Assembly: GCA_963745025.1 (NCBI GenBank)
Contig: CAVUWD010000016.1
Coordinates: 96,001 to 160,000 of the forward strand
Direction: 5' to 3'
Length of the DNA: 64,000 bases
Source: an uncultured delta proteobacterium
GTDB taxonomy: Bacteria > Desulfobacterota > Binatia > JACPRU01
Of this stretch, positions 1 to 64,000 are shown one piece after another. Position 1 is the first letter of the stretch. Every line of letters starts with the position of its first letter. The position numbers and the translations under genes were made by a program. The notes under the pieces were generated by a model. The model was not told where the DNA came from. It saw only the letters and a program-made list of their open reading frames with translations, and did not search any database.

Positions 1-515
1 CCCTCGGCAGCGCGACGGTGCTGCTGATCCTGATCTTCAGCGTGGCGGGCTATCTGCTGCTCGAGCGCCGCTACGGTCTGGCGTCGCTGGTGCTGGTCTC
101 GACGTTCGGTGGCATGCTGATCAGCACCCTGCTCAAGGGCTTTTTCGGCCGCCCGCGGCCGACCGTCGTCCCCCACCTCGTACCTGTCAGCTCGCACAGC
201 TTTCCGAGCGGCCACTCGCTGCTCGCGGCCGTAGTCTATTTGACGCTCGGGGCTTTGCTCGCCCGCGATGCCAACGACCGCGTCACCAAGGTCTACTTGA
301 TCATGCTCTCGACGACGCTCACCGTGTTGATCGGCTTGTCTCGAATGTACGTCGGCGTCCACTATCCAACCGACGTCCTCGGCGGCTGGGTCGCCGGCAC
401 GTTCTGGGCGTTGTGCTGCGGCTTGAGCGCCCGCGAGCTGCAGCGCCGGCGCGTCATCGCGCCGATCGAGAAGCCCGACCCTCAACGGGTGACCCGCTCG
501 AGCTCGGCCACCTGA
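1..515 (+). CDS. PAP2-family membrane phosphatase (5' end probably outside window)
   Basis: KGFFGRPRP, SFPSGHS and SRMYVGVHYPTDVLGG are the three PAP2 motifs; hydrophobic helices. Confidence 0.9.
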   Translation, partial: LGSATVLLILIFSVAGYLLLERRYGLASLVLVSTFGGMLISTLLKGFFGRPRPTVVPHLVPVSSHSFPSGHSLLAAVVYLTLGALLARDANDRVTKVYLIMLSTTLTVLIGLSRMYVGVHYPTDVLGGWVAGTFWALCCGLSARELQRRRVIAPIEKPDPQRVTRSSSAT

Positions 516-2140
516 AGGGTGCCGCCGATCCACGCGAGCACGACCCGGGTGGGCGGGCTCCAGCGGTCTCCCGCGTCGTGGCTGGTCTCGATCTCGACCT
601 GCGTCTCGGCATCGCTCGCCGCCAGCGGCACGAGGGGCTCGCGCGTCACCGTCCACTCGCGGCCAGGCGTGCGGTAACGGTACTCCACGACCGAAGGGTC
701 GACGACGCCGCTCGGCACTACGAGGTCCTCGAATCGCAGCGACGATTCGCCGACGACGAGGTGGTCGATCGGATTGATCCGCAGCCAGTCGAAGTACTCG
801 CGTGCGATGCGCTGGCGGCGCTCGACGAGGATCGCGGTCAGCAGGTCCGCGACCCGCGGATCCGCCCACTCCCCCGTGTGCGCGATGATGCGGACGTCCT
901 GGTCGGTGAGCGAAGCGACGAGCTTCGCACCCCAGAACTTGTCGCGCAGCGTGGCGCGATCGAAAGCCGGATTGATGTAGGTCGGCTTCCAGCCCTCTGG
1001 ATCGAAGGTCGAGCTCTCGAAGTAGCCGAGCGCCGGATGCGTCAGCGGCAGCCGCGCCCAGTCCGGCGTGAGCTGCCACAGCGTGAGCGCCCGGAGCAGT
1101 ACCTTGGGTAGATCGAAGAAATACTCGTGACCGAGCTTTGGGTCCTTGTAGTCGACGTTTCCGGCGCCGAAGCCGCTCGAGAAGTCGAGCACGTAGTGAA
1201 CGATGTGCCCGCCCGAGCCGGGCTCGGTGGAATCCGCAACGAACGTGTCGAGAAAATTGCCCCGCCGGCCGTCGGTGAAGCTGATGAACGCGGCCACCGT
1301 ACGCAAGCCGCGTAGCTCCCGCCTGTCCTCGTGGCGAACCGTGTCGTTGGGGTCGTCGCGACGCACCCCGATGAGCGGCGGCGATCCCTTGGTCGTGCCC
1401 GGGATGAGTCGACTCGCGAGCACACGCATGCGTCCGTCGGGCAAGCGGTACGCCCGCGCGAGCAAGCGACGCAAGCCATCCTCGGTGAGCGGGGTCTTGC
1501 GCCCCCGCTCGTTCTTCGCGGTCGCATCCGAAGCGATCGTCAGCCGCTTTTCGTCGAGCGAGAATAGATAGTACTCGGGAACGTTCCAGCCGAGCGCCCA
1601 GATGATCTTGGAGCACACCAGCTCGGCGCCGGTCGCGAGGTCGGGGTAGTCCGGCGGATCGAACTTCACGACGTAGCGGTCGCCCTTCGCGTCACGCATC
1701 ACGAAGCCCGGCGTCATGCCGAGCGACTTGCCCGACAGCACCACGAGCGGCCCGGTTGCAGACGGCGGGTGCCCGGTGTTCGGCCCCTGCGCGAGCGCTT
1801 GCGCGCTCAGACGCCGGCGCGCGTGACGGTTGGTGAACCACGTGGAGTCCGGAACCTCGTCGAGGGCGTTGGTATTGGCGGCTTCTCTCGGGCCCACCAC
1901 GCGCGCGATCTCGCCGACAGTACGTACCAAGTGGCCGAGATCGAGCACCTTGCCGAGCGGGTAGAGCGCCATGTTGTGCACGCCGTCCCACCAGACGTAG
2001 TCGCCCTCGTGGTCCTCGGCGGGCTCGGCAATCGGTAGGTCGTCGTTATCCTTCCAGAGAACGGGCTCGCGGATCGGCACCGCGGCTGCCGAAGCTACGA
2101 GGATGAAAACGACGAGCGCCGATGTGGGGAGCCGCTTCAC
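482..2140 (-). CDS. Exported protein with atypical (PI3K/HipA/CotH-like) kinase-fold motifs
   Basis: GTG at 2140 overlaps the upstream TGA (GTGA). Signal-peptide-like MKRLPTSALVVFILVASAAA; motifs GMTPGF, YVVKFD (Lys), ATGAE (Glu), DGRRGN (catalytic-loop-like), LDFSSGFG (DFG-like). Confidence 0.7.
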   Translation of the reverse strand: MKRLPTSALVVFILVASAAAVPIREPVLWKDNDDLPIAEPAEDHEGDYVWWDGVHNMALYPLGKVLDLGHLVRTVGEIARVVGPREAANTNALDEVPDSTWFTNRHARRRLSAQALAQGPNTGHPPSATGPLVVLSGKSLGMTPGFVMRDAKGDRYVVKFDPPDYPDLATGAELVCSKIIWALGWNVPEYYLFSLDEKRLTIASDATAKNERGRKTPLTEDGLRRLLARAYRLPDGRMRVLASRLIPGTTKGSPPLIGVRRDDPNDTVRHEDRRELRGLRTVAAFISFTDGRRGNFLDTFVADSTEPGSGGHIVHYVLDFSSGFGAGNVDYKDPKLGHEYFFDLPKVLLRALTLWQLTPDWARLPLTHPALGYFESSTFDPEGWKPTYINPAFDRATLRDKFWGAKLVASLTDQDVRIIAHTGEWADPRVADLLTAILVERRQRIAREYFDWLRINPIDHLVVGESSLRFEDLVVPSGVVDPSVVEYRYRTPGREWTVTREPLVPLAASDAETQVEIETSHDAGDRWSPPTRVVLAWIGGTLQVAELERVTR

Positions 2141-2454
2141 GGCTCGGAACGCTCCCGGCGGACAGGCCAAAGGACGACGTCGGCGATGCGTTCATCCAGC
2201 CGGGCCGCTTCGGCCCAGATGAGCGCTTGCTTGAGCGGCCAGGCTGCAAGCAGCACGATCTGGTTGGGAAGCGCCAGCGCCGCGCGCCACAGCGGCCACT
2301 CCTCGCGGACGAGGCGGCGCTCGCGCACCTCGTTGGGCGGAAGCGGCGGAGCGGCCTGCGCCGCGGAAGCGAGCGCGCCGATCACGAGCAGCATACCGAG
2401 CCCCACCTGCGCGGTAGCGAATCGGCGACGCGTGCGTTCTAGAGCTCTAGCCAC
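2137..2454 (-). CDS. Small exported/membrane-associated helical protein
   Basis: 105 aa ORF packed between the Omp85 gene (5 nt gap) and the kinase-like gene (4 nt overlap); hydrophobic stretch ending AQA, then amphipathic WRAALALPNQIVLLAAWPLKQALIWAE. Confidence 0.65.
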   Translation of the reverse strand: MARALERTRRRFATAQVGLGMLLVIGALASAAQAAPPLPPNEVRERRLVREEWPLWRAALALPNQIVLLAAWPLKQALIWAEAARLDERIADVVLWPVRRERSEP

Positions 2455-2459
2455 GGCGA

Positions 2460-3887
2460 TCAGAAGGTGTGACCGAAGACCACGTAGACGAGGCCCTTCT
2501 CTTCGTCGCTGAACCCGACGTCGATCCGCGCTACCAGCGCCTCGCCGAGAGCGATGCGCGTGCCGCCGCCGTAGCTGTAGCGAAACTCGTTGTCGGTGCG
2601 CGGAATTGTGGCCGGTGGCTCGCCGAGCTCGCGCGCGATGTCCTCTTCGTCCATGAAGACCCGCCCAGCGTCACCGAATGCGACACCGTCGATCTGCACC
2701 TGCCAGATGCCGAAGAAGTTGAAGTCGAAGAGCTTCAGACGGTACTCGCCGTTGATCATCACGTTGCTGGTGCCAAGGAAGCGATCCTGGAAGAATCCGC
2801 GCAGGTCGCGCGAGCCGCCGAGTGAGGCGAGCTCGTAGAATGGCACCTGGCGCGCCTTGGCATCGATGTACTGCCCGCCGATGTGCAGTCCGATCACCTG
2901 ACGGCGCGTGAACAGCGGATAGAGATAGCTTCCCTCGAGGTTGTAGCGCGCGTACTCGAAGTCGTTCCCCAATCCGCGCGGGACCCACGTCGCCTTGGCG
3001 ATGATGCTCCAGCCGCGCGTCGGCCGTGCCAGCTCTTGACGGTCGTTGAAGAGCACGGCGAATGCCAGTGGACTCGACCGCCCGCCGGCGATGCCGGCCA
3101 TATCCGGAAACAGCGCCGGTGTGGAGGGAGTGGAGTCCTCGAGGTGGCCGTGACTGATTTGCACTTCGTTGTACGCGCCCGACGCGACCAAGGTGAAGCG
3201 GCGAGACAAGCGAAGAGCGAGCGCGAGGGTTCCGGTGATGCGTTGGTAGCGATTGGTCGACAGCTCGTCCGGCCCGACGTCGTTGTTGCCGAGACCGAAG
3301 AACTCCTTGGTCGGATCGGTGTAGTACTCGCCTTCAGCGAGCAGCATCAGCCAGTCAGTGCCGAGCGACGGCGAGATCAGGACTGTGTCGAGATGGTACT
3401 GACCCTTTAGGGCGGCGCTTGCGGCGAAGTCGAGCGTCAAGTGAAGCGACGTCATGTCGCGGTTCGTGAACTTGACGCCACCATTCGGGCCCTTTTCCGG
3501 GCTGTAGCCGACCTCGGGAAGAACCGCCCAGTGCCGCGCTGTCGCCGTCTCGCCTCCAGGTTTGGGCGGGGGCTGGGTCTGTTGACCGCCGCCTGCCGGC
3601 TCGCTCGGCGTCTCACCTCCAGGTTGGGGGGGCGGCTGTTTCTCGTCCCCGCGGCCCGCCGGCTCGCTTGTCCCCTCACCTCCTTGCGGTTTCTCTGCTG
3701 TCGCTTCCGCTTCCTTTGCACGCTCCGACTGGATGACCTCGAGGATGCTTCGCTCGCTCGCGATCGGATCCTGCTCGGCCCAGACCGTCATCGCACCGGG
3801 CGCGACCAGCCACGACACGGACAATGCGGCAAAACCGGCTACTGGTGACCGACCCACGCCTCCTCTCCCGTAGCTACGAATTCTCAC
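2460..3887 (-). CDS. Omp85 (BamA/TamA-family) outer-membrane beta-barrel protein, no clear POTRA domains
   Basis: LGGSRDLRGFFQDRF (VRGY/F-type motif), EYR, FGDAGRVF, C-terminal aromatic VYVVFGHTF; Pro/Gly-rich N-terminal linker; start uncertain. Confidence 0.85.
   Translation of the reverse strand: MRIRSYGRGGVGRSPVAGFAALSVSWLVAPGAMTVWAEQDPIASERSILEVIQSERAKEAEATAEKPQGGEGTSEPAGRGDEKQPPPQPGGETPSEPAGGGQQTQPPPKPGGETATARHWAVLPEVGYSPEKGPNGGVKFTNRDMTSLHLTLDFAASAALKGQYHLDTVLISPSLGTDWLMLLAEGEYYTDPTKEFFGLGNNDVGPDELSTNRYQRITGTLALALRLSRRFTLVASGAYNEVQISHGHLEDSTPSTPALFPDMAGIAGGRSSPLAFAVLFNDRQELARPTRGWSIIAKATWVPRGLGNDFEYARYNLEGSYLYPLFTRRQVIGLHIGGQYIDAKARQVPFYELASLGGSRDLRGFFQDRFLGTSNVMINGEYRLKLFDFNFFGIWQVQIDGVAFGDAGRVFMDEEDIARELGEPPATIPRTDNEFRYSYGGGTRIALGEALVARIDVGFSDEEKGLVYVVFGHTF
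3546..3684. repeat. About 2 copies of a 63-bp imperfect tandem repeat (21-aa GGETPSEPAG..QPPPxP unit) in the Omp85 linker
   Basis: cctccagg at 3553 and 3616; gccggctcgct at 3595 and 3658. Confidence 0.8.
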
Positions 3888-4049
3888 TACGCACCTCCGT
3901 CACCCTCACATCCGAGCTCTGTCGACGAAGACGATTCGCCCGGCGCGTGTTCACCGATTGGAAGTCCTATAGTAACAACCGTAGGCACGCCTAGGTTTCG
4001 CTGATCTCTGGGCGAGCAACTCGAACGAGGCTTTGGGGGTTGAGAGCTG

Positions 4050-5501
4050 ATGGCTAGGCAATCTCAGTGGCCACCTGCGGCTTCCACCCGTAGGCTGGAG
4101 GAGCTGCTCTACTCTCCCGCCGATCGGCTGTTGGCGATCTTCAGCGACATCCAGCCGGGTGAGGGCATCGTCGGCTTCGCGATGCTCGGGGCCGTGTTCC
4201 TGCTGCTCACCTCCGTGTATTTCCTGAAACCCGCGCGTGATGGTTTGTTGGCCATCTCGGGTGTGCCGGGCCTGTCCGACATGGAGCTCAAGGCGTACTC
4301 GAGCTTCGGACAGAGCCTTCTCCTGCTCGGTATCGTCCCGCTCTACTCACGCTTCGCAACGGCGCTCGATCGGCGCTCGCTCGCGCGCGGCCTCACGCTG
4401 TTCTTCGTGTCTAACCTCATAGTGTTCTGGCTCCTCCAGCCCGGTTTGGTCGTCGACCACGCGCCGTTTCTCGGCATCGTCTTCTATCTCTGGTTCGGCG
4501 TCTTCAACCTACTCGCCCTCGTGCAGTTCTGGTCGTTCGCAGCCGACTTCTACAGCGAGGAGGGGGGACGGCGGCTATTTCCGGCGATCGCCGTCGGTGC
4601 GACCGCCGGCTCGGCGGCCGGAGCCTGGCTCGCCAAGATGTTGGTCCGCTCGGGCATCTTCTCGACGTACGCGCTGCTTCTCGCCGCCGCCCTGGCGCTG
4701 ATCGGCTCGCTGGCGCTGCTGATGTTCGCCGAGTCGCGCGGCGGGGTGACGAGCGAAACGCCTGCCGCTGCGGCTTTAGAAGCAGTCGAGAGACGTGGCG
4801 CATTTCGCCTGGTGCTGTCGCACCGTTACCTGCTCGCCACGGCCGTCGTCATCCTGATTGCCAACTGGGTGAAGACCAACAGCGACAACCTGCTGTTCGC
4901 GATCGTGCAGGAAGTCGTCGGCCAGGAAGCTAGCGCCCGCGGCCTGTCTGGCTCGGCCGCGCTCGACCGCTTCACGGCCGACCAGACCACGACCTTCTAC
5001 GGTGACCTGTTCTTCTGGGTGAACGTGGCGGCGCTGTTGGTGCAGTCGCTGTTCGCGTCGAGGATCCTGAAGTATGGCGGCTTCGGGGCGCTATTCCTCG
5101 TCCTGCCGACGATCTCGATGATCGCCTACCCACTGCTCGTCGTGGCGCCGGTTCTGGCGCTTTTCCGCATCACCAAGGTCATCGAGGACGCGACCAACTA
5201 CTCGTTGCACAACACCGCCACCCAGGTGCTGTGGCTGCCGACCACGCGGGAGATGAAATACAAGGGCAAGGCCGCAATCGACACCTTCTTCGTACGCCTC
5301 GGCGACGCGCTCGCCGCGCTCACGACGTTCGTTGGCATCCAGCTGCTAACGGTGCCCGCGAAGGAGTTCTTTACGCTGAACACGGTGCTGGCGTTTGCCT
5401 GGCTCGCGGCGGCGCTCGTCGTCGTGCGCGAGCACGACGTGCTCGTCGCCGCCTCGGGGGCGAGCGAGAGGAGCGCCGCAACTTCGGGTGCAATCGCGTG
5501 A
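4050..5501 (+). CDS. NTT/TLC-like nucleotide (ATP/ADP) exchange transporter, MFS fold, paralog 1
   Basis: YFLKPARDGLL, FYLWFGVFN..QFWSFAADFYSEEGGRRLFPAIAVG, KYKGKAAIDTFFVRLGD; about 12 TM segments. Confidence 0.8.
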   Translation: MARQSQWPPAASTRRLEELLYSPADRLLAIFSDIQPGEGIVGFAMLGAVFLLLTSVYFLKPARDGLLAISGVPGLSDMELKAYSSFGQSLLLLGIVPLYSRFATALDRRSLARGLTLFFVSNLIVFWLLQPGLVVDHAPFLGIVFYLWFGVFNLLALVQFWSFAADFYSEEGGRRLFPAIAVGATAGSAAGAWLAKMLVRSGIFSTYALLLAAALALIGSLALLMFAESRGGVTSETPAAAALEAVERRGAFRLVLSHRYLLATAVVILIANWVKTNSDNLLFAIVQEVVGQEASARGLSGSAALDRFTADQTTTFYGDLFFWVNVAALLVQSLFASRILKYGGFGALFLVLPTISMIAYPLLVVAPVLALFRITKVIEDATNYSLHNTATQVLWLPTTREMKYKGKAAIDTFFVRLGDALAALTTFVGIQLLTVPAKEFFTLNTVLAFAWLAAALVVVREHDVLVAASGASERSAATSGAIA

Positions 5502-5570
5502 TTACACCAAGGACCCGCAGACAGAATCGGCCGGGGCTCGCTCTTTGCTCCGAGACATGGACGGCTCGAC

Positions 5571-6986
5571 GTGAGTTCTCATGGGGCTAAGCAGACGCGG
5601 ACAAGAAGTCGCTTGTCCGTGCTCGAGCGCACGCTGAGTGTCTTCACCGAGATCCATCCTGGTGAAGGACCGACCGGCATATACATGCTGATCGGCGTGT
5701 TTTTTGTCCTGGCCGCCTATTACTTCGTCAAGCCGGCGCGCGACGGCCTGCTCGCCATCTCACCGGCCGGCGGGCTGTCCGATACCGAGCTCAAGGCCTA
5801 CTCGAGCTTGGCGCAGAGCGTATGTCTGATCGGCGCGCTGCCGCTCTACGATCGGATCTCGAAGCGGCTGCCGCGGCGCTCTCTCCTGACCGTCGTCACG
5901 CTGTTCTTTGCGGCGAATCTGCTGGTGTTCTGGGCGCTGCAGCCCGGGCTCGTGTTCACCAACGTCACCTACGCGGGGCTCGTCTTCTATCTCTGGGTCG
6001 GCATCTTCAACGTCTTCATCGTCGCTCAGTTCTGGTCCTTCGCCGCCGATCTCTACAGCGAGGAAAGCGGCAAGCGGCTGTTTCCGCTGATCGCCATCGG
6101 TGCCACCGCGGGGGCGGCGAGCGGCGCGTGGATGGCGAAGCGCCTGGTCGGGTCCGTGGGCACCTACGGGTTGCTGCTGGTGGCGGCAGCCGTGCTGGCG
6201 CTCTCGCTGATCGCCATTCGCATGGCGGACTCGCTCGGTGCCGAAGGCCCCCGACCGAGCGAACCAGAAGCTGCGCCCGCACAGCCGCGTGACCCCTCGG
6301 GGGGGCTCCGCCTGGTCTTCCGCCACAAGTACCTCATCGCCACCGCCTTCCTCGTGCTCGTGCTCAACTGGGTGAACACCAACGGCGAGAATTTCCTGTT
6401 CGGCGCGGTCGAGAAGCACATCCACGCCGAGGCCGTGGCGCGCGGCATTCCACAGGGCGAACCGACCGAAACCTTCATTCGTGACCAGACGACTCGCTTC
6501 TACGGCGACATGTTCTTCTGGGTGAACGTGACAGCGCTGTTCCTGCAGACGCTGGTGGCCTCGCGGCTGATCCGCTACGGCGGCTTCGGCGCCATCCTGC
6601 TGGCATTGCCAGCGATCTCGCTCACCGCCTACGTCGTCATGGCGCTGCATCCGACGCTCGGCACGATCCGGCGCATGAAGATCGCCGAGAATGTCACCGA
6701 CTACTCGATCAACAATACGGCCAAGCAAGTGCTCTGGCTGCCGACGACCTTGGACATGAAGTACCGCGCCAAGGCGACCATCGACACGCTGTTCGTCCGG
6801 GCAGGAGACGCGCTGGCCGCTGTCACCGCCTTCGTCGGCGTGAAGCTGCTCGAAGCGCCGCCGCGTGCGCTCTTCGGCTTCAACGCTGTGCTGGTTCTCG
6901 CCTGGCTCGCGCTCGCCGTGGTCATCGTCGCTGAGCACGAGCGTCTGTCGAGCCGTCCGCGCTCGTGCCGCAAGGCTGCCGCGTGA
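5571..6986 (+). CDS. NTT/TLC-like nucleotide exchange transporter, paralog 2
   Basis: YYFVKPARDGLL, QFWSFAADLYSEESGKRLFPLIAIG, DYSINNT..KYRAKATIDTLFVRAGD; collinear with paralog 1. Confidence 0.8.
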   Translation: MSSHGAKQTRTRSRLSVLERTLSVFTEIHPGEGPTGIYMLIGVFFVLAAYYFVKPARDGLLAISPAGGLSDTELKAYSSLAQSVCLIGALPLYDRISKRLPRRSLLTVVTLFFAANLLVFWALQPGLVFTNVTYAGLVFYLWVGIFNVFIVAQFWSFAADLYSEESGKRLFPLIAIGATAGAASGAWMAKRLVGSVGTYGLLLVAAAVLALSLIAIRMADSLGAEGPRPSEPEAAPAQPRDPSGGLRLVFRHKYLIATAFLVLVLNWVNTNGENFLFGAVEKHIHAEAVARGIPQGEPTETFIRDQTTRFYGDMFFWVNVTALFLQTLVASRLIRYGGFGAILLALPAISLTAYVVMALHPTLGTIRRMKIAENVTDYSINNTAKQVLWLPTTLDMKYRAKATIDTLFVRAGDALAAVTAFVGVKLLEAPPRALFGFNAVLVLAWLALAVVIVAEHERLSSRPRSCRKAAA

Positions 6987-8089
6987 CCCGCGTGCGCCTG
7001 CGAGGCCTCACGCTCGTGTCGGTCGTGTTGCTCGCGCTCGTCACGAGGCTCGGCCACGCCGCCGGCTGGGTATCGGACGCGTGGATCACCGTGAAGACCA
7101 AGATCGGGCTCGTCACCACAGAGGAGCTGGCAAGCTCGGAGATCTCCGTCGACACGGTCGACGGACGGGTCACGCTCTGCGGCAAGGTGCCCGGGTCAAC
7201 GCAAAAGCAGAAGGCGGAGGAGGTCGCCAAACTGGTCTCAGGTGTACGCGACGTGCGCAACCTCCTGCAGATCGTGCCGCCCGAGCACGCCGAAGTCGCG
7301 AAGGAGACCGACACCAAGATCCAGCACGACGCCCAGGAAGCGCTCGCCAAAGACCTGGAGCTCGCCGGGTCGGGCATTCGGGTCGCTTCGGTGGCGGCGG
7401 GCGTGCTCGTGCTCGGCGGCACCGCGCGCAGCTCCGTAGAGCTTCTGCGCGCGCTCGACGCCGTCCGGCACGTCCGCGGCGTGCACCGCGTCCAGAGCGC
7501 GGTCGAGATCGCCGCTGGCGATCCGGAGGTCGACATCTGGAGCGGCCACGAGCTTCGCCAGGACGGGCGCGGCGCGCTCGACGCCGCTTCCGATCTCTGG
7601 TTGACGGCCAACACGCGCCTGCGGCTGCTCGCCGACCCCAAGCTTCGCGGCCTCGACATCAGCGTCGACAGCGGGGGTCAAACGGTCACGCTTTTCGGCA
7701 TCGTTCCCTCCACCGCAGCGAAGCGTGCGGCCGAGCAGGACGCGCGGCAAGTGTCCGGCGTGCGCGCGGTGCGTAACGAGCTGCAGGTTGTGCCGGCCTC
7801 GAAGCAGCAGATCGTACGCGCGCGTGACAACGACCTCGAGCAGAAGGTGACGGCGGCGATCTATCGGCGCCCGGAACTGAAGCACGCGGCGATCGGTGTG
7901 GCGGTGCGCAACGGGGTCGTGCGGCTGTCGGGTACGGCGCCGAGCCAACAGCATCGCCTGTTCGCGGCGACCGCGGCGCATGCGGTACCGGGCGTGCGAG
8001 CCGTCGAAGAGAACATCAAGGTGACGACCGTAATTCAGGGAAAGGCCTCTTCGGCCTCGGCGGCACATCCGGCGCCGCCCGAGCACTAG
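6983..8089 (+). CDS. Periplasmic multi-BON domain (OsmY-like) protein, 4 BON repeats
   Basis: Signal peptide; repeated D.WIT.K.K / VDT.DG.VTL.G / VSGVR.VRN.L; GTG overlaps the upstream TGA. Confidence 0.9.
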   Translation: MTRVRLRGLTLVSVVLLALVTRLGHAAGWVSDAWITVKTKIGLVTTEELASSEISVDTVDGRVTLCGKVPGSTQKQKAEEVAKLVSGVRDVRNLLQIVPPEHAEVAKETDTKIQHDAQEALAKDLELAGSGIRVASVAAGVLVLGGTARSSVELLRALDAVRHVRGVHRVQSAVEIAAGDPEVDIWSGHELRQDGRGALDAASDLWLTANTRLRLLADPKLRGLDISVDSGGQTVTLFGIVPSTAAKRAAEQDARQVSGVRAVRNELQVVPASKQQIVRARDNDLEQKVTAAIYRRPELKHAAIGVAVRNGVVRLSGTAPSQQHRLFAATAAHAVPGVRAVEENIKVTTVIQGKASSASAAHPAPPEH

Positions 8090-8271
8090 GGGCCCGCAAC
8101 AGCCACGTCGATGTCGACGCGGAGCCTTCGAAGACAGATATTTTAGAGCCGGCTTCACGCTCCGATTTTATCGGCGCGACCGATCTCGTCTCGAAATGTT
8201 TATATCCATACGTCCGAACGCCACGCGGACGACGCTACTCGTTGCCGGTTTGACCGGCGCACGGAGGACTC

Positions 8272-8436
8272 ATGCTACACTACGCCGTCGTCTTCTTCGT
8301 CATCGCCATCATCGCCGCCGTGCTCGGTTTTGGCGGCGTGGCCGGACTCTCCGCGGAGATCGGGTACACCTTTGCAGTGCTTGCCGTAGTGTTACTCGTC
8401 GTCGCACTTCTGTCCGGCCGGGCGCCGACGCCGTGA
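8272..8436 (+). CDS. DUF1328 (YtjA-like) small membrane protein, 54 aa, absent from ORF track
   Basis: MLHYAVVFFVIAIIAAVLGFGGVAGLSAEIG...; GGAGG RBS upstream. Confidence 0.9.
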   Translation: MLHYAVVFFVIAIIAAVLGFGGVAGLSAEIGYTFAVLAVVLLVVALLSGRAPTP

Positions 8437-8762
8437 ATGTCCCAGCGCCCGAGCCAACCTCGAAAACTCCCCTCGGGGAGGCTCGGGCGCCCTCCCGCGG
8501 CGACGCCCTTCGTGGGGCGTCGCGAACAAGTCCCGTACAGTGTCGCGAGCGAGGCGATGGCAGCAACGATACCTACGCAGCGAGGCACTCGATCGTCGCC
8601 CCGAGTGCTCGCCAGAACCAGCTTGGGCGCGGTGCGACCACCTCGCGGATGGAGGTTTTAATCGGCCAGTGCTGATCTCCAACCCAGGCCTTCGTCCCGC
8701 ATCCTCGCGACGGACGGATCACTCACGACGGCCCGGCGGGATCGCGAAAGGAGTTACGGACG

Positions 8763-8948
8763 ATGAAGGTCACGAAGTCTCTTCCGTTGGTGCTCTCCGG
8801 AGCGCTTCTCGTCTTCGCACTCGGCTGCGAGAAGAAGGAAGGTCCGGCCGAACAGGCGGGCAAGCAGATCGACAAAGGACTGGGACAGATCGGGGACCAA
8901 ATGAAGGATGCCGGCGAGAAGGTGAAGAACAAGGCCGAAGGATACTGA
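8763..8948 (+). CDS. Small lipoprotein (general-stress type)
   Basis: Lipobox ALGC then EKKEGPAEQAGKQID; AGGAG upstream. Confidence 0.85.
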   Translation: MKVTKSLPLVLSGALLVFALGCEKKEGPAEQAGKQIDKGLGQIGDQMKDAGEKVKNKAEGY

Positions 8949-9106
8949 TCGTTACGCCGGATCGGATCGGTGCCGTTTTCCGTGGAGATCGATCGCGGAG
9001 CTCGACGCGTTCGAGCCCGAGTCCTTCACCTTCTCGTACTCGACTGTTCAGAGGTGATCGCTCTGGCGATCACACCCGCTGCGCCGCCCATGGCGGCTCT
9101 CACTGG

Positions 9107-9915
9107 TCAAACCGTCGCAAAGACCCGATAGATCGCCGCCTCATAGGGCTGGAGCTCGAGCGATCGGGTGATGCCACCCGCTTTCCCTCGCCCGCCGAAC
9201 TCCGTCGCCGCCGTCGAAAGCAGCAGGCTCCACCCTCCCTGAGGAACGGGGGTGACGTCGGGGGCGGTCTTGTCCCTTGATACGTTGAACAGCGTGAGCA
9301 ACTCGCGGCCGGGCCGACCGTAGTGTCGAACCGCGATCCAGCCTTCGGGCGAATGCTCTGCCGAGGGCGAGTACTCGACTTGGACTTCCGCGGAATCGGG
9401 GTGAAGCGCCGGCTCCGCACGACGGAGCCCGAGAAGGCTCCGGTAGAGGTGCAGCATCTCCCGATGCGGCGAGCGATCGCCAGTCGATACGCGATCGCAG
9501 AAAAGTCTCACGGCGAGACCGGTCTCGTGTGCGGCATCGACGAGCCGTTTGAGGCCAAGCGGTCCGCCGTAGTTGCTGTGCGGCGCGTACGGATGGACGC
9601 CGTCGTAGCCCCAGTTCCGCCGACCCGGAAACTCGGCGACGGGCATAATCTCGATCGCGCTCACGCCGAGGTCTCGGAGCGCGGGCAGATGCTTGACGAC
9701 GCCGTCGAAGCTGCCAGAGATCGTGAAGGTGCCGACGTGGAGCTCGTAGATCACCAGATCGGACATCGCGATGCCGGGCCAGCGCTGGTCGGACCAGGCG
9801 AAGTCACCCGGCGCCACGATGCGTGACGGGTTATGCACGCCGTACGGCTGAAAGCGGCTTACGGGGTCTGGCCGATTGCGCGAGCCATCGAGGCGGTAAG
9901 AGTAGTGTCTCCGAC
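9107..9915 (-). pseudogene. treZ: Malto-oligosyltrehalose trehalohydrolase remnant (5'-truncated, large internal deletion)
   Basis: PDPVSRFQPYGVH, IYELHVGTFT, RNWGYDGV..AAHETGLAV joined near 9510 directly to C-terminal LYRSLLGLRRAEPAL; the GH13 catalytic core is missing. Confidence 0.85.
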
Positions 9916-10081
9916 CCGCTCGCGGAGTGAAACCGCAGTGCAGAAAAGCTACGACGAGACTTCTCGCACGTACGTTGAAACGAGGTGAACCAAATCGGGT
10001 TTCGCTGTCTCGAGGCTCACGCTGTAAGAACGAATGAGCGCCTCGCCCCGGAGGGCGCGAGGCGCCAACCAAGGCCATCGG

Positions 10082-12904
10082 ATGGAGTGTCGAATTCCTG
10101 CGAGCACGTATCGCGTGCAGCTCCACGCGGGCTTCACGTTTGCGGATCTCCGCGGAGTGCTCCCGTACCTCGCGCGACTCGGGGTGACCGATTGCTATCT
10201 CTCTCCGTGCTTGCAGGCGCGGCCCGGCAGCCAGCATGGCTACGACATCTGCGACCACACGCGGCTGAACGTGCAGCTCGGCGGCGAGCCGGAGTTCGAC
10301 GCGCTCGCGGCCGAAGCCCGACGGTTAGGGATGGGGCTCGTGGTCGACTTCGTGCCCAACCACATGGGCATCGATCCGAAAACCAATCGCTGGTGGTGGA
10401 ACGTGCTCGAAGACGGCCCGTGCTCGCGGTACGCCCGCTTCTTCGACATCGACTGGCATCCGATCAAGTCGGAGCTCGAGGGGAAGCTGCTGCTCGCGAT
10501 CCTTGGCCGGCCTTACGGGGAGGCGCTCGAGCGCGGAGAGCTCGTACTCGCAGTTGACGAGGGCCGGCTCGTACTACGCTATTTCGACCACGAGCTCCCG
10601 ATCGATCCGCGGCTCGCTCCACGGGTGCTCGAGCGGAACGTCGAAGCGCTTCGCGCGGAGCTCGGCGACGAGGACTCGGCCCTCCGCGAGTTTCTGAGCA
10701 TCGCGGCGGCGCTCCGCAACCTTCCGACCGAGCCCGAACCCGATCGCATCACCGAGCGCGAGCGCGAGAAGGAATTCGCCCGTGAGCGCCTGGCGCGGTT
10801 GCTCGAGCGCTCGCCACCGATCGCCCGCCACGTGGACGACGCGATCGCCGGCGTCAATGGCAAGCCCGAGTTGCCCGCGAGCTTCGACGATCTCCACGAT
10901 CTGCTCGAAGGCCAATCGTATCGCCTCGCCTACTGGCGAGCGGCGTCGCACGAGATCAACTACCGGCGCTTCTTCGACGTGAACGATCTCGCTGCTCTCC
11001 GCATCGAGGATCCCGCCGTGTTCGAGGCGACGCACGCGCGCATGGTGCGCCTGGTACGAGAGGAGAAGATCACCGGACTTCGGATCGATCACATCGACGG
11101 CCTGTTCGATCCAAGCGGCTACCTCTCGCGCCTGCACGAGGCGACCGGTCCGTGCTACGTCGTCGTCGAGAAGATCCTGACGGGCAACGAGACCTTGCGC
11201 GAGGGGTGGTTGACGCACGGTACGACGGGCTATGAGTTCCTGAACGATCTGAACGGCATCTTCGTCGACTCGCGGGGCGAGCGGCCGCTGCGCCGCTTCT
11301 ACGAGCGCTTCACTAAACGCACGGCGCCGTTCCCCATCCTCACCTACGTCGGCAAGAAGCTCATCGTCGAGACCTCGCTCGCGAGCGAGCTCGCGATGCT
11401 CGCGGATGCGCTGAACCGCATCTCCGAACAAGACCGCCGCTCTCGTGACTTCACGCTGCAGAGCCTTCGAGACGTGCTGATCGAGGTGACGGCGACCTTT
11501 CCCGTCTATCGCACGTACGTCGACCGGAGTGGAGCCCGCGACTTCGATCTCCGTGCGATCGACAGCGCGATCTTGCGCGCGAGGCGGCGAAATCCGGCGA
11601 TGGAGAAGTCGATCTTCGCGTTCGTGCGCAAGGTGCTGCTCGCCGAAGCCGACGGATTCCCTGAGGCCGAGTACTTCCGCCGCCTCGAGTTCGCGATGAA
11701 GTTTCAGCAGTACAGCGGCCCGGTGCAGGCCAAAGGCCTGGAGGACACTGCCTTCTATCGCTACAACCTGCTCGTCTCGTTGAACGAGGTGGGGGGTGAT
11801 CCGCAGCGCTTCGGACGGTCGGTCGCCAACTTCCACGGCGCGAACCGATACCGGCGCGAGCACTGGCCTGCGACGATGCTCGCCACCTCGACGCACGACA
11901 CCAAGCGGAGTGAGGATGTTCGCGCGCGAGTCAACGTGCTCTCGGAGCTGCCCGACGAATGGTCGCGGGTGGTGTCGCGCTGCAGCCGATGGAATGCGCG
12001 CAACCGTACGGCGACCGAGGGCGACAAGGCTCCCGACCGCAACGACGAGCTGCTCTTCTATCAGTCGCTCGTCGGCGTCTGGCCCTTCGGCGCGACACGG
12101 GCCGACGCGACGCTCGTCGAGCGCTTGGTCCGGTGCATGGGCAAGTCGGCAAAGGAAGCGAAGCTCCACACGAGTTGGATCAATGACGACCCGGCGTACG
12201 AGGGGGCGCTGAAGAGCTTCGTCGAGAAGACGTTGACCGGCGAGCGGACGGCGAAGTTCTTCGAGTCGTTCCTGCCGTTCCAGCAGCGAGTGACGAGACT
12301 CGGCATGGTAAACTCACTCGCCCAGGTGCTGCTCAAGATCGTCTCGCCCGGCGTCGCAGACTTCTATCAGGGGAACGAGGTCTGGGATTTGAGCCTCGTC
12401 GATCCCGACAACCGTCGGCCGGTCGACTACACATCGCAAAGGCACCTGCTCGACGAGATGGAGTCCGCACTCGTGGACCCGGCGGCGCGGGGGGCTGCGG
12501 CGGCGCGCTTGCTCGAGCAGTGGACGGACGGCGCGATCAAGCTCTACGTGACCACGCTCGGCTTGCGCCTGCGACGCGAGCACCCGAAGCTCTTCCTGGA
12601 AGGAGAGTACGTGCCGGTGCCGGCGTCGGGCGCGCGCTCTGAACACGTGGTCGCGATCGAGCGGAGTTTCGAGGACCACGCCGTCGTTGCGATCGCGCCG
12701 CGGCTTTCGAGCAGCCTGACTTCGACCGAGCACCCGTGGCCGCTCGGCGAGCCGAGCTGGGGCGATACCACGGTCGCGCTCTCCGACCTCGCCGGCAGAG
12801 ATCTCCTGAACATCTTCACCGGCAATCGATTCCGCGCGGCCGAATCGCTGCTCGTTGCCGAGCTCTTGCAGGCCTTTCCTGTCGCTCTCATCGTCCCGGT
12901 CTGA
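10082..12904 (+). CDS. treY: Malto-oligosyltrehalose synthase
   Basis: IPASTYRVQL, GSQHGYD, DFVPNHMG, INYRRFFDVNDL, GLRIDHIDGL, THDTKRSEDVRAR, SLVDPDNRRPVDY. Confidence 0.95.
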   Translation: MECRIPASTYRVQLHAGFTFADLRGVLPYLARLGVTDCYLSPCLQARPGSQHGYDICDHTRLNVQLGGEPEFDALAAEARRLGMGLVVDFVPNHMGIDPKTNRWWWNVLEDGPCSRYARFFDIDWHPIKSELEGKLLLAILGRPYGEALERGELVLAVDEGRLVLRYFDHELPIDPRLAPRVLERNVEALRAELGDEDSALREFLSIAAALRNLPTEPEPDRITEREREKEFARERLARLLERSPPIARHVDDAIAGVNGKPELPASFDDLHDLLEGQSYRLAYWRAASHEINYRRFFDVNDLAALRIEDPAVFEATHARMVRLVREEKITGLRIDHIDGLFDPSGYLSRLHEATGPCYVVVEKILTGNETLREGWLTHGTTGYEFLNDLNGIFVDSRGERPLRRFYERFTKRTAPFPILTYVGKKLIVETSLASELAMLADALNRISEQDRRSRDFTLQSLRDVLIEVTATFPVYRTYVDRSGARDFDLRAIDSAILRARRRNPAMEKSIFAFVRKVLLAEADGFPEAEYFRRLEFAMKFQQYSGPVQAKGLEDTAFYRYNLLVSLNEVGGDPQRFGRSVANFHGANRYRREHWPATMLATSTHDTKRSEDVRARVNVLSELPDEWSRVVSRCSRWNARNRTATEGDKAPDRNDELLFYQSLVGVWPFGATRADATLVERLVRCMGKSAKEAKLHTSWINDDPAYEGALKSFVEKTLTGERTAKFFESFLPFQQRVTRLGMVNSLAQVLLKIVSPGVADFYQGNEVWDLSLVDPDNRRPVDYTSQRHLLDEMESALVDPAARGAAAARLLEQWTDGAIKLYVTTLGLRLRREHPKLFLEGEYVPVPASGARSEHVVAIERSFEDHAVVAIAPRLSSSLTSTEHPWPLGEPSWGDTTVALSDLAGRDLLNIFTGNRFRAAESLLVAELLQAFPVALIVPV

Positions 12905-13089
12905 CGCGGATTCCGCGCAACATTCTGCCCGCAGCTCCCGCTTCAAGCGTCTAGATGTCCGCTCATCTCCGGGGAGATGCGTCGCGGGTCGTTTCCACGG
13001 CCGCGGCGCTCGAGAAGGTCCGCCGTCGAAGGTCTATCGATCTCGACCGTTGGTCGTGCTCGTGGCGTCGATCCGGGAAATGGCCGCGG

Positions 13090-13200
13090 CAAACAGCCGA
13101 ACCGACCCCCTCGATGAAGTGCTTTTCTCCCCACGGCCCCAGGCCCGCGTCGAACGTTAGCGGCCGGGACCTCGCCGGCATGCCGGCGACCACTTGGTGC
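13090..13200 (-). pseudogene. Short remnant of a diacylglycerol-kinase-family paralog
   Basis: LTFDAGLGPWGEKHFIEGVG matches [22 protein letters not shown] in the intact gene at 20898-21833. Confidence 0.6.
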
Positions 13201-13965
13201 TGGGAGGCGTCGCCCCCTGTCAAAAGAAGCTTGTAATGCCTCAGTTTTGGCCACACGCGCTGGAAATTCCTGAAGGGCTGGATCTTCCGGTCGGCCGGTG
13301 CTCGGGTCGACCGGAAGATCCAGCCACCGCGCGCAAGCTCGGTCATTCCGAAGCCTTCGAGGCGAAGACTGAGGCGTTACATAAGCTTTTGCACCTCTGG
13401 AGACGCCCGTGGTGCGGTGAATCTCCGGGCAGTTCGCATTTGGGGCGTCCCAGATCTTCGCTAGCTCCGACAGTCACGACGCCCGGGGGTCAGCAGAAGT
13501 AGAGGCCCCGCAACCGCGTCTGATTGATTGTGTTTTGCTGTAGAGAAGGGGGGGTGCCGTCATAGGCGGCGCGATGCAGAGTACGAACACCGCAACACTA
13601 GAGCGCCTGCAGGGCCTGCGGGTCCTTATCGTCGACGATGATCGGGACAGCAGTCAGGCGCTCGGCGTACTTTTCGATCAAGCCGGTTTACAAGTATCGC
13701 TCGCCGAATCGGCGCCCGCGGCCGAGCGATCGTTCCAAGACGCTCATCCCGACGTGATCATCGTCGATCTCGCGATGCCCGGACAAGACGGCTTCGCGCT
13801 GGTCCGCCGCCTCCGCGCGCTCGAGCGCGATTCCAGCCAGCATTCCGTCGCGGTCGCAATGACCGGGTTCAGGGATCCGGAGATCCGACGCCGTGCCTCC
13901 CACGAGGGATTCGACGACTACTTCGTGAAGCCGATTGACTTGGCTGCGCTGATTGCGCGGTTGGC

Positions 13966-15381
<1,416 letters not shown>

Positions 15382-15437
15382 GCGAGATCTCCTCTCCACG
15401 AAATCTGACGCATCGCGACCAGACAACCGGGGAATCT

Positions 15438-15461
15438 ATTACAAGAGCTGTAATTCTTACA
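15438..15461. promoter_or_regulatory. Overlapping TGTAA/TTACA dyads in the AT-rich divergent promoter region; candidate regulator site
   Basis: ATTACA-agagc-TGTAAT and TGTAA-ttc-TTACA between the divergent bEBP and ECF sigma genes. Confidence 0.4.
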
Positions 15462-15600
15462 ATTCATTTGAAGGGATTACCTGCGATTGACGGCTAACCG
15501 CTGGGCGGAAGAATTTTTTTTCAACTGTTTTCAGGTGGTTAGTCGCCCCCCATCGCTGGCCCTGGTCTTGCTGTTCAAGGCGGGCCAGGGGGACACTAAG

Positions 15601-16509
15601 ATGCGAACCCAAACAATCAACGAAATCCCGACTACCGAAACCTACGATCTGCCCCTCCTTGCAGAGAACCAGAGTGAGGCAACCGAGTGGCGGAGCGATC
15701 CCGACGTCGTGCTGATGGAGCAGGTACGGGACGGCGACGTCGAGGCGTTCGAAGCGCTCTTCCACAAGTACAGCTCCTCGGTCGTGAAGCTGGCCTACCG
15801 GTTCGTCCGCTCCCGCGAGAGGGCCGAGGAGCTAGCGCAGACGGCGTTCCTGCAACTCTACCGGGCGCGCCATCGCTACGAGCCGCGCGCGCGATTCCTC
15901 ACGTATCTCTACCGGATCACGACGAACATCTGCCTGAACGAGCTCCGGCGTCGCGAGTACTCTGCGACGATCAAATCTCTGGATACTCCGATCGACGACG
16001 GGAGCGGCAGCAGCCCGGCGTCCTCGCGGATCCCCGACGAGATGTCCGAGGATCCGGCGCAGCAACTCGCCGCCGCCGAGATCACTGGAGAGGTCCGGCG
16101 CGTGCTCGATCAGCTGCCGTTGAACCAGCGCACCGCCTTCCTGCTCGGGCGTGTCGACGGCATGTCGTATCGCGACGTCGCCGACACGCTGAACACGTCG
16201 GTGAGTGCGGTGAAGAGCCTGATCTTCCGGGCGACGAGTACGCTGCGCTGGGAGCTCCGCGGCGTCATCGAGGGCTCTGAGGCTCACGCACGCGGCAACG
16301 CTACGCGCTCACGCGCAAATTCGGCCGCGCGACCGGAAGCCACCGAAGCGATGGCGAGCAGTAGCTCCGGCGCCTCGATCGGCTTCGTGAGATGGAGAGC
16401 GAAACCGGCTCGCTTCACGAGAGCCCGGTCCTCACAACTGGCCGACGCGGTGAACGCGATGACTGGAACGGTCGCGCTCCGTTCCCGGAGAGCCCTTAGG
16501 AGCTCGTAG
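15601..16509 (+). CDS. ECF (sigma-70 group 4) RNA polymerase sigma factor
   Basis: GDVEAFEALF, AEELAQTAF, FLTYLYRITTNICLNELRRR, region 4 MSYRDVADTLNTSVSAVKSLIFRA; tail overlaps the convergent gene. Confidence 0.9.
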   Translation: MRTQTINEIPTTETYDLPLLAENQSEATEWRSDPDVVLMEQVRDGDVEAFEALFHKYSSSVVKLAYRFVRSRERAEELAQTAFLQLYRARHRYEPRARFLTYLYRITTNICLNELRRREYSATIKSLDTPIDDGSGSSPASSRIPDEMSEDPAQQLAAAEITGEVRRVLDQLPLNQRTAFLLGRVDGMSYRDVADTLNTSVSAVKSLIFRATSTLRWELRGVIEGSEAHARGNATRSRANSAARPEATEAMASSSSGASIGFVRWRAKPARFTRARSSQLADAVNAMTGTVALRSRRALRSS

Positions 16510-17618
16510 CCGTCTTCCTCGGGCATCGCGAGATCCGAGATCACAATTGCGCACGGCCGCTCCTCGAACAGGCGAAGCGCTTCGCGCACGGATCCGGCGC
16601 CTCGCACGATCGAGCCTGCGGCAGCGAGCACCAGCTCCAGGGCGTGGGCTGAGTCGGAGTCGTCGTCCACGACCAGGACCTCGAGTCCGCGAAGCACGGC
16701 GCTAGGCGAATCCGACGCGCATTTCGATTCGGCCGCTTCTGCACCCTGATATGGAACGAGCGGCAGGCGGATCCGGAATCGCGCGCCGTGGTCTTCCCCG
16801 TCGCTGCTCGCGTCGATACTCCCGCCGTGCAGCTCGACGAGATAGCGTGCGATCGAGAGGCCGAGCCCGAGACCCGAATGCCGGCGGGTGCTCGACGAAT
16901 CCCCTTGTCGAAAGGACTCGAACACGTAGGGCAGTACGTCCGGAGAGATGCCCGAGCCTGTGTCGGTGACGCAGATCTCCGCGACCCCTTCGCGGCAGCT
17001 CAGTTCGACGGTCACGCGCCCACCGGGGGGCGTGAACTTGAGCGCGTTCGACAGCACGTTGCCGATGACCTGCTGCAGCCGGGCTGAATCGGCGCGCATG
17101 GGTAGGCGCTGCACGTCGAGCCGACACTCGAGATCGATCTTCCTCTCGTCTGCAGGGACGGTTGCGAGGTCCACGGCGCCGCGAATGATCGCGACCAGGT
17201 CCGAACTCTCGGGCTCGAGCGACAGCCGGCCCAAGACGATGCGCGAGGTGTCGAGTAGGTCTTCGATCATCCGCGTCTGCAACTTGGCGCTGCGCTCGAT
17301 CGAGTCGAGCGCTTGGCTGTAAGTCTCCGCCGGCAACCGGTCGCTGCGAAGGACTTGGACCCACGTCAGGACCGAATTCAACGGGGAGCGCATCTCGTGA
17401 GACAGGATCGCGAGAAACGCGTCCTTCCGGCGATTGGCCTCCTCGGCGCGCTCGCGAGCCTGCCGCTCGAGCACGAGTTGGCGCTCGAGAGTGCGAACCG
17501 ATGCGTCGGTCGCTTTGCTTTCTGAGGAGACGTCGGAAGGCAACTGGGCTTCCCTCCGCCGCGGCCCTGGAAACCACCGCGGCGGACCGAGCATCCGCCC
17601 GACCCTCGGTGAGGTCAA
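16284..17618 (-). CDS. Cytoplasmic hybrid histidine kinase (HisKA-HATPase-REC), no sensor domain; start uncertain
   Basis: LSHEMRSPL, NVLSNALKFT, DTGSGI, GLGLGL, C-terminal REC VVDDD..SDLAMP..KP. Confidence 0.9.
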   Translation of the reverse strand: MTSPRVGRMLGPPRWFPGPRRREAQLPSDVSSESKATDASVRTLERQLVLERQARERAEEANRRKDAFLAILSHEMRSPLNSVLTWVQVLRSDRLPAETYSQALDSIERSAKLQTRMIEDLLDTSRIVLGRLSLEPESSDLVAIIRGAVDLATVPADERKIDLECRLDVQRLPMRADSARLQQVIGNVLSNALKFTPPGGRVTVELSCREGVAEICVTDTGSGISPDVLPYVFESFRQGDSSSTRRHSGLGLGLSIARYLVELHGGSIDASSDGEDHGARFRIRLPLVPYQGAEAAESKCASDSPSAVLRGLEVLVVDDDSDSAHALELVLAAAGSIVRGAGSVREALRLFEERPCAIVISDLAMPEEDGYELLRALRERSATVPVIAFTASASCEDRALVKRAGFALHLTKPIEAPELLLAIASVASGRAAEFARERVALPRA

Positions 17619-17647
17619 GACACGAAAAGCTCGAATGGCGCCCGCCT

Positions 17648-18172
17648 TCAGGATTCGGCGGCCGGGCGCGCGCCTCGCATTCCCTCGCGGAAGCGATTCA
17701 CCTGGTCGCCGCTCTCGCGCCGTATCTCCTCGCCGCTCTTGGGAGTGATCAGCAGCACGAGCGCGGTGCCGATGGCCAGGCCGGCACCAAAACTCGCGAG
17801 TGCGGAGATCAGCGAGTCGCTCTCGCTCCGCCGTTCGAGGCCGAGAAGGGCGAGGAGATCAGAAGAGCGAGGGATTCGGTCCCATTGGTTGGCGAGTGTC
17901 GATTCGTCGTCGATGGCTGAAGCAATGGCCCGCGAGACCGCGCCTTGGAGCGCCGCGGACGCGAGCGCGCGGCCGGACAGCACGACGATTCCGGTGAGCA
18001 ACCGGCCGCTCAACCCGCCGCCAGCGACGAATCCGAGGCCAGCCGCAGCGCCGAGCGTAAGGTACGGGCTGCGTTCCAGGCCGTGCTCGAAAGCGCGGGC
18101 GGCCCTGGGGGGCGAGGCGCGCGGTTCCCGGGCGCGGCTTTTCGTTCGCCTGCTCGTCTCCGTCTCGTTCAT
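17648..18172 (-). CDS. YtxH-domain membrane protein
   Basis: FGAGLAIGTALVLLITPKSGEEIRR; N-terminal PYLTLGAAAGLGFVAG. Confidence 0.7.
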   Translation of the reverse strand: MNETETSRRTKSRAREPRASPPRAARAFEHGLERSPYLTLGAAAGLGFVAGGGLSGRLLTGIVVLSGRALASAALQGAVSRAIASAIDDESTLANQWDRIPRSSDLLALLGLERRSESDSLISALASFGAGLAIGTALVLLITPKSGEEIRRESGDQVNRFREGMRGARPAAES

Positions 18173-18173
18173 C

Positions 18174-18371
18174 TCACAACCTCGAAAAGATGCGGCCGGC
18201 GACGAAGCCGGCGAAGATCGCCAGTCCGAGCGTGAGCAGCGGGCGCTCGCGCACGAAGCCGCGCACTTCGCGATCGAGACCCTGGAGCGGTCGAGCGGAG
18301 AGGCTCCCCGCCAATACATCGTTGCCGTCGTTCTCTCTAGAACCGCCCGAAGCTTCCGTCGTCTGTGTCAT
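18174..18371 (-). CDS. ElaB/YqjD (DUF883)-like tail-anchored small protein
   Basis: FVRERPLLTLGLAIFAGFVAGRIFSR C-terminus; GGAG RBS. Confidence 0.75.
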   Translation of the reverse strand: MTQTTEASGGSRENDGNDVLAGSLSARPLQGLDREVRGFVRERPLLTLGLAIFAGFVAGRIFSRL

Positions 18372-18400
18372 CGTTTCTCCTTCCCTTTTTTCGAGCGCGT

Positions 18401-18628
18401 TCAGCGGCGCGAGATCCAGACGCCCACGGCAAAGCCGCAGATCAGCCACGGGCAGGGGTTCGCGGCGATCCGCCCGCCGAGATCGACACGGCTCTGGGCG
18501 GCGGCTGCGAGCTCGTCGACCGCTTGCCGGAACTCCTGCTCGTTGCGCTCGACCGATTCGCGCAACGCTTCCTTTCTCTCCTCGAGCGATTCCTCGGACC
18601 CGTTCGCCATTCGAACCTCTGTCGTCAA
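18401..18628 (-). CDS. Small coiled-coil plus C-terminal TM protein (DUF3618/YqjK-like)
   Basis: Charged helix followed by NPCPWLICGFAVGVWISRR; operonic position. Confidence 0.6.
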   Translation of the reverse strand: MTTEVRMANGSEESLEERKEALRESVERNEQEFRQAVDELAAAAQSRVDLGGRIAANPCPWLICGFAVGVWISRR

Positions 18629-18643
18629 GCCTTCCGGAGCGCG

Positions 18644-19000
18644 TCACCGCGGCGCGTTTTCGGCGGACGACACCGTGGCATCGATCCTCGACAAGGCCAC
18701 ACGCAGCAGCACGGCTCCGACCACGCAATTGACACCGGCGACCAGTCCGAGCGCGGCGCTCCGCGACATCACCTCGATCAGCAGGAAGACGAGCATCGCC
18801 GACGTCGAGACCCACGCAAGGAGAAGCAAACCGATCGCTAACCCGAGCGCGAGCAACCCTCGGAACGTGAGCACGAGCAGATCTCGGACCTCTAGAAACA
18901 CGAGGTCGATGCGGTCGCCCACCACCCGCTGGCTGGCGAGCATGACCCGCTCCAGAGCCGACACGACGGACGGTTCGTTCTCGACGGTCTGTGCGTTCAA
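18644..19000 (-). CDS. Phage-holin-like (YqjE-type) two-TM protein
   Basis: DRIDLVFLEVR followed by two TM helices; GGGGG RBS; heads the small-membrane-protein operon. Confidence 0.7.
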   Translation of the reverse strand: MNAQTVENEPSVVSALERVMLASQRVVGDRIDLVFLEVRDLLVLTFRGLLALGLAIGLLLLAWVSTSAMLVFLLIEVMSRSAALGLVAGVNCVVGAVLLRVALSRIDATVSSAENAPR

Positions 19001-19336
19001 TCATCCCCCTAGATCGTGATGTCGAAGCTCGATTCGGCTGAATCCCAATCCGTTTCAACAGCGGAAGCGGCAAATCGTCGCGCCGGTCTATACCGGCGCA
19101 CCCGGCGTGCATCCCGATGTCGACTGCTCGTCAGTCGCGGCCCGACTACCATCGGCGCCGGCACGGGCTTCTGCATTACCACCTGATCGCTTCCACTGGG
19201 TCGCGAGAGAGCACCTATGCTGGATCTTTTCCGGTGCGGCATGCGTCGCTGCTCGAGCAGCCTCAACGGGGGTCCAAACTAGTACTAGTGCGACCGGGAG
19301 GCCGGTTCGGGGTTCTCCCTTCAGGAGGATGAAGCC

Positions 19337-19555
19337 ATGCTACGAACTTCGATCGCAATTCCCATTCTGTGCCTTCCGCTCCTGTCGGCCTGTGGGTCGG
19401 CGCTGGGCGACACCGCCGTTGGCAGCGGCCTCGGCGCCGGCGCTGGCGCGGCGATCGGCTCGACGATGGGCGAAACCAAGAAAGGCGCGGCCGCGGGCGC
19501 CGCCGCGGGAGCCCTCGGTGGCTACATCGCGCACGAGGCTAACAAGCGCGACTGA
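19337..19555 (+). CDS. Glycine-zipper lipoprotein
   Basis: Lipobox LSAC; GSGLGAGAGAAIG..GAAAGAAAGALGG; AGGAGG RBS. Confidence 0.85.
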   Translation: MLRTSIAIPILCLPLLSACGSALGDTAVGSGLGAGAGAAIGSTMGETKKGAAAGAAAGALGGYIAHEANKRD

Positions 19556-20042
19556 GCCGCTTTTGCCTTTGCCGGACCGTCTCTCGATCTCGGCGCAACG
19601 TCGCGCAAATGAGAGTATAACCTGCGCGGCCCGCGTGGCAGAGCGTGCAAAGGGTGTCGCCGGCATCCATCGCACCCCAGCGCCGGAGGTCGATACCTGG
19701 CACCGGGACTTTTCCACGGCCGTGCGCCTCTCCGACCATTGAACATGCTGATGAAGAGTGCAGCGCGGGAAACGCAGCTTCACTTGCTATCCTTCGAGGG
19801 GGCCTAGCGGGGCGTTTGTAGATTTGCTCGCTTCACCAGCGGTTGTATCTCCGCGCGATGTGAGTGTGCGCCAGATATTTCGGGCGGCGTGGTTTGCCAG
19901 CAGAGGGAACAACTGTGAGGCGCGTCGGAGCTGTCACGGTGGCTTTGCTTTTCATTTCTGGAGCGGGTGCACGCACAACAGAAAATCGGGAGGTGTGCCC
20001 CTGCTGCGAACCCGGAGCCTTCGTAGCGCCGCAGGCCCGCGC

Positions 20043-20855
20043 TCACTTGTCGTTCAGCTCCACCACACCCGGCTCGTCGGCACCGCTCGGCGGCTCGGCC
20101 TTCGCCTTCAGCTTCTCGGCCTCGGCGTTGCCGTGCCGCGCGACCGCCCGCTCGAGCTCGCGGTGGTCCGTGAGATCGAGGCGGAGCGGGGTGATCGACG
20201 TGAAACCGCGCGACACCGCCCAGCGGTCGGTGCCCTCCTCGGTCTCCGTGATCGGCACCACGGTGAACCAGAAGTGCGGCCGTCCCATCGGGTCGCGACC
20301 GGGGACGACCTTGCCGTCGTAGAACCGCACGGACTGCTTCGTCCACAACATCCCTTTCGGATGCTCGTTCGGGAAATTCACGTTCAGCAGCATCGACGGC
20401 GGTTTTGGTAGCAGCAGCGACAGCACCTCGTAGAGGGCGGGCCGCAGCGCCTCGAAGTCCGGCTCGCCTTTCCCCACCGGGATGCTGAGCGCGATCGCCG
20501 GCAGGCCCATCAGCGCCGCCTGCTTGGCCGCCGCTAGCGTCCCGGAATGCCAGATGCCGTTGCCGAGGTTCGGACCGAGATTGATCCCGGACAGCACCAC
20601 GTCGACCTTGTCCCATTGCGAGATGCCGAGCGCGACGCAGTCGGCGGGCGTGCCGTTCACGCGGTAGGCCTCGACCACGAGATGCGGCGTCCGCTTGTAT
20701 GAAAGCGGGCGAGAGGAGGTGATCGAGTGCCCTGCCGAGGAGCGCTCGACGTCCGGCGCGACGATGCGCGCCTCGCCGAAGTCGGCGGCGGCGCGGGCGA
20801 GCGCGGCGATGCCGGGGCTGTAAACGCCGTCGTCGTTGGAAACCAGAATTCGCAT
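20043..20855 (-). CDS. surE: 5'/3'-nucleotidase SurE
   Basis: [30 protein letters not shown]. Confidence 0.93.
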
Positions 20856-20897
20856 GGCGTATTTAGAAAAGGCAGTCGGTTCGTTTTGAGGCTGTGC

Positions 20898-21833
20898 TTG
20901 CGCGTAACCTTAATACATAACCCGGAAGCGGGCGACGAGACTCGACCCACTCGCGGTCAGCTCGAGGCTTTGATCAAGGAGGCGGGGCACAAGGTCCGCT
21001 ACCAGTCCGTGAAGGACAACGGCTGGTCGAAAGCGCTCAAGAAGGAGGCCGACCTGATCGCCGTGGCCGGTGGCGACGGGACGGTCGCTAAGGTGGCGCG
21101 GCAGATGATCGGAGAAAAGGTCCCCATCACGGTGCTGCCGATGGGCACCGCGAACAACATCTCGCGGACGCTCGGTATCGCCCACCTGCCGATCACGCTG
21201 CTGATCGCGTCCTGGAAGAAGGGCCGGCGGTTGCCGTTTGACGCGGGCATGGCCGACGGCCCTTGGGGCGAGCGGCACTTCGTCGAGAGCTTCGGCATAG
21301 GGCTCTTTCCGCGTGCCGTCCCGCACATCGACGCGAACGAAACGATCGCCGAGATCGCCGACGTCGAGGTGAAGGTCACCTACACGCTGCAGATCCTGCG
21401 CGAGTATCTCGAGAAGTGTCCGGCGACGGAGGTGAAGGGCACGCTAGACGGCGAGAACATCTCGGGGCGCTACCTCCTGTTCGAGGCGATGCTGATACAG
21501 TTCATGGGCCCGAACCTGCACCTCGCGCCGAACATACTCCTCGACGACGGAATGTTCGACGTCGTGATGGTCCACGATCGCGACCGCGAGAAGCTGCACG
21601 AGCAGCTGGCGACCTGGCAGGAAGGCGCTCTGTGGCCGTCGGAGTTCAAGACCCGGAAGGGCGCGCACCTCGAGATCGAGTGGAAGGGGTTCCCGGTCCA
21701 CATCGACGACAAGGTCTGGCCCGGGGAAGGCGAAAAGCCGAGGCCAGCCGGCGAGGTCGAGCTGACGATCGAGCCGAAGGCGCTCGAGTTTCTGGTACCA
21801 AAGGATCTGCCGGAGCCCCAACTGCAGCGCTGA
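20898..21833 (+). CDS. Diacylglycerol/lipid kinase family protein
   Basis: [31 protein letters not shown]; TTG start inferred. Confidence 0.88.
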
Positions 21834-21978
21834 GCGCCTATGCCGCGCCGCACCCCGTGCTCGATCAGCAGCGTGGCAACACCGTTTCAAAACGTCGCCC
21901 CGAAAAACCGCCCGACCGAACCGCTTGAGGGCCACAAATTGTGACGGGCGCCCGCGGCTACGAGTGCGCGCAGGCGTC

Positions 21979-22155
21979 TCAGGAGCGAGCCGGGCGTTCC
22001 ACCGCGAACAGCCGCCACTCCCCCGGAACCCCCTTGAGGACGTGAGCTCCTCGATCCGCGAAGCTGATACCCGAGCCCGTCACCAGGTCCTTCACCGTGC
22101 TCGATACGACGACTTCGCCGGGGCCGGCGCTGCTGGCGACGCGGGCTCCGATAAC
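21979..22155 (-). pseudogene. C-terminal remnant of a class III adenylate/guanylate cyclase
   Basis: [49 protein letters not shown]. Confidence 0.8.
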
Positions 22156-22277
22156 TTGAGCGCGGCGGCCATGACGCGACGGCCGGAGAGCGAGACGCGC
22201 CTGCGGCGCGAGTGCGGAATCTTGGCGATCAAGCCGTAGGCGTGAAGGCGGCGCAGGTGCTGTGCGCACCGTGAAAG
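22156..22277 (-). mobile_element. Probable C-terminal wHTH remnant of a transposase-like protein
   Basis: Manual translation [37 protein letters not shown]; lies between the two truncated genes. Confidence 0.45.
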
Positions 22278-22353
22278 CTAGCGTAGAGCGGTAGAGTGGC
22301 AGTGCCGGTGTCCGAGATCCAACTTTACGTCCGCCTGCGAGCTGCAGAAAAAC

Positions 22354-22902
22354 TTAGGACTGTGCAGCTCGGCGCTGCACGATGAGGCGTTCGAGCGCCT
22401 GCGTGGCGCTGGTCCCGACATTTTTGCGAAGAGAACGCGAGCCCTTAGCTCCGAGTCTGTATTTTTGCGGGTCATCGCTCCAGACATAATAATTCCGCCA
22501 GCGGCTGCCCGGCTTGGCGCGGCGGGCGCGCTGAAACCAGGGATGCTGGTCGGACGTGTGGTTCAGCACCAGTTCCGTGATGACCCGCAGGCCGCGCTGA
22601 TGCGCCGCGCCCAGGAAAGTTTTGAAGTCGCCGAGCGTGCCACACATCGGATGCACGCCACAGTAATCGGCGATGTCATAACCGTCATCCTTGAGCGGCG
22701 AAGGATAAAACGGCAGCAGCCAGATCGCCGTCACGCCGAGATCCTTGATGTAATCCAGTTTTTCTGTCAACCCGCGAAAGTCGCCCGAACCGTCGCCGTC
22801 CGCGTCGTAGAACGCGCGGACATGCACCTCATAAATGACGCCGCTCTTATACCAGAAAGGATCCTGGTCGAGCTCTTTGCGAGTGTGTTTGGAAGTGGGC
22901 AT
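22354..22902 (-). pseudogene. treS: Trehalose synthase (maltose alpha-D-glucosyltransferase) N-terminal fragment, truncated near 22460
   Basis: [58 protein letters not shown], then loss of homology. Confidence 0.9.
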
Positions 22903-22906
22903 GAGA

Positions 22907-25148
22907 TCAGGTGGCCGGGATGGCTCCCTTGTTTTTTTCGCGCGGGCCTTCACCTAATTCGCGCAATATCCGCCGCACGGCAATGTGGTTGCCGAGATAA
23001 AAACGCGCGGCGGTGCTGGCCACGCCGACGCGCACGGAAAAGGCGGTGGGCGGCAAGGCTCGGAACATGTCTTCGTCCGTCCAGTCGTCGCCGATGCCCA
23101 GGATGAATTCCGGTGTCTGCCCGGAAAGCCACTCCTGTGCGGCGGTGCCCTTGTTGATGCCAGAGTTGCGCACTTCAATGACCTTGTTGCCCTCGAACAC
23201 CTGCACGTCAATGTTCCGCGTGTAGCCCGCCAGGTCGTCGAGCAGTTCCTTGGCCCGGAGCGAAGCCTGCTCCAGGTCGGCGTGGCGGTAATGCCACGCG
23301 AGGGAAAACTCCTTCTCCTCCAGCAGCGCGCCCGGCAGGCGGTCCACGAAGAGCTGGAGAATCGGGCGCACGCGCTCCTTCCAGTCGTTGGTCATGGTTT
23401 TCAGCATACGCCAGTCGGCGTTCTTATTTCGCAGCCAGACGCCGTGTTCGGCGATCAAAGAAATCGGAAGCTTGCCGAACCAGTCTTCGAGTGTGCTCCG
23501 AGGACGGCCGCTGACGATGATCAATTCGTTGGCGCGATCCGAACCCAGGCTTGAAAGCAGCTCCAGGAGTTCCGCATCCGGTTGCGCCAGCCTCAACTCG
23601 GCGGCGAACGGCACCAGCGTCCCATCGTAATCCAGCAGCAACGCCCGCTGCGCCGCCGAACGATACTGCTGGGTCAGCGCGGCCAGCGCCTTGCCCGTCA
23701 ACACCCGCGCTCGCCGGGCCGCCTCGGTTTTCTGCGTGGACAACAAAGCTTGCACGAAGTCATCCGCCCAGCGGACCACGTCGTAACGCCGCAGCCGTTC
23801 CTGCAAAAGTTGGTTGCGCCGGATCTGCTCCTCGACCGGCATGGTCAGCGCCTGCTCCAGGGCCCGCGCAAAATCCTCGCGGTGAAACGGGTTGATGATG
23901 AGCGCCTCGCCCATTTCTTTGGCGGCACCGGCCATCTCGCTCAGGATCAACACGCCGGTCTGGTCGGGCCGCGACGCGATGAATTCCTTCGCCACCAGGT
24001 TCATGCCGTCGCGCAACGGCGTGATCAGCGCCACGTCGCACAATCGGTAAAGTGGCGACGATCTCGTCGAAGGTCAGGTTGCGGAACTGATAGATCAGCG
24101 GCGTCCACTGCACGTTGCCAAAATCGCCGACGATGCGGCCGACCGTTTGCTCCAGTTCCAGCTTCATCGCCTGGTAGCTGTCCACGCCGATTCGCGACGG
24201 CGCCACCGAAACGATGAACACCACCTTGCCGTGCCATTGCGGATTGTTCTTCAAAAACAATTCGTAGCCGCGCAGCCGGTTGATGAGTCCTTTCGTGTAA
24301 TCCAGCCGGTCCACGGAAAAGATCACCTTCTGGCCGGCGCTCTTGTCACTCAATTCCTCCACGCGCAATTCGGTTTCCTTGGACGCAGCGGCTTGGGCAA
24401 AACGGTCGAACTCCACCCCCATCGGAAACGTGTCCACCTTCACCACGCGGTCGCGCAACGTCAGGCTGCCGAGCTGGTGCTCGTAGCCGGACGTGCGCAG
24501 CACCGAGGTCAGAAAATACCAGACATAGTCATGCGTGTGAAAACCGACCACGCTAGAGCCGAGCAGCCCCTCGATGATTTCCTCGCGCCACGGGCGCGGC
24601 AGCATCCGGAAAATTTCGCAGGATGGAAACGGAATGTGCAGAAAAAACCCGATGGGCATTTCCGGGAATTTTTCCCGCACCAGTTCCGGCAGCAGCATCA
24701 GATGATAATCCTGAATCCAGAGCAGGTCGTCCGGCTGCAAGACCTTCACCACCGACTCGGCGAAGACCTGGTTGACCTGCTGGTATTCCTGCCAGTGATC
24801 CTCCTCGTAGTGCGTCAGCGTGGGGAAATAATGGAACAGCGGCCAAAGGGTCTTGTTGCAGAAGCCCAGGTAAAACCGATCCATGCTTTCCTCCGGCAAA
24901 AAGACCGGGCTGGACTTGAATTGCTGCCCGGCATACGCCTGCACCGCCGACTCGTGCTCCGGCGGGACGCTCGCCCCCGGCCAGCCCATCCATAAAAAGT
25001 CCGGATGCTCAACGCCGTCCGCTACCGTGCGATTCAAGTAGCTCCACAACCCAGTGGTGAGGCCGCCAGCGCTCTCAGTGAAGTGCGGCGCTCCATCCTT
25101 GAAGGACACCGTAAACGGCAACCGGTTTGAAACGATAACCAGCCTCAT
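22907..25148 (-). pseudogene. otsAB: Fused trehalose-6-phosphate synthase/phosphatase (OtsA-OtsB) with a 1-nt frameshift near 24053
   Basis: MRLVIVSNRLP..DRLDYTKG in one frame; [32 protein letters not shown] and GDDWTDEDMF in the next; junction gtc gcc a ctt tac. Confidence 0.88.
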
Positions 25149-25435
25149 ATCGGAAATCTCCGCTCTGGTCGCAATGTTTCAAGACAACTTTAACACATTT
25201 TCATCTTCCTGGGTTCCGGCAAGCATGATGGTTGATCAACGATTCACCACTCGCAGTCCCGATCATCAAAGTGGCGAATGATACCATCTTCGAAAACAAG
25301 AGATTAACGGCCGACCGCGTGCCGCCGGTTTGCGCGGCTCAAAAGGCGGTGCATTACGAGGTCGCCGGTTGTTTGAGCCGGGCCCTTCGGCAGCCGACAG
25401 GAACGGTGGCGGTCGTCTTCAGGCGCACCGCGGGA

Positions 25436-26518
25436 TCACGCACCGACGTCAGTGGAAACCGCCGGGCCCTCGTGGAGCGCGTCCTCGATGTAGAGCATGT
25501 TAGTGACGATCAGCAGCGTGGCCGCGATCGGGCTGGCGAGTGCGAGTCCCCACGCGCCGGCAAGCGTCCAAAGGATCAGCTGGGCGGCGATCGACAAGCC
25601 CGGTGGTAGCTGCACCGCCTTCTGCTCGATGAGCGGCGTGATGAGATAGCCCTCAAGAACGTGCACGCCGACATACAGCAGCACGACGTACATGGCGGTT
25701 AGCGAACCTTGCGTGAATGCCAACAACAGCGAAGGCAGGATAGAGACGATCGCCCCGACGTAGGGAATGAACGTCAGCAGTCCGGAAAGCAGACCTAGCG
25801 TCAACGCGAGCTGCACGCTTAACAGCCAGAGACCCAGAGCGGTGACGCTGCCGACGATGACCATCGCCAGCATGCGGCTGAGCAGCCAGCGCTGAAGCGC
25901 TTGCTCAACGACCTGAGCGACCTCCATGGCGCGGCGCCGGCCCGGCGGGGGGAGCAGCCGGAGTAAGCCGCTGCAGTACGGCCCCGGATCCGCCGCGAGG
26001 TAGAGGCCGATGAATGCCACGATCACAAACAACGCGACGTTGTGCAGGACGATCGCGAGCACACCGGTGGCGTTGCTCACCACCGCTAGCGACTCCTCGA
26101 CTTGCGGTGGGTGCGCCAACGCCCGGCCCCACTCGGTGTGCCGCAGGCTCGCGAGCAAGCTTTGCCAGGCGCGAGGCAACTGCTGCAGCAACTCGTCCGT
26201 TTGCGCGGAAATCTCCGGTGCCAGGAGCCAGGTCATGGCGCCGACGACGATCGCGAGCGCCGCCGCGACCAGCGCCAGGGCAACGCCTCGGCGTGGGACG
26301 CCGAGATCCATCAGACAGTTCGTCGCCGCGCTGAGTGCGACCGCAGCCAGCGCACCCGCGCCGAGGACCAAAAGGACTTCACCGACGAGCCACCCGACCA
26401 CGACGACGGCGACCGTCGCGAGGACGAGCTTCGGCGCCCATGTCTGTGTCGCCGCCGGCGGCAGGTCCGTTGGCCGCTCGCGGCGACCCGCGTCGGCGCG
26501 AGCGAAATCGGTAGGCAT
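25436..26518 (-). CDS. AI-2E family transporter
   Basis: GLLTFIPYVG, LEGYLITPLIEQKAVQLPP, multi-TM. Confidence 0.9.
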   Translation of the reverse strand: MPTDFARADAGRRERPTDLPPAATQTWAPKLVLATVAVVVVGWLVGEVLLVLGAGALAAVALSAATNCLMDLGVPRRGVALALVAAALAIVVGAMTWLLAPEISAQTDELLQQLPRAWQSLLASLRHTEWGRALAHPPQVEESLAVVSNATGVLAIVLHNVALFVIVAFIGLYLAADPGPYCSGLLRLLPPPGRRRAMEVAQVVEQALQRWLLSRMLAMVIVGSVTALGLWLLSVQLALTLGLLSGLLTFIPYVGAIVSILPSLLLAFTQGSLTAMYVVLLYVGVHVLEGYLITPLIEQKAVQLPPGLSIAAQLILWTLAGAWGLALASPIAATLLIVTNMLYIEDALHEGPAVSTDVGA

Positions 26519-26705
26519 GACCTAAATAACACGCGAGATCTTCGAAGGAAGCGGTCGCTGGAGCCGTAGCTTTCCGGCCGTCAAAGCGGGCAGACATGGG
26601 GATGTGCCGGCTTCGGACCGGAACGCGATCCATCGGCCCGCGAGCCTCGCGGAAGCCGACAGGCGATCCTTCCCATGCGGTCGCGAGAGAGGCACGCTGC
26701 TCGCG

Positions 26706-28706
26706 ATGCGGCGGACAGCGATCGCTCTCGGCGTCATCTTCATCGCATTCGCCGCCGTGGTGGCGGCGCTCATCGCCTGCCGCTTTCGCCTGACGGCCGC
26801 CGCGCTGCGCTACGGGCTCTCACGGGCGGGCTTTGCCGACACCCGCTTCGACGTCGAGCGGCTCGACGCGAGCAGCCTCGTCGTCGCGCGCCTCGAGTCC
26901 GGCGCGGCGCTGCGCATCGAGCGCTGCGAGGTGGATTTCGACTGGCGCCGGCTGCCGCGATTGCCTGTCGAGCGCGTGCGCATGACGGGCCTCCGCGTCG
27001 ACGCCACCGAGCGTCGCGGCGAAGCCGAGCCCGCGAGCGAGACCGAGGCTACATCCCCGGCACCCCTCCCCCTCGGCATGCTTCCGGCTCTCGAGCTCGA
27101 CGATGCCGTCGCGAAGGCTCCTTCTCCGATCGGCCCCGTCACGATCCACCTCGATTCGCAGGTCACTCCCGAAGGCCGTGGATTGAAGATGCACCTCGAA
27201 GGCAAGGTGGACGGAGAGGCCGCGAGCGCGGCGTTCGTGGGGACTGCGCGACTCGGGGAGGGGGGGGCGGTTTCCATGAACGTGCATGTGTCGGCCATGG
27301 AGGTACGGCATCGCCGAGGCCGCGTCGCGGACGGCTCGATGACGGCCGTCATCCAAGGGGAATCGTCCGGGCTCGCGCTTCGCAACGCGACCTCGACGCT
27401 CGATCTCTATGCCCGTGAAACGTCTTTAGGCGAGACGAAGATCGGCGCCGTCGCCGCGCAGATTTCGGCGAAGCTCTCGCGTAAGAGCGGTGCCTGGGTC
27501 GCCGAGCTCACCGGCGCCGACGTCCGGCTACCCGGGAAGGATCTCCACGCGTCGGAGATCTCCGGCGAAGCCTCCGCCGCCTCCGCGAAGCTCCTCGTAG
27601 CGCGGCTCGAGGACACCGCAAGCGCGCGGCGCTTCGAACCGATCTCTCTCGACCTGCGCGTCCTCGAGACGAAGCCCAATCTGACGGTCAGCGCGGATCT
27701 CGGTGCGGCGGGCGGACGGGCGGTGCTGCACGCGCAGGGCAGCTACGACTCCCTCCGCGGCGTCGCGCTCGCCGAGCTCACGCTGCCGCGCCTCGCGCTC
27801 GATCCGAAGAAGCTACGCCTGACCGACGTCTCCCCGCTACTCGCCGCGGCAGGCGAGACGAGCGGCGCGATCGAAGCGCGCGCGCAGCTCTCCTGGAGCC
27901 CCGCGAAGGGCGTCTCCGGAGGCGCGCGGCTCCGCTTCGACGACGTCTCGGTGAACTCGTCGCGCCTTCGTGTCGAAGGGCTCGACGGCGACGTGAATTT
28001 CCGCGAGCTCCTTCCTCCGGCGACGCCGGGCATCCAGACGCTACGCGCTCGCGAGATTCATCCCGGCCTGCTCTTGTCGGACGCCACGCTGCGCTGGGCG
28101 CTCGAGCCGGCGAAGGACGCGTATGGCTCGCGGCTGCGCATCGAGCGCTTCGAGGCGGGGTTTGCCGACGGCAAGATCACCGTCCAGGATACGGTGCTCG
28201 ATCCGCACGCAGAGACCAACACCATCGTCTTCCATCTCGAGGCGCTCGACCTCGCGAAGCTCTTCGCGATCGTGAACCTCGAAGGCATCGGCGGCAGCGG
28301 ACGGCTCTCCGGCGCGATTCCGGTCGCCGTGCGCGAGGGTGGCATCGCGATTCCCGACGGCGAGCTCGCCGCCAAGGGAGGCGTGCTGCAGGTCCGCTCA
28401 CAGCAGGTGGCGAGCCTCCTCTCTGGCGGCGGTCAATCGGTCGGGCTCCTCCTAGACGCGCTCCGCGATTTCCACTACGACGAGCTTACCCTGACGGTCG
28501 AGAAGGCATTCGAAGGCGAAGCCGCGGTCCGGCTCCGGCTCGCGGGCGAGAATCCCGCGGTGATGAACGGCCAGCCATTTCGCATCAACCTGAACCTGAC
28601 GGGCAACCTCGACCGGCTCGTCGCTTCGCTGCTCGAGGTGGCGCGATTCTCGGACCAGGCCGTGCGCGCCACCGTTCGCGCGGTGCAGCCGGAGGGCCAT
28701 CGATGA
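26706..28706 (+). CDS. ydbH: YdbH-family (AsmA-like) intermembrane bridge protein
   Basis: N-terminal TM, beta-rich body, ALRDFHYDEL..LAGENP..PFRINLNLTGNL; followed by ynbE and ydbL. Confidence 0.85.
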   Translation: MRRTAIALGVIFIAFAAVVAALIACRFRLTAAALRYGLSRAGFADTRFDVERLDASSLVVARLESGAALRIERCEVDFDWRRLPRLPVERVRMTGLRVDATERRGEAEPASETEATSPAPLPLGMLPALELDDAVAKAPSPIGPVTIHLDSQVTPEGRGLKMHLEGKVDGEAASAAFVGTARLGEGGAVSMNVHVSAMEVRHRRGRVADGSMTAVIQGESSGLALRNATSTLDLYARETSLGETKIGAVAAQISAKLSRKSGAWVAELTGADVRLPGKDLHASEISGEASAASAKLLVARLEDTASARRFEPISLDLRVLETKPNLTVSADLGAAGGRAVLHAQGSYDSLRGVALAELTLPRLALDPKKLRLTDVSPLLAAAGETSGAIEARAQLSWSPAKGVSGGARLRFDDVSVNSSRLRVEGLDGDVNFRELLPPATPGIQTLRAREIHPGLLLSDATLRWALEPAKDAYGSRLRIERFEAGFADGKITVQDTVLDPHAETNTIVFHLEALDLAKLFAIVNLEGIGGSGRLSGAIPVAVREGGIAIPDGELAAKGGVLQVRSQQVASLLSGGGQSVGLLLDALRDFHYDELTLTVEKAFEGEAAVRLRLAGENPAVMNGQPFRINLNLTGNLDRLVASLLEVARFSDQAVRATVRAVQPEGHR

Positions 28707-28894
28707 GAAGAGCGTCACTGCTCGTCGGCTGCCTGCTCGCCCTGCCCATCGGCGCCTGCTCGCCGGTCGTGCGCGTCGAAGCGCCGCGCGAGCCGGTCAC
28801 CATCAACCTGAACATCAAGCTCGACGCCGACGTCCGCGTGAAGCTCGAGGAACAGGCGAAGAAGGACGTCGCCAAGAATCCGGAGATCTTCTGA
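28703..28894 (+). CDS. ynbE: YnbE-family lipoprotein
   Basis: GAC-SPVVRVEAPREPVTINLNIKLD...NPEIF. Confidence 0.9.
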   Translation: MRRASLLVGCLLALPIGACSPVVRVEAPREPVTINLNIKLDADVRVKLEEQAKKDVAKNPEIF

Positions 28895-28906
28895 GGTGAC
28901 TTCGTT

Positions 28907-29254
28907 ATGAACCGATCCGCCTTCACCGTCGTCGCTGCGGCTCTGCTACTCTTTGCGCTATCGCTCGACTCCGTCGCGCATGCCGAGGAGAGCCTCGACC
29001 AGCTGCGCAAGAGCGGCGCGGTCGGCGAGCGCTACGACGGGCTCCTTGTGGTGCGGTCGCAGAGCGACGCCGCCGCGCATGCCGTCGTCGACCAGGTGAA
29101 CGCCAAGCGCGGCGCCATCTACGAGGCGCGGGCGAAGAAGGACGGCGCCGACGTCAAAGAGGTCGGCAAGGTCTACGCGCTCGAAATCGCCGCCAAGGCG
29201 CCCGCCGGCACCTGGTTCCTCGGCGAGGGCGGCAAGTGGGTGCAGAAGAAGTAA
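28907..29254 (+). CDS. ydbL: YdbL (DUF1318) family protein
   Basis: GAVGERYDGLL, VNAKRGAIY, GKWVQKK; signal peptide. Confidence 0.9.
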   Translation: MNRSAFTVVAAALLLFALSLDSVAHAEESLDQLRKSGAVGERYDGLLVVRSQSDAAAHAVVDQVNAKRGAIYEARAKKDGADVKEVGKVYALEIAAKAPAGTWFLGEGGKWVQKK

Positions 29255-29324
29255 GTCGCGTTCCTCTTCCGCGAAGCTCGATGCCGTAAAAACGGGCGTT
29301 CCCTGAGAGAAGTGGGAGGGGGGT

Positions 29325-29500
29325 AGCGTCGAGCCGTCGCCATCGCGCCTGCGCCATGTCGAGGAGCTTGTAGGCCATCAAGAGTTCCTTCGTGCGGGAG
29401 CCCGCGCCCTTCGTCACGCGCTGGCGTAGCCGCACGGTCGTGAACGGGGACTCGATCACGTTCGTCGTCCGCAGGTGCTTCCAGTGCTCGGCGGGGAAGG
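29325..29500 (-). mobile_element. IS256-family transposase C-terminal fragment
   Basis: FPAEHWKHLRTTNVIESPFTTVRLRQRVTKGAGSR..MAYKLLDMAQARWRRL. Confidence 0.85.
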
Positions 29501-29558
29501 GAAGGGGCCTCACTTCTGGAGCGCTTCGGATGAAGACGAGGACGGGGAGATTGGCGCA

Positions 29559-29790
29559 ATGAGCCTTGAGCCTCCCGAGAAGGTCCGGAGTCTTCGGAGG
29601 AGCTCTACGAGAAGGCGAAGCGGGAGCCCGACTACCGTTTCTACCTGCTCTACGACAAGGTGTACCGCGAGGACGTCCTCGAATATGCGTGGCGGCTTTG
29701 CCGTGCCAACGGCGGAGCGCCGGGCGTGGATGGGGAACGATTCGAGGACATCGAGGCGCGGGGCGTGGAGGAGTGGCTGGGGCGCTCGAG
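29559..29790 (+). mobile_element. Group II intron reverse transcriptase/maturase N-terminal fragment (frameshifted)
   Basis: [14 protein letters not shown] / [44 protein letters not shown]. Confidence 0.85.
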
Positions 29791-29887
29791 GCCGAGCGCT
29801 TGGAGCAGTCGAGCTCGAGTCTCCACGAGTGCGTTGCGCTGCAGCACGAACCGAAGCATCTGATTCCGATCCCGTAGAGCCGCAGTC

Positions 29888-30352
29888 TTGAGAGAAACGA
29901 CAATCCTCGACGCTCTCAACGACGAGCTTCTGTTCGCTTCGTCTTATCGCATCCCGATGTGGAGCACGTGGCGTGCGCTCCTCGCCGCTCTCTTCGGCCT
30001 TCCGCTCGATGCCGAGCAGCTCGCGCTCTTTCAGAAGTTCACGGGACGCTCGACGTCGCCAACCCAGCAGGCGAAAGAGGCGTGGCTCGTCATCGGGAGG
30101 CGTGGTGGCAAGTCCCGCATCGCCGCGCTCGTTGCGCTCTATCTCGCGCTCTTCGGCGATTACTCGAAGATCCTCGCCCACGGCGAACGCGGAACCCTCA
30201 TGGTCATCGCCGCAGATCGCAGTCAGGCGCAGAACGTGATGTGCTACATCAACGAGCTGCTCGACTCCGTGCCGATGCTCGCCGAGCTGGTCGAGCGACA
30301 CACCGAGGAAGTGATCGACCTTTCTGCTGCGTGGCCACGCGTTCCACCCTGA
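29888..30352 (+). pseudogene. Phage terminase large-subunit ATPase N-terminal fragment
   Basis: Walker A IGRRGGKSRIAA; MVIAADRSQA; ends early. Confidence 0.7.
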
Positions 30353-30599
30353 TTGGAATTACAGACTGTTGCCCAACTGGCACTGACACAAGGCCCCGAT
30401 TTGTCGAATGGCGATAATTTGATTGTAAATGTTCTTGTTTTACAAGCCCTTACCTACCTGGCCGCGACCCATTGGCCTTCGAGGGCCACACGCCCCCCCG
30501 ACGGCCGCTTCGTACATTGGATTACGCAACCACGTTCGCGACGACGTGTTTATCGACTTTACGCCCCGCCGGGCGATTCGCTGCTGAAGGAGGCCAGAG

Positions 30600-31541
30600 A
30601 TGCAGGCACAAAGTCTCGATGCGATGCGTGTGGCCATCTTGAAGGTTCCACTGACGATCGCGCTCTCTCTGATGATTAGTCTCGGCTTGGCTGCCCCTCG
30701 TGCCTTTGCGGCCGGACTGCAGGATGACGTCGATCAGGCGACCACGATCCTACAGCGTTTCAAGGAGATGCCAGAGAAGTCGATCCCGGACCACGTCATG
30801 AAAGATGCGAAGGGGTTGACGATCATGACTGCGGTCAAAGCCGGATTCATTTTTAGCGGCCAGGCCGGGAAGGGAATGGTCATCGCGCGCACGGAGCACG
30901 GTTGGAGCGGGCCATCGGGTATAGGTACCGGCAGTGCCGGGTTCGGTTTTCAGGCCGGTGTACAAGTTACGGAGTTCGTCCTGGTGCTCAATACAAATGA
31001 GGCCGTAAAGGCCTTCACCCATAGAGCCAACGTGAAACTCGGCGCCGACATTAGCGTAGCAGCCGGGCCGGTTGGTCGGGCCGTCGGTGCCGGCGTCACG
31101 CCACTGGCAGCAGTGTATACCTACAGCCGAAGCCAAGGACTGTTTGCAGGTGTGTCCCTGGATGGAACGGTGCTCGTTTCAAGGAATGATGCCAATAAGG
31201 AATATTACAGCCGCGTGGTGACCCCCGAGGAGATCTTGACGGGCAAGGTGCTACCCCCGCCGGGCGCAGAGAAATTGATAGCGGAGCTGAACAAGCAAGA
31301 AGCACTAAAGGTGTCCGCGCTGAAGGCGGTCCCTCCGTATCTCATCAAAAACGACGTCGAGTCCTTCGCCGAGGAAATTGGCCGCACCATTTTTCGTGGC
31401 GGACACGAGCCGCGATCGGAGGCGCGGCTGGGGCTCTCGGCGATGCGATCATCGGCGACCAATCGTATGCCGCAGCACGGGAACGCGATTGCCATGATCT
31501 CAGACACTAAGCTTTCGTTCGGGCGCGCGTTCGTCGTCTGA
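30600..31541 (+). CDS. YSC84/SYLF lipid-binding domain protein (C-terminal tail probably spurious)
   Basis: KAGFIFSGQAGKG, GFGFQAG, LGADISVAAGPVGR, YTYSRSQGLFAGVSLDG; signal peptide. Confidence 0.88.
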   Translation: MQAQSLDAMRVAILKVPLTIALSLMISLGLAAPRAFAAGLQDDVDQATTILQRFKEMPEKSIPDHVMKDAKGLTIMTAVKAGFIFSGQAGKGMVIARTEHGWSGPSGIGTGSAGFGFQAGVQVTEFVLVLNTNEAVKAFTHRANVKLGADISVAAGPVGRAVGAGVTPLAAVYTYSRSQGLFAGVSLDGTVLVSRNDANKEYYSRVVTPEEILTGKVLPPPGAEKLIAELNKQEALKVSALKAVPPYLIKNDVESFAEEIGRTIFRGGHEPRSEARLGLSAMRSSATNRMPQHGNAIAMISDTKLSFGRAFVV

Positions 31542-31732
31542 TAGGCATCGTGGTTACGAATCTCCACGTCCCAAATTCTCGAACGCGCCTCTGCGGAAAC
31601 GCGCGTCTGATCGGGAACAGGGAGTCGGCGCGGATCGGCGAGGTCCTCAAGCGAAAGGCCACCTGGCCTCAAGAAGCTCGAATCGTCGAACCTTGATTTC
31701 ATGACCCTCGAAGAATTCGGATTCGAGAGAGC

Positions 31733-32155
31733 ATGAGAACGCGCGCCGTGGGTTTGATCCTGCTCTCGTTGTCGGTGCTGGCGGCCTCGGCTTGCGCCAC
31801 CCCCGCGGCGAGGCCGTCACGGCACCGGGGTTTCTTCGCCGCGCTGTCGGAGGAAGGGGAGCCCACGCACCGGCGCGGCGCGTGGTTGGCCCGAGCTCGC
31901 CCGGCTGATCCGAAGCTCCAGACCGTGAGGCTGACCACGCACCTGTGGCGGTGGCCCCTCGACCGCGTTCGCATGACGTCGACCTTCGGCGAGCGTTCCG
32001 GAACCTTCCACGAGGGAATCGATCTTCAGGCGCCCGTCGGCACGTCGGTGCACGCGGCGGAGGAGGGACGCGTCGTGTTAGCAGGAAGCCAAATCGGCGA
32101 CTACGGCAGCTCACCAGTGCGGCGACCTTCATCGGCGGATCGCATCGGATCGTAG
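31733..32155 (+). pseudogene. M23 peptidase lipoprotein, truncated
   Basis: Lipobox ASAC; FHEGIDLQAPVGTSVHAAEEGRV..GDYG, then no HxH motif. Confidence 0.75.
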
Positions 32156-32502
32156 AGATTTCCGTACACGCATTCGAGCAAGCTAACGCGGACTTGCTGG
32201 GCGTTCAATCCGAGGACGTCGCACACCGCCTGGAACGAGAACGGCGAACCGTCGTCGCGGCAACGAATCCACCGTTCGGCCTCGCGAAACAGCTTCCGCC
32301 CCGTATTGTCGGGAGCGTGGCGGTGCTTGAAGAAGCAGCTCGCGGCATCGAGCAGCATCGCCCAGAGGAGCCGTCGTTCCCCCAAAGCGATCCCAAACCG
32401 ATTGCCGAAATCGATTTGGGCCGGGAGAATGACCTGGAGAATGACCTCCGGAAAGGACTCGAAGGCCTCGGCGGCCCCGGCTGCATCACGGTCGATTTGC
32501 AT
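32101..32502 (-). CDS. Conserved hypothetical helical protein
   Basis: ERRLLWAMLLDA..LFREAERWI..FSFQAVCDVLGL pattern; RBS-like GGAGG upstream. Confidence 0.6.
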   Translation of the reverse strand: MQIDRDAAGAAEAFESFPEVILQVILPAQIDFGNRFGIALGERRLLWAMLLDAASCFFKHRHAPDNTGRKLFREAERWIRCRDDGSPFSFQAVCDVLGLNAQQVRVSLLECVYGNLYDPMRSADEGRRTGELP

Positions 32503-32809
32503 AGCGTTCGGGGATTCGAACCCTGCCTCCGAGAGGAAGTTTCGAAGCTGAAGTGCAGGAAATTCATTTTTCTAGTTGCACACCCGCCGGAGCCCCGCCC
32601 TTCTGCCGGTACCAGCGCAGGCCCCGCAGGTGGAGGTCAACGAGGGCCGTCGCCGGCGTCGCGGATCAGGGAGCTTCCGGGAAAGATGGTCGCGAGGATC
32701 CAGCCCGGCGCCACTGCTGCGTCGTCAAAAGGCTGGCGCCGCGACACCCGTTGCCCACGCCCCGCGCACGTGCAACGCTCGGCATGAGTTGTTCGAGCTG
32801 TCGATTCCC

Positions 32810-33190
32810 ATGTGCATAGCTACCATCGTGATTCGCCTACGTCGTGCCGCGACAACCGGGATCATCTCGGGGTTCATGCTCGCGGCGGCTGCTCACTCGG
32901 GCACCGCAGACGAAATTCAGCACCTGCTCGACTACATCAGCGGCTCTGGCTGTATCTTCGTACGAAATGGCGTCGAATCCGATGCTGCCGCAGCGCGGAA
33001 ACACATTGAGTCCAAGTACGCGTATGCCAAAGGCCACGTGGGTTCGGCGGAAGATTTCATTCGCTTGCTGGCTTCTCGAAGCAGCATGACCGGCGAGCCC
33101 TACGTCGTGCGCTGCGGGAGCTCGCAGTTCCTGAGCGGGGATTGGCTCACGGACGAACTCCGCCGCTACCGGCCGGATCCGGGTCAGTGA
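32810..33190 (+). CDS. DUF5329 (YfeK-like) exported protein; start uncertain
   Basis: EIQHLLDYISGSGCIFVRNG..AEDFIRLLASRSSMTGEPYVVRC. Confidence 0.8.
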   Translation: MCIATIVIRLRRAATTGIISGFMLAAAAHSGTADEIQHLLDYISGSGCIFVRNGVESDAAAARKHIESKYAYAKGHVGSAEDFIRLLASRSSMTGEPYVVRCGSSQFLSGDWLTDELRRYRPDPGQ

Positions 33191-33440
33191 AACACACCGC
33201 CGGTGCCAGAAACGCCGTCGGAGCGCGGCTTTACGCGGCGAGCGCGTCGAGGCATCGAGGCCGAACGAAATGTCTGCGAGCAGTGCCTCCGTAGGAAGGG
33301 AGGTGCTGCAGCGGCGTGCGAGTGTCTGCATCGCCACAGGGGGGGGTGGTCCTTTCGACACGATCCAGGTAAGGTGTCTCGGACACTGACTCCAGCCCCG
33401 AATCACCTGTCACGTCGTGGCCGGGGCTTCTCAAGCGGAC

Positions 33441-34292
33441 ATGGCTCTCACCAGACGAGAATTCATCAAGGTAACAGCAGCCGCGGCGGTTATGGGTGGG
33501 GGCGGCCTGGCTGCGGCTCTACCCCGGCCGGCTTTCGCCGGCTCCTTGGAGAAGACCGAGCCCGAGCATCGGGTCTTCATGGTTCACGACCTCGACCCGG
33601 CGCACGACGGTCTGCGCGTGGCCCAGCTCTCCGACATCCACGTCGGGGCGCGGACGCCACCTGAGCGCATCCGCGACGCTATCGCGCTCGCGAACGCATT
33701 CGACCCCGACCTGGTGGTGCTGACGGGCGACTACCTCTCGCGCGAGGAGCGTGGCGTGGGACTTATCGGCGAGCTCATGGGCGGCCTCTCCGCTCCAACC
33801 TTCGCCGTGCTCGGCAACCACGACCACTGGGTCGATCCGCTCGGCGCCACCGGAGCGCTGATGGCGCTAGGATACGAGGTGCTCTGCAACGAGAACACGA
33901 CCATCACCTTGCGCGGCGCGCCCCTCACGGTCATCGGCATCGACGATCGCCTCACCGGCAACGCCGCACCTGAGCGAGCCTTCGCGGGCGCCGGCCGCGG
34001 CTCGCGCATCGTGCTCGCCCACGGTCCGCGCACCGCCGACGACCTGGTGTCGCTCGGCGAGCCGCTTCTGTGCCTGTCGGGGCACACCCATGGCGGACAG
34101 ATCCACATCCCGGGTGTGACGCCTCTCATGCTCCGGGCTTTCGCGCACGAGCCCTACGATCAAGGGCTTTTCCAGGTGGGCCCGGTGCAGCTCTACGTGA
34201 ACCGAGGCGTCGGGAACGCCGCGTTTCGCCTCAGGGTCAACTCCGCGCCCGAGGTCACTCTGGCCGTGCTGCGCCGGCCTCAGGCCGCCTGA
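33441..34292 (+). CDS. Tat-exported metallophosphoesterase (YkuE/YaeI-like)
   Basis: TRREFIK twin-arginine signal; DIH, GD, GNHD, SGHTHGGQ motifs. Confidence 0.9.
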   Translation: MALTRREFIKVTAAAAVMGGGGLAAALPRPAFAGSLEKTEPEHRVFMVHDLDPAHDGLRVAQLSDIHVGARTPPERIRDAIALANAFDPDLVVLTGDYLSREERGVGLIGELMGGLSAPTFAVLGNHDHWVDPLGATGALMALGYEVLCNENTTITLRGAPLTVIGIDDRLTGNAAPERAFAGAGRGSRIVLAHGPRTADDLVSLGEPLLCLSGHTHGGQIHIPGVTPLMLRAFAHEPYDQGLFQVGPVQLYVNRGVGNAAFRLRVNSAPEVTLAVLRRPQAA

Positions 34293-34679
34293 TCGCGCTC
34301 CGCACTCCCCTGAGATCGGGCCGAGAGCCTCGGACATTCAGTTGACGGAGAAAGACGCGCTGCCCCGGCTGCACGACGAGACGTCACATCCTTGTCATCG
34401 TGCACGCGGCCCGCTAGCGTTCGACCGTGCGGGGGGTCTGTAATCGGGCCACACGCCCCGCTCGAGGGGGTGGATTGGGAGCAACTTTGCAGAGAAGTCG
34501 TTATCCATCGCCGTGGGAATGGCTCTCAAATCGCATGCACTAGTGGAACGACCTCGCCCGCAAACTCATGCGCTACGTACGTCATCACGACCGCAACGCC
34601 AGGCCGATCAAGTGGGCTTATCGCGATCTCTCTCACAGGATTCTTCCGACTCTCGATTCCGCCGTTACAGTCCACTAGT

Positions 34680-35321
34680 ATGTCGCGTTCAACCCAGGAA
34701 ACGGTCAGCGCAGCAGGACAAGCTCCCGGTACGGCATCAGCGCGGGTCCGGAGTGGGGCAACGATACGGATTGCGGATTTCACGACCCTACCAAACCTCT
34801 TGTCGCTGACACGCATCGCCGGTGTCGCGGCGGCGGTCCTGCTCTACTTCGCGGGTCATCCCCGCGTTACGGTGATCCTGGGAACGGCAGCCTGCCTGAC
34901 CGATCATCTGGACGGTTATCTGGCCCGCCGCCTGTCGCAGGAGACCATGCTCGGAGAGATGCTCGATCAGGCCGCTGACAGCTTCACCATTGCCATCGCG
35001 ATGGCGATGCTCGTGATCGCCGGCGGCGTCCCGTTCGTGTTCCTACTGATTTTCCTGCTGCGCGAGTTCTGGGTCGCGACGATCCGGCGGTACGCCGCTC
35101 TGGCCAACGTCGAGATCCCGTCGCATATCTCGGGCAAGCTCGCGACGGCTGTCATTTACTGGGCCATGCTACTGATGGCGATCGCCCTGATGCTCGACGT
35201 CCCCGAGGCGATTGCCGCGTTCCTGCGCCCGCTTGCAGGATTCGGCATGGCGGTCGGGCTGGCGCTCAGCTGCCTGGCGGGCGTGCGCTACACGCTCGTA
35301 CTTGCAGGGAAGGCGCAGTGA
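34680..35321 (+). CDS. CDP-alcohol phosphatidyltransferase (PgsA-like)
   Basis: LPNLLSLTRI; DHLDGYLARR..LGEMLDQAAD signature. Confidence 0.88.
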   Translation: MSRSTQETVSAAGQAPGTASARVRSGATIRIADFTTLPNLLSLTRIAGVAAAVLLYFAGHPRVTVILGTAACLTDHLDGYLARRLSQETMLGEMLDQAADSFTIAIAMAMLVIAGGVPFVFLLIFLLREFWVATIRRYAALANVEIPSHISGKLATAVIYWAMLLMAIALMLDVPEAIAAFLRPLAGFGMAVGLALSCLAGVRYTLVLAGKAQ

Positions 35322-36469
35322 CATCCGGAACCGTGCCGCGAGCAACGGCGGAGGTGCTGCTTTGTCCGGGTCCCGTCATGCTCTCGCCGGGCGTCAAGGC
35401 GGCGCTCGCACAGTGCGAGATCGGCCACAGAGACGCGCGCTTCTCCGAGCTTGTCGCACGCCTGCGCCGCAACTGCGGCCTGGTGCTGGGTGCGAACGAA
35501 GGGCACAGCGTCGTCTTCATCACGGGTCCTGCGACGGCAGGAATCGAGGCGGCATGCGCGTCGCTTTTCCCGGCAGACGCGTCGGTGATCGTCCCGGTGA
35601 ACGGGACTTTCGGGGCGCGGATCGCGGACATCCTGAAGGTCCATGGTGTGCCTTGCGTTCCAATCGACTTCGGATTTGGGCAGCCTTTCGACCTCGCACG
35701 AATCAAGGCCGCGGTGACTGAGCAGCGCCGGGCGGGATTTCCGGCGGCTCTGGCGATGACGCACCACGAGACCTCCGCCGGCCTGATCAATCCGGTGGCC
35801 GAGGTCTGCGCGCTCGCGCGCCGCTACGGACTGAAGACACTGGTCGACGCGACGTGCAGCGCGGGTGCCGAAGACCTCGACGTCACGCGCGACGGGATCG
35901 ACGTGTGCATCACTTCTTCGGGGAAGTGCCTGCACGCTCCGCCGGGCGTCGCTCTCGTCTGCGTGCGCCGTGACATGCTCTCGGCGCGCGTCGGGGCGTC
36001 CCCGCGGAGCTACTCCCTGGACTTGTTGCGTCACCACGACCAACTCGAGGCAAATTTACAAACCCCGTTCACGCCTGCGGTTCCGCTGTTCGTCGCGCTG
36101 GACCGGGCCGTCGAGGAACTGCTGGGACAGGGAGTCGCGAACCGCCGCCGCTCGTACCTGCATCGCCGCGCTTTTCTCGCCGCGGGTCTGCGACGCCTCG
36201 GGCTGCCGCTACTCCGTCTGCCGGCGGGCAACGAGGCCTGCTCGATACTCACGGTCGGGGTTCCGCAGCCGCTTGGCTTCGACGCTATGTATCGGGCGAT
36301 GCGCGAACGGGGCTACGTCATCTACGGGGCTAAGCCGCCGCTGGCGCCGAACTATTTCCAGCTCGGCGTCATGGGAGACCTGACCGAAGCCGACCTGTCC
36401 GGTTTCCTCGAGGGACTCGAGTCTTTCCTCTCCAGGCCAGCCGGGCGTTGCAGCGCCGCGACGGCTTAG
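35318..36469 (+). CDS. Class V PLP-dependent aminotransferase (PhnW/serine-pyruvate aminotransferase-like)
   Basis: LLCPGPV, HHETSAGLINP, VDATCS, SSGKCLHAPPG, QTPFTPAV; GTGA coupling. Confidence 0.88.
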   Translation: MTSGTVPRATAEVLLCPGPVMLSPGVKAALAQCEIGHRDARFSELVARLRRNCGLVLGANEGHSVVFITGPATAGIEAACASLFPADASVIVPVNGTFGARIADILKVHGVPCVPIDFGFGQPFDLARIKAAVTEQRRAGFPAALAMTHHETSAGLINPVAEVCALARRYGLKTLVDATCSAGAEDLDVTRDGIDVCITSSGKCLHAPPGVALVCVRRDMLSARVGASPRSYSLDLLRHHDQLEANLQTPFTPAVPLFVALDRAVEELLGQGVANRRRSYLHRRAFLAAGLRRLGLPLLRLPAGNEACSILTVGVPQPLGFDAMYRAMRERGYVIYGAKPPLAPNYFQLGVMGDLTEADLSGFLEGLESFLSRPAGRCSAATA

Positions 36470-36470
36470 C

Positions 36471-36995
36471 GTGACGGCACGGGGGTCGCGGCCAGCGCGC
36501 CGCCCGATGTTCGACCCGGCCATCAACCGGAGAGTGTTCGGCGACTGGCGCCACTGCCTGGCATTCGGCTTCGGCAGCGGGCTTGCCCGCTTCGCGCCCG
36601 GCACGTTCGGGACGCTGGTCGCGATCCCGCTGTACATCTTCATGGCTCACTTGCCTGCGCGGTCGTACGCGGTCACAGTGGCCGGTGCATTCGCCCTCGG
36701 GGTCTGGGTGTGCGACACCGTGTCCCGTGATCTGGGCGTGCACGACCACGGCGGCATCGTGTTCGACGAATTCGTGGGCTACTGGATTACGATGTTCCTG
36801 CTACCCGTCAACTGGACCTGGGTGCTGGCAGGATTCGCCATGTTTCGCCTCTTCGACATCTGGAAACCCGGGCCGATCCGGTGGTGCGACCGAAACGTGG
36901 AGGGCGGCTTCGGCATCATGCTGGACGATGTCGTCGCAGGCTTGTGCGCGTGCCTCGTGCTGCACGGTCTGCGCATCGCAATGGGCGCGTCGTAG
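36471..36995 (+). CDS. pgpA: Phosphatidylglycerophosphatase A
   Basis: GFGSGL..APGTFGT, HDHGGIVFDEFVG, FRLFDIWKP, GGFGIMLDDVVAG. Confidence 0.92.
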   Translation: MTARGSRPARRPMFDPAINRRVFGDWRHCLAFGFGSGLARFAPGTFGTLVAIPLYIFMAHLPARSYAVTVAGAFALGVWVCDTVSRDLGVHDHGGIVFDEFVGYWITMFLLPVNWTWVLAGFAMFRLFDIWKPGPIRWCDRNVEGGFGIMLDDVVAGLCACLVLHGLRIAMGAS

Positions 36996-37073
36996 CAATG
37001 TGGGCATGCTTGCGCTTAGTGTGAAACTCTCCCCGGTGATTGATTCACTGAGGAGCAACATCAACGACCGGAA

Positions 37074-38084
37074 CTACGACTTGCGCGATGTCGCCTTCAC
37101 CATCAGCGTCTTCCCCTCTTGGACGACCTCGTCCCTCTGGTTCAGGATCTGAAATCCGTAAGTGATGATCCCGCGGTCTGGTTTGCTCCGCGAGACCCTC
37201 GTTTCTGAAATCCTGTACAGGCAGCGGATCGTGTCGCCGATCCTGACCGGCGCGTGAAACACCGAGTTGTCGTTGAGATGCCCGGCGTCTTTCGAGCTGT
37301 CGCTGCTCTTCGTGCGCATGACGCCTCCGTCGCGGGTCCAGAGCCCGAAAGCCGCGGTGAAGACGAGCATGGCCGGCACGATCCTCCCCTTGAAGGGCCC
37401 CTGTCCGGCGAAGCTCTCGTCCACGTAGAGCGGGTTGTAGTCTCCGGTGAGCCCGGCGAAATTCACCACATCGGTCTCCGTGATCGTTCGTCCGGCGCTG
37501 ACGCCTCCTTGTCCTACGGGGAAGTCCTCGAGGTTGTAGATTCCATCCGCATCGAACTCGAACTCCTTCACGGCCCACCGGGCGGGCGACTTGAATTCGA
37601 GGGGCGCCGCGACACTGGCCGCGGACCTCCTCGGCACTTCGAGATCGAAGGAGCCGTCGTACATGGCTCGGTTCTCCTGGGTCACGAGCCGAAAATCGGT
37701 TCGCACGATTCCGAGCGCGGGGTGAAGGGGGGCGTCTCGCCGCTCGGCAACTTTCCACTCGACACGAACCGTGTCGCCGAGCCGGATCGCGTCGCGGTAG
37801 TTCGCGTCGAACCCGCAAAGGTAGCTTCCGGGCACGTTTCGGCCGACCGCGTGCGGGGCATCGAGCGAGAGTAGGCCGGCCGCGAGCGAGGTGCCGAGGA
37901 GGCCGTGGGCGATCCTGCCGCCGTACGGCCCTTCCATCGTGGGGTGGTGGGCCAGATGCACGTAGGAGTAGTCGCAGGTGATGCACCCGAAGCTCACGAT
38001 CTCGGGTTCACCGACGGTGCGCATCCGGCTGACGCCGGTTTGGCCGGGTTCGTAGTCTTCAAGGAACTCGTGCCTCTTCTTCAT
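37074..38084 (-). CDS. Double hot-dog MaoC-family dehydratase
   Basis: Two MaoC units: RTVGEPEI..CDYSYVH..IAHG and RTITETDVVNFAGLTGDYNPLYVD. Confidence 0.85.
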   Translation of the reverse strand: MKKRHEFLEDYEPGQTGVSRMRTVGEPEIVSFGCITCDYSYVHLAHHPTMEGPYGGRIAHGLLGTSLAAGLLSLDAPHAVGRNVPGSYLCGFDANYRDAIRLGDTVRVEWKVAERRDAPLHPALGIVRTDFRLVTQENRAMYDGSFDLEVPRRSAASVAAPLEFKSPARWAVKEFEFDADGIYNLEDFPVGQGGVSAGRTITETDVVNFAGLTGDYNPLYVDESFAGQGPFKGRIVPAMLVFTAAFGLWTRDGGVMRTKSSDSSKDAGHLNDNSVFHAPVRIGDTIRCLYRISETRVSRSKPDRGIITYGFQILNQRDEVVQEGKTLMVKATSRKS

Positions 38085-38189
38085 TCGAACCCCCTTCCAA
38101 CGCAGTTGGTTGCCGAAAGCCGTGCTCAGAGCCGCTCGCGTCGGCATCTCTTTCGATGAGCCCCAACGCCGCGCGAGAAGCGAGCTCGA

Positions 38190-38350
38190 GACCGTGCGAT
38201 GCGACAGCAGCCGCCAACGCCCGCCCAGCTTCGCATAGACGCGAACGTACTCGATCGAGTGCTCGGTCGGATCAGCCGGCGGCTCACGAACCACACGAAG
38301 CGTCCCGCCCGCGACGGCGACGTCGCCCGATTTGAAGGTCGCGGGCGTTC
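38190..38350 (-). pseudogene. NTF2/DUF4440-like C-terminal remnant, in frame upstream of the MaoC gene
   Basis: GDVAVAGG..YVRVYAKLGGRWRLLSH. Confidence 0.5.
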
Positions 38351-38538
38351 CATGGCTCTTTTTCCGCACGTCTTACGGCGGAAGTCGAGTCAACGGGTAA
38401 CGGTGGCGTCAGGTGCGGCACCAAGCGGCTCTAAGCGTTTCCGACGGGCGACGAGATGCTCGCTCTCGTGCTCGAAGCTCGACCGTAGCAGGGAGGGAAT
38501 TGGCACCGGGCGCGTCACTCGTGGTACGGAGGCGATCG

Positions 38539-39140
38539 GTGCGCTGTTCGGTCTGCTCCACTGAGAATCCCGCGGAAGACCGCTCTTGCGAGCAGTGCGG
38601 AGCGGCTCTTTCCGCGGAGTGTCCCGGCTGCGGGCGTCCGGTCCGGGCGGGCGCCCGCTTCTGCGGCGGATGCGACCACCGGCTCGGGCGCGAGGAAGCG
38701 CCCGTGTCGCCGCCGCCGCCACCGGTCGTCGAGGCGAAGCGGCCTTACACCCCGAAGCATCTCGCCGAGAAGATCCTCACCAGCCGAAGCGCCCTCGAGG
38801 GCGAGCGGCGCGTGGTCACGGTACTCTTCGCCGACTGCGCGGGATTCACCTCGATTGCCGAGAAGCTCGATCCCGAGGACGTCCACCGGATCATGGAGGG
38901 CTGCTTCGAGCGGATCGCCGCCGAGATCCACCGCTTCGAGGGAACGATCAACCAGTATCGGGGCGACGGCGTCATGGCACTTTTCGGCGCGCCGATCGCG
39001 CACGAGGACGGACCGCGGAGGGCGGCGCACGCGGCGCTCGGCGACGGCCGATCGTCTTCGTGTTCGAGGACCTCCACTGGGTCGACACGAGCAGCGAGGA
39101 GTTCTTGAAGCAATTCTTCGACACGGTGGCGGCGTCTCGG
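38539..39140 (+). pseudogene. Double-zinc-ribbon adenylate/guanylate cyclase-AAA ATPase remnant with internal deletion
   Basis: CxxC x4, GERRVVTVLFAD, GDGVMALFGAPIAHED, then out-of-frame IVFVFEDLHWVD. Confidence 0.82.
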
Positions 39141-39244
39141 GAGCGCGCTTCCCTCTCCCAGGATTGCGGGCTGAATCCCGCAGAGTTTGGACACGTGGTT
39201 GCAGCTCCGGCGCGAAGCGCCATAGCTGCGGAAGGAAAACGCAG

Positions 39245-40081
39245 ATGACCATCGAATTCAGCGACGTGAAATTGGACTACATCACAATCGCCGAGGCACG
39301 CCGGATGTCAGGCCTGCGTATCGTGCTGGGCGCATATCCGATCCCGGGGCCGTGGCGTGAATCGTGTAAAGGCGTCTTTTACGTGAAGAGCCTCAAATAC
39401 GTGCCGGTGCGCACCGGGAACGAGGGCTCGTCCGATCTCGCGCTCGGCATGGGCGGCACGCAGACGGAACTGATCGAGTGGACCGGACAGGCTAGCGCCC
39501 CGGTCGTCGCCTGGAACGACGAACGACCGCGCGGGAGCTGGATCGATCAGTTGAACCTCGCCGAGCGCCTGGCCCCGAATCCGCCCTTGATTCCAGTGGA
39601 CGTCGACGAGCGTGCCCGGATGTTCGGTCTCGCCAACGAACTGCTAGGCGAGAATGGGATGGTCTGGGTCAAGCGCCTGCTGATGGTAGACGGTCCGCTC
39701 AAGTCCCTGTCCGCCGACGACCCGCAGCGCGGTTTCTGGATCTTTCTCGGCGAAAAGTACGGGTACAGCCGGGCGGCGGCCGGACGGGCCGCGCAACGCA
39801 TCGAGGCCATCGTGACTGCGTTTGCGAGTCAACTGACCTCCCAGCATGAGCGCGGCAGACGCTATCTCATCGGCGACCGCCTCTCTGCCCTCGATGTCTA
39901 CTGGGCCGCCTGCTGCGGCATCCTCGATCCCATGCCGCGCGAGCGATGTCCGATGGCCGACGCCTTCCGTGGAACCTACGGCAACACCGATCCGCGCATC
40001 GACAAGGCGTTGACACGGGAGCTGCGTGGGCATCGGGATTTCATCTACGACGACCACCTCGAAATGCCGATCGTGTTCTGA
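39245..40081 (+). CDS. Glutathione S-transferase-like protein
   Basis: PGPWRESCKG, GQASAPV, YLIGDRLSALDVYWA. Confidence 0.75.
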   Translation: MTIEFSDVKLDYITIAEARRMSGLRIVLGAYPIPGPWRESCKGVFYVKSLKYVPVRTGNEGSSDLALGMGGTQTELIEWTGQASAPVVAWNDERPRGSWIDQLNLAERLAPNPPLIPVDVDERARMFGLANELLGENGMVWVKRLLMVDGPLKSLSADDPQRGFWIFLGEKYGYSRAAAGRAAQRIEAIVTAFASQLTSQHERGRRYLIGDRLSALDVYWAACCGILDPMPRERCPMADAFRGTYGNTDPRIDKALTRELRGHRDFIYDDHLEMPIVF

Positions 40082-40244
40082 ATTCCCCCTCGGCGCGTGT
40101 CCACGCTCTTACGCCCGAACGTCAGCACCGCTTGGCGGTCTGGCGGCTCCTCTTCTGTCTCTACCTTGCGTGCCACGACCTTGCCGCGGGTGTTTTGCCT
40201 GGCCTGGGCTTTGTGGGCTATATCGAACCGGCGCGTCCAAAGCC

Positions 40245-40547
40245 TTACTTTGCGAGCCGGGGATCGTCGCTAGCGATGCACTGCGCTTCGATGAAGTCGA
40301 TCCAAAGCAACTTCTCAAGCTCCCGCTCGCCTCCTGCGGGATGGAATTTCTGTTCTTTACCCTCGCGTTGGCCCCGCGCCTTTGCCTGTTGGCATGAGTC
40401 AGCGCGATCGAAGGCTCCGGTAACCGTCCATTGGTTCAACGGTGCTTCAATATCTACGTACGACCTCCCGCCAGGCGCTTCGCGGATGGGAGCTAGCATT
40501 AAGTACCACCCGAGCAGAGCGAGTGCGGCGGCGTGAGGGGACTTCAT
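40245..40547 (-). CDS. Small exported hypothetical protein with two Cys
   Basis: HAAALALLGWYLMLAP..APLNQW..FD..C..CIASDDPRL. Confidence 0.65.
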   Translation of the reverse strand: MKSPHAAALALLGWYLMLAPIREAPGGRSYVDIEAPLNQWTVTGAFDRADSCQQAKARGQREGKEQKFHPAGGERELEKLLWIDFIEAQCIASDDPRLAK

Positions 40548-41179
40548 GTCTTCCAGTACATTCTTCGTCGCACGGCCACTCGCTGGCGGCTGATCTTCGC
40601 CCGTCCGTCGCCTTAAAGCCACCAACGCGGACCTTCGGCCGCAACCAAGGCGGCGGCGCCCGGGAGTGCCTGCATGACGCACCGCGAAAGTTCTTTGCAA
40701 GCCGCAAAGAATCTATACCATGAGGCGTACCACGAAGATGCTCGTATTTCAGGGCTCTCGTTGTCGCGAGAGAAGTTCGACCGCGTCATCGCGGCTGGTG
40801 AACGTGCCGCTACTTGTGCACTGGAGCGCGTCCCGGCGAGTTTGAAGGCTGCCACCACGCTGCGCGCCCGGATTTCGCGGCCAATTGGCAGCTCCGGGTC
40901 CAGGTGATACTCCTATTTCCAGAGTGAGGTGACCATGGGAACAAGAGTTCGTCTGTGGGGATCGATCGCGATGCTCTCGCTCGTCGCGCCGGTGACCGCC
41001 AGATCGCAGGCGCTCGCCCGCCCCAAGGGGGTACCGCAAAACGACCGTTGGGTGAGCTCATGCTCGCCCCGCTCTTTGCTGGGAGCGAATTTGGATTGCA
41101 TGCCGCTCAAGGTATGGCGATCCTCGTCATGGTTGCGGCACTGTGGGCCGCCGGTGGGCGAGCGGCATCGGAGCGGGAC

Positions 41180-41797
41180 ATGACACTTAAATTGCTCTTC
41201 TGGGGATTATTGGCGCTCGCAATTCCGGCGGAAATTTTCGCGGCGCCCTCGTACGACGGAAACTCCGGCGCGTTAAAAAACGCAGTTATTCTCATCATCC
41301 GGCACGCCGAAGAACCGGATGATGGCTATGGGTTGTCCCCAGTGGGCGACGCTCGCGCTCAGGCTTACGTTAATTATTTCAAGAATTTCACGGTTGACGG
41401 ACAGCCGTTGAAACTGGACTACCTGTTCGCCGCCAAGGATTCCCCCAACAGTCATCGCCCGCGCCTCACCATCGAACCGCTCGCCAAGGCACTCGGTCTC
41501 ACGGTTGACACCCGGTTCGATAACAAACAATTTCTGAAATTGGTCGATGAAATTCAGAGCCGGCCACACGGTACCAACATCTTGATCTGCTGGCATCACG
41601 GGACAATTCCCCAGCTACTGAGCGCGCTGGGTGCTGATCCCAAAAAACTCCTTCCCGACGGCAAATGGCCGGACGATGTGTTCGGCTGGCTGATTCAGTT
41701 GCGCTACGACGAGAACGGTCGTTTGTTTGAAAGTAAACGCATCAACGAAAATTTGTCATCTGATGATTCGGCCAAACATGTCCGGGCTGCGGCTTGA
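41180..41797 (+). CDS. Exported histidine-phosphatase-superfamily protein
   Basis: Signal peptide; IIRHAEEP, SHRPRLT, ICWHHG; lower GC than flanks. Confidence 0.75.
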   Translation: MTLKLLFWGLLALAIPAEIFAAPSYDGNSGALKNAVILIIRHAEEPDDGYGLSPVGDARAQAYVNYFKNFTVDGQPLKLDYLFAAKDSPNSHRPRLTIEPLAKALGLTVDTRFDNKQFLKLVDEIQSRPHGTNILICWHHGTIPQLLSALGADPKKLLPDGKWPDDVFGWLIQLRYDENGRLFESKRINENLSSDDSAKHVRAAA

Positions 41798-41938
41798 TAA
41801 ACGCTTGTTGGCCGGCGATGGAGAAATAGACGCATTCTCAATTTTTCAGACACTCTGACTCCGGAACACGCAATTTCCTCTAGATGCGGAGAGGTGATAG
41901 GGCGAATCCCAACCAGTTCGGAAAAGACGGAGGAGATC

Positions 41939-42778
41939 ATGTCATCGCATCTGTCTCGCACGGGCCGCCATGGCGGAAGAGCGTTTGGCATCATCATCAC
42001 TTTCGCCATCACCGCGCTCGCGTACGTGTTGCCGCCGGCAGCGTTCGGCGCCAACCCCGTAGAAGAAATGGCCAAGCAAAAATTCTCCATTGGCGGCGGT
42101 ATAGACCCGCAGGGCGATTCGTGGCTCGCCATGCAGAACAGCTTCGAGCAGTTCCTGCATCCGGAGTTCGTTCTGCGACTCCTTCTTAGTTTAACGTTGG
42201 CGGTGGGTTGTGCGTGGGTGTTCGCGTGGCATCCGCGCCACTCGTCGCGCCTCGATTCGCTTTCCGACCTCGAGGAGCGCAACACGCTCGTCCTCCTTGG
42301 CATGGTCGGGGCGATCGTCGCGGAATTGAGCGGGACCAGCCAAACGCTCGCGTTTGTCATCTTCGGGATCGGAGCACTGCTGCGTTTCCGCACCGTGCTC
42401 GACAATCCGAAGCTCACCGGAAAAGCCATCACGGTCGTGGTGATCGGGCTCGCGTGCGGCATGGGGTCATGGGTGATGGCGATCTTCGTCACCGCTTTCA
42501 GCTGGATCCTCATCTTTTGGCTGGATTCACACATCGCCTGCCGGGTCCGGATCCGGCTCGCCGAGGACGTGGATCCGGAGGCGGTTTTTGGCAGGGTGCA
42601 ATCGTTGCTAGGCTCGCGCGGTTGTCGGCTGCAAAGTTCCGCGCTCTACAAAGACAAACGACGGTTGGTGTTCCTTCTGCACATTCCAGCGGGACTCGAC
42701 CTAGAACAATTGAAGTTGGATGTACGCGCGAATCTGCCGGAGGCCGATGACGCCCGGATTAATATTGATTTGGAGTGA
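41939..42778 (+). CDS. DUF4956/MgtC-like membrane protein
   Basis: AFVIFGIGALLRFRT, IGLACGMG, C-terminal ACT-like domain. Confidence 0.7.
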   Translation: MSSHLSRTGRHGGRAFGIIITFAITALAYVLPPAAFGANPVEEMAKQKFSIGGGIDPQGDSWLAMQNSFEQFLHPEFVLRLLLSLTLAVGCAWVFAWHPRHSSRLDSLSDLEERNTLVLLGMVGAIVAELSGTSQTLAFVIFGIGALLRFRTVLDNPKLTGKAITVVVIGLACGMGSWVMAIFVTAFSWILIFWLDSHIACRVRIRLAEDVDPEAVFGRVQSLLGSRGCRLQSSALYKDKRRLVFLLHIPAGLDLEQLKLDVRANLPEADDARINIDLE

Positions 42779-42978
42779 ACGCGCGGACACGCGAGCGGCA
42801 GTGTGCTGGCTATCGCGCGGCCATCGCCGCGCGAGCTAGGAGACGATTGCTCGAATGCTGCAGTCCCGCCCTTCAGCACGTCGCGCAGGACTGGGTCGCG
42901 CTGGGCACGTCCAAGGCCGCCGCGGTATCGCTTGAAGGGCAACGCGCAGACGGCGCAGAGTGAGGTCTGACTGTCTTC

Positions 42979-43521
42979 ATGGACATCACGGCGCGCGATC
43001 TGCAATACGTCACCTCTCTGGAGGAAATCTGGTGGGGCGGAACGCTTGTTGCGCTCACCCTGGCCATGCACGGCTTCGGCATGATCTGGACGATGCACGC
43101 GACCAACGCGCTGAAACACCGGTTCGCGCGCAACCAGTCCTTCGCCCTCGGCATGGGCGTCATCATTCTCGCGAGCTGGATGATCATCCTCGTCCATCTC
43201 CTCGAGGTGGTACTGTGGGCCGGATTTTTCCTTTGGCGGGGTGCGATGCCCAACGGCAGCCTTTCCTACTACTTCGCATTGATGGACTACACAACGCTGG
43301 GCAGCAACTTCAACCTGCCGTTGCGCTGGCGCCTGCTCGAGGGCATGATCGCCATCGCCGGGCTGATGACGTTCGCCTGGTCCACCGGCGTGTTGCTGAC
43401 GCTGGCGCAGGAGTTCCAGGATCAGCAGCTGAAACGCCTCAAAGAGCGGCTGGGAAGACATTCGTCTAAATCGGGCTCGCCGCCGCCGCACCGGCCGGGG
43501 GACACGGAACACAGCGTCTGA
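42979..43521 (+). CDS. Small two-TM ion-channel-family (Ion_trans_2-like) protein
   Basis: HLLEVVLWA, YYFALMDYTTLGS, LLEGMIAIAGLMTFAWSTG. Confidence 0.75.
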   Translation: MDITARDLQYVTSLEEIWWGGTLVALTLAMHGFGMIWTMHATNALKHRFARNQSFALGMGVIILASWMIILVHLLEVVLWAGFFLWRGAMPNGSLSYYFALMDYTTLGSNFNLPLRWRLLEGMIAIAGLMTFAWSTGVLLTLAQEFQDQQLKRLKERLGRHSSKSGSPPPHRPGDTEHSV

Positions 43522-43825
43522 TATCGAGGCGTTAAGTAGCTTTCGGACCCTCGTAGGTGGTGGAGAACTAGCGGGGCGAGCTTCTCCTCGGGGTTGGGCC
43601 GATGGACCTCAACACCCGGCAAGCCGCTTGGGCAGCTCGGCGACTCTCGTGTCGCGCGAAGACGACGTCGTCGGAGCTATCGCTCTCGCGGTCGATCGTG
43701 GCACGCATCGAGTCGATCGATTCGGGCTCGACGATCGCCCGTAAGACCGCCGCGGGCTAGGGGATCCGCTTCTCGACGGTCCTCGCCACCGGTGTTCCCG
43801 TAGCGGAGGACCAATCGGCTCGGTT

Positions 43826-43846
43826 ACCCCGGCGTTCCGCCGGGGT
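43826..43846 (-). terminator. Hairpin immediately after the stop of the second AhpD-like gene
   Basis: ACCCCGGCG-ttc-CGCCGGGGT perfect 9-bp stem; weak U-tract. Confidence 0.45.
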
Positions 43847-44415
43847 CAGATCGAAGCGGCCTTCTGTGGGATCCTGCACGACGCCCCGATCGCGTCGACT
43901 CCTAGCGCGTAGACGAGCCGACCGTAGCCGATGAAGACGCTCGTACGCCAGCCGAGCTCGACGATCTGCTCCTCGGTGTAGTGAACACGCAGCTCGGCGA
44001 AGATCTCGTCGAACGGCGCTCGCTTGTGCTCGCCTGCCATCGCATCGGCGAGCTGCATCGCCGCCTTCTCAGCCGGGGTGAAGAGCGGACTTTCGCGAAA
44101 GTTCGGAACGGCGTCCACCATCTCGTCGGTCAAACCTTGATGCCTCGCCGAGGCATACACGGCACCCCTTCAAAGGGTGCACGCGTTGTGCACCGCCACG
44201 GTGTGGCGGACGAGCTCGGTCAGCTTCACGCTGAGGCCGTTCCCGTCGGTCATGATGCGCGAGTAGTAGAACTTCACGAAGTCCTCGTAGAGCGCGGCCG
44301 GGTGACAGAAGTACTGGATCCACTCCGAGCCACCGAGCGCATCGTCGCTCGCCTGAACGATCGCCTGGATCTCGGGCTCCATCTTCTCGTAGGGGACCGG
44401 TGCGACTCTCGGCAT
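43846..44415 (-). CDS. AhpD/CMD-like selenoprotein 2 (189 aa, CxxU, Sec82 at UGA 44170-44172)
   Basis: ORFs 44170-44475 and 43846-44160 are in frame across one TGA: HNACTL-U-RGAVYASARHQGLTDE; GGGAGG RBS; SECIS-like hairpin. Confidence 0.88.
44128..44169 (-). promoter_or_regulatory. Bacterial SECIS-like element, gene 2
   Basis: UGA-13 nt-AUGCCUC-GGC-GAGGCAU-CAAGG. Confidence 0.8.
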
Positions 44416-44438
44416 TGCGACCTCCCTGGTGACGGAAG

Positions 44439-45005
44439 CTATTTCGCTCGATCGGCCGGCGTGGGCAGCGGGCACGTCTTACCGATCTCGAGACCGAGCG
44501 TGTAGATGAAACGTCCGTAGCCGACGAACGTCACGATTCGCCAGCCGAGGTCGACGATTTCGGCTTCCGTGAAGTGCTCGCGCAGCTCGTCGAAGAGCTC
44601 GGGGCCAGCTTGTCGATGGTCTCCCGCGAGCACCTCGGCGTAGCGTACCGCCGCCTTCTCGCGCGGGGTGAGGAGCTTGCTCGCGCGGTACCGCGGGAGC
44701 TCGGCGATCATCTCCTCGGTGAGGCCTTGTCGCGCTGCCAGCGCGAACCGGGCACCCTTTCAAAGCTGGCAGCCGTTGATCTCCGCGACTTTCAGACGCA
44801 CGAGCTCGGTGAGCTTCATGTCGACCGTGCCGCGCGTCTCCGTGATGAGCGGGAAGTAGAAGCGGATGAAGGACTTGAACACCTCGGGCGCATGGGCGAA
44901 TACGCGCACGAACTCCGACCCGCCGAGCTCGTCGTCATAGTCGCGCATGACCGCCTGAAGCTCGGAATCGACGGCGTCGAAGGGCAAGTAACTGACGTGC
45001 GGCAT
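44439..45005 (-). CDS. AhpD/CMD-like selenoprotein 1 (188 aa, CxxU, Sec82 at UGA 44760-44762)
   Basis: ORFs 44760-45044 and 44439-44711 are in frame across one TGA: INGCQL-U-KGARFALAARQGLTEE; ELVRLKVA, REKAAVRYAE and ELREHFTEAEIVDL are typical of the AhpD-like fold. Confidence 0.88.
44718..44759 (-). promoter_or_regulatory. Bacterial SECIS-like element, gene 1
   Basis: UGA-13 nt-UCGCGCU-GGC-AGCGCGA-CAAGG, with outer GGUG/CACC pairing. Confidence 0.8.
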
Positions 45006-45229
45006 GCGGATCCCTCTCTTGCGGCGAGACTTATCACCCGTCACCGATGGTCACAATCTCTTGTGAGGTCCGTGCGTATGGAATCATTACACCCCCGGAC
45101 CCGACGAGATCTCGCTCGCCTACAGCGAATCAAGGGAGCAACGCTTCGAACTCAGCGATCACTTCCTATCGGCCGATGGGTTCTCACCCTGGCAGCGGAC
45201 GTGCTAGGTCTGTGGCCGGGAGTCGAACA

Positions 45230-46213
45230 ATGCCAGAGCGTCAACTACGGATTCTCGAAGAGGGACAGGGGCAGTACCTGCCGGTCGACCCGGACGGCTT
45301 CCGCGATGCCACGGGGAAGAAGAGCCGCGCGCTCGTCTCGAAGCTCGTCAGCGCGCGCGAAGCGGTCGAGCGTTACGTCGCCGACGGCGACTACGTCGTG
45401 TGGGAGTGCAATTACCTCCAGCGCGGCCCGTCGGTGCTGATCCGCGAGATCGTCCGGCAGCGAAAGCGCCGGCTCTGGGCATGCGGCAAGTTCACCTGGG
45501 TGGCGATCGCGCTTCTCGTCGAGGCAGACTGCTGCGACCGCGCCGACATGGGCTTTTTCATGGGCGGCCCCGGGCTCAACCGAGCGGTGCTCGATGGCCG
45601 GCTCACCATCTACGAGTACAGCAACGTGGTGATGACCGCGCGGCTGCGCGCCGGCGCCATGGGCGCTACGTTCGTGCCGGTGCGCTCGCTCGGCGGCACC
45701 GACAACTTCCGCTACTCGGGCGCGAAGCTCATCGAGGATCCGTACACCGGCAAGCCCACCGTCGTGGTGCCAGCGCTGAACCCCGACGTCGCGCTGATCC
45801 ACGTCCACCAGGCCGACGTCTACGGCAACGCGCGGATCTTCGGTGCCGGCATCACCGACGTCGAGTCCGCGCTGGCGTCGAAGAAGGTCGTTCTCAGCGC
45901 CGAGGAGATCATCGACACCGAGGACATCCGCCACAACCCGGGCCTCACCAAGATCCCCTACTACGTCGTCGACGCCGTGGTGCATGCGCCGTTCGGCGCG
46001 TATCCGGGCGAGACCCCGGGTCGCTACGCCTCGGACACCGAGCACGTGGGCGAGGTCTTCCTGTCGATGCACTCCGGCAAGCTTGGCGAGTATCTCGAGA
46101 AGTGGGTGCGCTCGGTCGCCGACGATCGCGAGATGCTCGAGAAGCGGGTCGGCACCGCCAAGCTCGAATCGCTGCAACGGCGCTCGACGCGCAAGGAGGG
46201 GTTTCGGCCATGA
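45230..46213 (+). CDS. Family I CoA-transferase subunit A (glutaconate CoA-transferase-like)
   Basis: RLRAGAMG..FVPVRSLGGTD, PALNPDVALIHVHQADVYGN. Confidence 0.88.
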   Translation: MPERQLRILEEGQGQYLPVDPDGFRDATGKKSRALVSKLVSAREAVERYVADGDYVVWECNYLQRGPSVLIREIVRQRKRRLWACGKFTWVAIALLVEADCCDRADMGFFMGGPGLNRAVLDGRLTIYEYSNVVMTARLRAGAMGATFVPVRSLGGTDNFRYSGAKLIEDPYTGKPTVVVPALNPDVALIHVHQADVYGNARIFGAGITDVESALASKKVVLSAEEIIDTEDIRHNPGLTKIPYYVVDAVVHAPFGAYPGETPGRYASDTEHVGEVFLSMHSGKLGEYLEKWVRSVADDREMLEKRVGTAKLESLQRRSTRKEGFRP

Positions 46214-47106
46214 TCTCACGCGGACCTTGGAACGACGCCCCGAAGGCGGCGGCGTTCGCCGAGCGGGAGTTTCAGGTGTGCATCGCAGCGCGGCTCGTCG
46301 AGGACGCGCGTACCTACTGGGTGGCCGCGGGCGGAGGGCCGATGTACACGGTGCTGCTCGCCCGCCAGCTGTACGCGCCGAACGCGATCTACGTGACCGA
46401 GGACGGCATCGTCGCCGCCGAGCCCGTGCTGCCGCTCGACCCGGTGATGACCGTGGTGGCCGAGCGGCCGTCCTTTCGGGCCCTGCAGTGGACGACGATG
46501 AACGGCATCGGCGACCAGTGCGCGACCGGCTACATGGATTACGGAATCCTCAACACGCTGCAGCTCGACCCCTACGGCAACATCAACTCGACATGGGTCG
46601 GCCGTTATCCGCAGCAGGGCAAGCGCATCAACGGCCCGGGCGGCGCCGACACGATCGCCGCGCAGTGCCGGCGCGTGATGCTGCTCACCGACCACCACAA
46701 GCGGAAGTTCGTCGAGAAGGTCGACTTCGTCTCGTCGCCCGGCTTCCTCGACGGCTCGCCGGGGGCCCGCGAGCGGGCCGGGCTGCCTCGCGACACGGGT
46801 CCGTGGGCGGTCGTCACGAACTGGGCGGTATTCGACTTCGACGAGAACACGCATCGGCTGCGCCTGCGCGCGATCGCCCCGTTCGTGACGCTGGACCAGG
46901 TGCTCGGCGAGATGTCGTTCACCCCGGTGCTCGCCGACGCGATCGAAACGCTCGACGCGCCGACGGAGCGCGAGCTCGACGTGTTCCGTGCCGAGATGGA
47001 CACGCGCGGCCAATTCACCGACGCCAGCGACCACTGGATCATCCGCGAGGAGGATCGCTGGACGATGGTCGCCAAGGAGAAGCCGGCGGGCACCGGGCTC
47101 CTCTAA
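46210..47106 (+). CDS. Family I CoA-transferase subunit B
   Basis: YVTEDG, QLDPYGNINST, GPGGA, FVEKVDFVSSPG; ATGA coupling. Confidence 0.88.
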   Translation: MISRGPWNDAPKAAAFAEREFQVCIAARLVEDARTYWVAAGGGPMYTVLLARQLYAPNAIYVTEDGIVAAEPVLPLDPVMTVVAERPSFRALQWTTMNGIGDQCATGYMDYGILNTLQLDPYGNINSTWVGRYPQQGKRINGPGGADTIAAQCRRVMLLTDHHKRKFVEKVDFVSSPGFLDGSPGARERAGLPRDTGPWAVVTNWAVFDFDENTHRLRLRAIAPFVTLDQVLGEMSFTPVLADAIETLDAPTERELDVFRAEMDTRGQFTDASDHWIIREEDRWTMVAKEKPAGTGLL

Positions 47107-47231
47107 TTGAACGACATCGAGCTCGCCATCGCCGTCGAGCGCGCGGCTACGGCGCGGCGCTGCTTTTGCAATAAGCTTGCAGCTCGGGGCTCAGCCTGAA
47201 GTCGATCGCCATGGGGTCAGGCTCCTTGGAT

Positions 47232-48011
47232 TCAGGCAGAGCCGCCGTCGACCGCGATGACGGCCCCGGTCGTGAAGCTCGAAGCTCGGCTCGCTAGGTA
47301 GACCGCGGCCCCGACGATCTCCCCCGGCTCACCGCCGCGCTGCAGGGCGATCGCCGATTTCGCCCGGCGCTCGAAGGCCTCCATGTCCCAGGCCTTGCTG
47401 ATGTCGGTGAAGAATGGGCCGGCTTGGATGGCGTTCACTCGCACCTTGGGCGCAAGGGCGTGCGCGAATCCGACGGTCATCGCCTCGAGCCCGGCCTTGG
47501 CGGCGGCGTAGGGAATGACGTCCGGCGTCGGCCGCTTCGCCGCACCGCTGCTGATGTTGATGATCGATCCGCCGTCGCCGCGAGCCATGCGGCTGCCGAC
47601 CAGCGCGGTGAGGCGAAAAGGCCCTTTGAGATTCACGTCGAGCACCTTGTTCCAGAGCTCTTCGCTGACCGCGTCCACGCTCGGATAGACCGGGGACATG
47701 CCGGCGTTGTTGACCAGGATGTCGACCTTGCCGAAGTGCGCGTAGGCGGCATCGGCGAGCGCCTCGAGATCCTTCCACCGCCCGACGTGGCATGCCCGGC
47801 CGATAACGCGTCTGCCGGTCGTCTTGGCGATCTCCGCGGCGGCATCGTCGCAACTGTCTTGTTTGCGGCTGGCGATCACGACGTCGGCGCCGAGCTCGGC
47901 GAAGGCGAGGGCCATCTCGCGGCCGAGGCCACGGCTGCCTCCGGTGATGAGCGCGACTCTGCCCGTCAGGTCGAAGAGGTCGGTTGGTTTTGCGGTCTTC
48001 GATGGCGTCAT
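47232..48011 (-). CDS. Short-chain dehydrogenase/reductase
   Basis: TGGSRGLG, NNAG, YAAAK. Confidence 0.93.
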   Translation of the reverse strand: MTPSKTAKPTDLFDLTGRVALITGGSRGLGREMALAFAELGADVVIASRKQDSCDDAAAEIAKTTGRRVIGRACHVGRWKDLEALADAAYAHFGKVDILVNNAGMSPVYPSVDAVSEELWNKVLDVNLKGPFRLTALVGSRMARGDGGSIINISSGAAKRPTPDVIPYAAAKAGLEAMTVGFAHALAPKVRVNAIQAGPFFTDISKAWDMEAFERRAKSAIALQRGGEPGEIVGAAVYLASRASSFTTGAVIAVDGGSA

Positions 48012-48072
48012 GGCTCCATCCCCTCGCGGAACCGGTCGTCTCTAGGCAGTCATGAAGCGCGTCACGACGCAA

Positions 48073-48186
48073 GTGTAGGGGACGTTCTTAACCTTCGTAA
48101 CCTTCGCCGCGTTTCTCGCTTTCGTGAAATCCCGTTCGGAAGAGAGGCGCGACGAAGGTTACGAAGGTTAAGAACGTCCCCTACAC
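48073..48186. repeat. 114-bp palindromic element with 34-bp perfect inverted arms (REPIN/MITE-like)
   Basis: GTGTAGGGGACGTTCTTAACCTTCGTAACCTTCG at 48073-48106 and its exact reverse complement at 48153-48186. Confidence 0.85.
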
Positions 48187-48227
48187 CGCTGGAATTCTTC
48201 GAGTATTTACTCTAAGCGTAGTCACTC

Positions 48228-48980
48228 ATGAGGTATTCACTGCCGGAATTCGTACTGGCTTCCGGGGTTCCGGTCGATACCGTCCGCTACTATCAGACCC
48301 TCGGTCTGCTGCATCCGCCGCAGCACGAGGGGCGCAGCGCCGTCTACGAGGCCGCTCATCTCGATCGACTGCGGCTGATCCGCTCGATGTCGAAGCGCGG
48401 CCTGTCGCTCAAGGTGATCGGTATGCTGCTCAAGCGCGGCGGCGCAGGGCTCGAATCGGACCAAGCGTTGCTCACGGCGATCGAGGAAGAGGCGGCCGAG
48501 CCCTCGTACTCGCGCGCCGAGCTCGCGGCCGAGATCGGCGTTCCCCAATCCCTGTTGCTGTCGATCGAGAAGGCCGGGTTGGCCGAAGCACAGGAGCAGG
48601 AAGATGGCTCCACGCGCTACACCGAGTCCGACCTCAAGGCAGCGCGTGGCGCGCTCAAGCTCCTCGGATACGGCTTCCCGCTCACGCGGCTCCTGACGCT
48701 GGCGGTGCGACATCACCGCGCAACCCGCCGCTCGGTCGACGAGGCGATCGAGCTCTTCGACGCGCACGTCCGCAAGCGCAACGGTGCGCACGAGAATCCG
48801 GAGGACGTCGCTCGCGGGTTCAAGGAAATTCTGCCGCTGGTGACCGCCCTCGTCGCCCACCACTTCCAACGCCTGCTGATCAACCGGGCGCTAAAGCGAC
48901 TGAGGAAGAAGGGCGACCGCGACGCCCTGCAGGTGGCCGTCGAGGTGTCGGCCCGCACGCGGCTTGGGCTTCGCTGGTGA
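48228..48980 (+). CDS. MerR-family transcriptional regulator with two HTH modules
   Basis: SGVPVDTVRYYQTLGLL..GLSLKVI; second YSRAELAAEIGV..RYTESDL. Confidence 0.88.
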   Translation: MRYSLPEFVLASGVPVDTVRYYQTLGLLHPPQHEGRSAVYEAAHLDRLRLIRSMSKRGLSLKVIGMLLKRGGAGLESDQALLTAIEEEAAEPSYSRAELAAEIGVPQSLLLSIEKAGLAEAQEQEDGSTRYTESDLKAARGALKLLGYGFPLTRLLTLAVRHHRATRRSVDEAIELFDAHVRKRNGAHENPEDVARGFKEILPLVTALVAHHFQRLLINRALKRLRKKGDRDALQVAVEVSARTRLGLRW

Positions 48981-49696
48981 GCGCCGTGCTTCCACGAGCG
49001 GACGAGAAGCAAGCCCGAGTCGAGGCGATGTTCGATCGCATCGCGCATCGCTACGACCTCATGAACCGTCTGATGACGCTCGGCATCGACCGGGCCTGGC
49101 GGCGGACCACGATTGCCGCACTGCAGATCTCTCCGCGCGATCGTCTGATCGATCTCGCGTGCGGCACCGGCGATCTGGCGCTCGAGGGTGCGCGCGCGGG
49201 GGCGCGAGTGATCGGCTTCGACCTGTCGGCAGGCATGCTGCGCGAGGCGCGCGAACGCCGCATCGCCTGTGTGCTGGTACGGGGCGACGCGCTTTGTTTG
49301 CCGCTCGCCGATGCCTGCTGCGACGCCGTAGTCTCGGGCTTCGCGCTGCGGAACTTCGCGGATGTGGCCGTCGCGTTCGCGGAGGCCGCACGCGTCCTGA
49401 AGCCGGACGGGCGGTTGGCGCTCCTCGAGGTCGACACGCCGGGGAGCCGGCTCCTTCGCTGCGGTCATCGGCTCTACTTCCACCACGTCGTTCCGCTCCT
49501 CGGCCGGCTTCTCTCCGACGGCGACGCCTACTCCTACCTGCCGGCCTCGGTGGCGTACTTGCCGGCAGAGCGGGCCCTCCGCGAGATGCTCCAAGCCGCG
49601 GGCTTTCGGTCGATCGAGAAACGTCGGCTGTCGGGCGGCGTGGCCCAGCTCGTGACGGCTCGACGCAGCCGAGAGCGAGAGGACGACGGTGCGTGA
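48977..49696 (+). CDS. menG: Demethylmenaquinone methyltransferase
   Basis: MFDRIAHRYDLMNRLMTLGIDRAWRR, DLACGTGDL, GFALRN. Confidence 0.9.
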   Translation: MSAVLPRADEKQARVEAMFDRIAHRYDLMNRLMTLGIDRAWRRTTIAALQISPRDRLIDLACGTGDLALEGARAGARVIGFDLSAGMLREARERRIACVLVRGDALCLPLADACCDAVVSGFALRNFADVAVAFAEAARVLKPDGRLALLEVDTPGSRLLRCGHRLYFHHVVPLLGRLLSDGDAYSYLPASVAYLPAERALREMLQAAGFRSIEKRRLSGGVAQLVTARRSREREDDGA

Positions 49697-51008
49697 TCGG
49701 CTCCACAGCGCGCAGGAGCGCTCGAAGCTCCGGCCCGCGGAACTCCTGGCACTCGCCGGTGCGACTCCCGAAACGCCGATCTTCCATTTGGAAAAGCCGG
49801 TCGAAGGGCTCGCGCTGCTCGCGCTCGGCGCCGCTTGGGAAATCCGCACGTCGGGCGTGGAGCGATTCGGCGAGGCGTCGCGGGCGGCGATCGAAGCGCT
49901 CGCGCGGCTGCCGCGATCGACCGATCCGCGTTTCGGCCCGCTCGTGCTCGGCGGCTTCGGGTTCTCGGACGCGGATTGTCTCGAGCCGGGATGGCGTGAG
50001 TTCCCGTCCGCCCGGCTGTGGATCCCGGAGCTTCTCTGGGTTCGGCGCGGTGGCGAATGTCGACTGACGCGGATCTGGCGAGACGGAGCGCAGCGTGACA
50101 TCGAGCGGCGCTTGTACAGGGCGACCCAAGCGGCGTCTGGCGCGGCTGCGCACGGTGTGCGATCGGCGACGCGCGTTCGCCCCGATCCGGACGAGCGGCG
50201 TCGCTGGGGCGAGCGGGTCGAAGCCGCCTGCGCGCGGATCGCCGCGGGCGGGCTGGACAAGGTGGTGCTCGCCCGCCGCCGCGTGATGCATCTCGACCCG
50301 GCCGCGGAGCCCGTGGCGATCCTCCGCGCGGCGCGCCGCCGCCGCCCATCGTGCTTCAACTTCTGGATCGGCGGACGGGAGACGAGCTTCGTCGGATCGA
50401 GCCCCGAGCGGCTCGTCGCACTCGACGGCGACCGCTTCGTCGCGGGCGCGCTCGCCGGCTCGGCGCCGCGGGGGCGCCGTGTTGGCGAGGACGAGCGGCT
50501 GGGCGAAGCGCTGCTCGCCTGCCCGAAGAATCGCCGCGAGCACGAGCTGGTGGTCACCGCGGTGCGCGAATCCCTCGCCCCGGTCAGCGCCTCGTTGCGA
50601 GTCGGCGAGCACCCGACGTTGCGACGCCTCCCCGAAGCGCAGCACCTCACGACGCCGATCACCGGCCGGCTCGCGGAGCGCCTCACGGTCCTCGACCTCG
50701 CGGGGCTTCTTCATCCCACGCCCGCCGTGTGCGGCGTACCGCGCGACACCGCCCGTCGCCTGATCGAGCAGCAAGAACCGGGACGGGGATGGTTCACCGG
50801 CGCGGTCGGTTGGATGGCGGAAAATGGCGCGGGTGAGATCGCCGTCGCGCTCCGCTCGGTTCTCATCGATGGCGCTGCGGCCACCGTTTGGGCGGGTGCC
50901 GGAATCGTCAGTGGATCGAGCGCCGAAGCCGAGTTCTCCGAGACCGAGGCCAAGATGAGCGCTCTCTTCGAGACGCTCGCTGCCACCGCCGATGAGTACG
51001 CTGCGTAA
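49689..51008 (+). CDS. menF: Isochorismate synthase
   Basis: KVVLAR, FVGSSPERL, ALAGSAPRG, KNRREHELV, LHPTPAVCG. Confidence 0.9.
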   Translation: MRDRLHSAQERSKLRPAELLALAGATPETPIFHLEKPVEGLALLALGAAWEIRTSGVERFGEASRAAIEALARLPRSTDPRFGPLVLGGFGFSDADCLEPGWREFPSARLWIPELLWVRRGGECRLTRIWRDGAQRDIERRLYRATQAASGAAAHGVRSATRVRPDPDERRRWGERVEAACARIAAGGLDKVVLARRRVMHLDPAAEPVAILRAARRRRPSCFNFWIGGRETSFVGSSPERLVALDGDRFVAGALAGSAPRGRRVGEDERLGEALLACPKNRREHELVVTAVRESLAPVSASLRVGEHPTLRRLPEAQHLTTPITGRLAERLTVLDLAGLLHPTPAVCGVPRDTARRLIEQQEPGRGWFTGAVGWMAENGAGEIAVALRSVLIDGAAATVWAGAGIVSGSSAEAEFSETEAKMSALFETLAATADEYAA

Positions 51009-52764
51009 CCCGAACCGCCGCATGGGGCAGGCGATCGCCGAGGAGCTCGAGCGCTCGGGGGTCGTCAGCGCCTGCATCTCCCCGGGTTCGCGATCCACCC
51101 CGCTGGCGCTCGCCCTCGACGCCGCTCCCGGTATCCGAGTGTTCGTCGTGACCGACGAGCGATCGAGCGGCTTCTTTGCTCTCGGGCTCGCCCGCGAGGA
51201 GCGCCGACCGGTGGCGCTGCTCTGCACGTCGGGGACGGCGGCGGCGAACTATCTCCCGGCGATCGTCGAAGCGTCGCTCGCCCGGGTCCCGCTGATCGTG
51301 CTCACCGCCGATCGGCCGCCGGAGCTTCGCGACTGCGGCGCGCCGCAGACGATCGCTCAGGCGAGCCTGTTCGCCGGACACGTGCGCTGGAGCTTCGACG
51401 TGCCGGCTCCGACCGCGGGCGTCGATCTGGATCGTCTCTACCGCACGCTGGCGTGCCGCGCGGTCGCGGCGGCGCTGGAGTGGCCGGGCGGTCCCGTCCA
51501 TCTCAACCTGCCGATGCGCGAGCCGCTCCTCGACGTGGAAGAGGAAGTCACGATCGTCGCCGTGGAGCGGGGCGCCGCGGAGGCTCGACCGTTCACGACC
51601 GTGCACGCGGCGCGTGCGGTGACCGCGCCGCAGACGCTCGAGCGGTTGGCGCGGACGCTCGAGGAACGAGAGCGCGGGCTGATCGTCGGCGGCCCCGGCA
51701 CCGACGCTGCGGCGGCCGGTGAGATCGCGCTCCTCGCGCGGGCTCTCCGCTGGCCGATTCTCGCGGACCCGCTCTCGGGGCTGCGCTTCGGCTCGCACGA
51801 TCGCTCCGCGCTCGCCGATAGCTACGACGTCTTGCTGCGCGACCGCGAGTTCGCCGCAGCGCACGCTCCGGACGCGATCCTGCAGATCGGCTCGCTTCCC
51901 GCCTCCAAGCCGCTCGCGCAATTCCTCGGGGAGGCGCCCCGCAGCTGCCATGTGATGGTGGCGGCGCCCGGCAGCTGGCCCGATCCGCTTCACCGCGCGA
52001 CCGACGTCGTGCGCGCCGCTCCGCAGGAGCTCTGTGCGGCGCTCGCCGCGCGGCTCCCGGCGCGGCCGTCGACCTCTCCCTGGCTCGACGATTGGCTCGA
52101 GAGCTCCGTGGCGTTGAGAGCCGCGCTCGACGACGAGGTCGCGGCCGTCGACGAGGTGCTCGAGGGAAAGCTCTTCCCGCTGCTTTGCGACCGCCTGCCG
52201 GGGGAAAGCCTCGTGGTGTTGGGCAACAGCATGCCCGTGCGTGACGCCGACACCTTTCTCGGCTCGAGCGATCGCGCGCTTCGCTTTTGCGGCAATCGCG
52301 GCGCGAGCGGCATCGACGGCGTGACGTCCAGCGCGCTCGGGGCGGCGGCGGCGCGACGCGAGCCGACCGTCCTCGTGGTCGGCGACCTGAGCTTCCTCCA
52401 CGACCTCGGCGCGCTGCAGATCGCCGCGCGCTATGCGGTCCCGCTCCTCATCGTCGCGGTTCACAACGACGGCGGGGGCATCTTTTCGTTCTTGCCGCAG
52501 GCTCGGCTCGACGGTCCCTTCGAGGCGCTCTTCGGGACCCCGCACGGGCTCGAGCTGGAGCCCGCGGTCCGCATGTGCGGAGGACGTCACGTGCGGGTCG
52601 CCTCATGGCGGGGATTCGCGGCCGCGATCGACGCGGCGCTCGGCGAGCGCGAACTCTCCGTGGTCGAGCTCGCGAGTGACCGTGCGCGGAACCACACGCT
52701 CCGCGAACGGACGATCGCGGCGGCGCTCGCGCGCTGGCGGCGTCGCCGGGAGTACGCGGCGTGA
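50992..52764 (+). CDS. menD: SEPHCHC synthase
   Basis: SPGSRSTPL, DERSSGFFALGLA, CTSGTAAAN, NRGASGIDG, GDLSFLHD. Confidence 0.95.
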   Translation: MSTLRNPNRRMGQAIAEELERSGVVSACISPGSRSTPLALALDAAPGIRVFVVTDERSSGFFALGLAREERRPVALLCTSGTAAANYLPAIVEASLARVPLIVLTADRPPELRDCGAPQTIAQASLFAGHVRWSFDVPAPTAGVDLDRLYRTLACRAVAAALEWPGGPVHLNLPMREPLLDVEEEVTIVAVERGAAEARPFTTVHAARAVTAPQTLERLARTLEERERGLIVGGPGTDAAAAGEIALLARALRWPILADPLSGLRFGSHDRSALADSYDVLLRDREFAAAHAPDAILQIGSLPASKPLAQFLGEAPRSCHVMVAAPGSWPDPLHRATDVVRAAPQELCAALAARLPARPSTSPWLDDWLESSVALRAALDDEVAAVDEVLEGKLFPLLCDRLPGESLVVLGNSMPVRDADTFLGSSDRALRFCGNRGASGIDGVTSSALGAAAARREPTVLVVGDLSFLHDLGALQIAARYAVPLLIVAVHNDGGGIFSFLPQARLDGPFEALFGTPHGLELEPAVRMCGGRHVRVASWRGFAAAIDAALGERELSVVELASDRARNHTLRERTIAAALARWRRRREYAA

Positions 52765-53720
52765 TCCGGCGGCTTCAGGTTCGCGGCCGCACCGTCGAAC
52801 TCGCCGACGAAGGGGCGAGCGGCGCTCCTGCCGTCGTCCTTCTCCACGGCTTCACCGGCAGCAAGAACAGCTGGCGGACGCTCCGCCGGGAGTTGCGGGG
52901 ACGATACCACGTGGTGGCGATCGACCTTCCCGGGCATGGCGGCACGCCGGCCGCGCGCGATCGGCACGCCGACTCGCTCTGGCGCGCCGCCGATCTCGTC
53001 GTCCGAGCGCTTCAGGCAATCGCGGTCGAGCGGTTCTCGCTGGTCGGTTACTCGATGGGCGGACGGCTCGCGCTCGGGCTTGCGCTCGCGCATCCGCAGC
53101 GCGTCGAGCGCCTTCTCCTGGAGAGCGCGTCCCCGGGTCTCGCGGGGGCGGAGGAGCGCGCCGTGCGGCGTGACGCCGACGAGGGGCTCGCCCGTCTGCT
53201 CGATCGCGAAGGCATCTCGAGCTTCGTCCGGTCCTGGGAGCGGATGCCGCTCTTCGCAACCTTCGCGCGGCTGCCCGATGCCGTTCGCACGGACCTTCGG
53301 CGCCAGCGGCTCGCCTGCTCGCCGCGTGGCCTCGCCGCGTGTTTACGCGCGCTCGGTACCGGGAGCCAGCCCTGGCTCGGCAACCGGCTGAGCGAGCTCT
53401 CGCTCCCGGTGACGATCGTGGTCGGCAGCCGCGACGATAAGTTCCGCGCGATCGGCGCCTGGATGCGGAGCCGACTGCTCGCCGCGCGGCTCGAGATTGT
53501 GCCCGCCGCAGGGCACGCGCCACACCTCGAACGCCCGCAGCGGTACGGCGCGATCGTCGCGCAGTTCCTGAGCGTGGGCGATTCGGCAAAGGAGGACAAT
53601 CGATGCGCTGGGAAACGGTTCGTGAGTACGAGGACATCACCTTTCGGCGTGCCGAAGGCATCGCTCGGATCGCGATCAACCGCCCGGAGGTGCGCAATGC
53701 CTTCCGGCCGCAGACGGTGA
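52761..53720 (+). CDS. menH: SHCHC synthase (alpha/beta hydrolase)
   Basis: [37 protein letters not shown]. Confidence 0.9.
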
Positions 53721-54415
53721 CGGAGCTGATCGACGCGTTCGCGCGCGCGCGAGAGGACTCTTCCGTCGGTGTGGTGATCCTGACGGGCGAGGGCAGCGAG
53801 GCCTTCTGCAGCGGTGGCGATCAACGCGTGCGGGGCGAAGCGGGATACGTCGGCGGGGATGGCGTGCCGCGGCTGAACGTCCTCGATCTGCAGAAGGCGA
53901 TCCGCAGCCTGCCGAAGCCGGTGATCGCCATGGTCGCCGGCTATGCGATCGGTGGCGGCCACGTGCTCCACGTCGTCTGCGACCTGACGATCGCCGCCGA
54001 CAATGCGGTGTTCGGTCAAACCGGCCCGCGCGTCGGCAGCTTCGACGGGGGGTTCGGCGCGGGTCAGCTGGCGCGACTCGTCGGCCAGAAAAAGGCGCGC
54101 GAGGTGTGGTACCTCTGCCGCCGGTACGATGCGCGCAAGGCGTTGGCCATGGGCCTGGTGAACGAGGTCGTTCCGCTCGCGGAGCTCGAAGAGACGACGG
54201 TGGGCTGGTGCCGCGAAATTCTCGCGCAGAGTCCGATGGCGCTCCGCTGCTTGAAATCGGCGTTCAACGCCGAGCTCGACGGCATGGCCGGCATCCAGGA
54301 ACTCGCTGGCAACGCCACGTTGCTCTTTTACATGACCGAAGAGGGGCAGGAGGGACGCAACGCGTTTCTCGAGAAGCGAGAGCCCGACTTCCAGCGGTTT
54401 CCACGACTTCCCTGA
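53603..54415 (+). CDS. menB: 1,4-dihydroxy-2-naphthoyl-CoA synthase
   Basis: [31 protein letters not shown]; AGGAGG RBS. Confidence 0.96.
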
Positions 54416-54428
54416 AGCGCTCTGCGCC

Positions 54429-55298
54429 GTGCCGACTCCACTCGTCGCCTGGCTCGCCGCCGCCCGCCCGCGGACGCTCTCCGCGGCGCTCGCTCCCGTG
54501 GCCGTCGGCCTCGCGGTGGCGATGCGGGAGCACCCGATGGATTGGCTGACAGCCGCTGCCACGCTGGTCGCGGCGCTGCTCATCCAGGTCGGCACGAACC
54601 TCGCGAACGACTACTACGACTTCGTGAACGGCGCCGACACGCCGGATCGGCTCGGACCGTCTCGCATCACTCAAGCCGGTCTCGCCTCGCCGGCGGCCGT
54701 GCGGCGTGCGGCACTCACGGTCCTCGCGCTCGCCGGCGGAGTCGGCGTCTATCTGGTGGAGATCGGCGGCTGGCCGATCCTGACGATCGGCGTGCTGTCG
54801 CTGATGTCCGCGCTCGCCTACACCGGCGGGCCGTGGCCACTCGCCTCCCATGGGCTCGGCGAGGTGTTCGTCTTCCTTTTCTTCGGCGTAATCGCCGTCA
54901 ACGGCACCGTCTGGCTGCAGACGGGGGAGGCCTCGATGCTCGCGCTCTTCGCCTCGTTGCCCGTGGCCTGCCTGGCGACGGCGATCCTGGTGATCAACAA
55001 CCTCCGCGACATCCCGACCGATGCCCGCGCCGGCAAGCGAACGCTCGCGGTGCGGCTCGGCGCCACGGCGACGCGCGGCGAATACCTGCTGCTCGTCACG
55101 GCCGCGTTTCTCTGCGCGATGCTGCTGTCGCGGCTCGCCGGACCACGCGTGCTGCTGACGCTCGGCGCGCTGCCGCTCGCCCTCGTCGAAGCCCGGGCGC
55201 TCCCGCGGCGCACGGGAGCGGAGCTCAACCGGAGCCTCGCCGGAACCGCGCGCCTGCATCTGGTCTTCGGCGTGCTGCTGGCGATCGGTCTCGCATGA
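54429..55298 (+). CDS. menA: DHNA polyprenyltransferase
   Basis: ARPRTL, NLANDYYDF..GAD, NNLRDIPTDARAGKRTLAVRLG. Confidence 0.95.
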   Translation: MPTPLVAWLAAARPRTLSAALAPVAVGLAVAMREHPMDWLTAAATLVAALLIQVGTNLANDYYDFVNGADTPDRLGPSRITQAGLASPAAVRRAALTVLALAGGVGVYLVEIGGWPILTIGVLSLMSALAYTGGPWPLASHGLGEVFVFLFFGVIAVNGTVWLQTGEASMLALFASLPVACLATAILVINNLRDIPTDARAGKRTLAVRLGATATRGEYLLLVTAAFLCAMLLSRLAGPRVLLTLGALPLALVEARALPRRTGAELNRSLAGTARLHLVFGVLLAIGLA

Positions 55299-56353
55299 AC
55301 GTCGTTCGCGCGGAGTTCGCGCCGTTCTCGCTGCCGCTTCGCCGTCCGCTGGTGACCGCGCAAGGCTCGATCTCGCGGCGCGCGGGATTCTTGCTGCGCC
55401 TTCACGCAGAGGGCGGGCTCGTGGGAGTCGGGGAGGCGAGCCCGGCGTTCTGGCTCGGTGGAGAGCAGCTCGAGGAGACCGAGCGGTCGCTCCGCGAGAT
55501 CGTTCGCCGCGCGCGATTCCGCTCCGCCGGCGTGCTCGCATCGGATGCTGCACGCGCTGCGGCGTGCGCTCTGGAAACCGCCCTTCTGGATCTCGACGCC
55601 CGCGCCTCGGGAGTATCCGCGGCCGCGCGGCTCGGTGGAGGGACGCTACAGCCGATTCGCCAGAGCGCGCTGCTCGTCGAGTCCGGTCTCGAGGGCCTCG
55701 CGCAGGAGGTCGACCGGGCGCTGGCAGAGGGCGTGCGCTCGCTCAAGCTCAAGGTAGGCGGCTCGCGGAGCGAGGATCTCCGGCGGCTCGAGCGGGTTCG
55801 CCGGCACGGGGGACCGGCGGTGGCGATCGCGCTCGACGCCAACCGCGCCTGGGGCTTCGACGACGCGCGTGCGGCGCTCGAGGGATTCGCGCCATTCGCG
55901 CCCGCGTTCGTCGAAGAGCCGCTACGTTCCGACGATCTCGGCGATCTCGCCCGCCTGCGGGCGGCGACAGGCGTGCCGATTGCCGTGGACGAGTCGCTTC
56001 GAGACCTCGAAGACTTGGAGCGCGTCGCCGCAGCGCGTGCTGCCGACGTCGTGGTGCTGAAGCTCGCCCGCCTCGGCGGTCCGCGCCCGCTGATGACGAT
56101 GGCCGGCCGAGCGCGAGTCGCCGGCCTGCGCGTCGTTCTCACCGACTCGATCGACACCGCAATCGGCCGGAGTGCCGTGGCGCACGTGGCGTGCGCGCTG
56201 TCGATTGCGGAAGTCGGTCTTGGCGGCGCCCGGCTGCTCGCCGAGGACGTGGACGGCGGCGGCCCGAGCGGCGCGGCGATCGAGCCGCGCGGTCCGGGTC
56301 TCGGTGTCACGCTCGATCCAGGCTTCGAGAGGAGCCTCGATTGGCATGCCTGA
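55295..56353 (+). CDS. menC: o-succinylbenzoate synthase (enolase superfamily)
   Basis: LKLKVG, LDANRAW, FVEEP, VDESL, VVLK; operon context. Confidence 0.85.
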   Translation: MNVVRAEFAPFSLPLRRPLVTAQGSISRRAGFLLRLHAEGGLVGVGEASPAFWLGGEQLEETERSLREIVRRARFRSAGVLASDAARAAACALETALLDLDARASGVSAAARLGGGTLQPIRQSALLVESGLEGLAQEVDRALAEGVRSLKLKVGGSRSEDLRRLERVRRHGGPAVAIALDANRAWGFDDARAALEGFAPFAPAFVEEPLRSDDLGDLARLRAATGVPIAVDESLRDLEDLERVAAARAADVVVLKLARLGGPRPLMTMAGRARVAGLRVVLTDSIDTAIGRSAVAHVACALSIAEVGLGGARLLAEDVDGGGPSGAAIEPRGPGLGVTLDPGFERSLDWHA

Positions 56354-57884
56354 GCCGCTCCTCGACCCGGCGATTCCCTGGCTCTTCGCGCGTGCCCAAA
56401 GCGATCCTCGTGCGCTCGCGATTCGCTGCGACGGCGGGGAGATCTCCTTCGCCGAGCTCGCCGCTCGTTCCGAAGCCGTCGCCCGCCGGCTGCGGACCCT
56501 CGGCGTCGAGCCGGAGGATCGCGTGGCGGCTCTCGTCGGCTCCTCGGTGCGCTTCGTCGAGCTCGTTCATGCCGTGCAACGCTTGGGCGCGGCTCTCGTG
56601 CCACTCAACACTCGGTTGACGACGGCCGAGATCCTCGCGCTCCTCGACGATTGTCGGCCGAGGCTCCTGATCGTCGATCCGCAATCGACGGCGCTCGCCT
56701 CGGAGGTTGCGCTGCGGCGTTCGGGGACTCGCACGATCGAGGCGGGAGTCGGGATCGATCGCGTCTCTCCCTCGCGCGAGCTGCCCGAGGCGCGCCTCGG
56801 TGCGCATTCGATTTGCACGATCGTCTACACTTCGGGCACCACCGGCAAGGCGAAAGGAGCGATGCTGACGCATGCCAATCACTTCGCGTCCGCATCGGCC
56901 TCGCGCGCCAATCTCACTCTGCGTCCCGGCGATCGCTGGCTCGCCGTGCTGCCACTCCATCACGTGGGCGGGCTGTCGATTCTGCTGCGCAGCGTGATCG
57001 ACGGCAGCGCCGTCGTGCTCCACCGCGGCTTCGACGCGGGGCGGGTGGAACGCGCGATTCACGAGCAAGGGATCACGCTGCTCTCGCTCGTGGGGACGAC
57101 GCTCCGGCGCCTGCTCGACCATTCGGCAGGCAGGCGGTACCCGCGATCGCTCCGGGCGGTCCTGGTCGGCGGCGGGGCGACTCCGCCGGAGCTCTTGGAG
57201 CGGGCTCGGGCGCTCGGCCTTCCGGCGCTCGCGACCTATGGCCTCACCGAGGCGGCTTCGCAGGTCACGACCGAGCCCCTCGGAGGGGATCGCGATGCGG
57301 CGGGAAGCGCGGGGCGAGCGTTGGTGGGAACGCGCGTGGCGATCGCCGATCCCGACGTGCACGGCGATGGCGAGATCCTCGTCGCGGGACCGACGGTGAT
57401 GGCGGGCTACCTCGGTCGCAGCGAGGAGACCGAGCGCCCGCTTCGGGGCGGATGGTTGCACACGGGGGACGTCGGCCGGCTCGACGCGTCCGGGCGCCTG
57501 TACGTTCACGATCGGCGGAGCGATCTCATCGTCAGTGGCGGCGAGAACGTCTATCCCACGGAGATCGAGGTCGTGCTGCTCGGCCATCCGGACGTGAGCG
57601 AGGCCGCGGTCTATGCCGTGCCGGATCCGGAGTGGGGACAGCGTGTCGGCGCGGCGGTGGTGCTACGAGCGGGGCGTCATCTCGACAGCGGTGAGCTTCG
57701 GGAGTGGTGCGCGGCTCGGCTGGCACGCTTCAAGCTCCCCCGGACGATTCGCTTCGTCGACTCGCTGCCACGCACGGCGTCGGGAAAGGTGAAGCGTCAC
57801 GAGGTCGCTCGGTCCGGAACCCGTAACGACAATTCGAACAGGCTGCCGCCGTCGACGTTGAGCGAGCGGCCCTCGAAGCGCTAA
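56346..57884 (+). CDS. menE: o-succinylbenzoate-CoA ligase
   Basis: YTSGTTGKAKG, TYGLTEAASQV, WLHTGDVG, SGGENVYP. Confidence 0.92.
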   Translation: MPEPLLDPAIPWLFARAQSDPRALAIRCDGGEISFAELAARSEAVARRLRTLGVEPEDRVAALVGSSVRFVELVHAVQRLGAALVPLNTRLTTAEILALLDDCRPRLLIVDPQSTALASEVALRRSGTRTIEAGVGIDRVSPSRELPEARLGAHSICTIVYTSGTTGKAKGAMLTHANHFASASASRANLTLRPGDRWLAVLPLHHVGGLSILLRSVIDGSAVVLHRGFDAGRVERAIHEQGITLLSLVGTTLRRLLDHSAGRRYPRSLRAVLVGGGATPPELLERARALGLPALATYGLTEAASQVTTEPLGGDRDAAGSAGRALVGTRVAIADPDVHGDGEILVAGPTVMAGYLGRSEETERPLRGGWLHTGDVGRLDASGRLYVHDRRSDLIVSGGENVYPTEIEVVLLGHPDVSEAAVYAVPDPEWGQRVGAAVVLRAGRHLDSGELREWCAARLARFKLPRTIRFVDSLPRTASGKVKRHEVARSGTRNDNSNRLPPSTLSERPSKR

Positions 57885-57893
57885 GAGAGTGCC

Positions 57894-59276
57894 GTGGATC
57901 CTCTGTCACTGACCCTGGCGCTCGCGCTCGGGGCTGTGGCCGCGGTGCTCGTCGGGCTGGCGCTGCGCGCGGCCGGATCGGGCGCCGGGCCCGCGGCGAT
58001 CGCCGAGCTCCGTGTGCGGCTCGAGGAGCGCTCGGCACGCGCCGCCGCGCTCGAGACCGAGTGCGCCGAAGCGCAGCGGAGAATCACCGAGCTCGCCGCC
58101 GCCAAGGAAAGGCTTTCCGCCGAGCTCGAGCACGAGCGGCGAACGGGTCTTGAGAAGCTCGCGCTGCTTGCGGACGCCGAGATGAAGCTTCGCGAAGCCT
58201 TCCAGAGCCTTTCGGCCGAGGCCCTTCGCCAGAACAATCAGTCGTTTCTCGATCTCGCCAGGACGTCGCTCGGCGAATTCCAGAAGAGCGCCGTCGCCGA
58301 GCTCGAGGGCCGCCGGCAGGCGATCGGCGAGCTCGTCAAGCCGGTTCGCGAGTCGCTCGACAAGGTCGACTCGAAGCTCCAGGCCGTCGAACGAGAGCGC
58401 CTGGGGGCCTATGCGTCGCTCAGCGAGCAAGTGAAGTCGCTCGCTCAGACCCAGCAGCAGCTGCACTCGGAGACGGCGAAGCTCGTGCGCGCCCTGCGCA
58501 CGCCCGCCGTGCGGGGGCGCTGGGGAGAGATCCAGCTGAAGCGGGTCGTCGAGCTCGCGGGCATGGTCGATCACTGCGACTTCTACGAGCAGCAGAGCGT
58601 GACGACGGAGGACGGTCGCCTGCGCCCCGACCTTCTCGTCAAGCTGCCCGGCGGTCGAAACATCATCGTCGACGCCAAGGCGCCCCTCGGCGCCTACCTG
58701 GAGGCCTTCGAGGCAAGCGACGAGGCGCTGTGCGAGGTGATGCTCCGCGACCACGCGCGCCAGGTCCGCGATCACATGACGAAGCTCGGCACCAAAGCCT
58801 ATTCCGCCCAGTTCGAGCCGGCGCCCGAGTTCGTCGTCATGTTCTTGCCAGGCGAGACCTTCTTCGCCGCGGCGCTGCAGCACGACCCCGAGCTCATCGA
58901 GTTCGGCGTCGACAAGCGCGTCATCCCCGCGAGCCCGACGACGCTCATCGCACTACTGCGAGCCGTTGCCTACGGCTGGCGCCAGGAGCAGCTCGCGGAG
59001 AACGCTCAGGCGATCAGCGAGCTCGGCCGGGAGCTCTACGACCGGCTTCGTTCCATGGCGGAGCACTTCGTACGACTCGGCGGTCAGCTCGACAGGGCGG
59101 TGTCGGCATACAACGACGCCATCGGGTCGATCGAGCGCCGAGTGCTCGTCACCGCCCGCCGCTTGAAGGATCAAGGAGCGGGGACGGCCGACGAGATCCC
59201 CGTGCTCGACGCGCTCGACCGATCGGCGCGCGTTCTCCAACCGGCGCTCCCAGAAGGGGAGAGCGAAGAGTCCTGA
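57894..59276 (+). CDS. rmuC: DNA recombination protein RmuC
   Basis: RGRWGEIQLKRVVELAGM, RPDLLVKLPG, VDAKAP, SPTTLIALLRAVAYGW. Confidence 0.93.
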   Translation: MDPLSLTLALALGAVAAVLVGLALRAAGSGAGPAAIAELRVRLEERSARAAALETECAEAQRRITELAAAKERLSAELEHERRTGLEKLALLADAEMKLREAFQSLSAEALRQNNQSFLDLARTSLGEFQKSAVAELEGRRQAIGELVKPVRESLDKVDSKLQAVERERLGAYASLSEQVKSLAQTQQQLHSETAKLVRALRTPAVRGRWGEIQLKRVVELAGMVDHCDFYEQQSVTTEDGRLRPDLLVKLPGGRNIIVDAKAPLGAYLEAFEASDEALCEVMLRDHARQVRDHMTKLGTKAYSAQFEPAPEFVVMFLPGETFFAAALQHDPELIEFGVDKRVIPASPTTLIALLRAVAYGWRQEQLAENAQAISELGRELYDRLRSMAEHFVRLGGQLDRAVSAYNDAIGSIERRVLVTARRLKDQGAGTADEIPVLDALDRSARVLQPALPEGESEES

Positions 59277-59465
59277 ATGCCGACGCTCCATGCTCGTGCT
59301 CGCTGCGGCGAAGGTCACTCCGTGCTGCGAGCGCCAGGGCGATCGCCGCGACGGCCCGCGTGTTCTTCGTTGAAGAGCCCGAATTGTCGATTGAATTGAT
59401 CCTCGATTTCACGAGACGCCGCGCTTCGACTTGACTCTCAATTGCGGCGGACGCACGTTCGTGGC

Positions 59466-60041
59466 GTGAAGCGGCTCGTCGCGAGCACCGTGCTTGGGTT
59501 GATCGCCATCGCGGCGGTGGCTGCGGCGGACGCGATTCAGAAGTGGCGGACGCCCGAGGGGTCTTTGTATTTCGGCGATCGCCCCCCCGCCGGCAGCACC
59601 CTCCTCGACACCTATGCGGATACGCCTGCGCCGCCCGCGACGGTCGTCTCGTCCGACGTTGCCAGCCTGTCGCAGGCGGCCGCCGATGGTCGTGAGATCA
59701 TCCGTCGCCGCGAGGCGTCGCGGGAGGCGGAGCGACAGGCCGACGCGGCGCGGGAAGCGCGGATGGCAGAGATCGCCGCCATGCAGGTCGGCGAATACGT
59801 CCCCGCACCGTCTTGGTTCATCACCAGTACGGTTCCCCCATGCCGCTTTGGTGAGCCTTGCGCGCACGAGGACGTTCGAACCCACCGCCATCAGGGTCCG
59901 CACCACGGTACTGTCGGTGGCTTCGTCCTCGACCACTTCGCCACCGCAGCGGTTCCGCCGTTTCGTCCCGCGCCAGCTCCGCCGCCTCGGACCGCCCGCG
60001 GGTCGTTTCAGATGTCGCCGCGGCTTGGCGGAGCGCACTGA
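59466..60041 (+). CDS. DUF4124-domain exported protein
   Basis: Signal peptide, then IQKWRTPEGSLYFGDRPP. Confidence 0.75.
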   Translation: MKRLVASTVLGLIAIAAVAAADAIQKWRTPEGSLYFGDRPPAGSTLLDTYADTPAPPATVVSSDVASLSQAAADGREIIRRREASREAERQADAAREARMAEIAAMQVGEYVPAPSWFITSTVPPCRFGEPCAHEDVRTHRHQGPHHGTVGGFVLDHFATAAVPPFRPAPAPPPRTARGSFQMSPRLGGAH

Positions 60042-60113
60042 GCTGAGGCTGGAAGCGGAAGTACCTCTGACCTCTCCCCGTCGTCGGGGAAAGGGGATTC
60101 ATGACTGCTTGTC

Positions 60114-60743
60114 CTATTTCCCGTTGAGACCGAGGGCGACGCGGATCGATTCGATCGACCGCTCCTTCCAGTACCGGCCATGGTTCGTCGTGGTCATGAA
60201 GGAGCGCCGCTCCATGCGGTCGATGTAGAGGCAGCCGTTCAAGTGGTCGATCTCGTGCTGGAGGATTCGGGCGTGCCAGCCGTGCGCCTCGATCACCACG
60301 GGCTCGGCACGCTCGTTCAGGCACTCCACGCGCACGGCTCGGGCGCGAGCCACGAGGGCAGTGAACCCGGCCACGCTGAGGCATCCCTCGAAGAATTCCA
60401 CCCGCTCTTCGGCGATGACGGACAGCCTCGGGTTGATGAGAACGCAGAACGGAACGACCGCGCGCTCACGCTCCGCGATCCAGACCGGATCGGCGCCGTG
60501 CACGTATTCGGCGCGGTCCTCGATGACGGCGAGCTGCAGCGACTCACCGATTTGCGGCGCCGCGAGACCGACGCCCGGAGCATCGCGCATCGTGTCGCGC
60601 ATCCGCTCGATGAGGTCCTGGATTCTCGGGCTGCCGATCTCATCGGTTGAAACCTCCCGCGCCCCCACCCGCAATACGGGCTCGCCAACCTGAAGAATCT
60701 TCAGCCGGAGGGCCGAATGCGCGTCCGAGGGTTCGTTGGCCAT
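60114..60743 (-). CDS. def: Peptide deformylase
   Basis: [25 protein letters not shown]. Confidence 0.95.
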
Positions 60744-60772
60744 CGCGGTCGTCTAGTCGGGCCGGGGCCAGG

Positions 60773-60828
60773 TTGACAAGTCACGGCGAGGATATAGTAT
60801 TTGAAACAGTACCGCTTAGGTACTCTTT
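60773..60828 (+). promoter_or_regulatory. Sigma70-type promoter and dyad operator for the suf operon
   Basis: TTGACA (60773)-16 nt-TAGTAT; then AAAcAGTACC-gctta-GGTACTcTTT inverted repeat at 60804-60828. Confidence 0.6.
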
Positions 60829-60844
60829 AAGCCGAGGCTGCGAC

Positions 60845-61315
60845 GTGATCCGCATAACCAAACTCACCGATTACGGGATCGTGCTGCTCACGCACTTCGC
60901 GCGCCATCCCGAGCGGCTGACGCGCAACGCGCCGGAGATCGCGGCGGCGGCACGCCTGCCGCTACCGACCGTGAGCAAGATCCTGAAGATTCTCGCTCGC
61001 GAGGGGCTTCTGGTGCCGCACCGCGGCGCCAAGGGTGGATTCAGCCTCGCCCGTTCCCCGCGAGACATCACAGTGGCCGATATCATCAGCGCGTTCGAGG
61101 GGCCGATTGCGCTCACCGAATGTAACACCCATGGCGCGGACCGATGCGGCATCGAGTCGCTCTGCCCGGTGAGCACGAACTGGCAGCGTATCAACCGCGC
61201 CGTGCTGGACGCGCTCAGCGGGGTCACGCTCGCGGAGATGGCCTCGCCGCGCCCGGCTCTGCCCCCCCTGCTCGCGTCGCGGGGCTCCCGCGCCGAGGCG
61301 CGAACAGGATCCTAA
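60845..61315 (+). CDS. Rrf2-family SUF Fe-S cluster assembly regulator
   Basis: [21 protein letters not shown], three Cys (LTEC..C....C). Confidence 0.9.
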
Positions 61316-61332
61316 CCGCGTTGGAGACGCTC

Positions 61333-62790
<1,458 letters not shown>

Positions 62791-62795
62791 TGGAA

Positions 62796-62880
62796 CGGCT
62801 ACCGGCTACCGCCTTCCGACTACCGCAAAAGACCCCAAGAAGGCTTTGCCGGTAGTCGGTAGCCGGAAGCCGGAAGCCGA
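62796..62880. repeat. Heptamer-repeat inverted hairpin between sufB and sufC
   Basis: (CGGCTAC)2..CGACTACCG facing CGGTAGT CGGTAGC CGGAAGC CGGAAGC. Confidence 0.65.
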
Positions 62881-62890
62881 AGGGAGTCGA

Positions 62891-63646
62891 ATGCTACTCG
62901 AAATTCGCAATCTCCACGTGAGCATCGACGGCAAGCCGATTCTCCGCGGTCTCGACCTCGCGGTCGCCGAAGGCGAAGTCCACGCCGTCATGGGCCCGAA
63001 CGGCTCGGGTAAGTCGACGCTTGCGCAGGTGCTCGCGGGGCATCCCGCCTACGAGGTGACCGCGGGAGAGGTCTTCTACCTCGGCACGAACCTGCTCGAG
63101 ATGCCCGCCGAGAAACGGGCGCGGGAGGGCATTTTTCTCGCCTTTCAGTATCCGGTCGAGATCCCGGGAGTGGCAAACGCATACTTCCTGCGCGCGGGGT
63201 TGAACGAGATCCGCGCGTACCGAGGGCTCGAGGAGCTCGACGCCATGGAGTTCCTGGCGCTCCTCAAGGAAAAGCTGAAGATCGTCGATATGGACTCAGC
63301 GATGATGTCGCGGGCCGTGAACGAGGGGTTCTCCGGCGGCGAGAAGAAGCGGAACGAGATCCTGCAGATGGCGGTGCTCGAGCCGAAGCTGGCGATCCTC
63401 GACGAAACCGACTCGGGGCTCGACATCGATGCGCTGCGTGTGGTGGCGACGGGAGTCGAGAAGCTTCGTCGTCCCGACAACGCCACGATCCTCGTCACGC
63501 ACTACCAGCGGCTGCTCAACTACATCACGCCGGATCACGTGCACGTGCTCTATCGGGGCCGGATCGTGAAATCGGGCGGCAAGGATCTCGCGCTCGCGCT
63601 CGAGGCCAAGGGCTACGACTGGCTCCGCGAGGAAGCGGCGACGTGA
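62891..63646 (+). CDS. sufC: Fe-S cluster assembly ATPase SufC
   Basis: MGPNGSGKST, FSGGEKKRNEI, LDETDSGLDIDAL. Confidence 0.97.
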   Translation: MLLEIRNLHVSIDGKPILRGLDLAVAEGEVHAVMGPNGSGKSTLAQVLAGHPAYEVTAGEVFYLGTNLLEMPAEKRAREGIFLAFQYPVEIPGVANAYFLRAGLNEIRAYRGLEELDAMEFLALLKEKLKIVDMDSAMMSRAVNEGFSGGEKKRNEILQMAVLEPKLAILDETDSGLDIDALRVVATGVEKLRRPDNATILVTHYQRLLNYITPDHVHVLYRGRIVKSGGKDLALALEAKGYDWLREEAAT

Positions 63647-64000
63647 GCGGCACCGAGCATTTCGTCGGCGATTTCCGGAGATTCGTCTCGCGCGCCGAGC
63701 GTCCGGTGCCGCCGTGGGTCGCCGCGGTGCGCGAGACGGCGATCTCGCGCTTCGCGGAGGTCGGCTTTCCGACGACGCGCGAGGAGGACTGGAAATACAC
63801 GAACGTCGCTCGGCTGGTGAGCGTTCCCTATCGCGCGGAGCTCGAGAGCCGTGAACGGCGCGATGCTCGACGCATCGCCGGTGCGAGCCTGGTCGGCGGC
63901 GCGGCGACGAGCCGCCTCGTCTTCGTGAACGGCGGCTTCGTGGCGGACGCTTCGGACCTCGGACGATTGCCTGCGGGGGTTCGCGTCGAGAGCCTGGCCG
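63643..64000 (+). CDS. sufD: SufD, 5' part (runs off window)
   Basis: GTGA coupling; GFPTTREEDWKYT, LVFVNG. Confidence 0.88.
   Translation, partial: MSGTEHFVGDFRRFVSRAERPVPPWVAAVRETAISRFAEVGFPTTREEDWKYTNVARLVSVPYRAELESRERRDARRIAGASLVGGAATSRLVFVNGGFVADASDLGRLPAGVRVESLA

Follow-up and report, generated by a model that had tools for sequence, protein, structure and literature searches.

Fam20C and Fam20B, kinases of the eukaryotic secretory pathway, carry a signal peptide, adopt a kinase fold, and act outside the cytosol. We take the ER/Golgi ATP/ADP exchanger AXER/SLC35B1 to be the carrier side of this arrangement, in which the kinase relies on a membrane nucleotide exchanger. Among bacterial enzymes, CtkA of Helicobacter pylori and CotH of Bacillus likewise act outside the cytoplasm. 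The periplasm is taught as an ATP-free compartment, and its lack of ATP means that envelope processes are thought to borrow inner-membrane energy by TonB-, Lpt-, Lol-, and Bam-type mechanisms. To our knowledge, no bacterium is known to feed ATP to an extracytoplasmic kinase. On the carrier side, PamNTT1, a characterised NTT, is reported to favour ATP import and to function in a single orientation. NTT-HEAT(-cNBD) fusions are known from free-living bacteria (Major, Embley & Williams 2017, PMC5381601); the searched part of that text gives no function for them and mentions no Omp85, kinase, or outer membrane. No described system that combines an exported kinase-like protein, an Omp85 barrel, and NTT relatives was found in the literature covered, namely open-access papers and bioRxiv preprints.

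Such a combination is encoded in the window, a 64,000-nucleotide stretch of DNA from an uncultured delta proteobacterium (contig CAVUWD010000016.1). Seven genes occupy its first 8,089 positions, and their ORF coordinates agree with those of the original prediction. On the minus strand, the gene of a 552-amino-acid protein, here termed K552 (482-2140), overlaps at its start by 4 nt with that of a small, helical, exported protein of 105 amino acids (2137-2454), which is preceded by the gene of a POTRA-less Omp85 barrel (2460-3887). A divergent region of 162 bp (3888-4049), given earlier as ~160 bp, separates this operon from one on the plus strand. The latter comprises TLC1 (4050-5501), a short NTT/TLC-family (AAA, TC 2.A.12-type) MFS carrier, its tandem paralog TLC2 (5571-6986), and an exported OsmY-like protein with four BON domains (6965-8089), whose gene overlaps the end of TLC2 and is translationally coupled to it. 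At the other end, a plus-strand PAP2-family phosphatase gene (3-515; Pfam PAP2 3.7e-25, 88.6 bits, cut-off 27.2) converges on K552, as had been described, and shares 34 nt with the 3' end of that gene.

The AF2 model of K552 (pLDDT 89.3, pTM 0.90) consists of a protein-kinase-like domain (~98-450) and a C-terminal FN3/Ig-like domain (~451-540). The kinase fold proposed in the original prediction is borne out, as the top Foldseek matches are kinases only. By VIA-align, the best structural match is CtkA (Z 14.5, 232 aligned residues, rmsd 4.0), followed by Fam20 (Z 12-13), CotH (12.2), PI4KIIα (11.8), and HipT/HipA (9-11); AFK and MavQ match as well, within a Z range of 10-13 quoted for the whole group with Fam20, CotH, PI4KIIα, and HipT. 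The named clusters nearest to K552 in the ESM Atlas are Fam20C and HipA_2. This relation to solved folds is detectable by fold comparison only: searches against solved structures gave nothing usable with the single sequence (best E 0.65) or a profile (best E 0.15), and no sequence similarity to Fam20 is detectable. Neither K552 nor the 105-aa protein reaches a Pfam family cut-off. K552 stays below those of the HipA families (HipA_C PF07804, 13.8 bits against 30.5; HipA_2 PF20613, 14.2 bits against 27), and 17 of the 44 relatives give weak HipA_C matches, the best at E 2.8e-6.

The motifs noted earlier in kinase order, K159, E173, D290-G-R-R-G-N295 (DxRxxN), and D319-F320, are present and conserved. 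Across 232 K552-family sequences, the lysine is found in 223, E or D at position 173 in 219, D290 in 226, N295 in 224, and D319 in 227, so that K159, D290, N295, and D319 are each kept in at least 96%. K159 lies within strand 155-160 of the model, while D290-x4-N295 precedes strands 296-302 and 311-317 and D319-F comes after them; catalytic roles are assigned here by position in the model, not by residue-level superposition. By this model, K552 has the bilobal fold of the protein-kinase-like (PKL) superfamily, with its β3 Lys, its Asp-x4-Asn loop, and its metal-binding Asp after β8. Residues D263, D266, H270, R274, R277, D400, and W403, outside the canonical kinase kit, are invariant (232/232); since they are more invariant than the kit itself, the chemistry may differ from plain phosphotransfer. 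The D-x4-N catalytic loop is common to K552, CtkA, CotH, and HipA/HipT, whereas K552 alone has an extra conserved N-terminal region and the C-terminal FN3-like domain. Unlike K552, these proteins have no Omp85 or NTT partner, and the genomic context of K552 is not that of a toxin-antitoxin system.

The N-terminus of K552 is signal-like (MKRLPTSALVVFILVASAAA/VP). The export-type N-terminus expected of the protein recurs in its relatives: by a hydrophobicity heuristic, on which the export call for the family is based, all 44 aligned sequences contain a hydrophobic stretch within residues 1-45, and a lipobox is present in several of them. Partner phosphatases of K552 loci likewise have N-termini of lipobox or signal type. 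We infer that K552, with its protein-kinase-like fold, is exported and catalytically competent, and we predict that its activity is that of a kinase. K552 founds a large, unnamed kinase-like family, counting 2567 clusters (50% identity) at E<=1e-3, in free-living soil, sediment, and nitrifier lineages. Nitrospira moscoviensis, a nitrifier available in culture, and Fodinibius roseus DSM 21986 belong to it, and genetics or biochemistry might be tried in either.

The window Omp85 matches its Pfam family clearly (1.6e-17, 64.5 bits, cut-off 24). The AF2 model (pLDDT 74 overall, and 80-95 for the majority of 10-residue blocks within the barrel) predicts a 16-stranded Omp85 barrel at residues ~120-471, like those of TamA and BamA, with Foldseek values of 1e-14 for TamA 4c00 and from 1e-14 to 1e-11 for TamA and BamA barrels together. 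In contrast to TamA and BamA, POTRA domains are absent. Pfam detected none in the seven barrels tested, which are the window Omp85 and six of six K552-linked ones, and the window protein, without the N-terminal POTRA of the BamA/TamA/TpsB subfamily, remains below NF047779 (129 bits, cut-off 200) and TIGR03303 (41.6 bits, cut-off 297). Its N-terminal region is rich in Pro, Gly, and Glu, and residues 1-116 are modelled as disordered or as a single helix. In most lineages, the Omp85 bears a short, helical, pre-barrel N-terminal module, which sets the K552-linked group apart from TamA, BamA, and PlpD-type proteins; in the window, a copy of this module stands by itself as the 105-aa protein. An HMM built on the N-terminal segments of Omp85 proteins at other loci matches the 105-aa ORF alone among 875 six-frame ORFs of the window (E 2.6e-5), and the module is fused to the N-termini of nine K552 homologs (phmmer, E 2.6e-6 to 5.6e-16). 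The partnership of an enzyme with an Omp85 recurs in PlpD-type (type Vd) proteins, although these are fusions whereas K552 is a separate polypeptide. POTRA-less Omp85 barrels with a dedicated soluble partner would constitute a new class.

TLC1 (28.6 bits) and TLC2 (24.4 bits) pass the Pfam TLC cut-off of 21, with coverage of the C-terminal ~80 residues only. A profile of their clade (A3) matches solved NTTs at full length (9j3n, 8.2e-33, profile positions 7-446; 9j3j, 1.5e-28), and by both measures the window carriers belong to the NTT/TLC family. TLC1 homologs are named 'ATP:ADP antiporter, AAA family' in their source records. The window clade and the NTTs of Chlamydia, Rickettsia, and plastids (9j3n, 9j3j) have the motifs FW.FAN...KR..L.G.GA and Y.....T.......P....K.K.KAAID in common, yet they form separate clades at ~20-25% identity, and window-type carriers come from free-living hosts. 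The window carriers are remote from the characterised NTTs: a single sequence reaches 9j3n at E 0.012, and against TIGR00769 'NTP/NDP exchange transporter' (cut-off 387.2) TLC1 scores 20.5 bits and TLC2 has no match. The two are 53% identical, are sisters in the tree, and are the only TLC-family genes found in the 5.65 Mb genome, which showed no NTT-HEAT form. They are a tandem pair derived from a lineage-specific duplication; the heterodimer once suggested for them gained no support. Most other K552 clusters have one short NTT and/or one NTT-HEAT form. NTT-HEAT proteins are present in 28 of 80 K552 loci, where a cNMP-binding gene then follows the carrier gene or, in one locus (L016), is fused to it. 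These are the same NTT-HEAT proteins as those of PMC5381601.

We surveyed linkage in 80 K552 loci, which represent at least 13 diderm lineages. In 65 of 70 loci, the gene directly upstream of K552, on the same strand, encodes an Omp85, and in 26 of 73 the gene directly downstream encodes a TLC carrier. Where at least 6 kb were available on both sides, 31 of 45 loci have a TLC gene within 6-8 kb and 14 do not. The linkage to NTT genes is retained in other phyla, which the original prediction had made a test of its proposal, and the genes of the cluster are linked far above chance. A phylum sample of 151 genomes holds K552 in three and TLC in 15; all three K552 genomes have a TLC gene within ~2 kb of K552, and 12 of the 15 TLC genomes lack K552. 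Five of five K552 genomes without a flanking TLC gene carry one elsewhere, 9 kb off in Nitrospira moscoviensis. Seen from the carrier, 15 of 80 short-TLC-centred loci include K552 (10 of 37 among loci of at least 9 kb); the linkage is asymmetric. The Omp85 adjacency, together with the mobile N-terminal module, gives indirect support to the idea that K552 may dock on, or be exported through, the barrel.

We postulate that the cluster represents a conserved envelope phosphotransfer module in which NTT/TLC carriers supply ATP to the envelope kinase K552, a reading that we hold tentatively, as plausible but short of probable. The conservation of an exported kinase, a barrel, and NTT relatives across many Gram-negative phyla suggests that the host bacteria may feed ATP to an extracytoplasmic kinase. 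K552 would act in the periplasm or at the outer membrane with its dedicated Omp85, and the 105-aa module would bridge or plug the two. The inner-membrane carriers would exchange adenine nucleotides, ATP out and ADP back in, and K552 would receive its nucleotide from these adjacent carriers. Exported phosphatases, PAP2 here and metallophosphoesterase lipoproteins elsewhere, could reverse or tidy up the reaction. The reading builds on the observed fold, catalytic residues, export-type N-termini, family membership of the parts, and cross-phylum linkage. The module shared by barrel and K552, the loci with TLC and Omp85 in one frame, and a second exported enzyme beside short-TLC carriers (below) also favour it. 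Presumably, the substrate is an envelope protein or lipid, and physical docking on the barrel, the carried molecule, and its direction are presumed with it. The arrangement would differ from that of Fam20 and AXER, since the carriers are NTT/MFS proteins of an unrelated family, the compartment is bacterial with a porin-bearing outer membrane, and K552 has a dedicated Omp85 partner. Periplasmic ATP could leak through porins, which counts against ATP supply, as do the import preference and orientation dependence of PamNTT1, the distance of the window carriers from characterised NTTs, the asymmetric linkage, the 14 flanked K552 loci that lack a TLC gene, and the invariant residues outside the kinase kit.

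A different exported ATP-binding enzyme, a PPDK_N ATP-grasp protein with a PEP-utilizers domain, is the neighbour in 11 of 80 short-TLC-centred loci. Signal-like N-termini were found in all eight evaluable enzymes, and this phosphotransferase has a β-lactamase-like partner. Its position beside the same short-TLC clade suggests an independent second case of an exported ATP-binding enzyme. A broader proposition is that many diderm phyla deliberately energise the periplasm, with short NTTs that export ATP for ADP and so feed exported enzymes whose ATP-binding folds are of two or more unrelated kinds (K552 with Omp85, and the PPDK_N type); we regard it as possible but rather doubtful. The idea of periplasmic ATP can be tested directly on this conserved pairing, in which relatives of ATP/ADP exchangers accompany an exported kinase that is apparently active. 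If it holds, the textbook picture of an 'ATP-free periplasm' would not be true of these organisms, and the NTTs of free-living bacteria would be exporters. The widespread NTT genes of these bacteria, unexplained ever since their description (PMC5381601), would thereby gain a first function.

Import, as reported for characterised NTTs, fits salvage of nucleotides or organophosphates: NTTs would import, phosphatases process phosphoesters, K552 bind or process nucleotides, and the Omp85 serve for uptake or anchoring. PAP2 genes occur in 13 of 80 K552 loci, converging on K552 also in L001 and L005, and PAP2 or metallophosphoesterase genes together in 27 of 80; a PHO4 phosphate transporter and a class B acid phosphatase adjoin some short TLC genes (L153, L147). 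We nevertheless consider salvage unlikely. The near-invariant catalytic Asp, Asn, and Asp would be needless in a binding protein, a kinase without ATP has no clear role, and import leaves the second exported ATP-binding enzyme beside the same carriers unexplained. We also know of no Omp85 barrel that acts as a solute channel.

In a two-partner-like system for display or secretion, the Omp85 would export K552 or anchor it on the surface to act on external targets, and the NTT would be linked for another, regulatory or metabolic, reason. The secreted kinase CtkA is the closest fold, the adjacency of Omp85 and K552 is tighter than that of K552 and TLC (65/70 against 26/73), and the small module shuffles between the two proteins. 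The same neighbourhoods hold patatin-Omp85 (PlpD-like) genes, as in L031 and L039, and long metallophosphoesterase-cluster proteins, of which the one in L039 (905 aa) has an Omp85 match of 22.8 bits, below the cut-off of 24. However, Pfam found no TPS secretion domain on K552 to go with the POTRA-less barrels, which speaks against a TpsA/TpsB pair; the family is spread over free-living soil, sediment, and nitrifier lineages, and the strong co-occurrence of TLC is left unexplained. Altogether, this makes the explanation improbable. In reverse energy harvest, exported ADP would be charged to ATP by periplasmic K552 or PPDK_N enzymes at the expense of an external high-energy phosphoryl donor, and the ATP would enter in the canonical NTT direction. 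This agrees with the ATP-in/ADP-out preference of PamNTT1, with the reversibility of PPDK-type enzymes, and with adenine-nucleotide binding by both exported enzyme types as judged by family, but is very improbable, as no donor is known, protein-kinase-like enzymes reverse poorly on phosphoesters, and co-encoded phosphatases would waste the donor.

The preferred reading, ATP supply to K552, retains the kinase fold, export-type N-terminus, and conserved NTT linkage of the original prediction; the BON gene it had counted in falls outside the conserved set. As a conserved part of the cluster, this gene is ruled out by tblastn, with a match in 0 of 80 K552 loci, and it is specific to the cluster version of the window lineage. 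Its product has four BON stretches (Pfam BON 4.9e-55) and scores 110.7 bits against the OsmY equivalog, below the cut-off of 174. A promoter and terminator scan of positions 1-9500 gave no more sites than shuffled sequence and no sigma-70-like match in the divergent gap. The PAP2 gene may begin before the window start. The start codon of K552 is GTG, and an alternative, longer TTG frame extends to 2170. In three related metagenome loci, TLC and Omp85 lie in one frame with no intervening stop.

The cluster includes the gene for K552, a 552-aa predicted exported kinase-fold protein (482-2140, minus strand, GTG start), in a region of about 65% G+C. A 105-aa helical ORF (2137-2454, minus strand) shares 4 nt with the start of K552, and the Omp85 gene (2460-3887, minus strand; Pfam Omp85, 1.6e-17) ends 5 nt ahead of it. 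Across a divergent intergenic gap of 162 bp (3888-4049) lie TLC1 (4050-5501, plus strand) and TLC2 (5571-6986, plus strand), two short NTT/TLC carriers without a HEAT part, in which Pfam TLC scores above its cut-off over the last ~80 residues only. The BON gene (6965-8089, plus strand), with a GTG at 6983 overlapping the TLC2 stop, encodes four BON domains (Pfam, 4.9e-55). At the other end, a PAP2 gene (3-515, plus strand; Pfam PAP2, 3.7e-25) overlaps the 3' end of K552 tail to tail by 34 nt. All these ORFs lie where the original prediction had placed them. K552 and the 105-aa protein matched no Pfam family at cut-off, and comparison of the cluster proteins with NCBIfam gave nothing further above cut-off.

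The cluster is real and conserved. A pattern scan with one genome per species yielded 533 K552 relatives, and neighbourhoods were counted in the best 80 of these. Judged from record titles, the best 80 comprise Acidobacteriota (20), Latescibacterota (17), Balneolaceae (11), Nitrospiraceae (6, Nitrospira moscoviensis among them), Gemmatimonadota (5), Bacteroidota (4) and others. Two cultured organisms, N. moscoviensis and Fodinibius roseus, carry K552 clusters. Neighbouring genes were detected by HMMs built from the K552 loci themselves. Omp85 is encoded on the same strand immediately upstream of K552 in 65 of 70 loci having at least 1.5 kb upstream, and a TLC gene follows immediately downstream in 26 of 73. 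Where at least 6 kb is available on each side, 31 of 45 loci carry a TLC gene near K552 and 30 of 45 carry both Omp85 and TLC. The proposed linkage of a kinase-like gene, Omp85 and NTT genes is kept in other phyla among the 80 loci. The typical order is Omp85, K552, a short NTT (~445 aa), an NTT-HEAT carrier (~900-1050 aa) and a ~145-aa cNMP-binding protein, the last being fused to the carrier in one locus (L016). Among 151 genomes of the window's phylum, which include related, non-independent genomes, K552 occurs in three and TLC in 15; in all three K552 genomes the two genes lie ~2 kb or less apart. Five of five K552 genomes with no TLC gene in the flank encode one elsewhere, and the TLC gene of N. 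moscoviensis lies ~9 kb upstream of K552. TLC was detected in none of 14 control genomes. The window's own 5.65-Mb genome (92.65% complete) yielded no TLC-family gene besides TLC1 and TLC2. No description of a K552/Omp85/NTT cluster was found in the literature searched.

K552 founds a large unnamed family. A word-indexed search returned 858 proteins at E<=1e-3, every one unnamed or "hypothetical" and the nearest from Candidatus Binatia; an exhaustive search gave 2567 clusters (clustered at 50% identity), of which 665 reached E<=1e-30. Sequence searches of K552 against solved structures came back blank. An AlphaFold2 model from a 44-sequence alignment reached a mean pLDDT of 89.3 and a pTM of 0.90, and its leading Foldseek matches are all protein kinases or kinase-like enzymes, bearing out the kinase-like fold proposed for this protein: actin-fragmin kinase (8e-4), then CtkA, HipT, Rio2, Fam20 and PI4KIIα. 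VIA-align superposed model residues 124-461 on Helicobacter pylori CtkA with Z 14.5 (232 residues, rmsd 4.0), followed by Fam20 (Z 12-13), CotH (12.2), PI4KIIα (11.8), actin-fragmin kinase (11.7), HipT and MavQ (10-11) and HipA (9-10). Residues 451-540 fold on their own as an FN3/Ig-like sandwich (VIA-align Z 7-8). Below the Pfam cut-off, HipA_C matches weakly in 17 and HipA_2 in 16 of the 44 aligned relatives. The ESM Atlas returned unnamed clusters only, the nearest named entries, Fam20C (0.81) and HipA_2 (0.80), serving as leads only. The kinase motif residues noted earlier are retained across 232 diverse members (K159 in 223, E/D173 in 219, D290 in 226, N295 in 224, D319 in 227), and D263, D266, H270, R274, R277, D400 and W403 are invariant in all 232; catalytic roles were assigned by place relative to the model strands, not by residue-level superposition. 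K552 has a kinase fold and is probably active.

The signal-peptide-like N-terminus first described for K552 proved family-wide: by heuristic reading, all 44 aligned members carry a hydrophobic stretch behind a short N-terminus that is often basic. A lipobox-like L-x-G/A-C is present in several of them (Nitrospira, a gammaproteobacterium and others). The family is thus apparently exported, as far as N-terminal sequence indicates. PAP2 genes occur in 13 and metallophosphoesterase genes in 14 of the 80 K552 loci, in disjoint sets together covering 27. Lipoprotein-type N-termini are found in these metallophosphoesterases and in a Nitrospira-specific protein, and 7TMR-DISM histidine kinases are encoded in 14 loci. 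Conservation does not extend to the BON gene (0 of 80). Loci L031 and L039 have patatin-Omp85 (PlpD-like) genes in the vicinity of their K552 clusters; L031:635-2896 (minus strand), L039:9613-11934 and L039:11984-14701 span these and a 905-aa protein. The latter groups with the metallophosphoesterases and has an Omp85 match of 22.8 bits against a cut-off of 24.

Nine K552 relatives have an N-terminus that matches the 105-aa protein (E 2.6e-6 to 5.6e-16). Furthermore, an HMM built on the conserved pre-barrel segment of Omp85 proteins in other lineages, run against the 875 ORFs of a six-frame translation of the window, matched this small protein alone (E 2.6e-5), and the pattern L-x2-P-x9-P-x8-E-x6-R is common to both. 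In most lineages this small module is part of the barrel protein; in the window it is free-standing, and in some lineages it sits on K552. Such movement between barrel, free form and kinase is the pattern expected of proteins working in contact. The window Omp85 model consists of 16 strands (residues 120-471) behind a disordered N-terminus, with TamA as closest structural neighbour (1e-14) alongside BamA barrels; no POTRA domain was found in any of the seven K552-linked barrels tested, the window's included. Residues ~65-116 (~3540-3695, minus strand) form a repeated Pro/Gly/Glu/Ser/Thr-rich low-complexity stretch (GGE-T-SEPAGGG...QPPP), which takes the alignment columns where barrels of other lineages carry the conserved N-terminal module. 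The idea of a kinase substrate here is purely speculative. In three related metagenome loci (L110:1508-4264, L118:625-3117, L124:3834-6269), a short NTT carrier and a K552-linked Omp85 share one frame with no intervening stop, the carrier's last helix being followed by the Omp85 signal-like segment. A translational fusion or very tight coupling may underlie this arrangement.

A profile of 32 short carriers, K552-linked or window-type, matched the two solved NTT structures over their whole length (9j3n, 8.2e-33; 9j3j, 1.5e-28) and shares the NTT signature motifs with them. Homologs of the window carriers are labelled "ATP:ADP antiporter, AAA family" by their sources. A quick tree resolved the NTT-HEAT carriers, the window-type short carriers and another group of short carriers as three clades, with TLC1 and TLC2 as sisters (53% identity); contigs of close relatives carry orthologs of both. 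The searched text of Major et al. 2017 (PMC5381601) describes NTT-HEAT(-cNBD) fusions in free-living bacteria with no function given, and mentions neither a kinase nor Omp85 or the outer membrane.

In a reciprocal sample, 80 metagenome loci chosen around relatives of the short carriers, K552 occurs in 15 and Omp85 in 16; among the 37 loci of at least 9 kb, K552 occurs in 10. Since K552 is found in a minority, the carriers are not dedicated to it. In 11 other loci (L086-L089, L091, L092, L098, L114, L125, L142 and L150), the genes for short NTT and NTT-HEAT carriers are adjoined by one for a protein of ~970-1000 aa that has a PPDK_N ATP-binding domain and, in two loci, a PEP-utilizers domain as well. 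Fifteen loci encode a β-lactamase-2-like protein, which in some cases includes a peptidoglycan-binding domain. Neither protein was found in the 80 K552 loci, this module and K552 being mutually exclusive in the loci seen. All eight PPDK_N proteins having their N-terminus on the contig start signal-like, and together with the β-lactamase-2-like partner they possibly constitute a second periplasmic ATP-using module. The same carrier clade thus has two unrelated ATP-binding folds as neighbours, each apparently exported, which is the strongest of the indirect arguments for a carrier role in meeting extracytoplasmic demand for nucleotides.

We tentatively favour an envelope kinase module with putative supply by NTT-type carriers, a reading to which we give somewhat less than an even chance. 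Counting against such supply are the asymmetric K552-carrier linkage, the remoteness of the window carriers from characterised NTTs, and PamNTT1, which is reported to prefer ATP import and to work in one orientation only. Nucleotide salvage is an unlikely alternative explanation of the cluster, surface display or secretion is less likely still, and energy harvest in the reverse direction is very improbable; the remainder falls to something not thought of.

Around the cluster, two overlapping candidate ORFs without a Pfam match lie 3' of the BON gene (8196-8675 and 8540-9280, both plus strand). Further on, provisionally called ORFs at 9107-10258 (minus strand; DUF3459 and Alpha-amylase) and 10034-12904 (plus strand; Alpha-amylase) overlap each other, so that Alpha-amylase-family matches stand on both strands. 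Elsewhere in the same genome (L082; contig C19, 370000-382515), a second Omp85 of 682 aa precedes a further ORF (ORFs 5413-7461 and 7775-9037). The first 54 residues of the latter are a K552-type N-terminus, followed by a CDP-alcohol phosphatidyltransferase fragment near the contig end; this second copy looks rearranged or chimerically assembled (MAG contamination 7.6%).

Follow-up and report, generated by a model that had tools for sequence, protein, structure and literature searches.

A linked pair of AhpD-like C-x-x-U selenoproteins concealed by split gene calls in a Candidatus Binatia bacterium

Two adjacent genes, termed A and B, were identified in the 64,000-nucleotide stretch of Candidatus Binatia DNA that was analysed here (the window), and both almost certainly encode genuine selenocysteine (Sec)-decoding AhpD-like selenoproteins. 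An initial annotation had proposed that the ORF caller had cut genes for AhpD-like C-x-x-U selenoproteins in two. This reading is upheld because gene structure, a complete Sec machinery in the genome, covarying hairpins downstream of both UGA codons, homologues carrying either Sec or Cys, purifying selection and fold all support it.

Gene structure of A and B

Gene A occupies positions 44439..45005 of the minus strand and encodes a protein of 188 aa with a C79-Q-L-U82 motif, ending with a TAG stop at 44441..44439. Gene B (43846..44415, minus strand) encodes 189 aa with C79-T-L-U82, Val86 and Cys180, and closes with a TGA at 43848..43846. Under translation table 11, the two genes appear as four short ORFs (44760..45044, 44439..44711, 44170..44475 and 43846..44160). 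These had been proposed to form two paralogous genes of 188 and 189 aa, which was confirmed by translation with TGA read as Sec (U), the resulting proteins sharing 46% identity over 186 residues.

Exactly one internal TGA is found per gene, at codon 82 in both A and B (44760..44762 and 44170..44172 respectively, minus strand, both read as Sec). The sequence contexts are GCQL-U-KGAR in A and ACTL-U-RGAV in B. The expected position at the second Cys of a CxxC motif is borne out by alignment, with codon 82 of A corresponding to the second Cys of C-x-x-C homologues and to Cys51 of PA0269 from Pseudomonas aeruginosa. A C-terminal Cys is also retained in both proteins as originally noted, located within IGKTCPLP in A (Cys178, codon 44472..44474, minus strand) and IGASCRIP in B (Cys180).

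Selenocysteine machinery and SECIS-type hairpins

The components of the Sec machinery, suggested earlier as a check on the pair, were all found in the window's own assembly. The selA (571 bits), selB (397 bits) and selD (385 bits) genes score above their curated cut-offs and are clustered on a single contig (C20). A tRNA-Sec was detected at 76.5 bits, also above the cut-off, and was called by ARAGORN as tRNA-SeC with anticodon tca. The selD gene of this genome has one in-frame TGA of its own. In total, six genes of the carboxymuconolactone decarboxylase (CMD) family with a C-x-x-U motif are present in the genome.

A SECIS-type hairpin, a feature that the initial annotation had suggested looking for, is present after both UGA codons. 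RNA folding places the core hairpin of gene A at 44730..44746 (minus strand, UCGCGCU-GGC-AGCGCGA), with a lower stem that extends it to about 44721..44757. The core hairpin of gene B is located at 44140..44156 (minus strand, AUGCCUC-GGC-GAGGCAU), with the same register and loop as seen in A. Both consist of a 7-bp stem and a GGC loop that begins 20 nt after the UGA; the bSECISearch paper reportedly gives a UGA-to-loop distance of 16-37 nt.

A comparison of the two stems shows five of the seven pairs differ on both sides, with pairing intact. Across 34 sequences, 95.8% of cells are paired, compared to 38-59% once the partner columns are shifted. Five of seven pairs are changed on both sides in this set, and the 38 doubly changed cells were reached by none of 500 shuffles. 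It is this covariation that carries the case for the hairpin, as single-sequence folds gave weak shuffle z-scores (-1.3 and -1.7). A GGC triloop also follows the UGA of selD and that of a third CMD paralogue in the same genome, in both cases 1-3 bases nearer to the UGA. Inspection of the 22 Cys homologue sequences revealed no such hairpin sequence at that place. An Rfam scan of 43600..45300 with E values up to 10 yielded nothing SECIS-like, the best E values being 0.67 and above, and matches to snoRNA, SAH riboswitch and miRNA models were rejected as chance level. Bacterial SECIS elements are described in the Sargasso Sea survey as having a small apical loop containing G (PMC1088965).

Homologues and selection

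TGA is found at codon 82 in all 37 loci that are at least 60% identical to A, and A orthologues (65-91% identical) have TGA in every case. Likewise, TGA is present in every B-type orthologue (77-98% identical) that covers the site. The placement of TGA is therefore beyond chance, given that the same aligned codon is involved in 37 of 37 A loci and all covering B loci. Homologues were predicted to possess either Cys or TGA at this position, and this proved to be the case: the 27 scored distant loci have TGC (22) or TGA (5), while nine full-length database proteins, 61-69% identical, display the Cys form C-R-L-C. An independent DNA contig from a 97%-similar strain spans A and B with 35 differences, none of which affects either TGA.

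Of 11 comparisons over codons 83-180, 10 show more synonymous than non-synonymous differences, among them A/L034 (31 to 8) and B/L034 (26 to 7). The eleventh, A versus L105, has 5 synonymous to 5 non-synonymous differences. Purifying selection is seen on both halves in one frame, and includes codons 83-99 of A that lie before any start codon. All 55 rows of the A-Sec, B, A-Cys, 'W' and P0118 groups keep the third Cys (Cys178 in A, Cys180 in B), which is missing from the 12 distant Cys homologues. Of all 68 rows, 63 have Arg at residue 86, and the five B rows have Val.

Fold and proposed chemistry

The Pfam CMD domain PF02627 (gathering cut-off 23 bits) matches A with 49.4 bits over residues 40-124, crossing the TGA, and B with 43.1 bits over residues 50-124. 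Scores for curated NCBIfam models fall below the respective cut-offs: NF053654 (YciW-related (seleno)protein, cut-off 310) gives 71.1 bits for A and 62.3 for B, TIGR01926 (peroxidase-related enzyme, cut-off 81.8) 44.1 and 31.6, and NF041047 (GSU3128 family, cut-off 110) 21.1 and 18.4, while TIGR00778 (AhpD core domain, cut-off 27.8) gives 25.3 bits for A and no match for B. A and B are related to these four families without belonging to any of the models.

An AlphaFold model (pLDDT 86.3) is composed entirely of helices, with residues 79-82 beginning helix 80-92. The tail region that contains Cys178 (residues 171-188) is of low confidence (pLDDT 64 and 56). The best structural matches found by Foldseek are PA0269, 2prr, 6k40 and 2oyo (TM 0.63-0.87), and a probability of 1.00 to PA0269, 2prr, 2oyo, 6k40 and 6e8l places the model in the AhpD structural family. 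A proton relay that includes Glu36, Cys48, Tyr50, Cys51 and His55 is described for PA0269 (PMC3141380). Glu67, Cys79 and Sec82 of A align with Glu36, Cys48 and Cys51. The positions of Tyr50 and His55 are occupied by Leu81 and Arg86 in A (Val86 in B), which counts against peroxidase chemistry.

We infer the enzymatic activity, the substrate and the roles of Cys178 and Arg86 within the following model. A and B are intact, translated genes whose products have the AhpD-like (carboxymuconolactone decarboxylase) fold and would act as thiol/selenol oxidoreductases. During translation, SelB with bound Sec-tRNA(Sec) associates with the short hairpin inside the coding sequence, and UGA-82 is almost certainly decoded as Sec; the final TGA of gene B, which has no hairpin in the UGA-82 register, terminates. 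In the product, Cys79-x-x-Sec82 forms a redox centre where a helix begins. If the chemistry resembles that of AhpD and PA0269, the selenolate of Sec82 would attack an oxidised substrate, which could be a peroxide or an oxidised partner of the peroxiredoxin type. The adduct would then be resolved by Cys79 to an intramolecular Se-S bond. A thiol donor would re-reduce this bond, a step in which the conserved Cys178/180 on the flexible tail may take part. Taken alone, and judged on this analogy, peroxide/peroxiredoxin chemistry of A and B can be put forward with moderate confidence. No ahpC/peroxiredoxin gene was detected among the 16 ORFs from 37074 to 53720, five of which have no Pfam match, and no peroxiredoxin domain is present among 18 flanking ORFs at five related loci.

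It is conceivable that A and B use the AhpD fold for other thiol/selenol chemistry, such as reductive dehalogenation in the manner of Bmp8, or reduction of another small electrophile or disulfide. The structural match to Bmp8 (6ohj/6ohi, TM 0.76) is about equal to those of peroxidase-related entries, and the lack of conservation of the PA0269 relay Tyr and His points in the same direction, as do the missing peroxiredoxin gene among the 16 ORFs scanned and the failure of A and B to reach the cut-off of any curated NCBIfam peroxidase-related model. However, sequence identity to Bmp8 is only 17-18%, and neither halogenase nor other pathway genes were found beside the pair among the flanking ORFs scanned. 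Furthermore, the nearest relatives with structures are of the PA0269 type (E 5e-14), for which the PA0269 study reports weak thiol-dependent H2O2 reduction (PMC3141380). We consider such other chemistry unlikely, and retain peroxide/peroxiredoxin chemistry as the working proposal.

Relation between A and B

B-type genes form their own clade in a quick, weakly rooted tree, sister to the entire A clade. From this placement, the pair probably goes back to one ancestral gene that already had Sec and was copied along with its hairpin. It does not reflect two independent events, and on the same tree the duplication is not recent. B is an old paralogue, present in few genomes, that always has Sec and is devoid of the near-invariant Arg86. 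With Val at this residue, B probably acts on another substrate, or with another partner, than A.

A adjoins B in 11 of 19 B loci. The arrangement is tandem in the window, L100, L105, L106, L107 and L111, and head-to-head in L101, L108, L110, L114 and L117. In the window, the genes are separated by a 23-nt spacer (44416..44438, minus strand) that includes a Shine-Dalgarno-like AGGGAGG located 5 nt before the ATG of B. Judging from the short gap and this site, co-transcription of A and B is plausible. A simple promoter/terminator scan of 43500..45400 returned 0 sites of either kind, which bears neither way on a single transcript. None of the sequencing runs contained half or more of the sampled words. 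Contigs from four sequencing runs were compared with the window; these give no strand, transcript ends or co-transcription. A 151-nt RNA-library contig spans the UGA of gene B with no difference listed at the codon. The RNA contigs are short, derive from close relatives in two metatranscriptome libraries and cover parts of B only, with DNA carry-over possible. RNA-library cover of gene A is zero, which means nothing either way.

The initial annotation also drew attention to CoA-transferase genes divergent from the pair. These are indeed present upstream of A (PF01144 in 45047..46213 and 46210..47106), but this neighbourhood is not conserved. Both CoA-transferase subunits, the SDR, the MerR and two unknown ORFs were used as tblastn queries against 66 related genome loci, and a CoA-transferase match beside the gene was found in none of the 66, including that of a same-genus relative. 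The other neighbours gave one MerR match (L043) and SDR similarity that is generic only. Pfam assignment of the 18 flanking ORFs at five loci revealed unrelated contexts (DsbA/2-thiouracil desulfurase/MscS; glutaminase/Amt/P-II; TetR/SnoaL; SDR/amidohydrolase; DHDPS). A link to the CoA-transferase genes was rejected on the evidence of these loci, and neighbourhoods differ between the relatives.

The two proteins might act as one unit, either as a hetero-oligomeric selenoenzyme, a possibility raised by the initial annotation, or as a two-step redox relay in which the Arg86-less B serves as specialised partner. The frequent adjacency of A and B in two arrangements is consistent with this, as is the presence of A in all five genomes that have B, the Val found for Arg86 in every B row, and the multiple chains per entry of solved family members (9 in 2ijc, 12 in 2prr). 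In contrast, 35 of 37 A-type genome loci are without B within 4 kb, hence A functions without B, and the two B copies of one relative (L102, L104) are located on contigs other than that of A. A occurs in most genomes of the group, such that co-occurrence says little, and adjacency may be a remnant of tandem duplication. In addition, two of the tandem cases, L105 and L106, match the window at 95-98% identity and perhaps do not count as independent. Joint action of A and B is, on this evidence, quite improbable. A dedicated two-selenoprotein system, formed either as a hetero-oligomer or by a relay between active sites via the Arg86-less B and the tail Cys178/180, appears very improbable. If true, it would constitute a self-contained selenium-based peroxide/electrophile defence in Binatia with no need for a peroxiredoxin partner, and the repeated A-B linkage in two orientations would be a trace of that coupling.

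Termination and genetic code

The reading of A and B as Sec-decoding selenoproteins was weighed against the TGAs being true stops, which would leave either pseudogenes or separate half-proteins. Two table-11 ORFs per gene would fit this, as would public protein sets, where about 85 of the 120 matches listed are C-terminal fragments roughly 104 aa in length and labelled either 'hypothetical protein' or 'alkylhydroperoxidase family enzyme'. Start codons do follow the TGA, with a GTG 4 codons on in B and an ATG 17 codons on in A. True stops are nevertheless extremely hard to reconcile with retention of TGA in every close A locus and all covering B loci, and with purifying selection that acts on both halves in one frame, upstream of the ATG of A included. 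The Pfam domain crosses the TGA, the break falls exactly at the catalytic Cys position, and both the covarying hairpin and complete Sec machinery speak against termination. Genome-wide translation of TGA as Trp or Gly, both standard amino acids, has a negligible probability: four database homologues (P0012-P0015) are written with Trp82, but these 'W' proteins nest among TGA loci (L061, L066) in the tree, which fits table-4 gene calling, Trp at the catalytic Cys position is not expected to work, and TGA is the terminal stop of gene B and of 7 of 10 Pfam-supported neighbour genes, with no internal TGA in any of these neighbours.

Significance

A and B are a further case of a selenoprotein type known since 2005, and leave the general understanding of how selenoproteins work unchanged. 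Their chief value is for annotation: in Binatia, an uncultured lineage that is widespread in soil and sediment, automatic pipelines will go on cutting such genes in two, because no curated NCBIfam model reaches its cut-off. Our literature search found no paper on selenoproteins in Binatia. As the genome of the window has six CMD-family C-x-x-U genes, redox defence based on selenium seems to be a considerable feature of this lineage. The conserved third Cys, together with the difference between A and B at Arg86, provides a natural comparison for what Sec adds in the AhpD fold.

Comparison with known systems

The Bmp8 debrominase (6ohi/6ohj), a CMD-fold thiol-dependent dehalogenase, shares the fold of A and B over the whole length (TM 0.76, 185 aligned columns). 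At 17-18% identity the resemblance in sequence is low, and the context of A and B gives no hint of halogenated substrates.

Mycobacterium tuberculosis AhpD, the adaptor that re-reduces AhpC, has the all-helical AhpD fold and a C-x-x-C-type redox centre in common with A and B. The second motif Cys of this protein is the attacking nucleophile, and corresponds to the position of Sec in A and B. The canonical C-x-x-C-x-x-x-H motif differs from that of A and B, as in neither is the residue four places beyond the second redox residue a His. In mycobacteria the AhpD gene adjoins ahpC/peroxiredoxin. Unlike canonical AhpD, A and B have no adjacent ahpC among the 16 ORFs scanned. PA0269 itself is reported to be about 9% identical to M. 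tuberculosis AhpD, with the motif located elsewhere in the chain (PMC3141380).

Among solved structures, PA0269 (2ijc, 2o4d, 7xw1) gives both the best match in sequence (E 5e-14, residues 60-172) and the best fold match to the model (TM 0.84, normalised to target). It has Cys where A and B have Sec. At 145 aa, it is shorter than either protein: the first ~59 residues of A, outside the alignment, have no counterpart in it, and neither has the Cys-bearing C-terminal tail.

The closest precedents are the AhpD-like (COG2128/YciW, TIGR01926 type) and CMD C-x-x-U selenoproteins described in the Sargasso Sea and GOS surveys (Zhang, Fomenko and Gladyshev 2005, PMC1088965; Zhang and Gladyshev 2008, PMC2398784), which also feature in a 2026 review (PMC13188914). 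As presented in the surveys, these have the CMD/AhpD fold like A and B. In both cases Sec takes the place of the second Cys of C-x-x-C, the UGA is directly followed by a hairpin within the gene whose small apical loop contains G, and Cys homologues are widespread. Compared to the survey accounts, A and B are set apart by scores below the NCBIfam cut-offs, a conserved third Cys in the tail, their linkage as old paralogues, and their occurrence in the Binatia lineage.

Gene structure and evidence for selenocysteine

Genes A (45005..44439, minus strand) and B (44415..43846, minus strand) lie 23 nt apart and, when TGA is translated as selenocysteine (Sec), encode proteins of 188 and 189 residues, ending at a TAG and a TGA stop respectively. 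The only internal TGA of each gene lies at codon 82 (A, 44762..44760, context G-C-Q-L-U-K; B, 44172..44170, context A-C-T-L-U-R; both minus strand), and translation table 11 splits each gene into two short ORFs. The start codons are preceded at 5 nt by AGAGGGA (A) and GGGAGG (B). The proteins are 46% identical over 186 residues, and in both of them a match to the Pfam CMD domain (PF02627; 49.4 bits for A and 43.1 bits for B, cut-off 23) spans the TGA. The initial annotation had joined these ORFs into a tandem C-x-x-U pair, an observation that translation, ORF calls, Pfam matches and A/B identity bear out in every detail.

UGA-82 of both genes is almost certainly decoded as Sec. This reading draws on five independent lines of evidence (the Sec machinery, a hairpin, Sec/Cys pairs, selection and the use of TGA as a stop otherwise), which mark the pair as solid selenoprotein genes. 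The machinery called for by the initial annotation is present in the same assembly (5.65 Mb, 20 contigs, 92.65% complete): selA (571 bits), selB (397 bits) and selD (385 bits) adjoin on one strand of contig C20 (G000:C20:20417-25012; loci L001, L002 and L009), and a tRNA-Sec is found on contig C15 (76.5 bits; tRNA-SeC with anticodon tca according to ARAGORN). The selD gene itself carries one in-frame TGA (context G-U-A-A-K). Of 11 comparisons with close orthologues over codons 83-180, 10 show more synonymous than non-synonymous differences (against locus L034, for instance, the ratio is 31 to 8 in A and 26 to 7 in B), the sole exception being A against the 95% identical locus L105 (5 to 5). 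TGA is the stop of seven of ten Pfam-supported neighbour genes, none of which has an internal TGA. Furthermore, both TGAs are unchanged in an independent DNA contig from a public run, which covers 43800..45046 and has 35 differences elsewhere. Two metatranscriptome libraries also yielded short contigs matching parts of B, one of which crosses the UGA of this gene; this is a weak point, as such libraries can contain DNA.

A conserved hairpin follows the UGA

Located 3' of each codon is a hairpin whose upper stem has 7 bp and whose GGC loop begins 20 nt past the UGA (A, UCGCGCU-GGC-AGCGCGA; B, AUGCCUC-GGC-GAGGCAU). Five of the seven stem pairs differ between A and B on both sides and keep pairing, even though the encoded amino acids change as a result. 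Folding of single sequences gives weak z-scores (-1.3 and -1.7), and the case for the hairpin thus rests on covariation. The alignment used comprised 34 of 46 TGA-bearing sequences, leaving out eight near-duplicates (L051, L052, L053, L056, L058, L062, L063 and L069) and four distant sequences with the hairpin in another register (L084, L089, L091 and L096). Paired cells amount to 95.8%, a share that drops to 38-59% if the 3' partners are shifted by 1-3 columns, and compensatory changes occur at five of the seven stem pairs. The observed covariation score was reached by none of 500 shuffles. The number of pairs changed on both sides is a less extreme measure, its observed value being reached by 33 of 500 shuffles, and the further pair types (8) fall below the shuffle mean. 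The same GGC triloop is also seen 3' of the UGA in selD and in a third CMD paralogue of the genome, where it starts 17 and 19 nt past the UGA, respectively.

Immediately past the stop TGA of B lies a perfect 8-bp G+C-rich hairpin, CCCCGGCG-GAA-CGCCGGGG (43827..43845, minus strand), with no U tract after it. It is too near the TGA to resemble the codon-82 hairpins, and may be a transcript-end or stability element.

Homologues carry Sec or Cys

Searching genome contigs with A returned 66 loci. At the aligned codon, TGA is present in all 37 loci with an identity to A of 60% or more, and the more distant loci have TGC (22) or TGA (5), with two too weak for scoring. Every scored locus thus has Cys or TGA at this position, the alternatives the initial annotation had proposed seeking among homologues. 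Nine full-length database proteins, 61-69% identical, read C-R-L-C. Orthologues of A with TGA were found in 6 of 40 relatives searched (G001, G003, G004, G005, G006 and G013; 65-90% identity), and a seventh, G002, has an A-type fragment at a contig end. Orthologues of B are much rarer, with five loci in four genomes of the species-representative collection; 13 of the 15 metagenome loci returned were usable, and all covering the site have Sec.

A second B-type copy in one relative (L104:3001-3551) is broken into three pieces in differing frames, reflecting either decay of the copy or indels from long-read assembly. Four public metagenome proteins (P0012-P0015) have Trp written at position 82 (C-F-L-W); they nest among TGA-bearing loci in the tree, and hence are probably products of table 4 gene calling.

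Origin, linkage and neighbourhood of the pair

A quick maximum-likelihood tree of 68 sequences, excluding duplicates and those under 150 aligned residues, places the B clade (5 sequences, support 100) as sister to the A clade (48 sequences, support 86), although the root is uncertain and B is long-branched. A Cys clade (9 sequences, support 98) is nested inside the A clade. The most parsimonious interpretation is duplication of a single Sec-bearing ancestor together with its hairpin rather than two nonsense events, in keeping with the earlier suggestion that two independent nonsense mutations are implausible.

A adjoins B in 11 of the 19 loci holding B, either in tandem with A upstream (the window, L100, L105, L106, L107 and L111) or head-to-head (L101, L108, L110, L114 and L117). 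L105 and L106 may represent the same population as the window, to which they are 95-98% identical. A was not seen in the other eight, three of which (L103, L112 and L115) offer little or no sequence upstream of B. The A-B linkage is real, and may perhaps be inherited from the duplication. No B occurs within 4 kb at 35 of 37 A-type genome loci, showing A does not need B.

In the window, A lies near genes for CoA-transferase subunits (divergent from A), an SDR, MerR and, further on, menaquinone genes, with no peroxiredoxin gene nearby. The divergent CoA-transferase context stressed by the initial annotation is present but not conserved, as none of the 66 loci has a CoA-transferase match; nor do the SDR, MerR and menaquinone genes stand beside the gene in relatives, where contexts vary from locus to locus. 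The region 48228..53720 (plus strand) encodes a MerR-family regulator followed by overlapping UbiE-type methyltransferase, chorismate-binding (MenF-like), ThDP (MenD-like) and alpha/beta hydrolase (MenH-like) genes, and looks like a menaquinone biosynthesis cluster. Five sizeable ORFs within 39946..43521 have no Pfam match (E up to 0.001): 39946-40536 (+), 40245-40700 (-), 40955-41797 (+), 41894-42778 (+) and 42979-43521 (+). Third-position G+C is 0.74 and 0.85 for the last two, and the product of 42979-43521 looks membrane-bound by eye.

Proposed function and relation to known families

The AlphaFold model is all-helical (pLDDT 86.3), with the tail at low confidence. Its best structural matches are PA0269, 2prr, 2oyo and the AhpD entries of D. 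radiodurans and S. pneumoniae; the debrominase Bmp8 matches equally well. The nearest solved protein by sequence is PA0269 (E 5e-14), for which a proton relay of Glu36, Cys48, Tyr50, Cys51 and His55 and weak thiol-dependent H2O2 reduction are described (PMC3141380). In the alignment, Glu67, Cys79 and Sec82 occupy the positions of Glu36, Cys48 and Cys51, whereas those of Tyr50 and His55 are taken by Leu81 and Arg86. Taken together, the fold matches, residue alignment and PA0269 activity suggest that A and B are selenol/thiol oxidoreductases; we infer activity, substrate and the role of the tail by analogy. Sec82 would attack the substrate, Cys79 would then resolve the adduct to give a Se-S bond, and a thiol donor would re-reduce the centre, possibly via the tail cysteine. 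This third Cys (Cys178 of A, Cys180 of B), already noted in the initial annotation, is kept in all 55 sequences of A, B and the close Cys groups, and the distant Cys group lacks it. Of 68 sequences, 63 have Arg86 and all five B sequences have Val, making this the one otherwise near-invariant site where B departs from all others.

Four further CMD-family C-x-x-U genes occur in the assembly, at C16:576112-576525 (-), C12:14871-15341 (+), C19:220886-221215 (+) and C5:33593-33967 (+), with motifs CSVU, CVFU, CPFU and CKYU and a hairpin after each, bringing the total to six with A and B. One more CMD paralogue (C20:157435-157626) has C-x-x-C. Literature searches found nothing on selenoproteins of Binatia or Binatota. 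AhpD-like (COG2128) and CMD domain-containing C-x-x-U selenoproteins were reported from the Sargasso Sea in 2005 (PMC1088965), AhpD-like 1 (299 sequences) and AhpD-like 2 (70) are among the most abundant families in GOS data (PMC2398784), and several AhpD-type entries appear in a 2026 review (PMC13188914). Neither A nor B reaches a curated NCBIfam cut-off, hence they are of this kind without fitting any of the named models. Four features are particular to the present case: the paralogues are old and linked, B has lost Arg86, a third Cys is conserved, and a single genome holds six CMD C-x-x-U genes. These provide modest leads rather than surprises.
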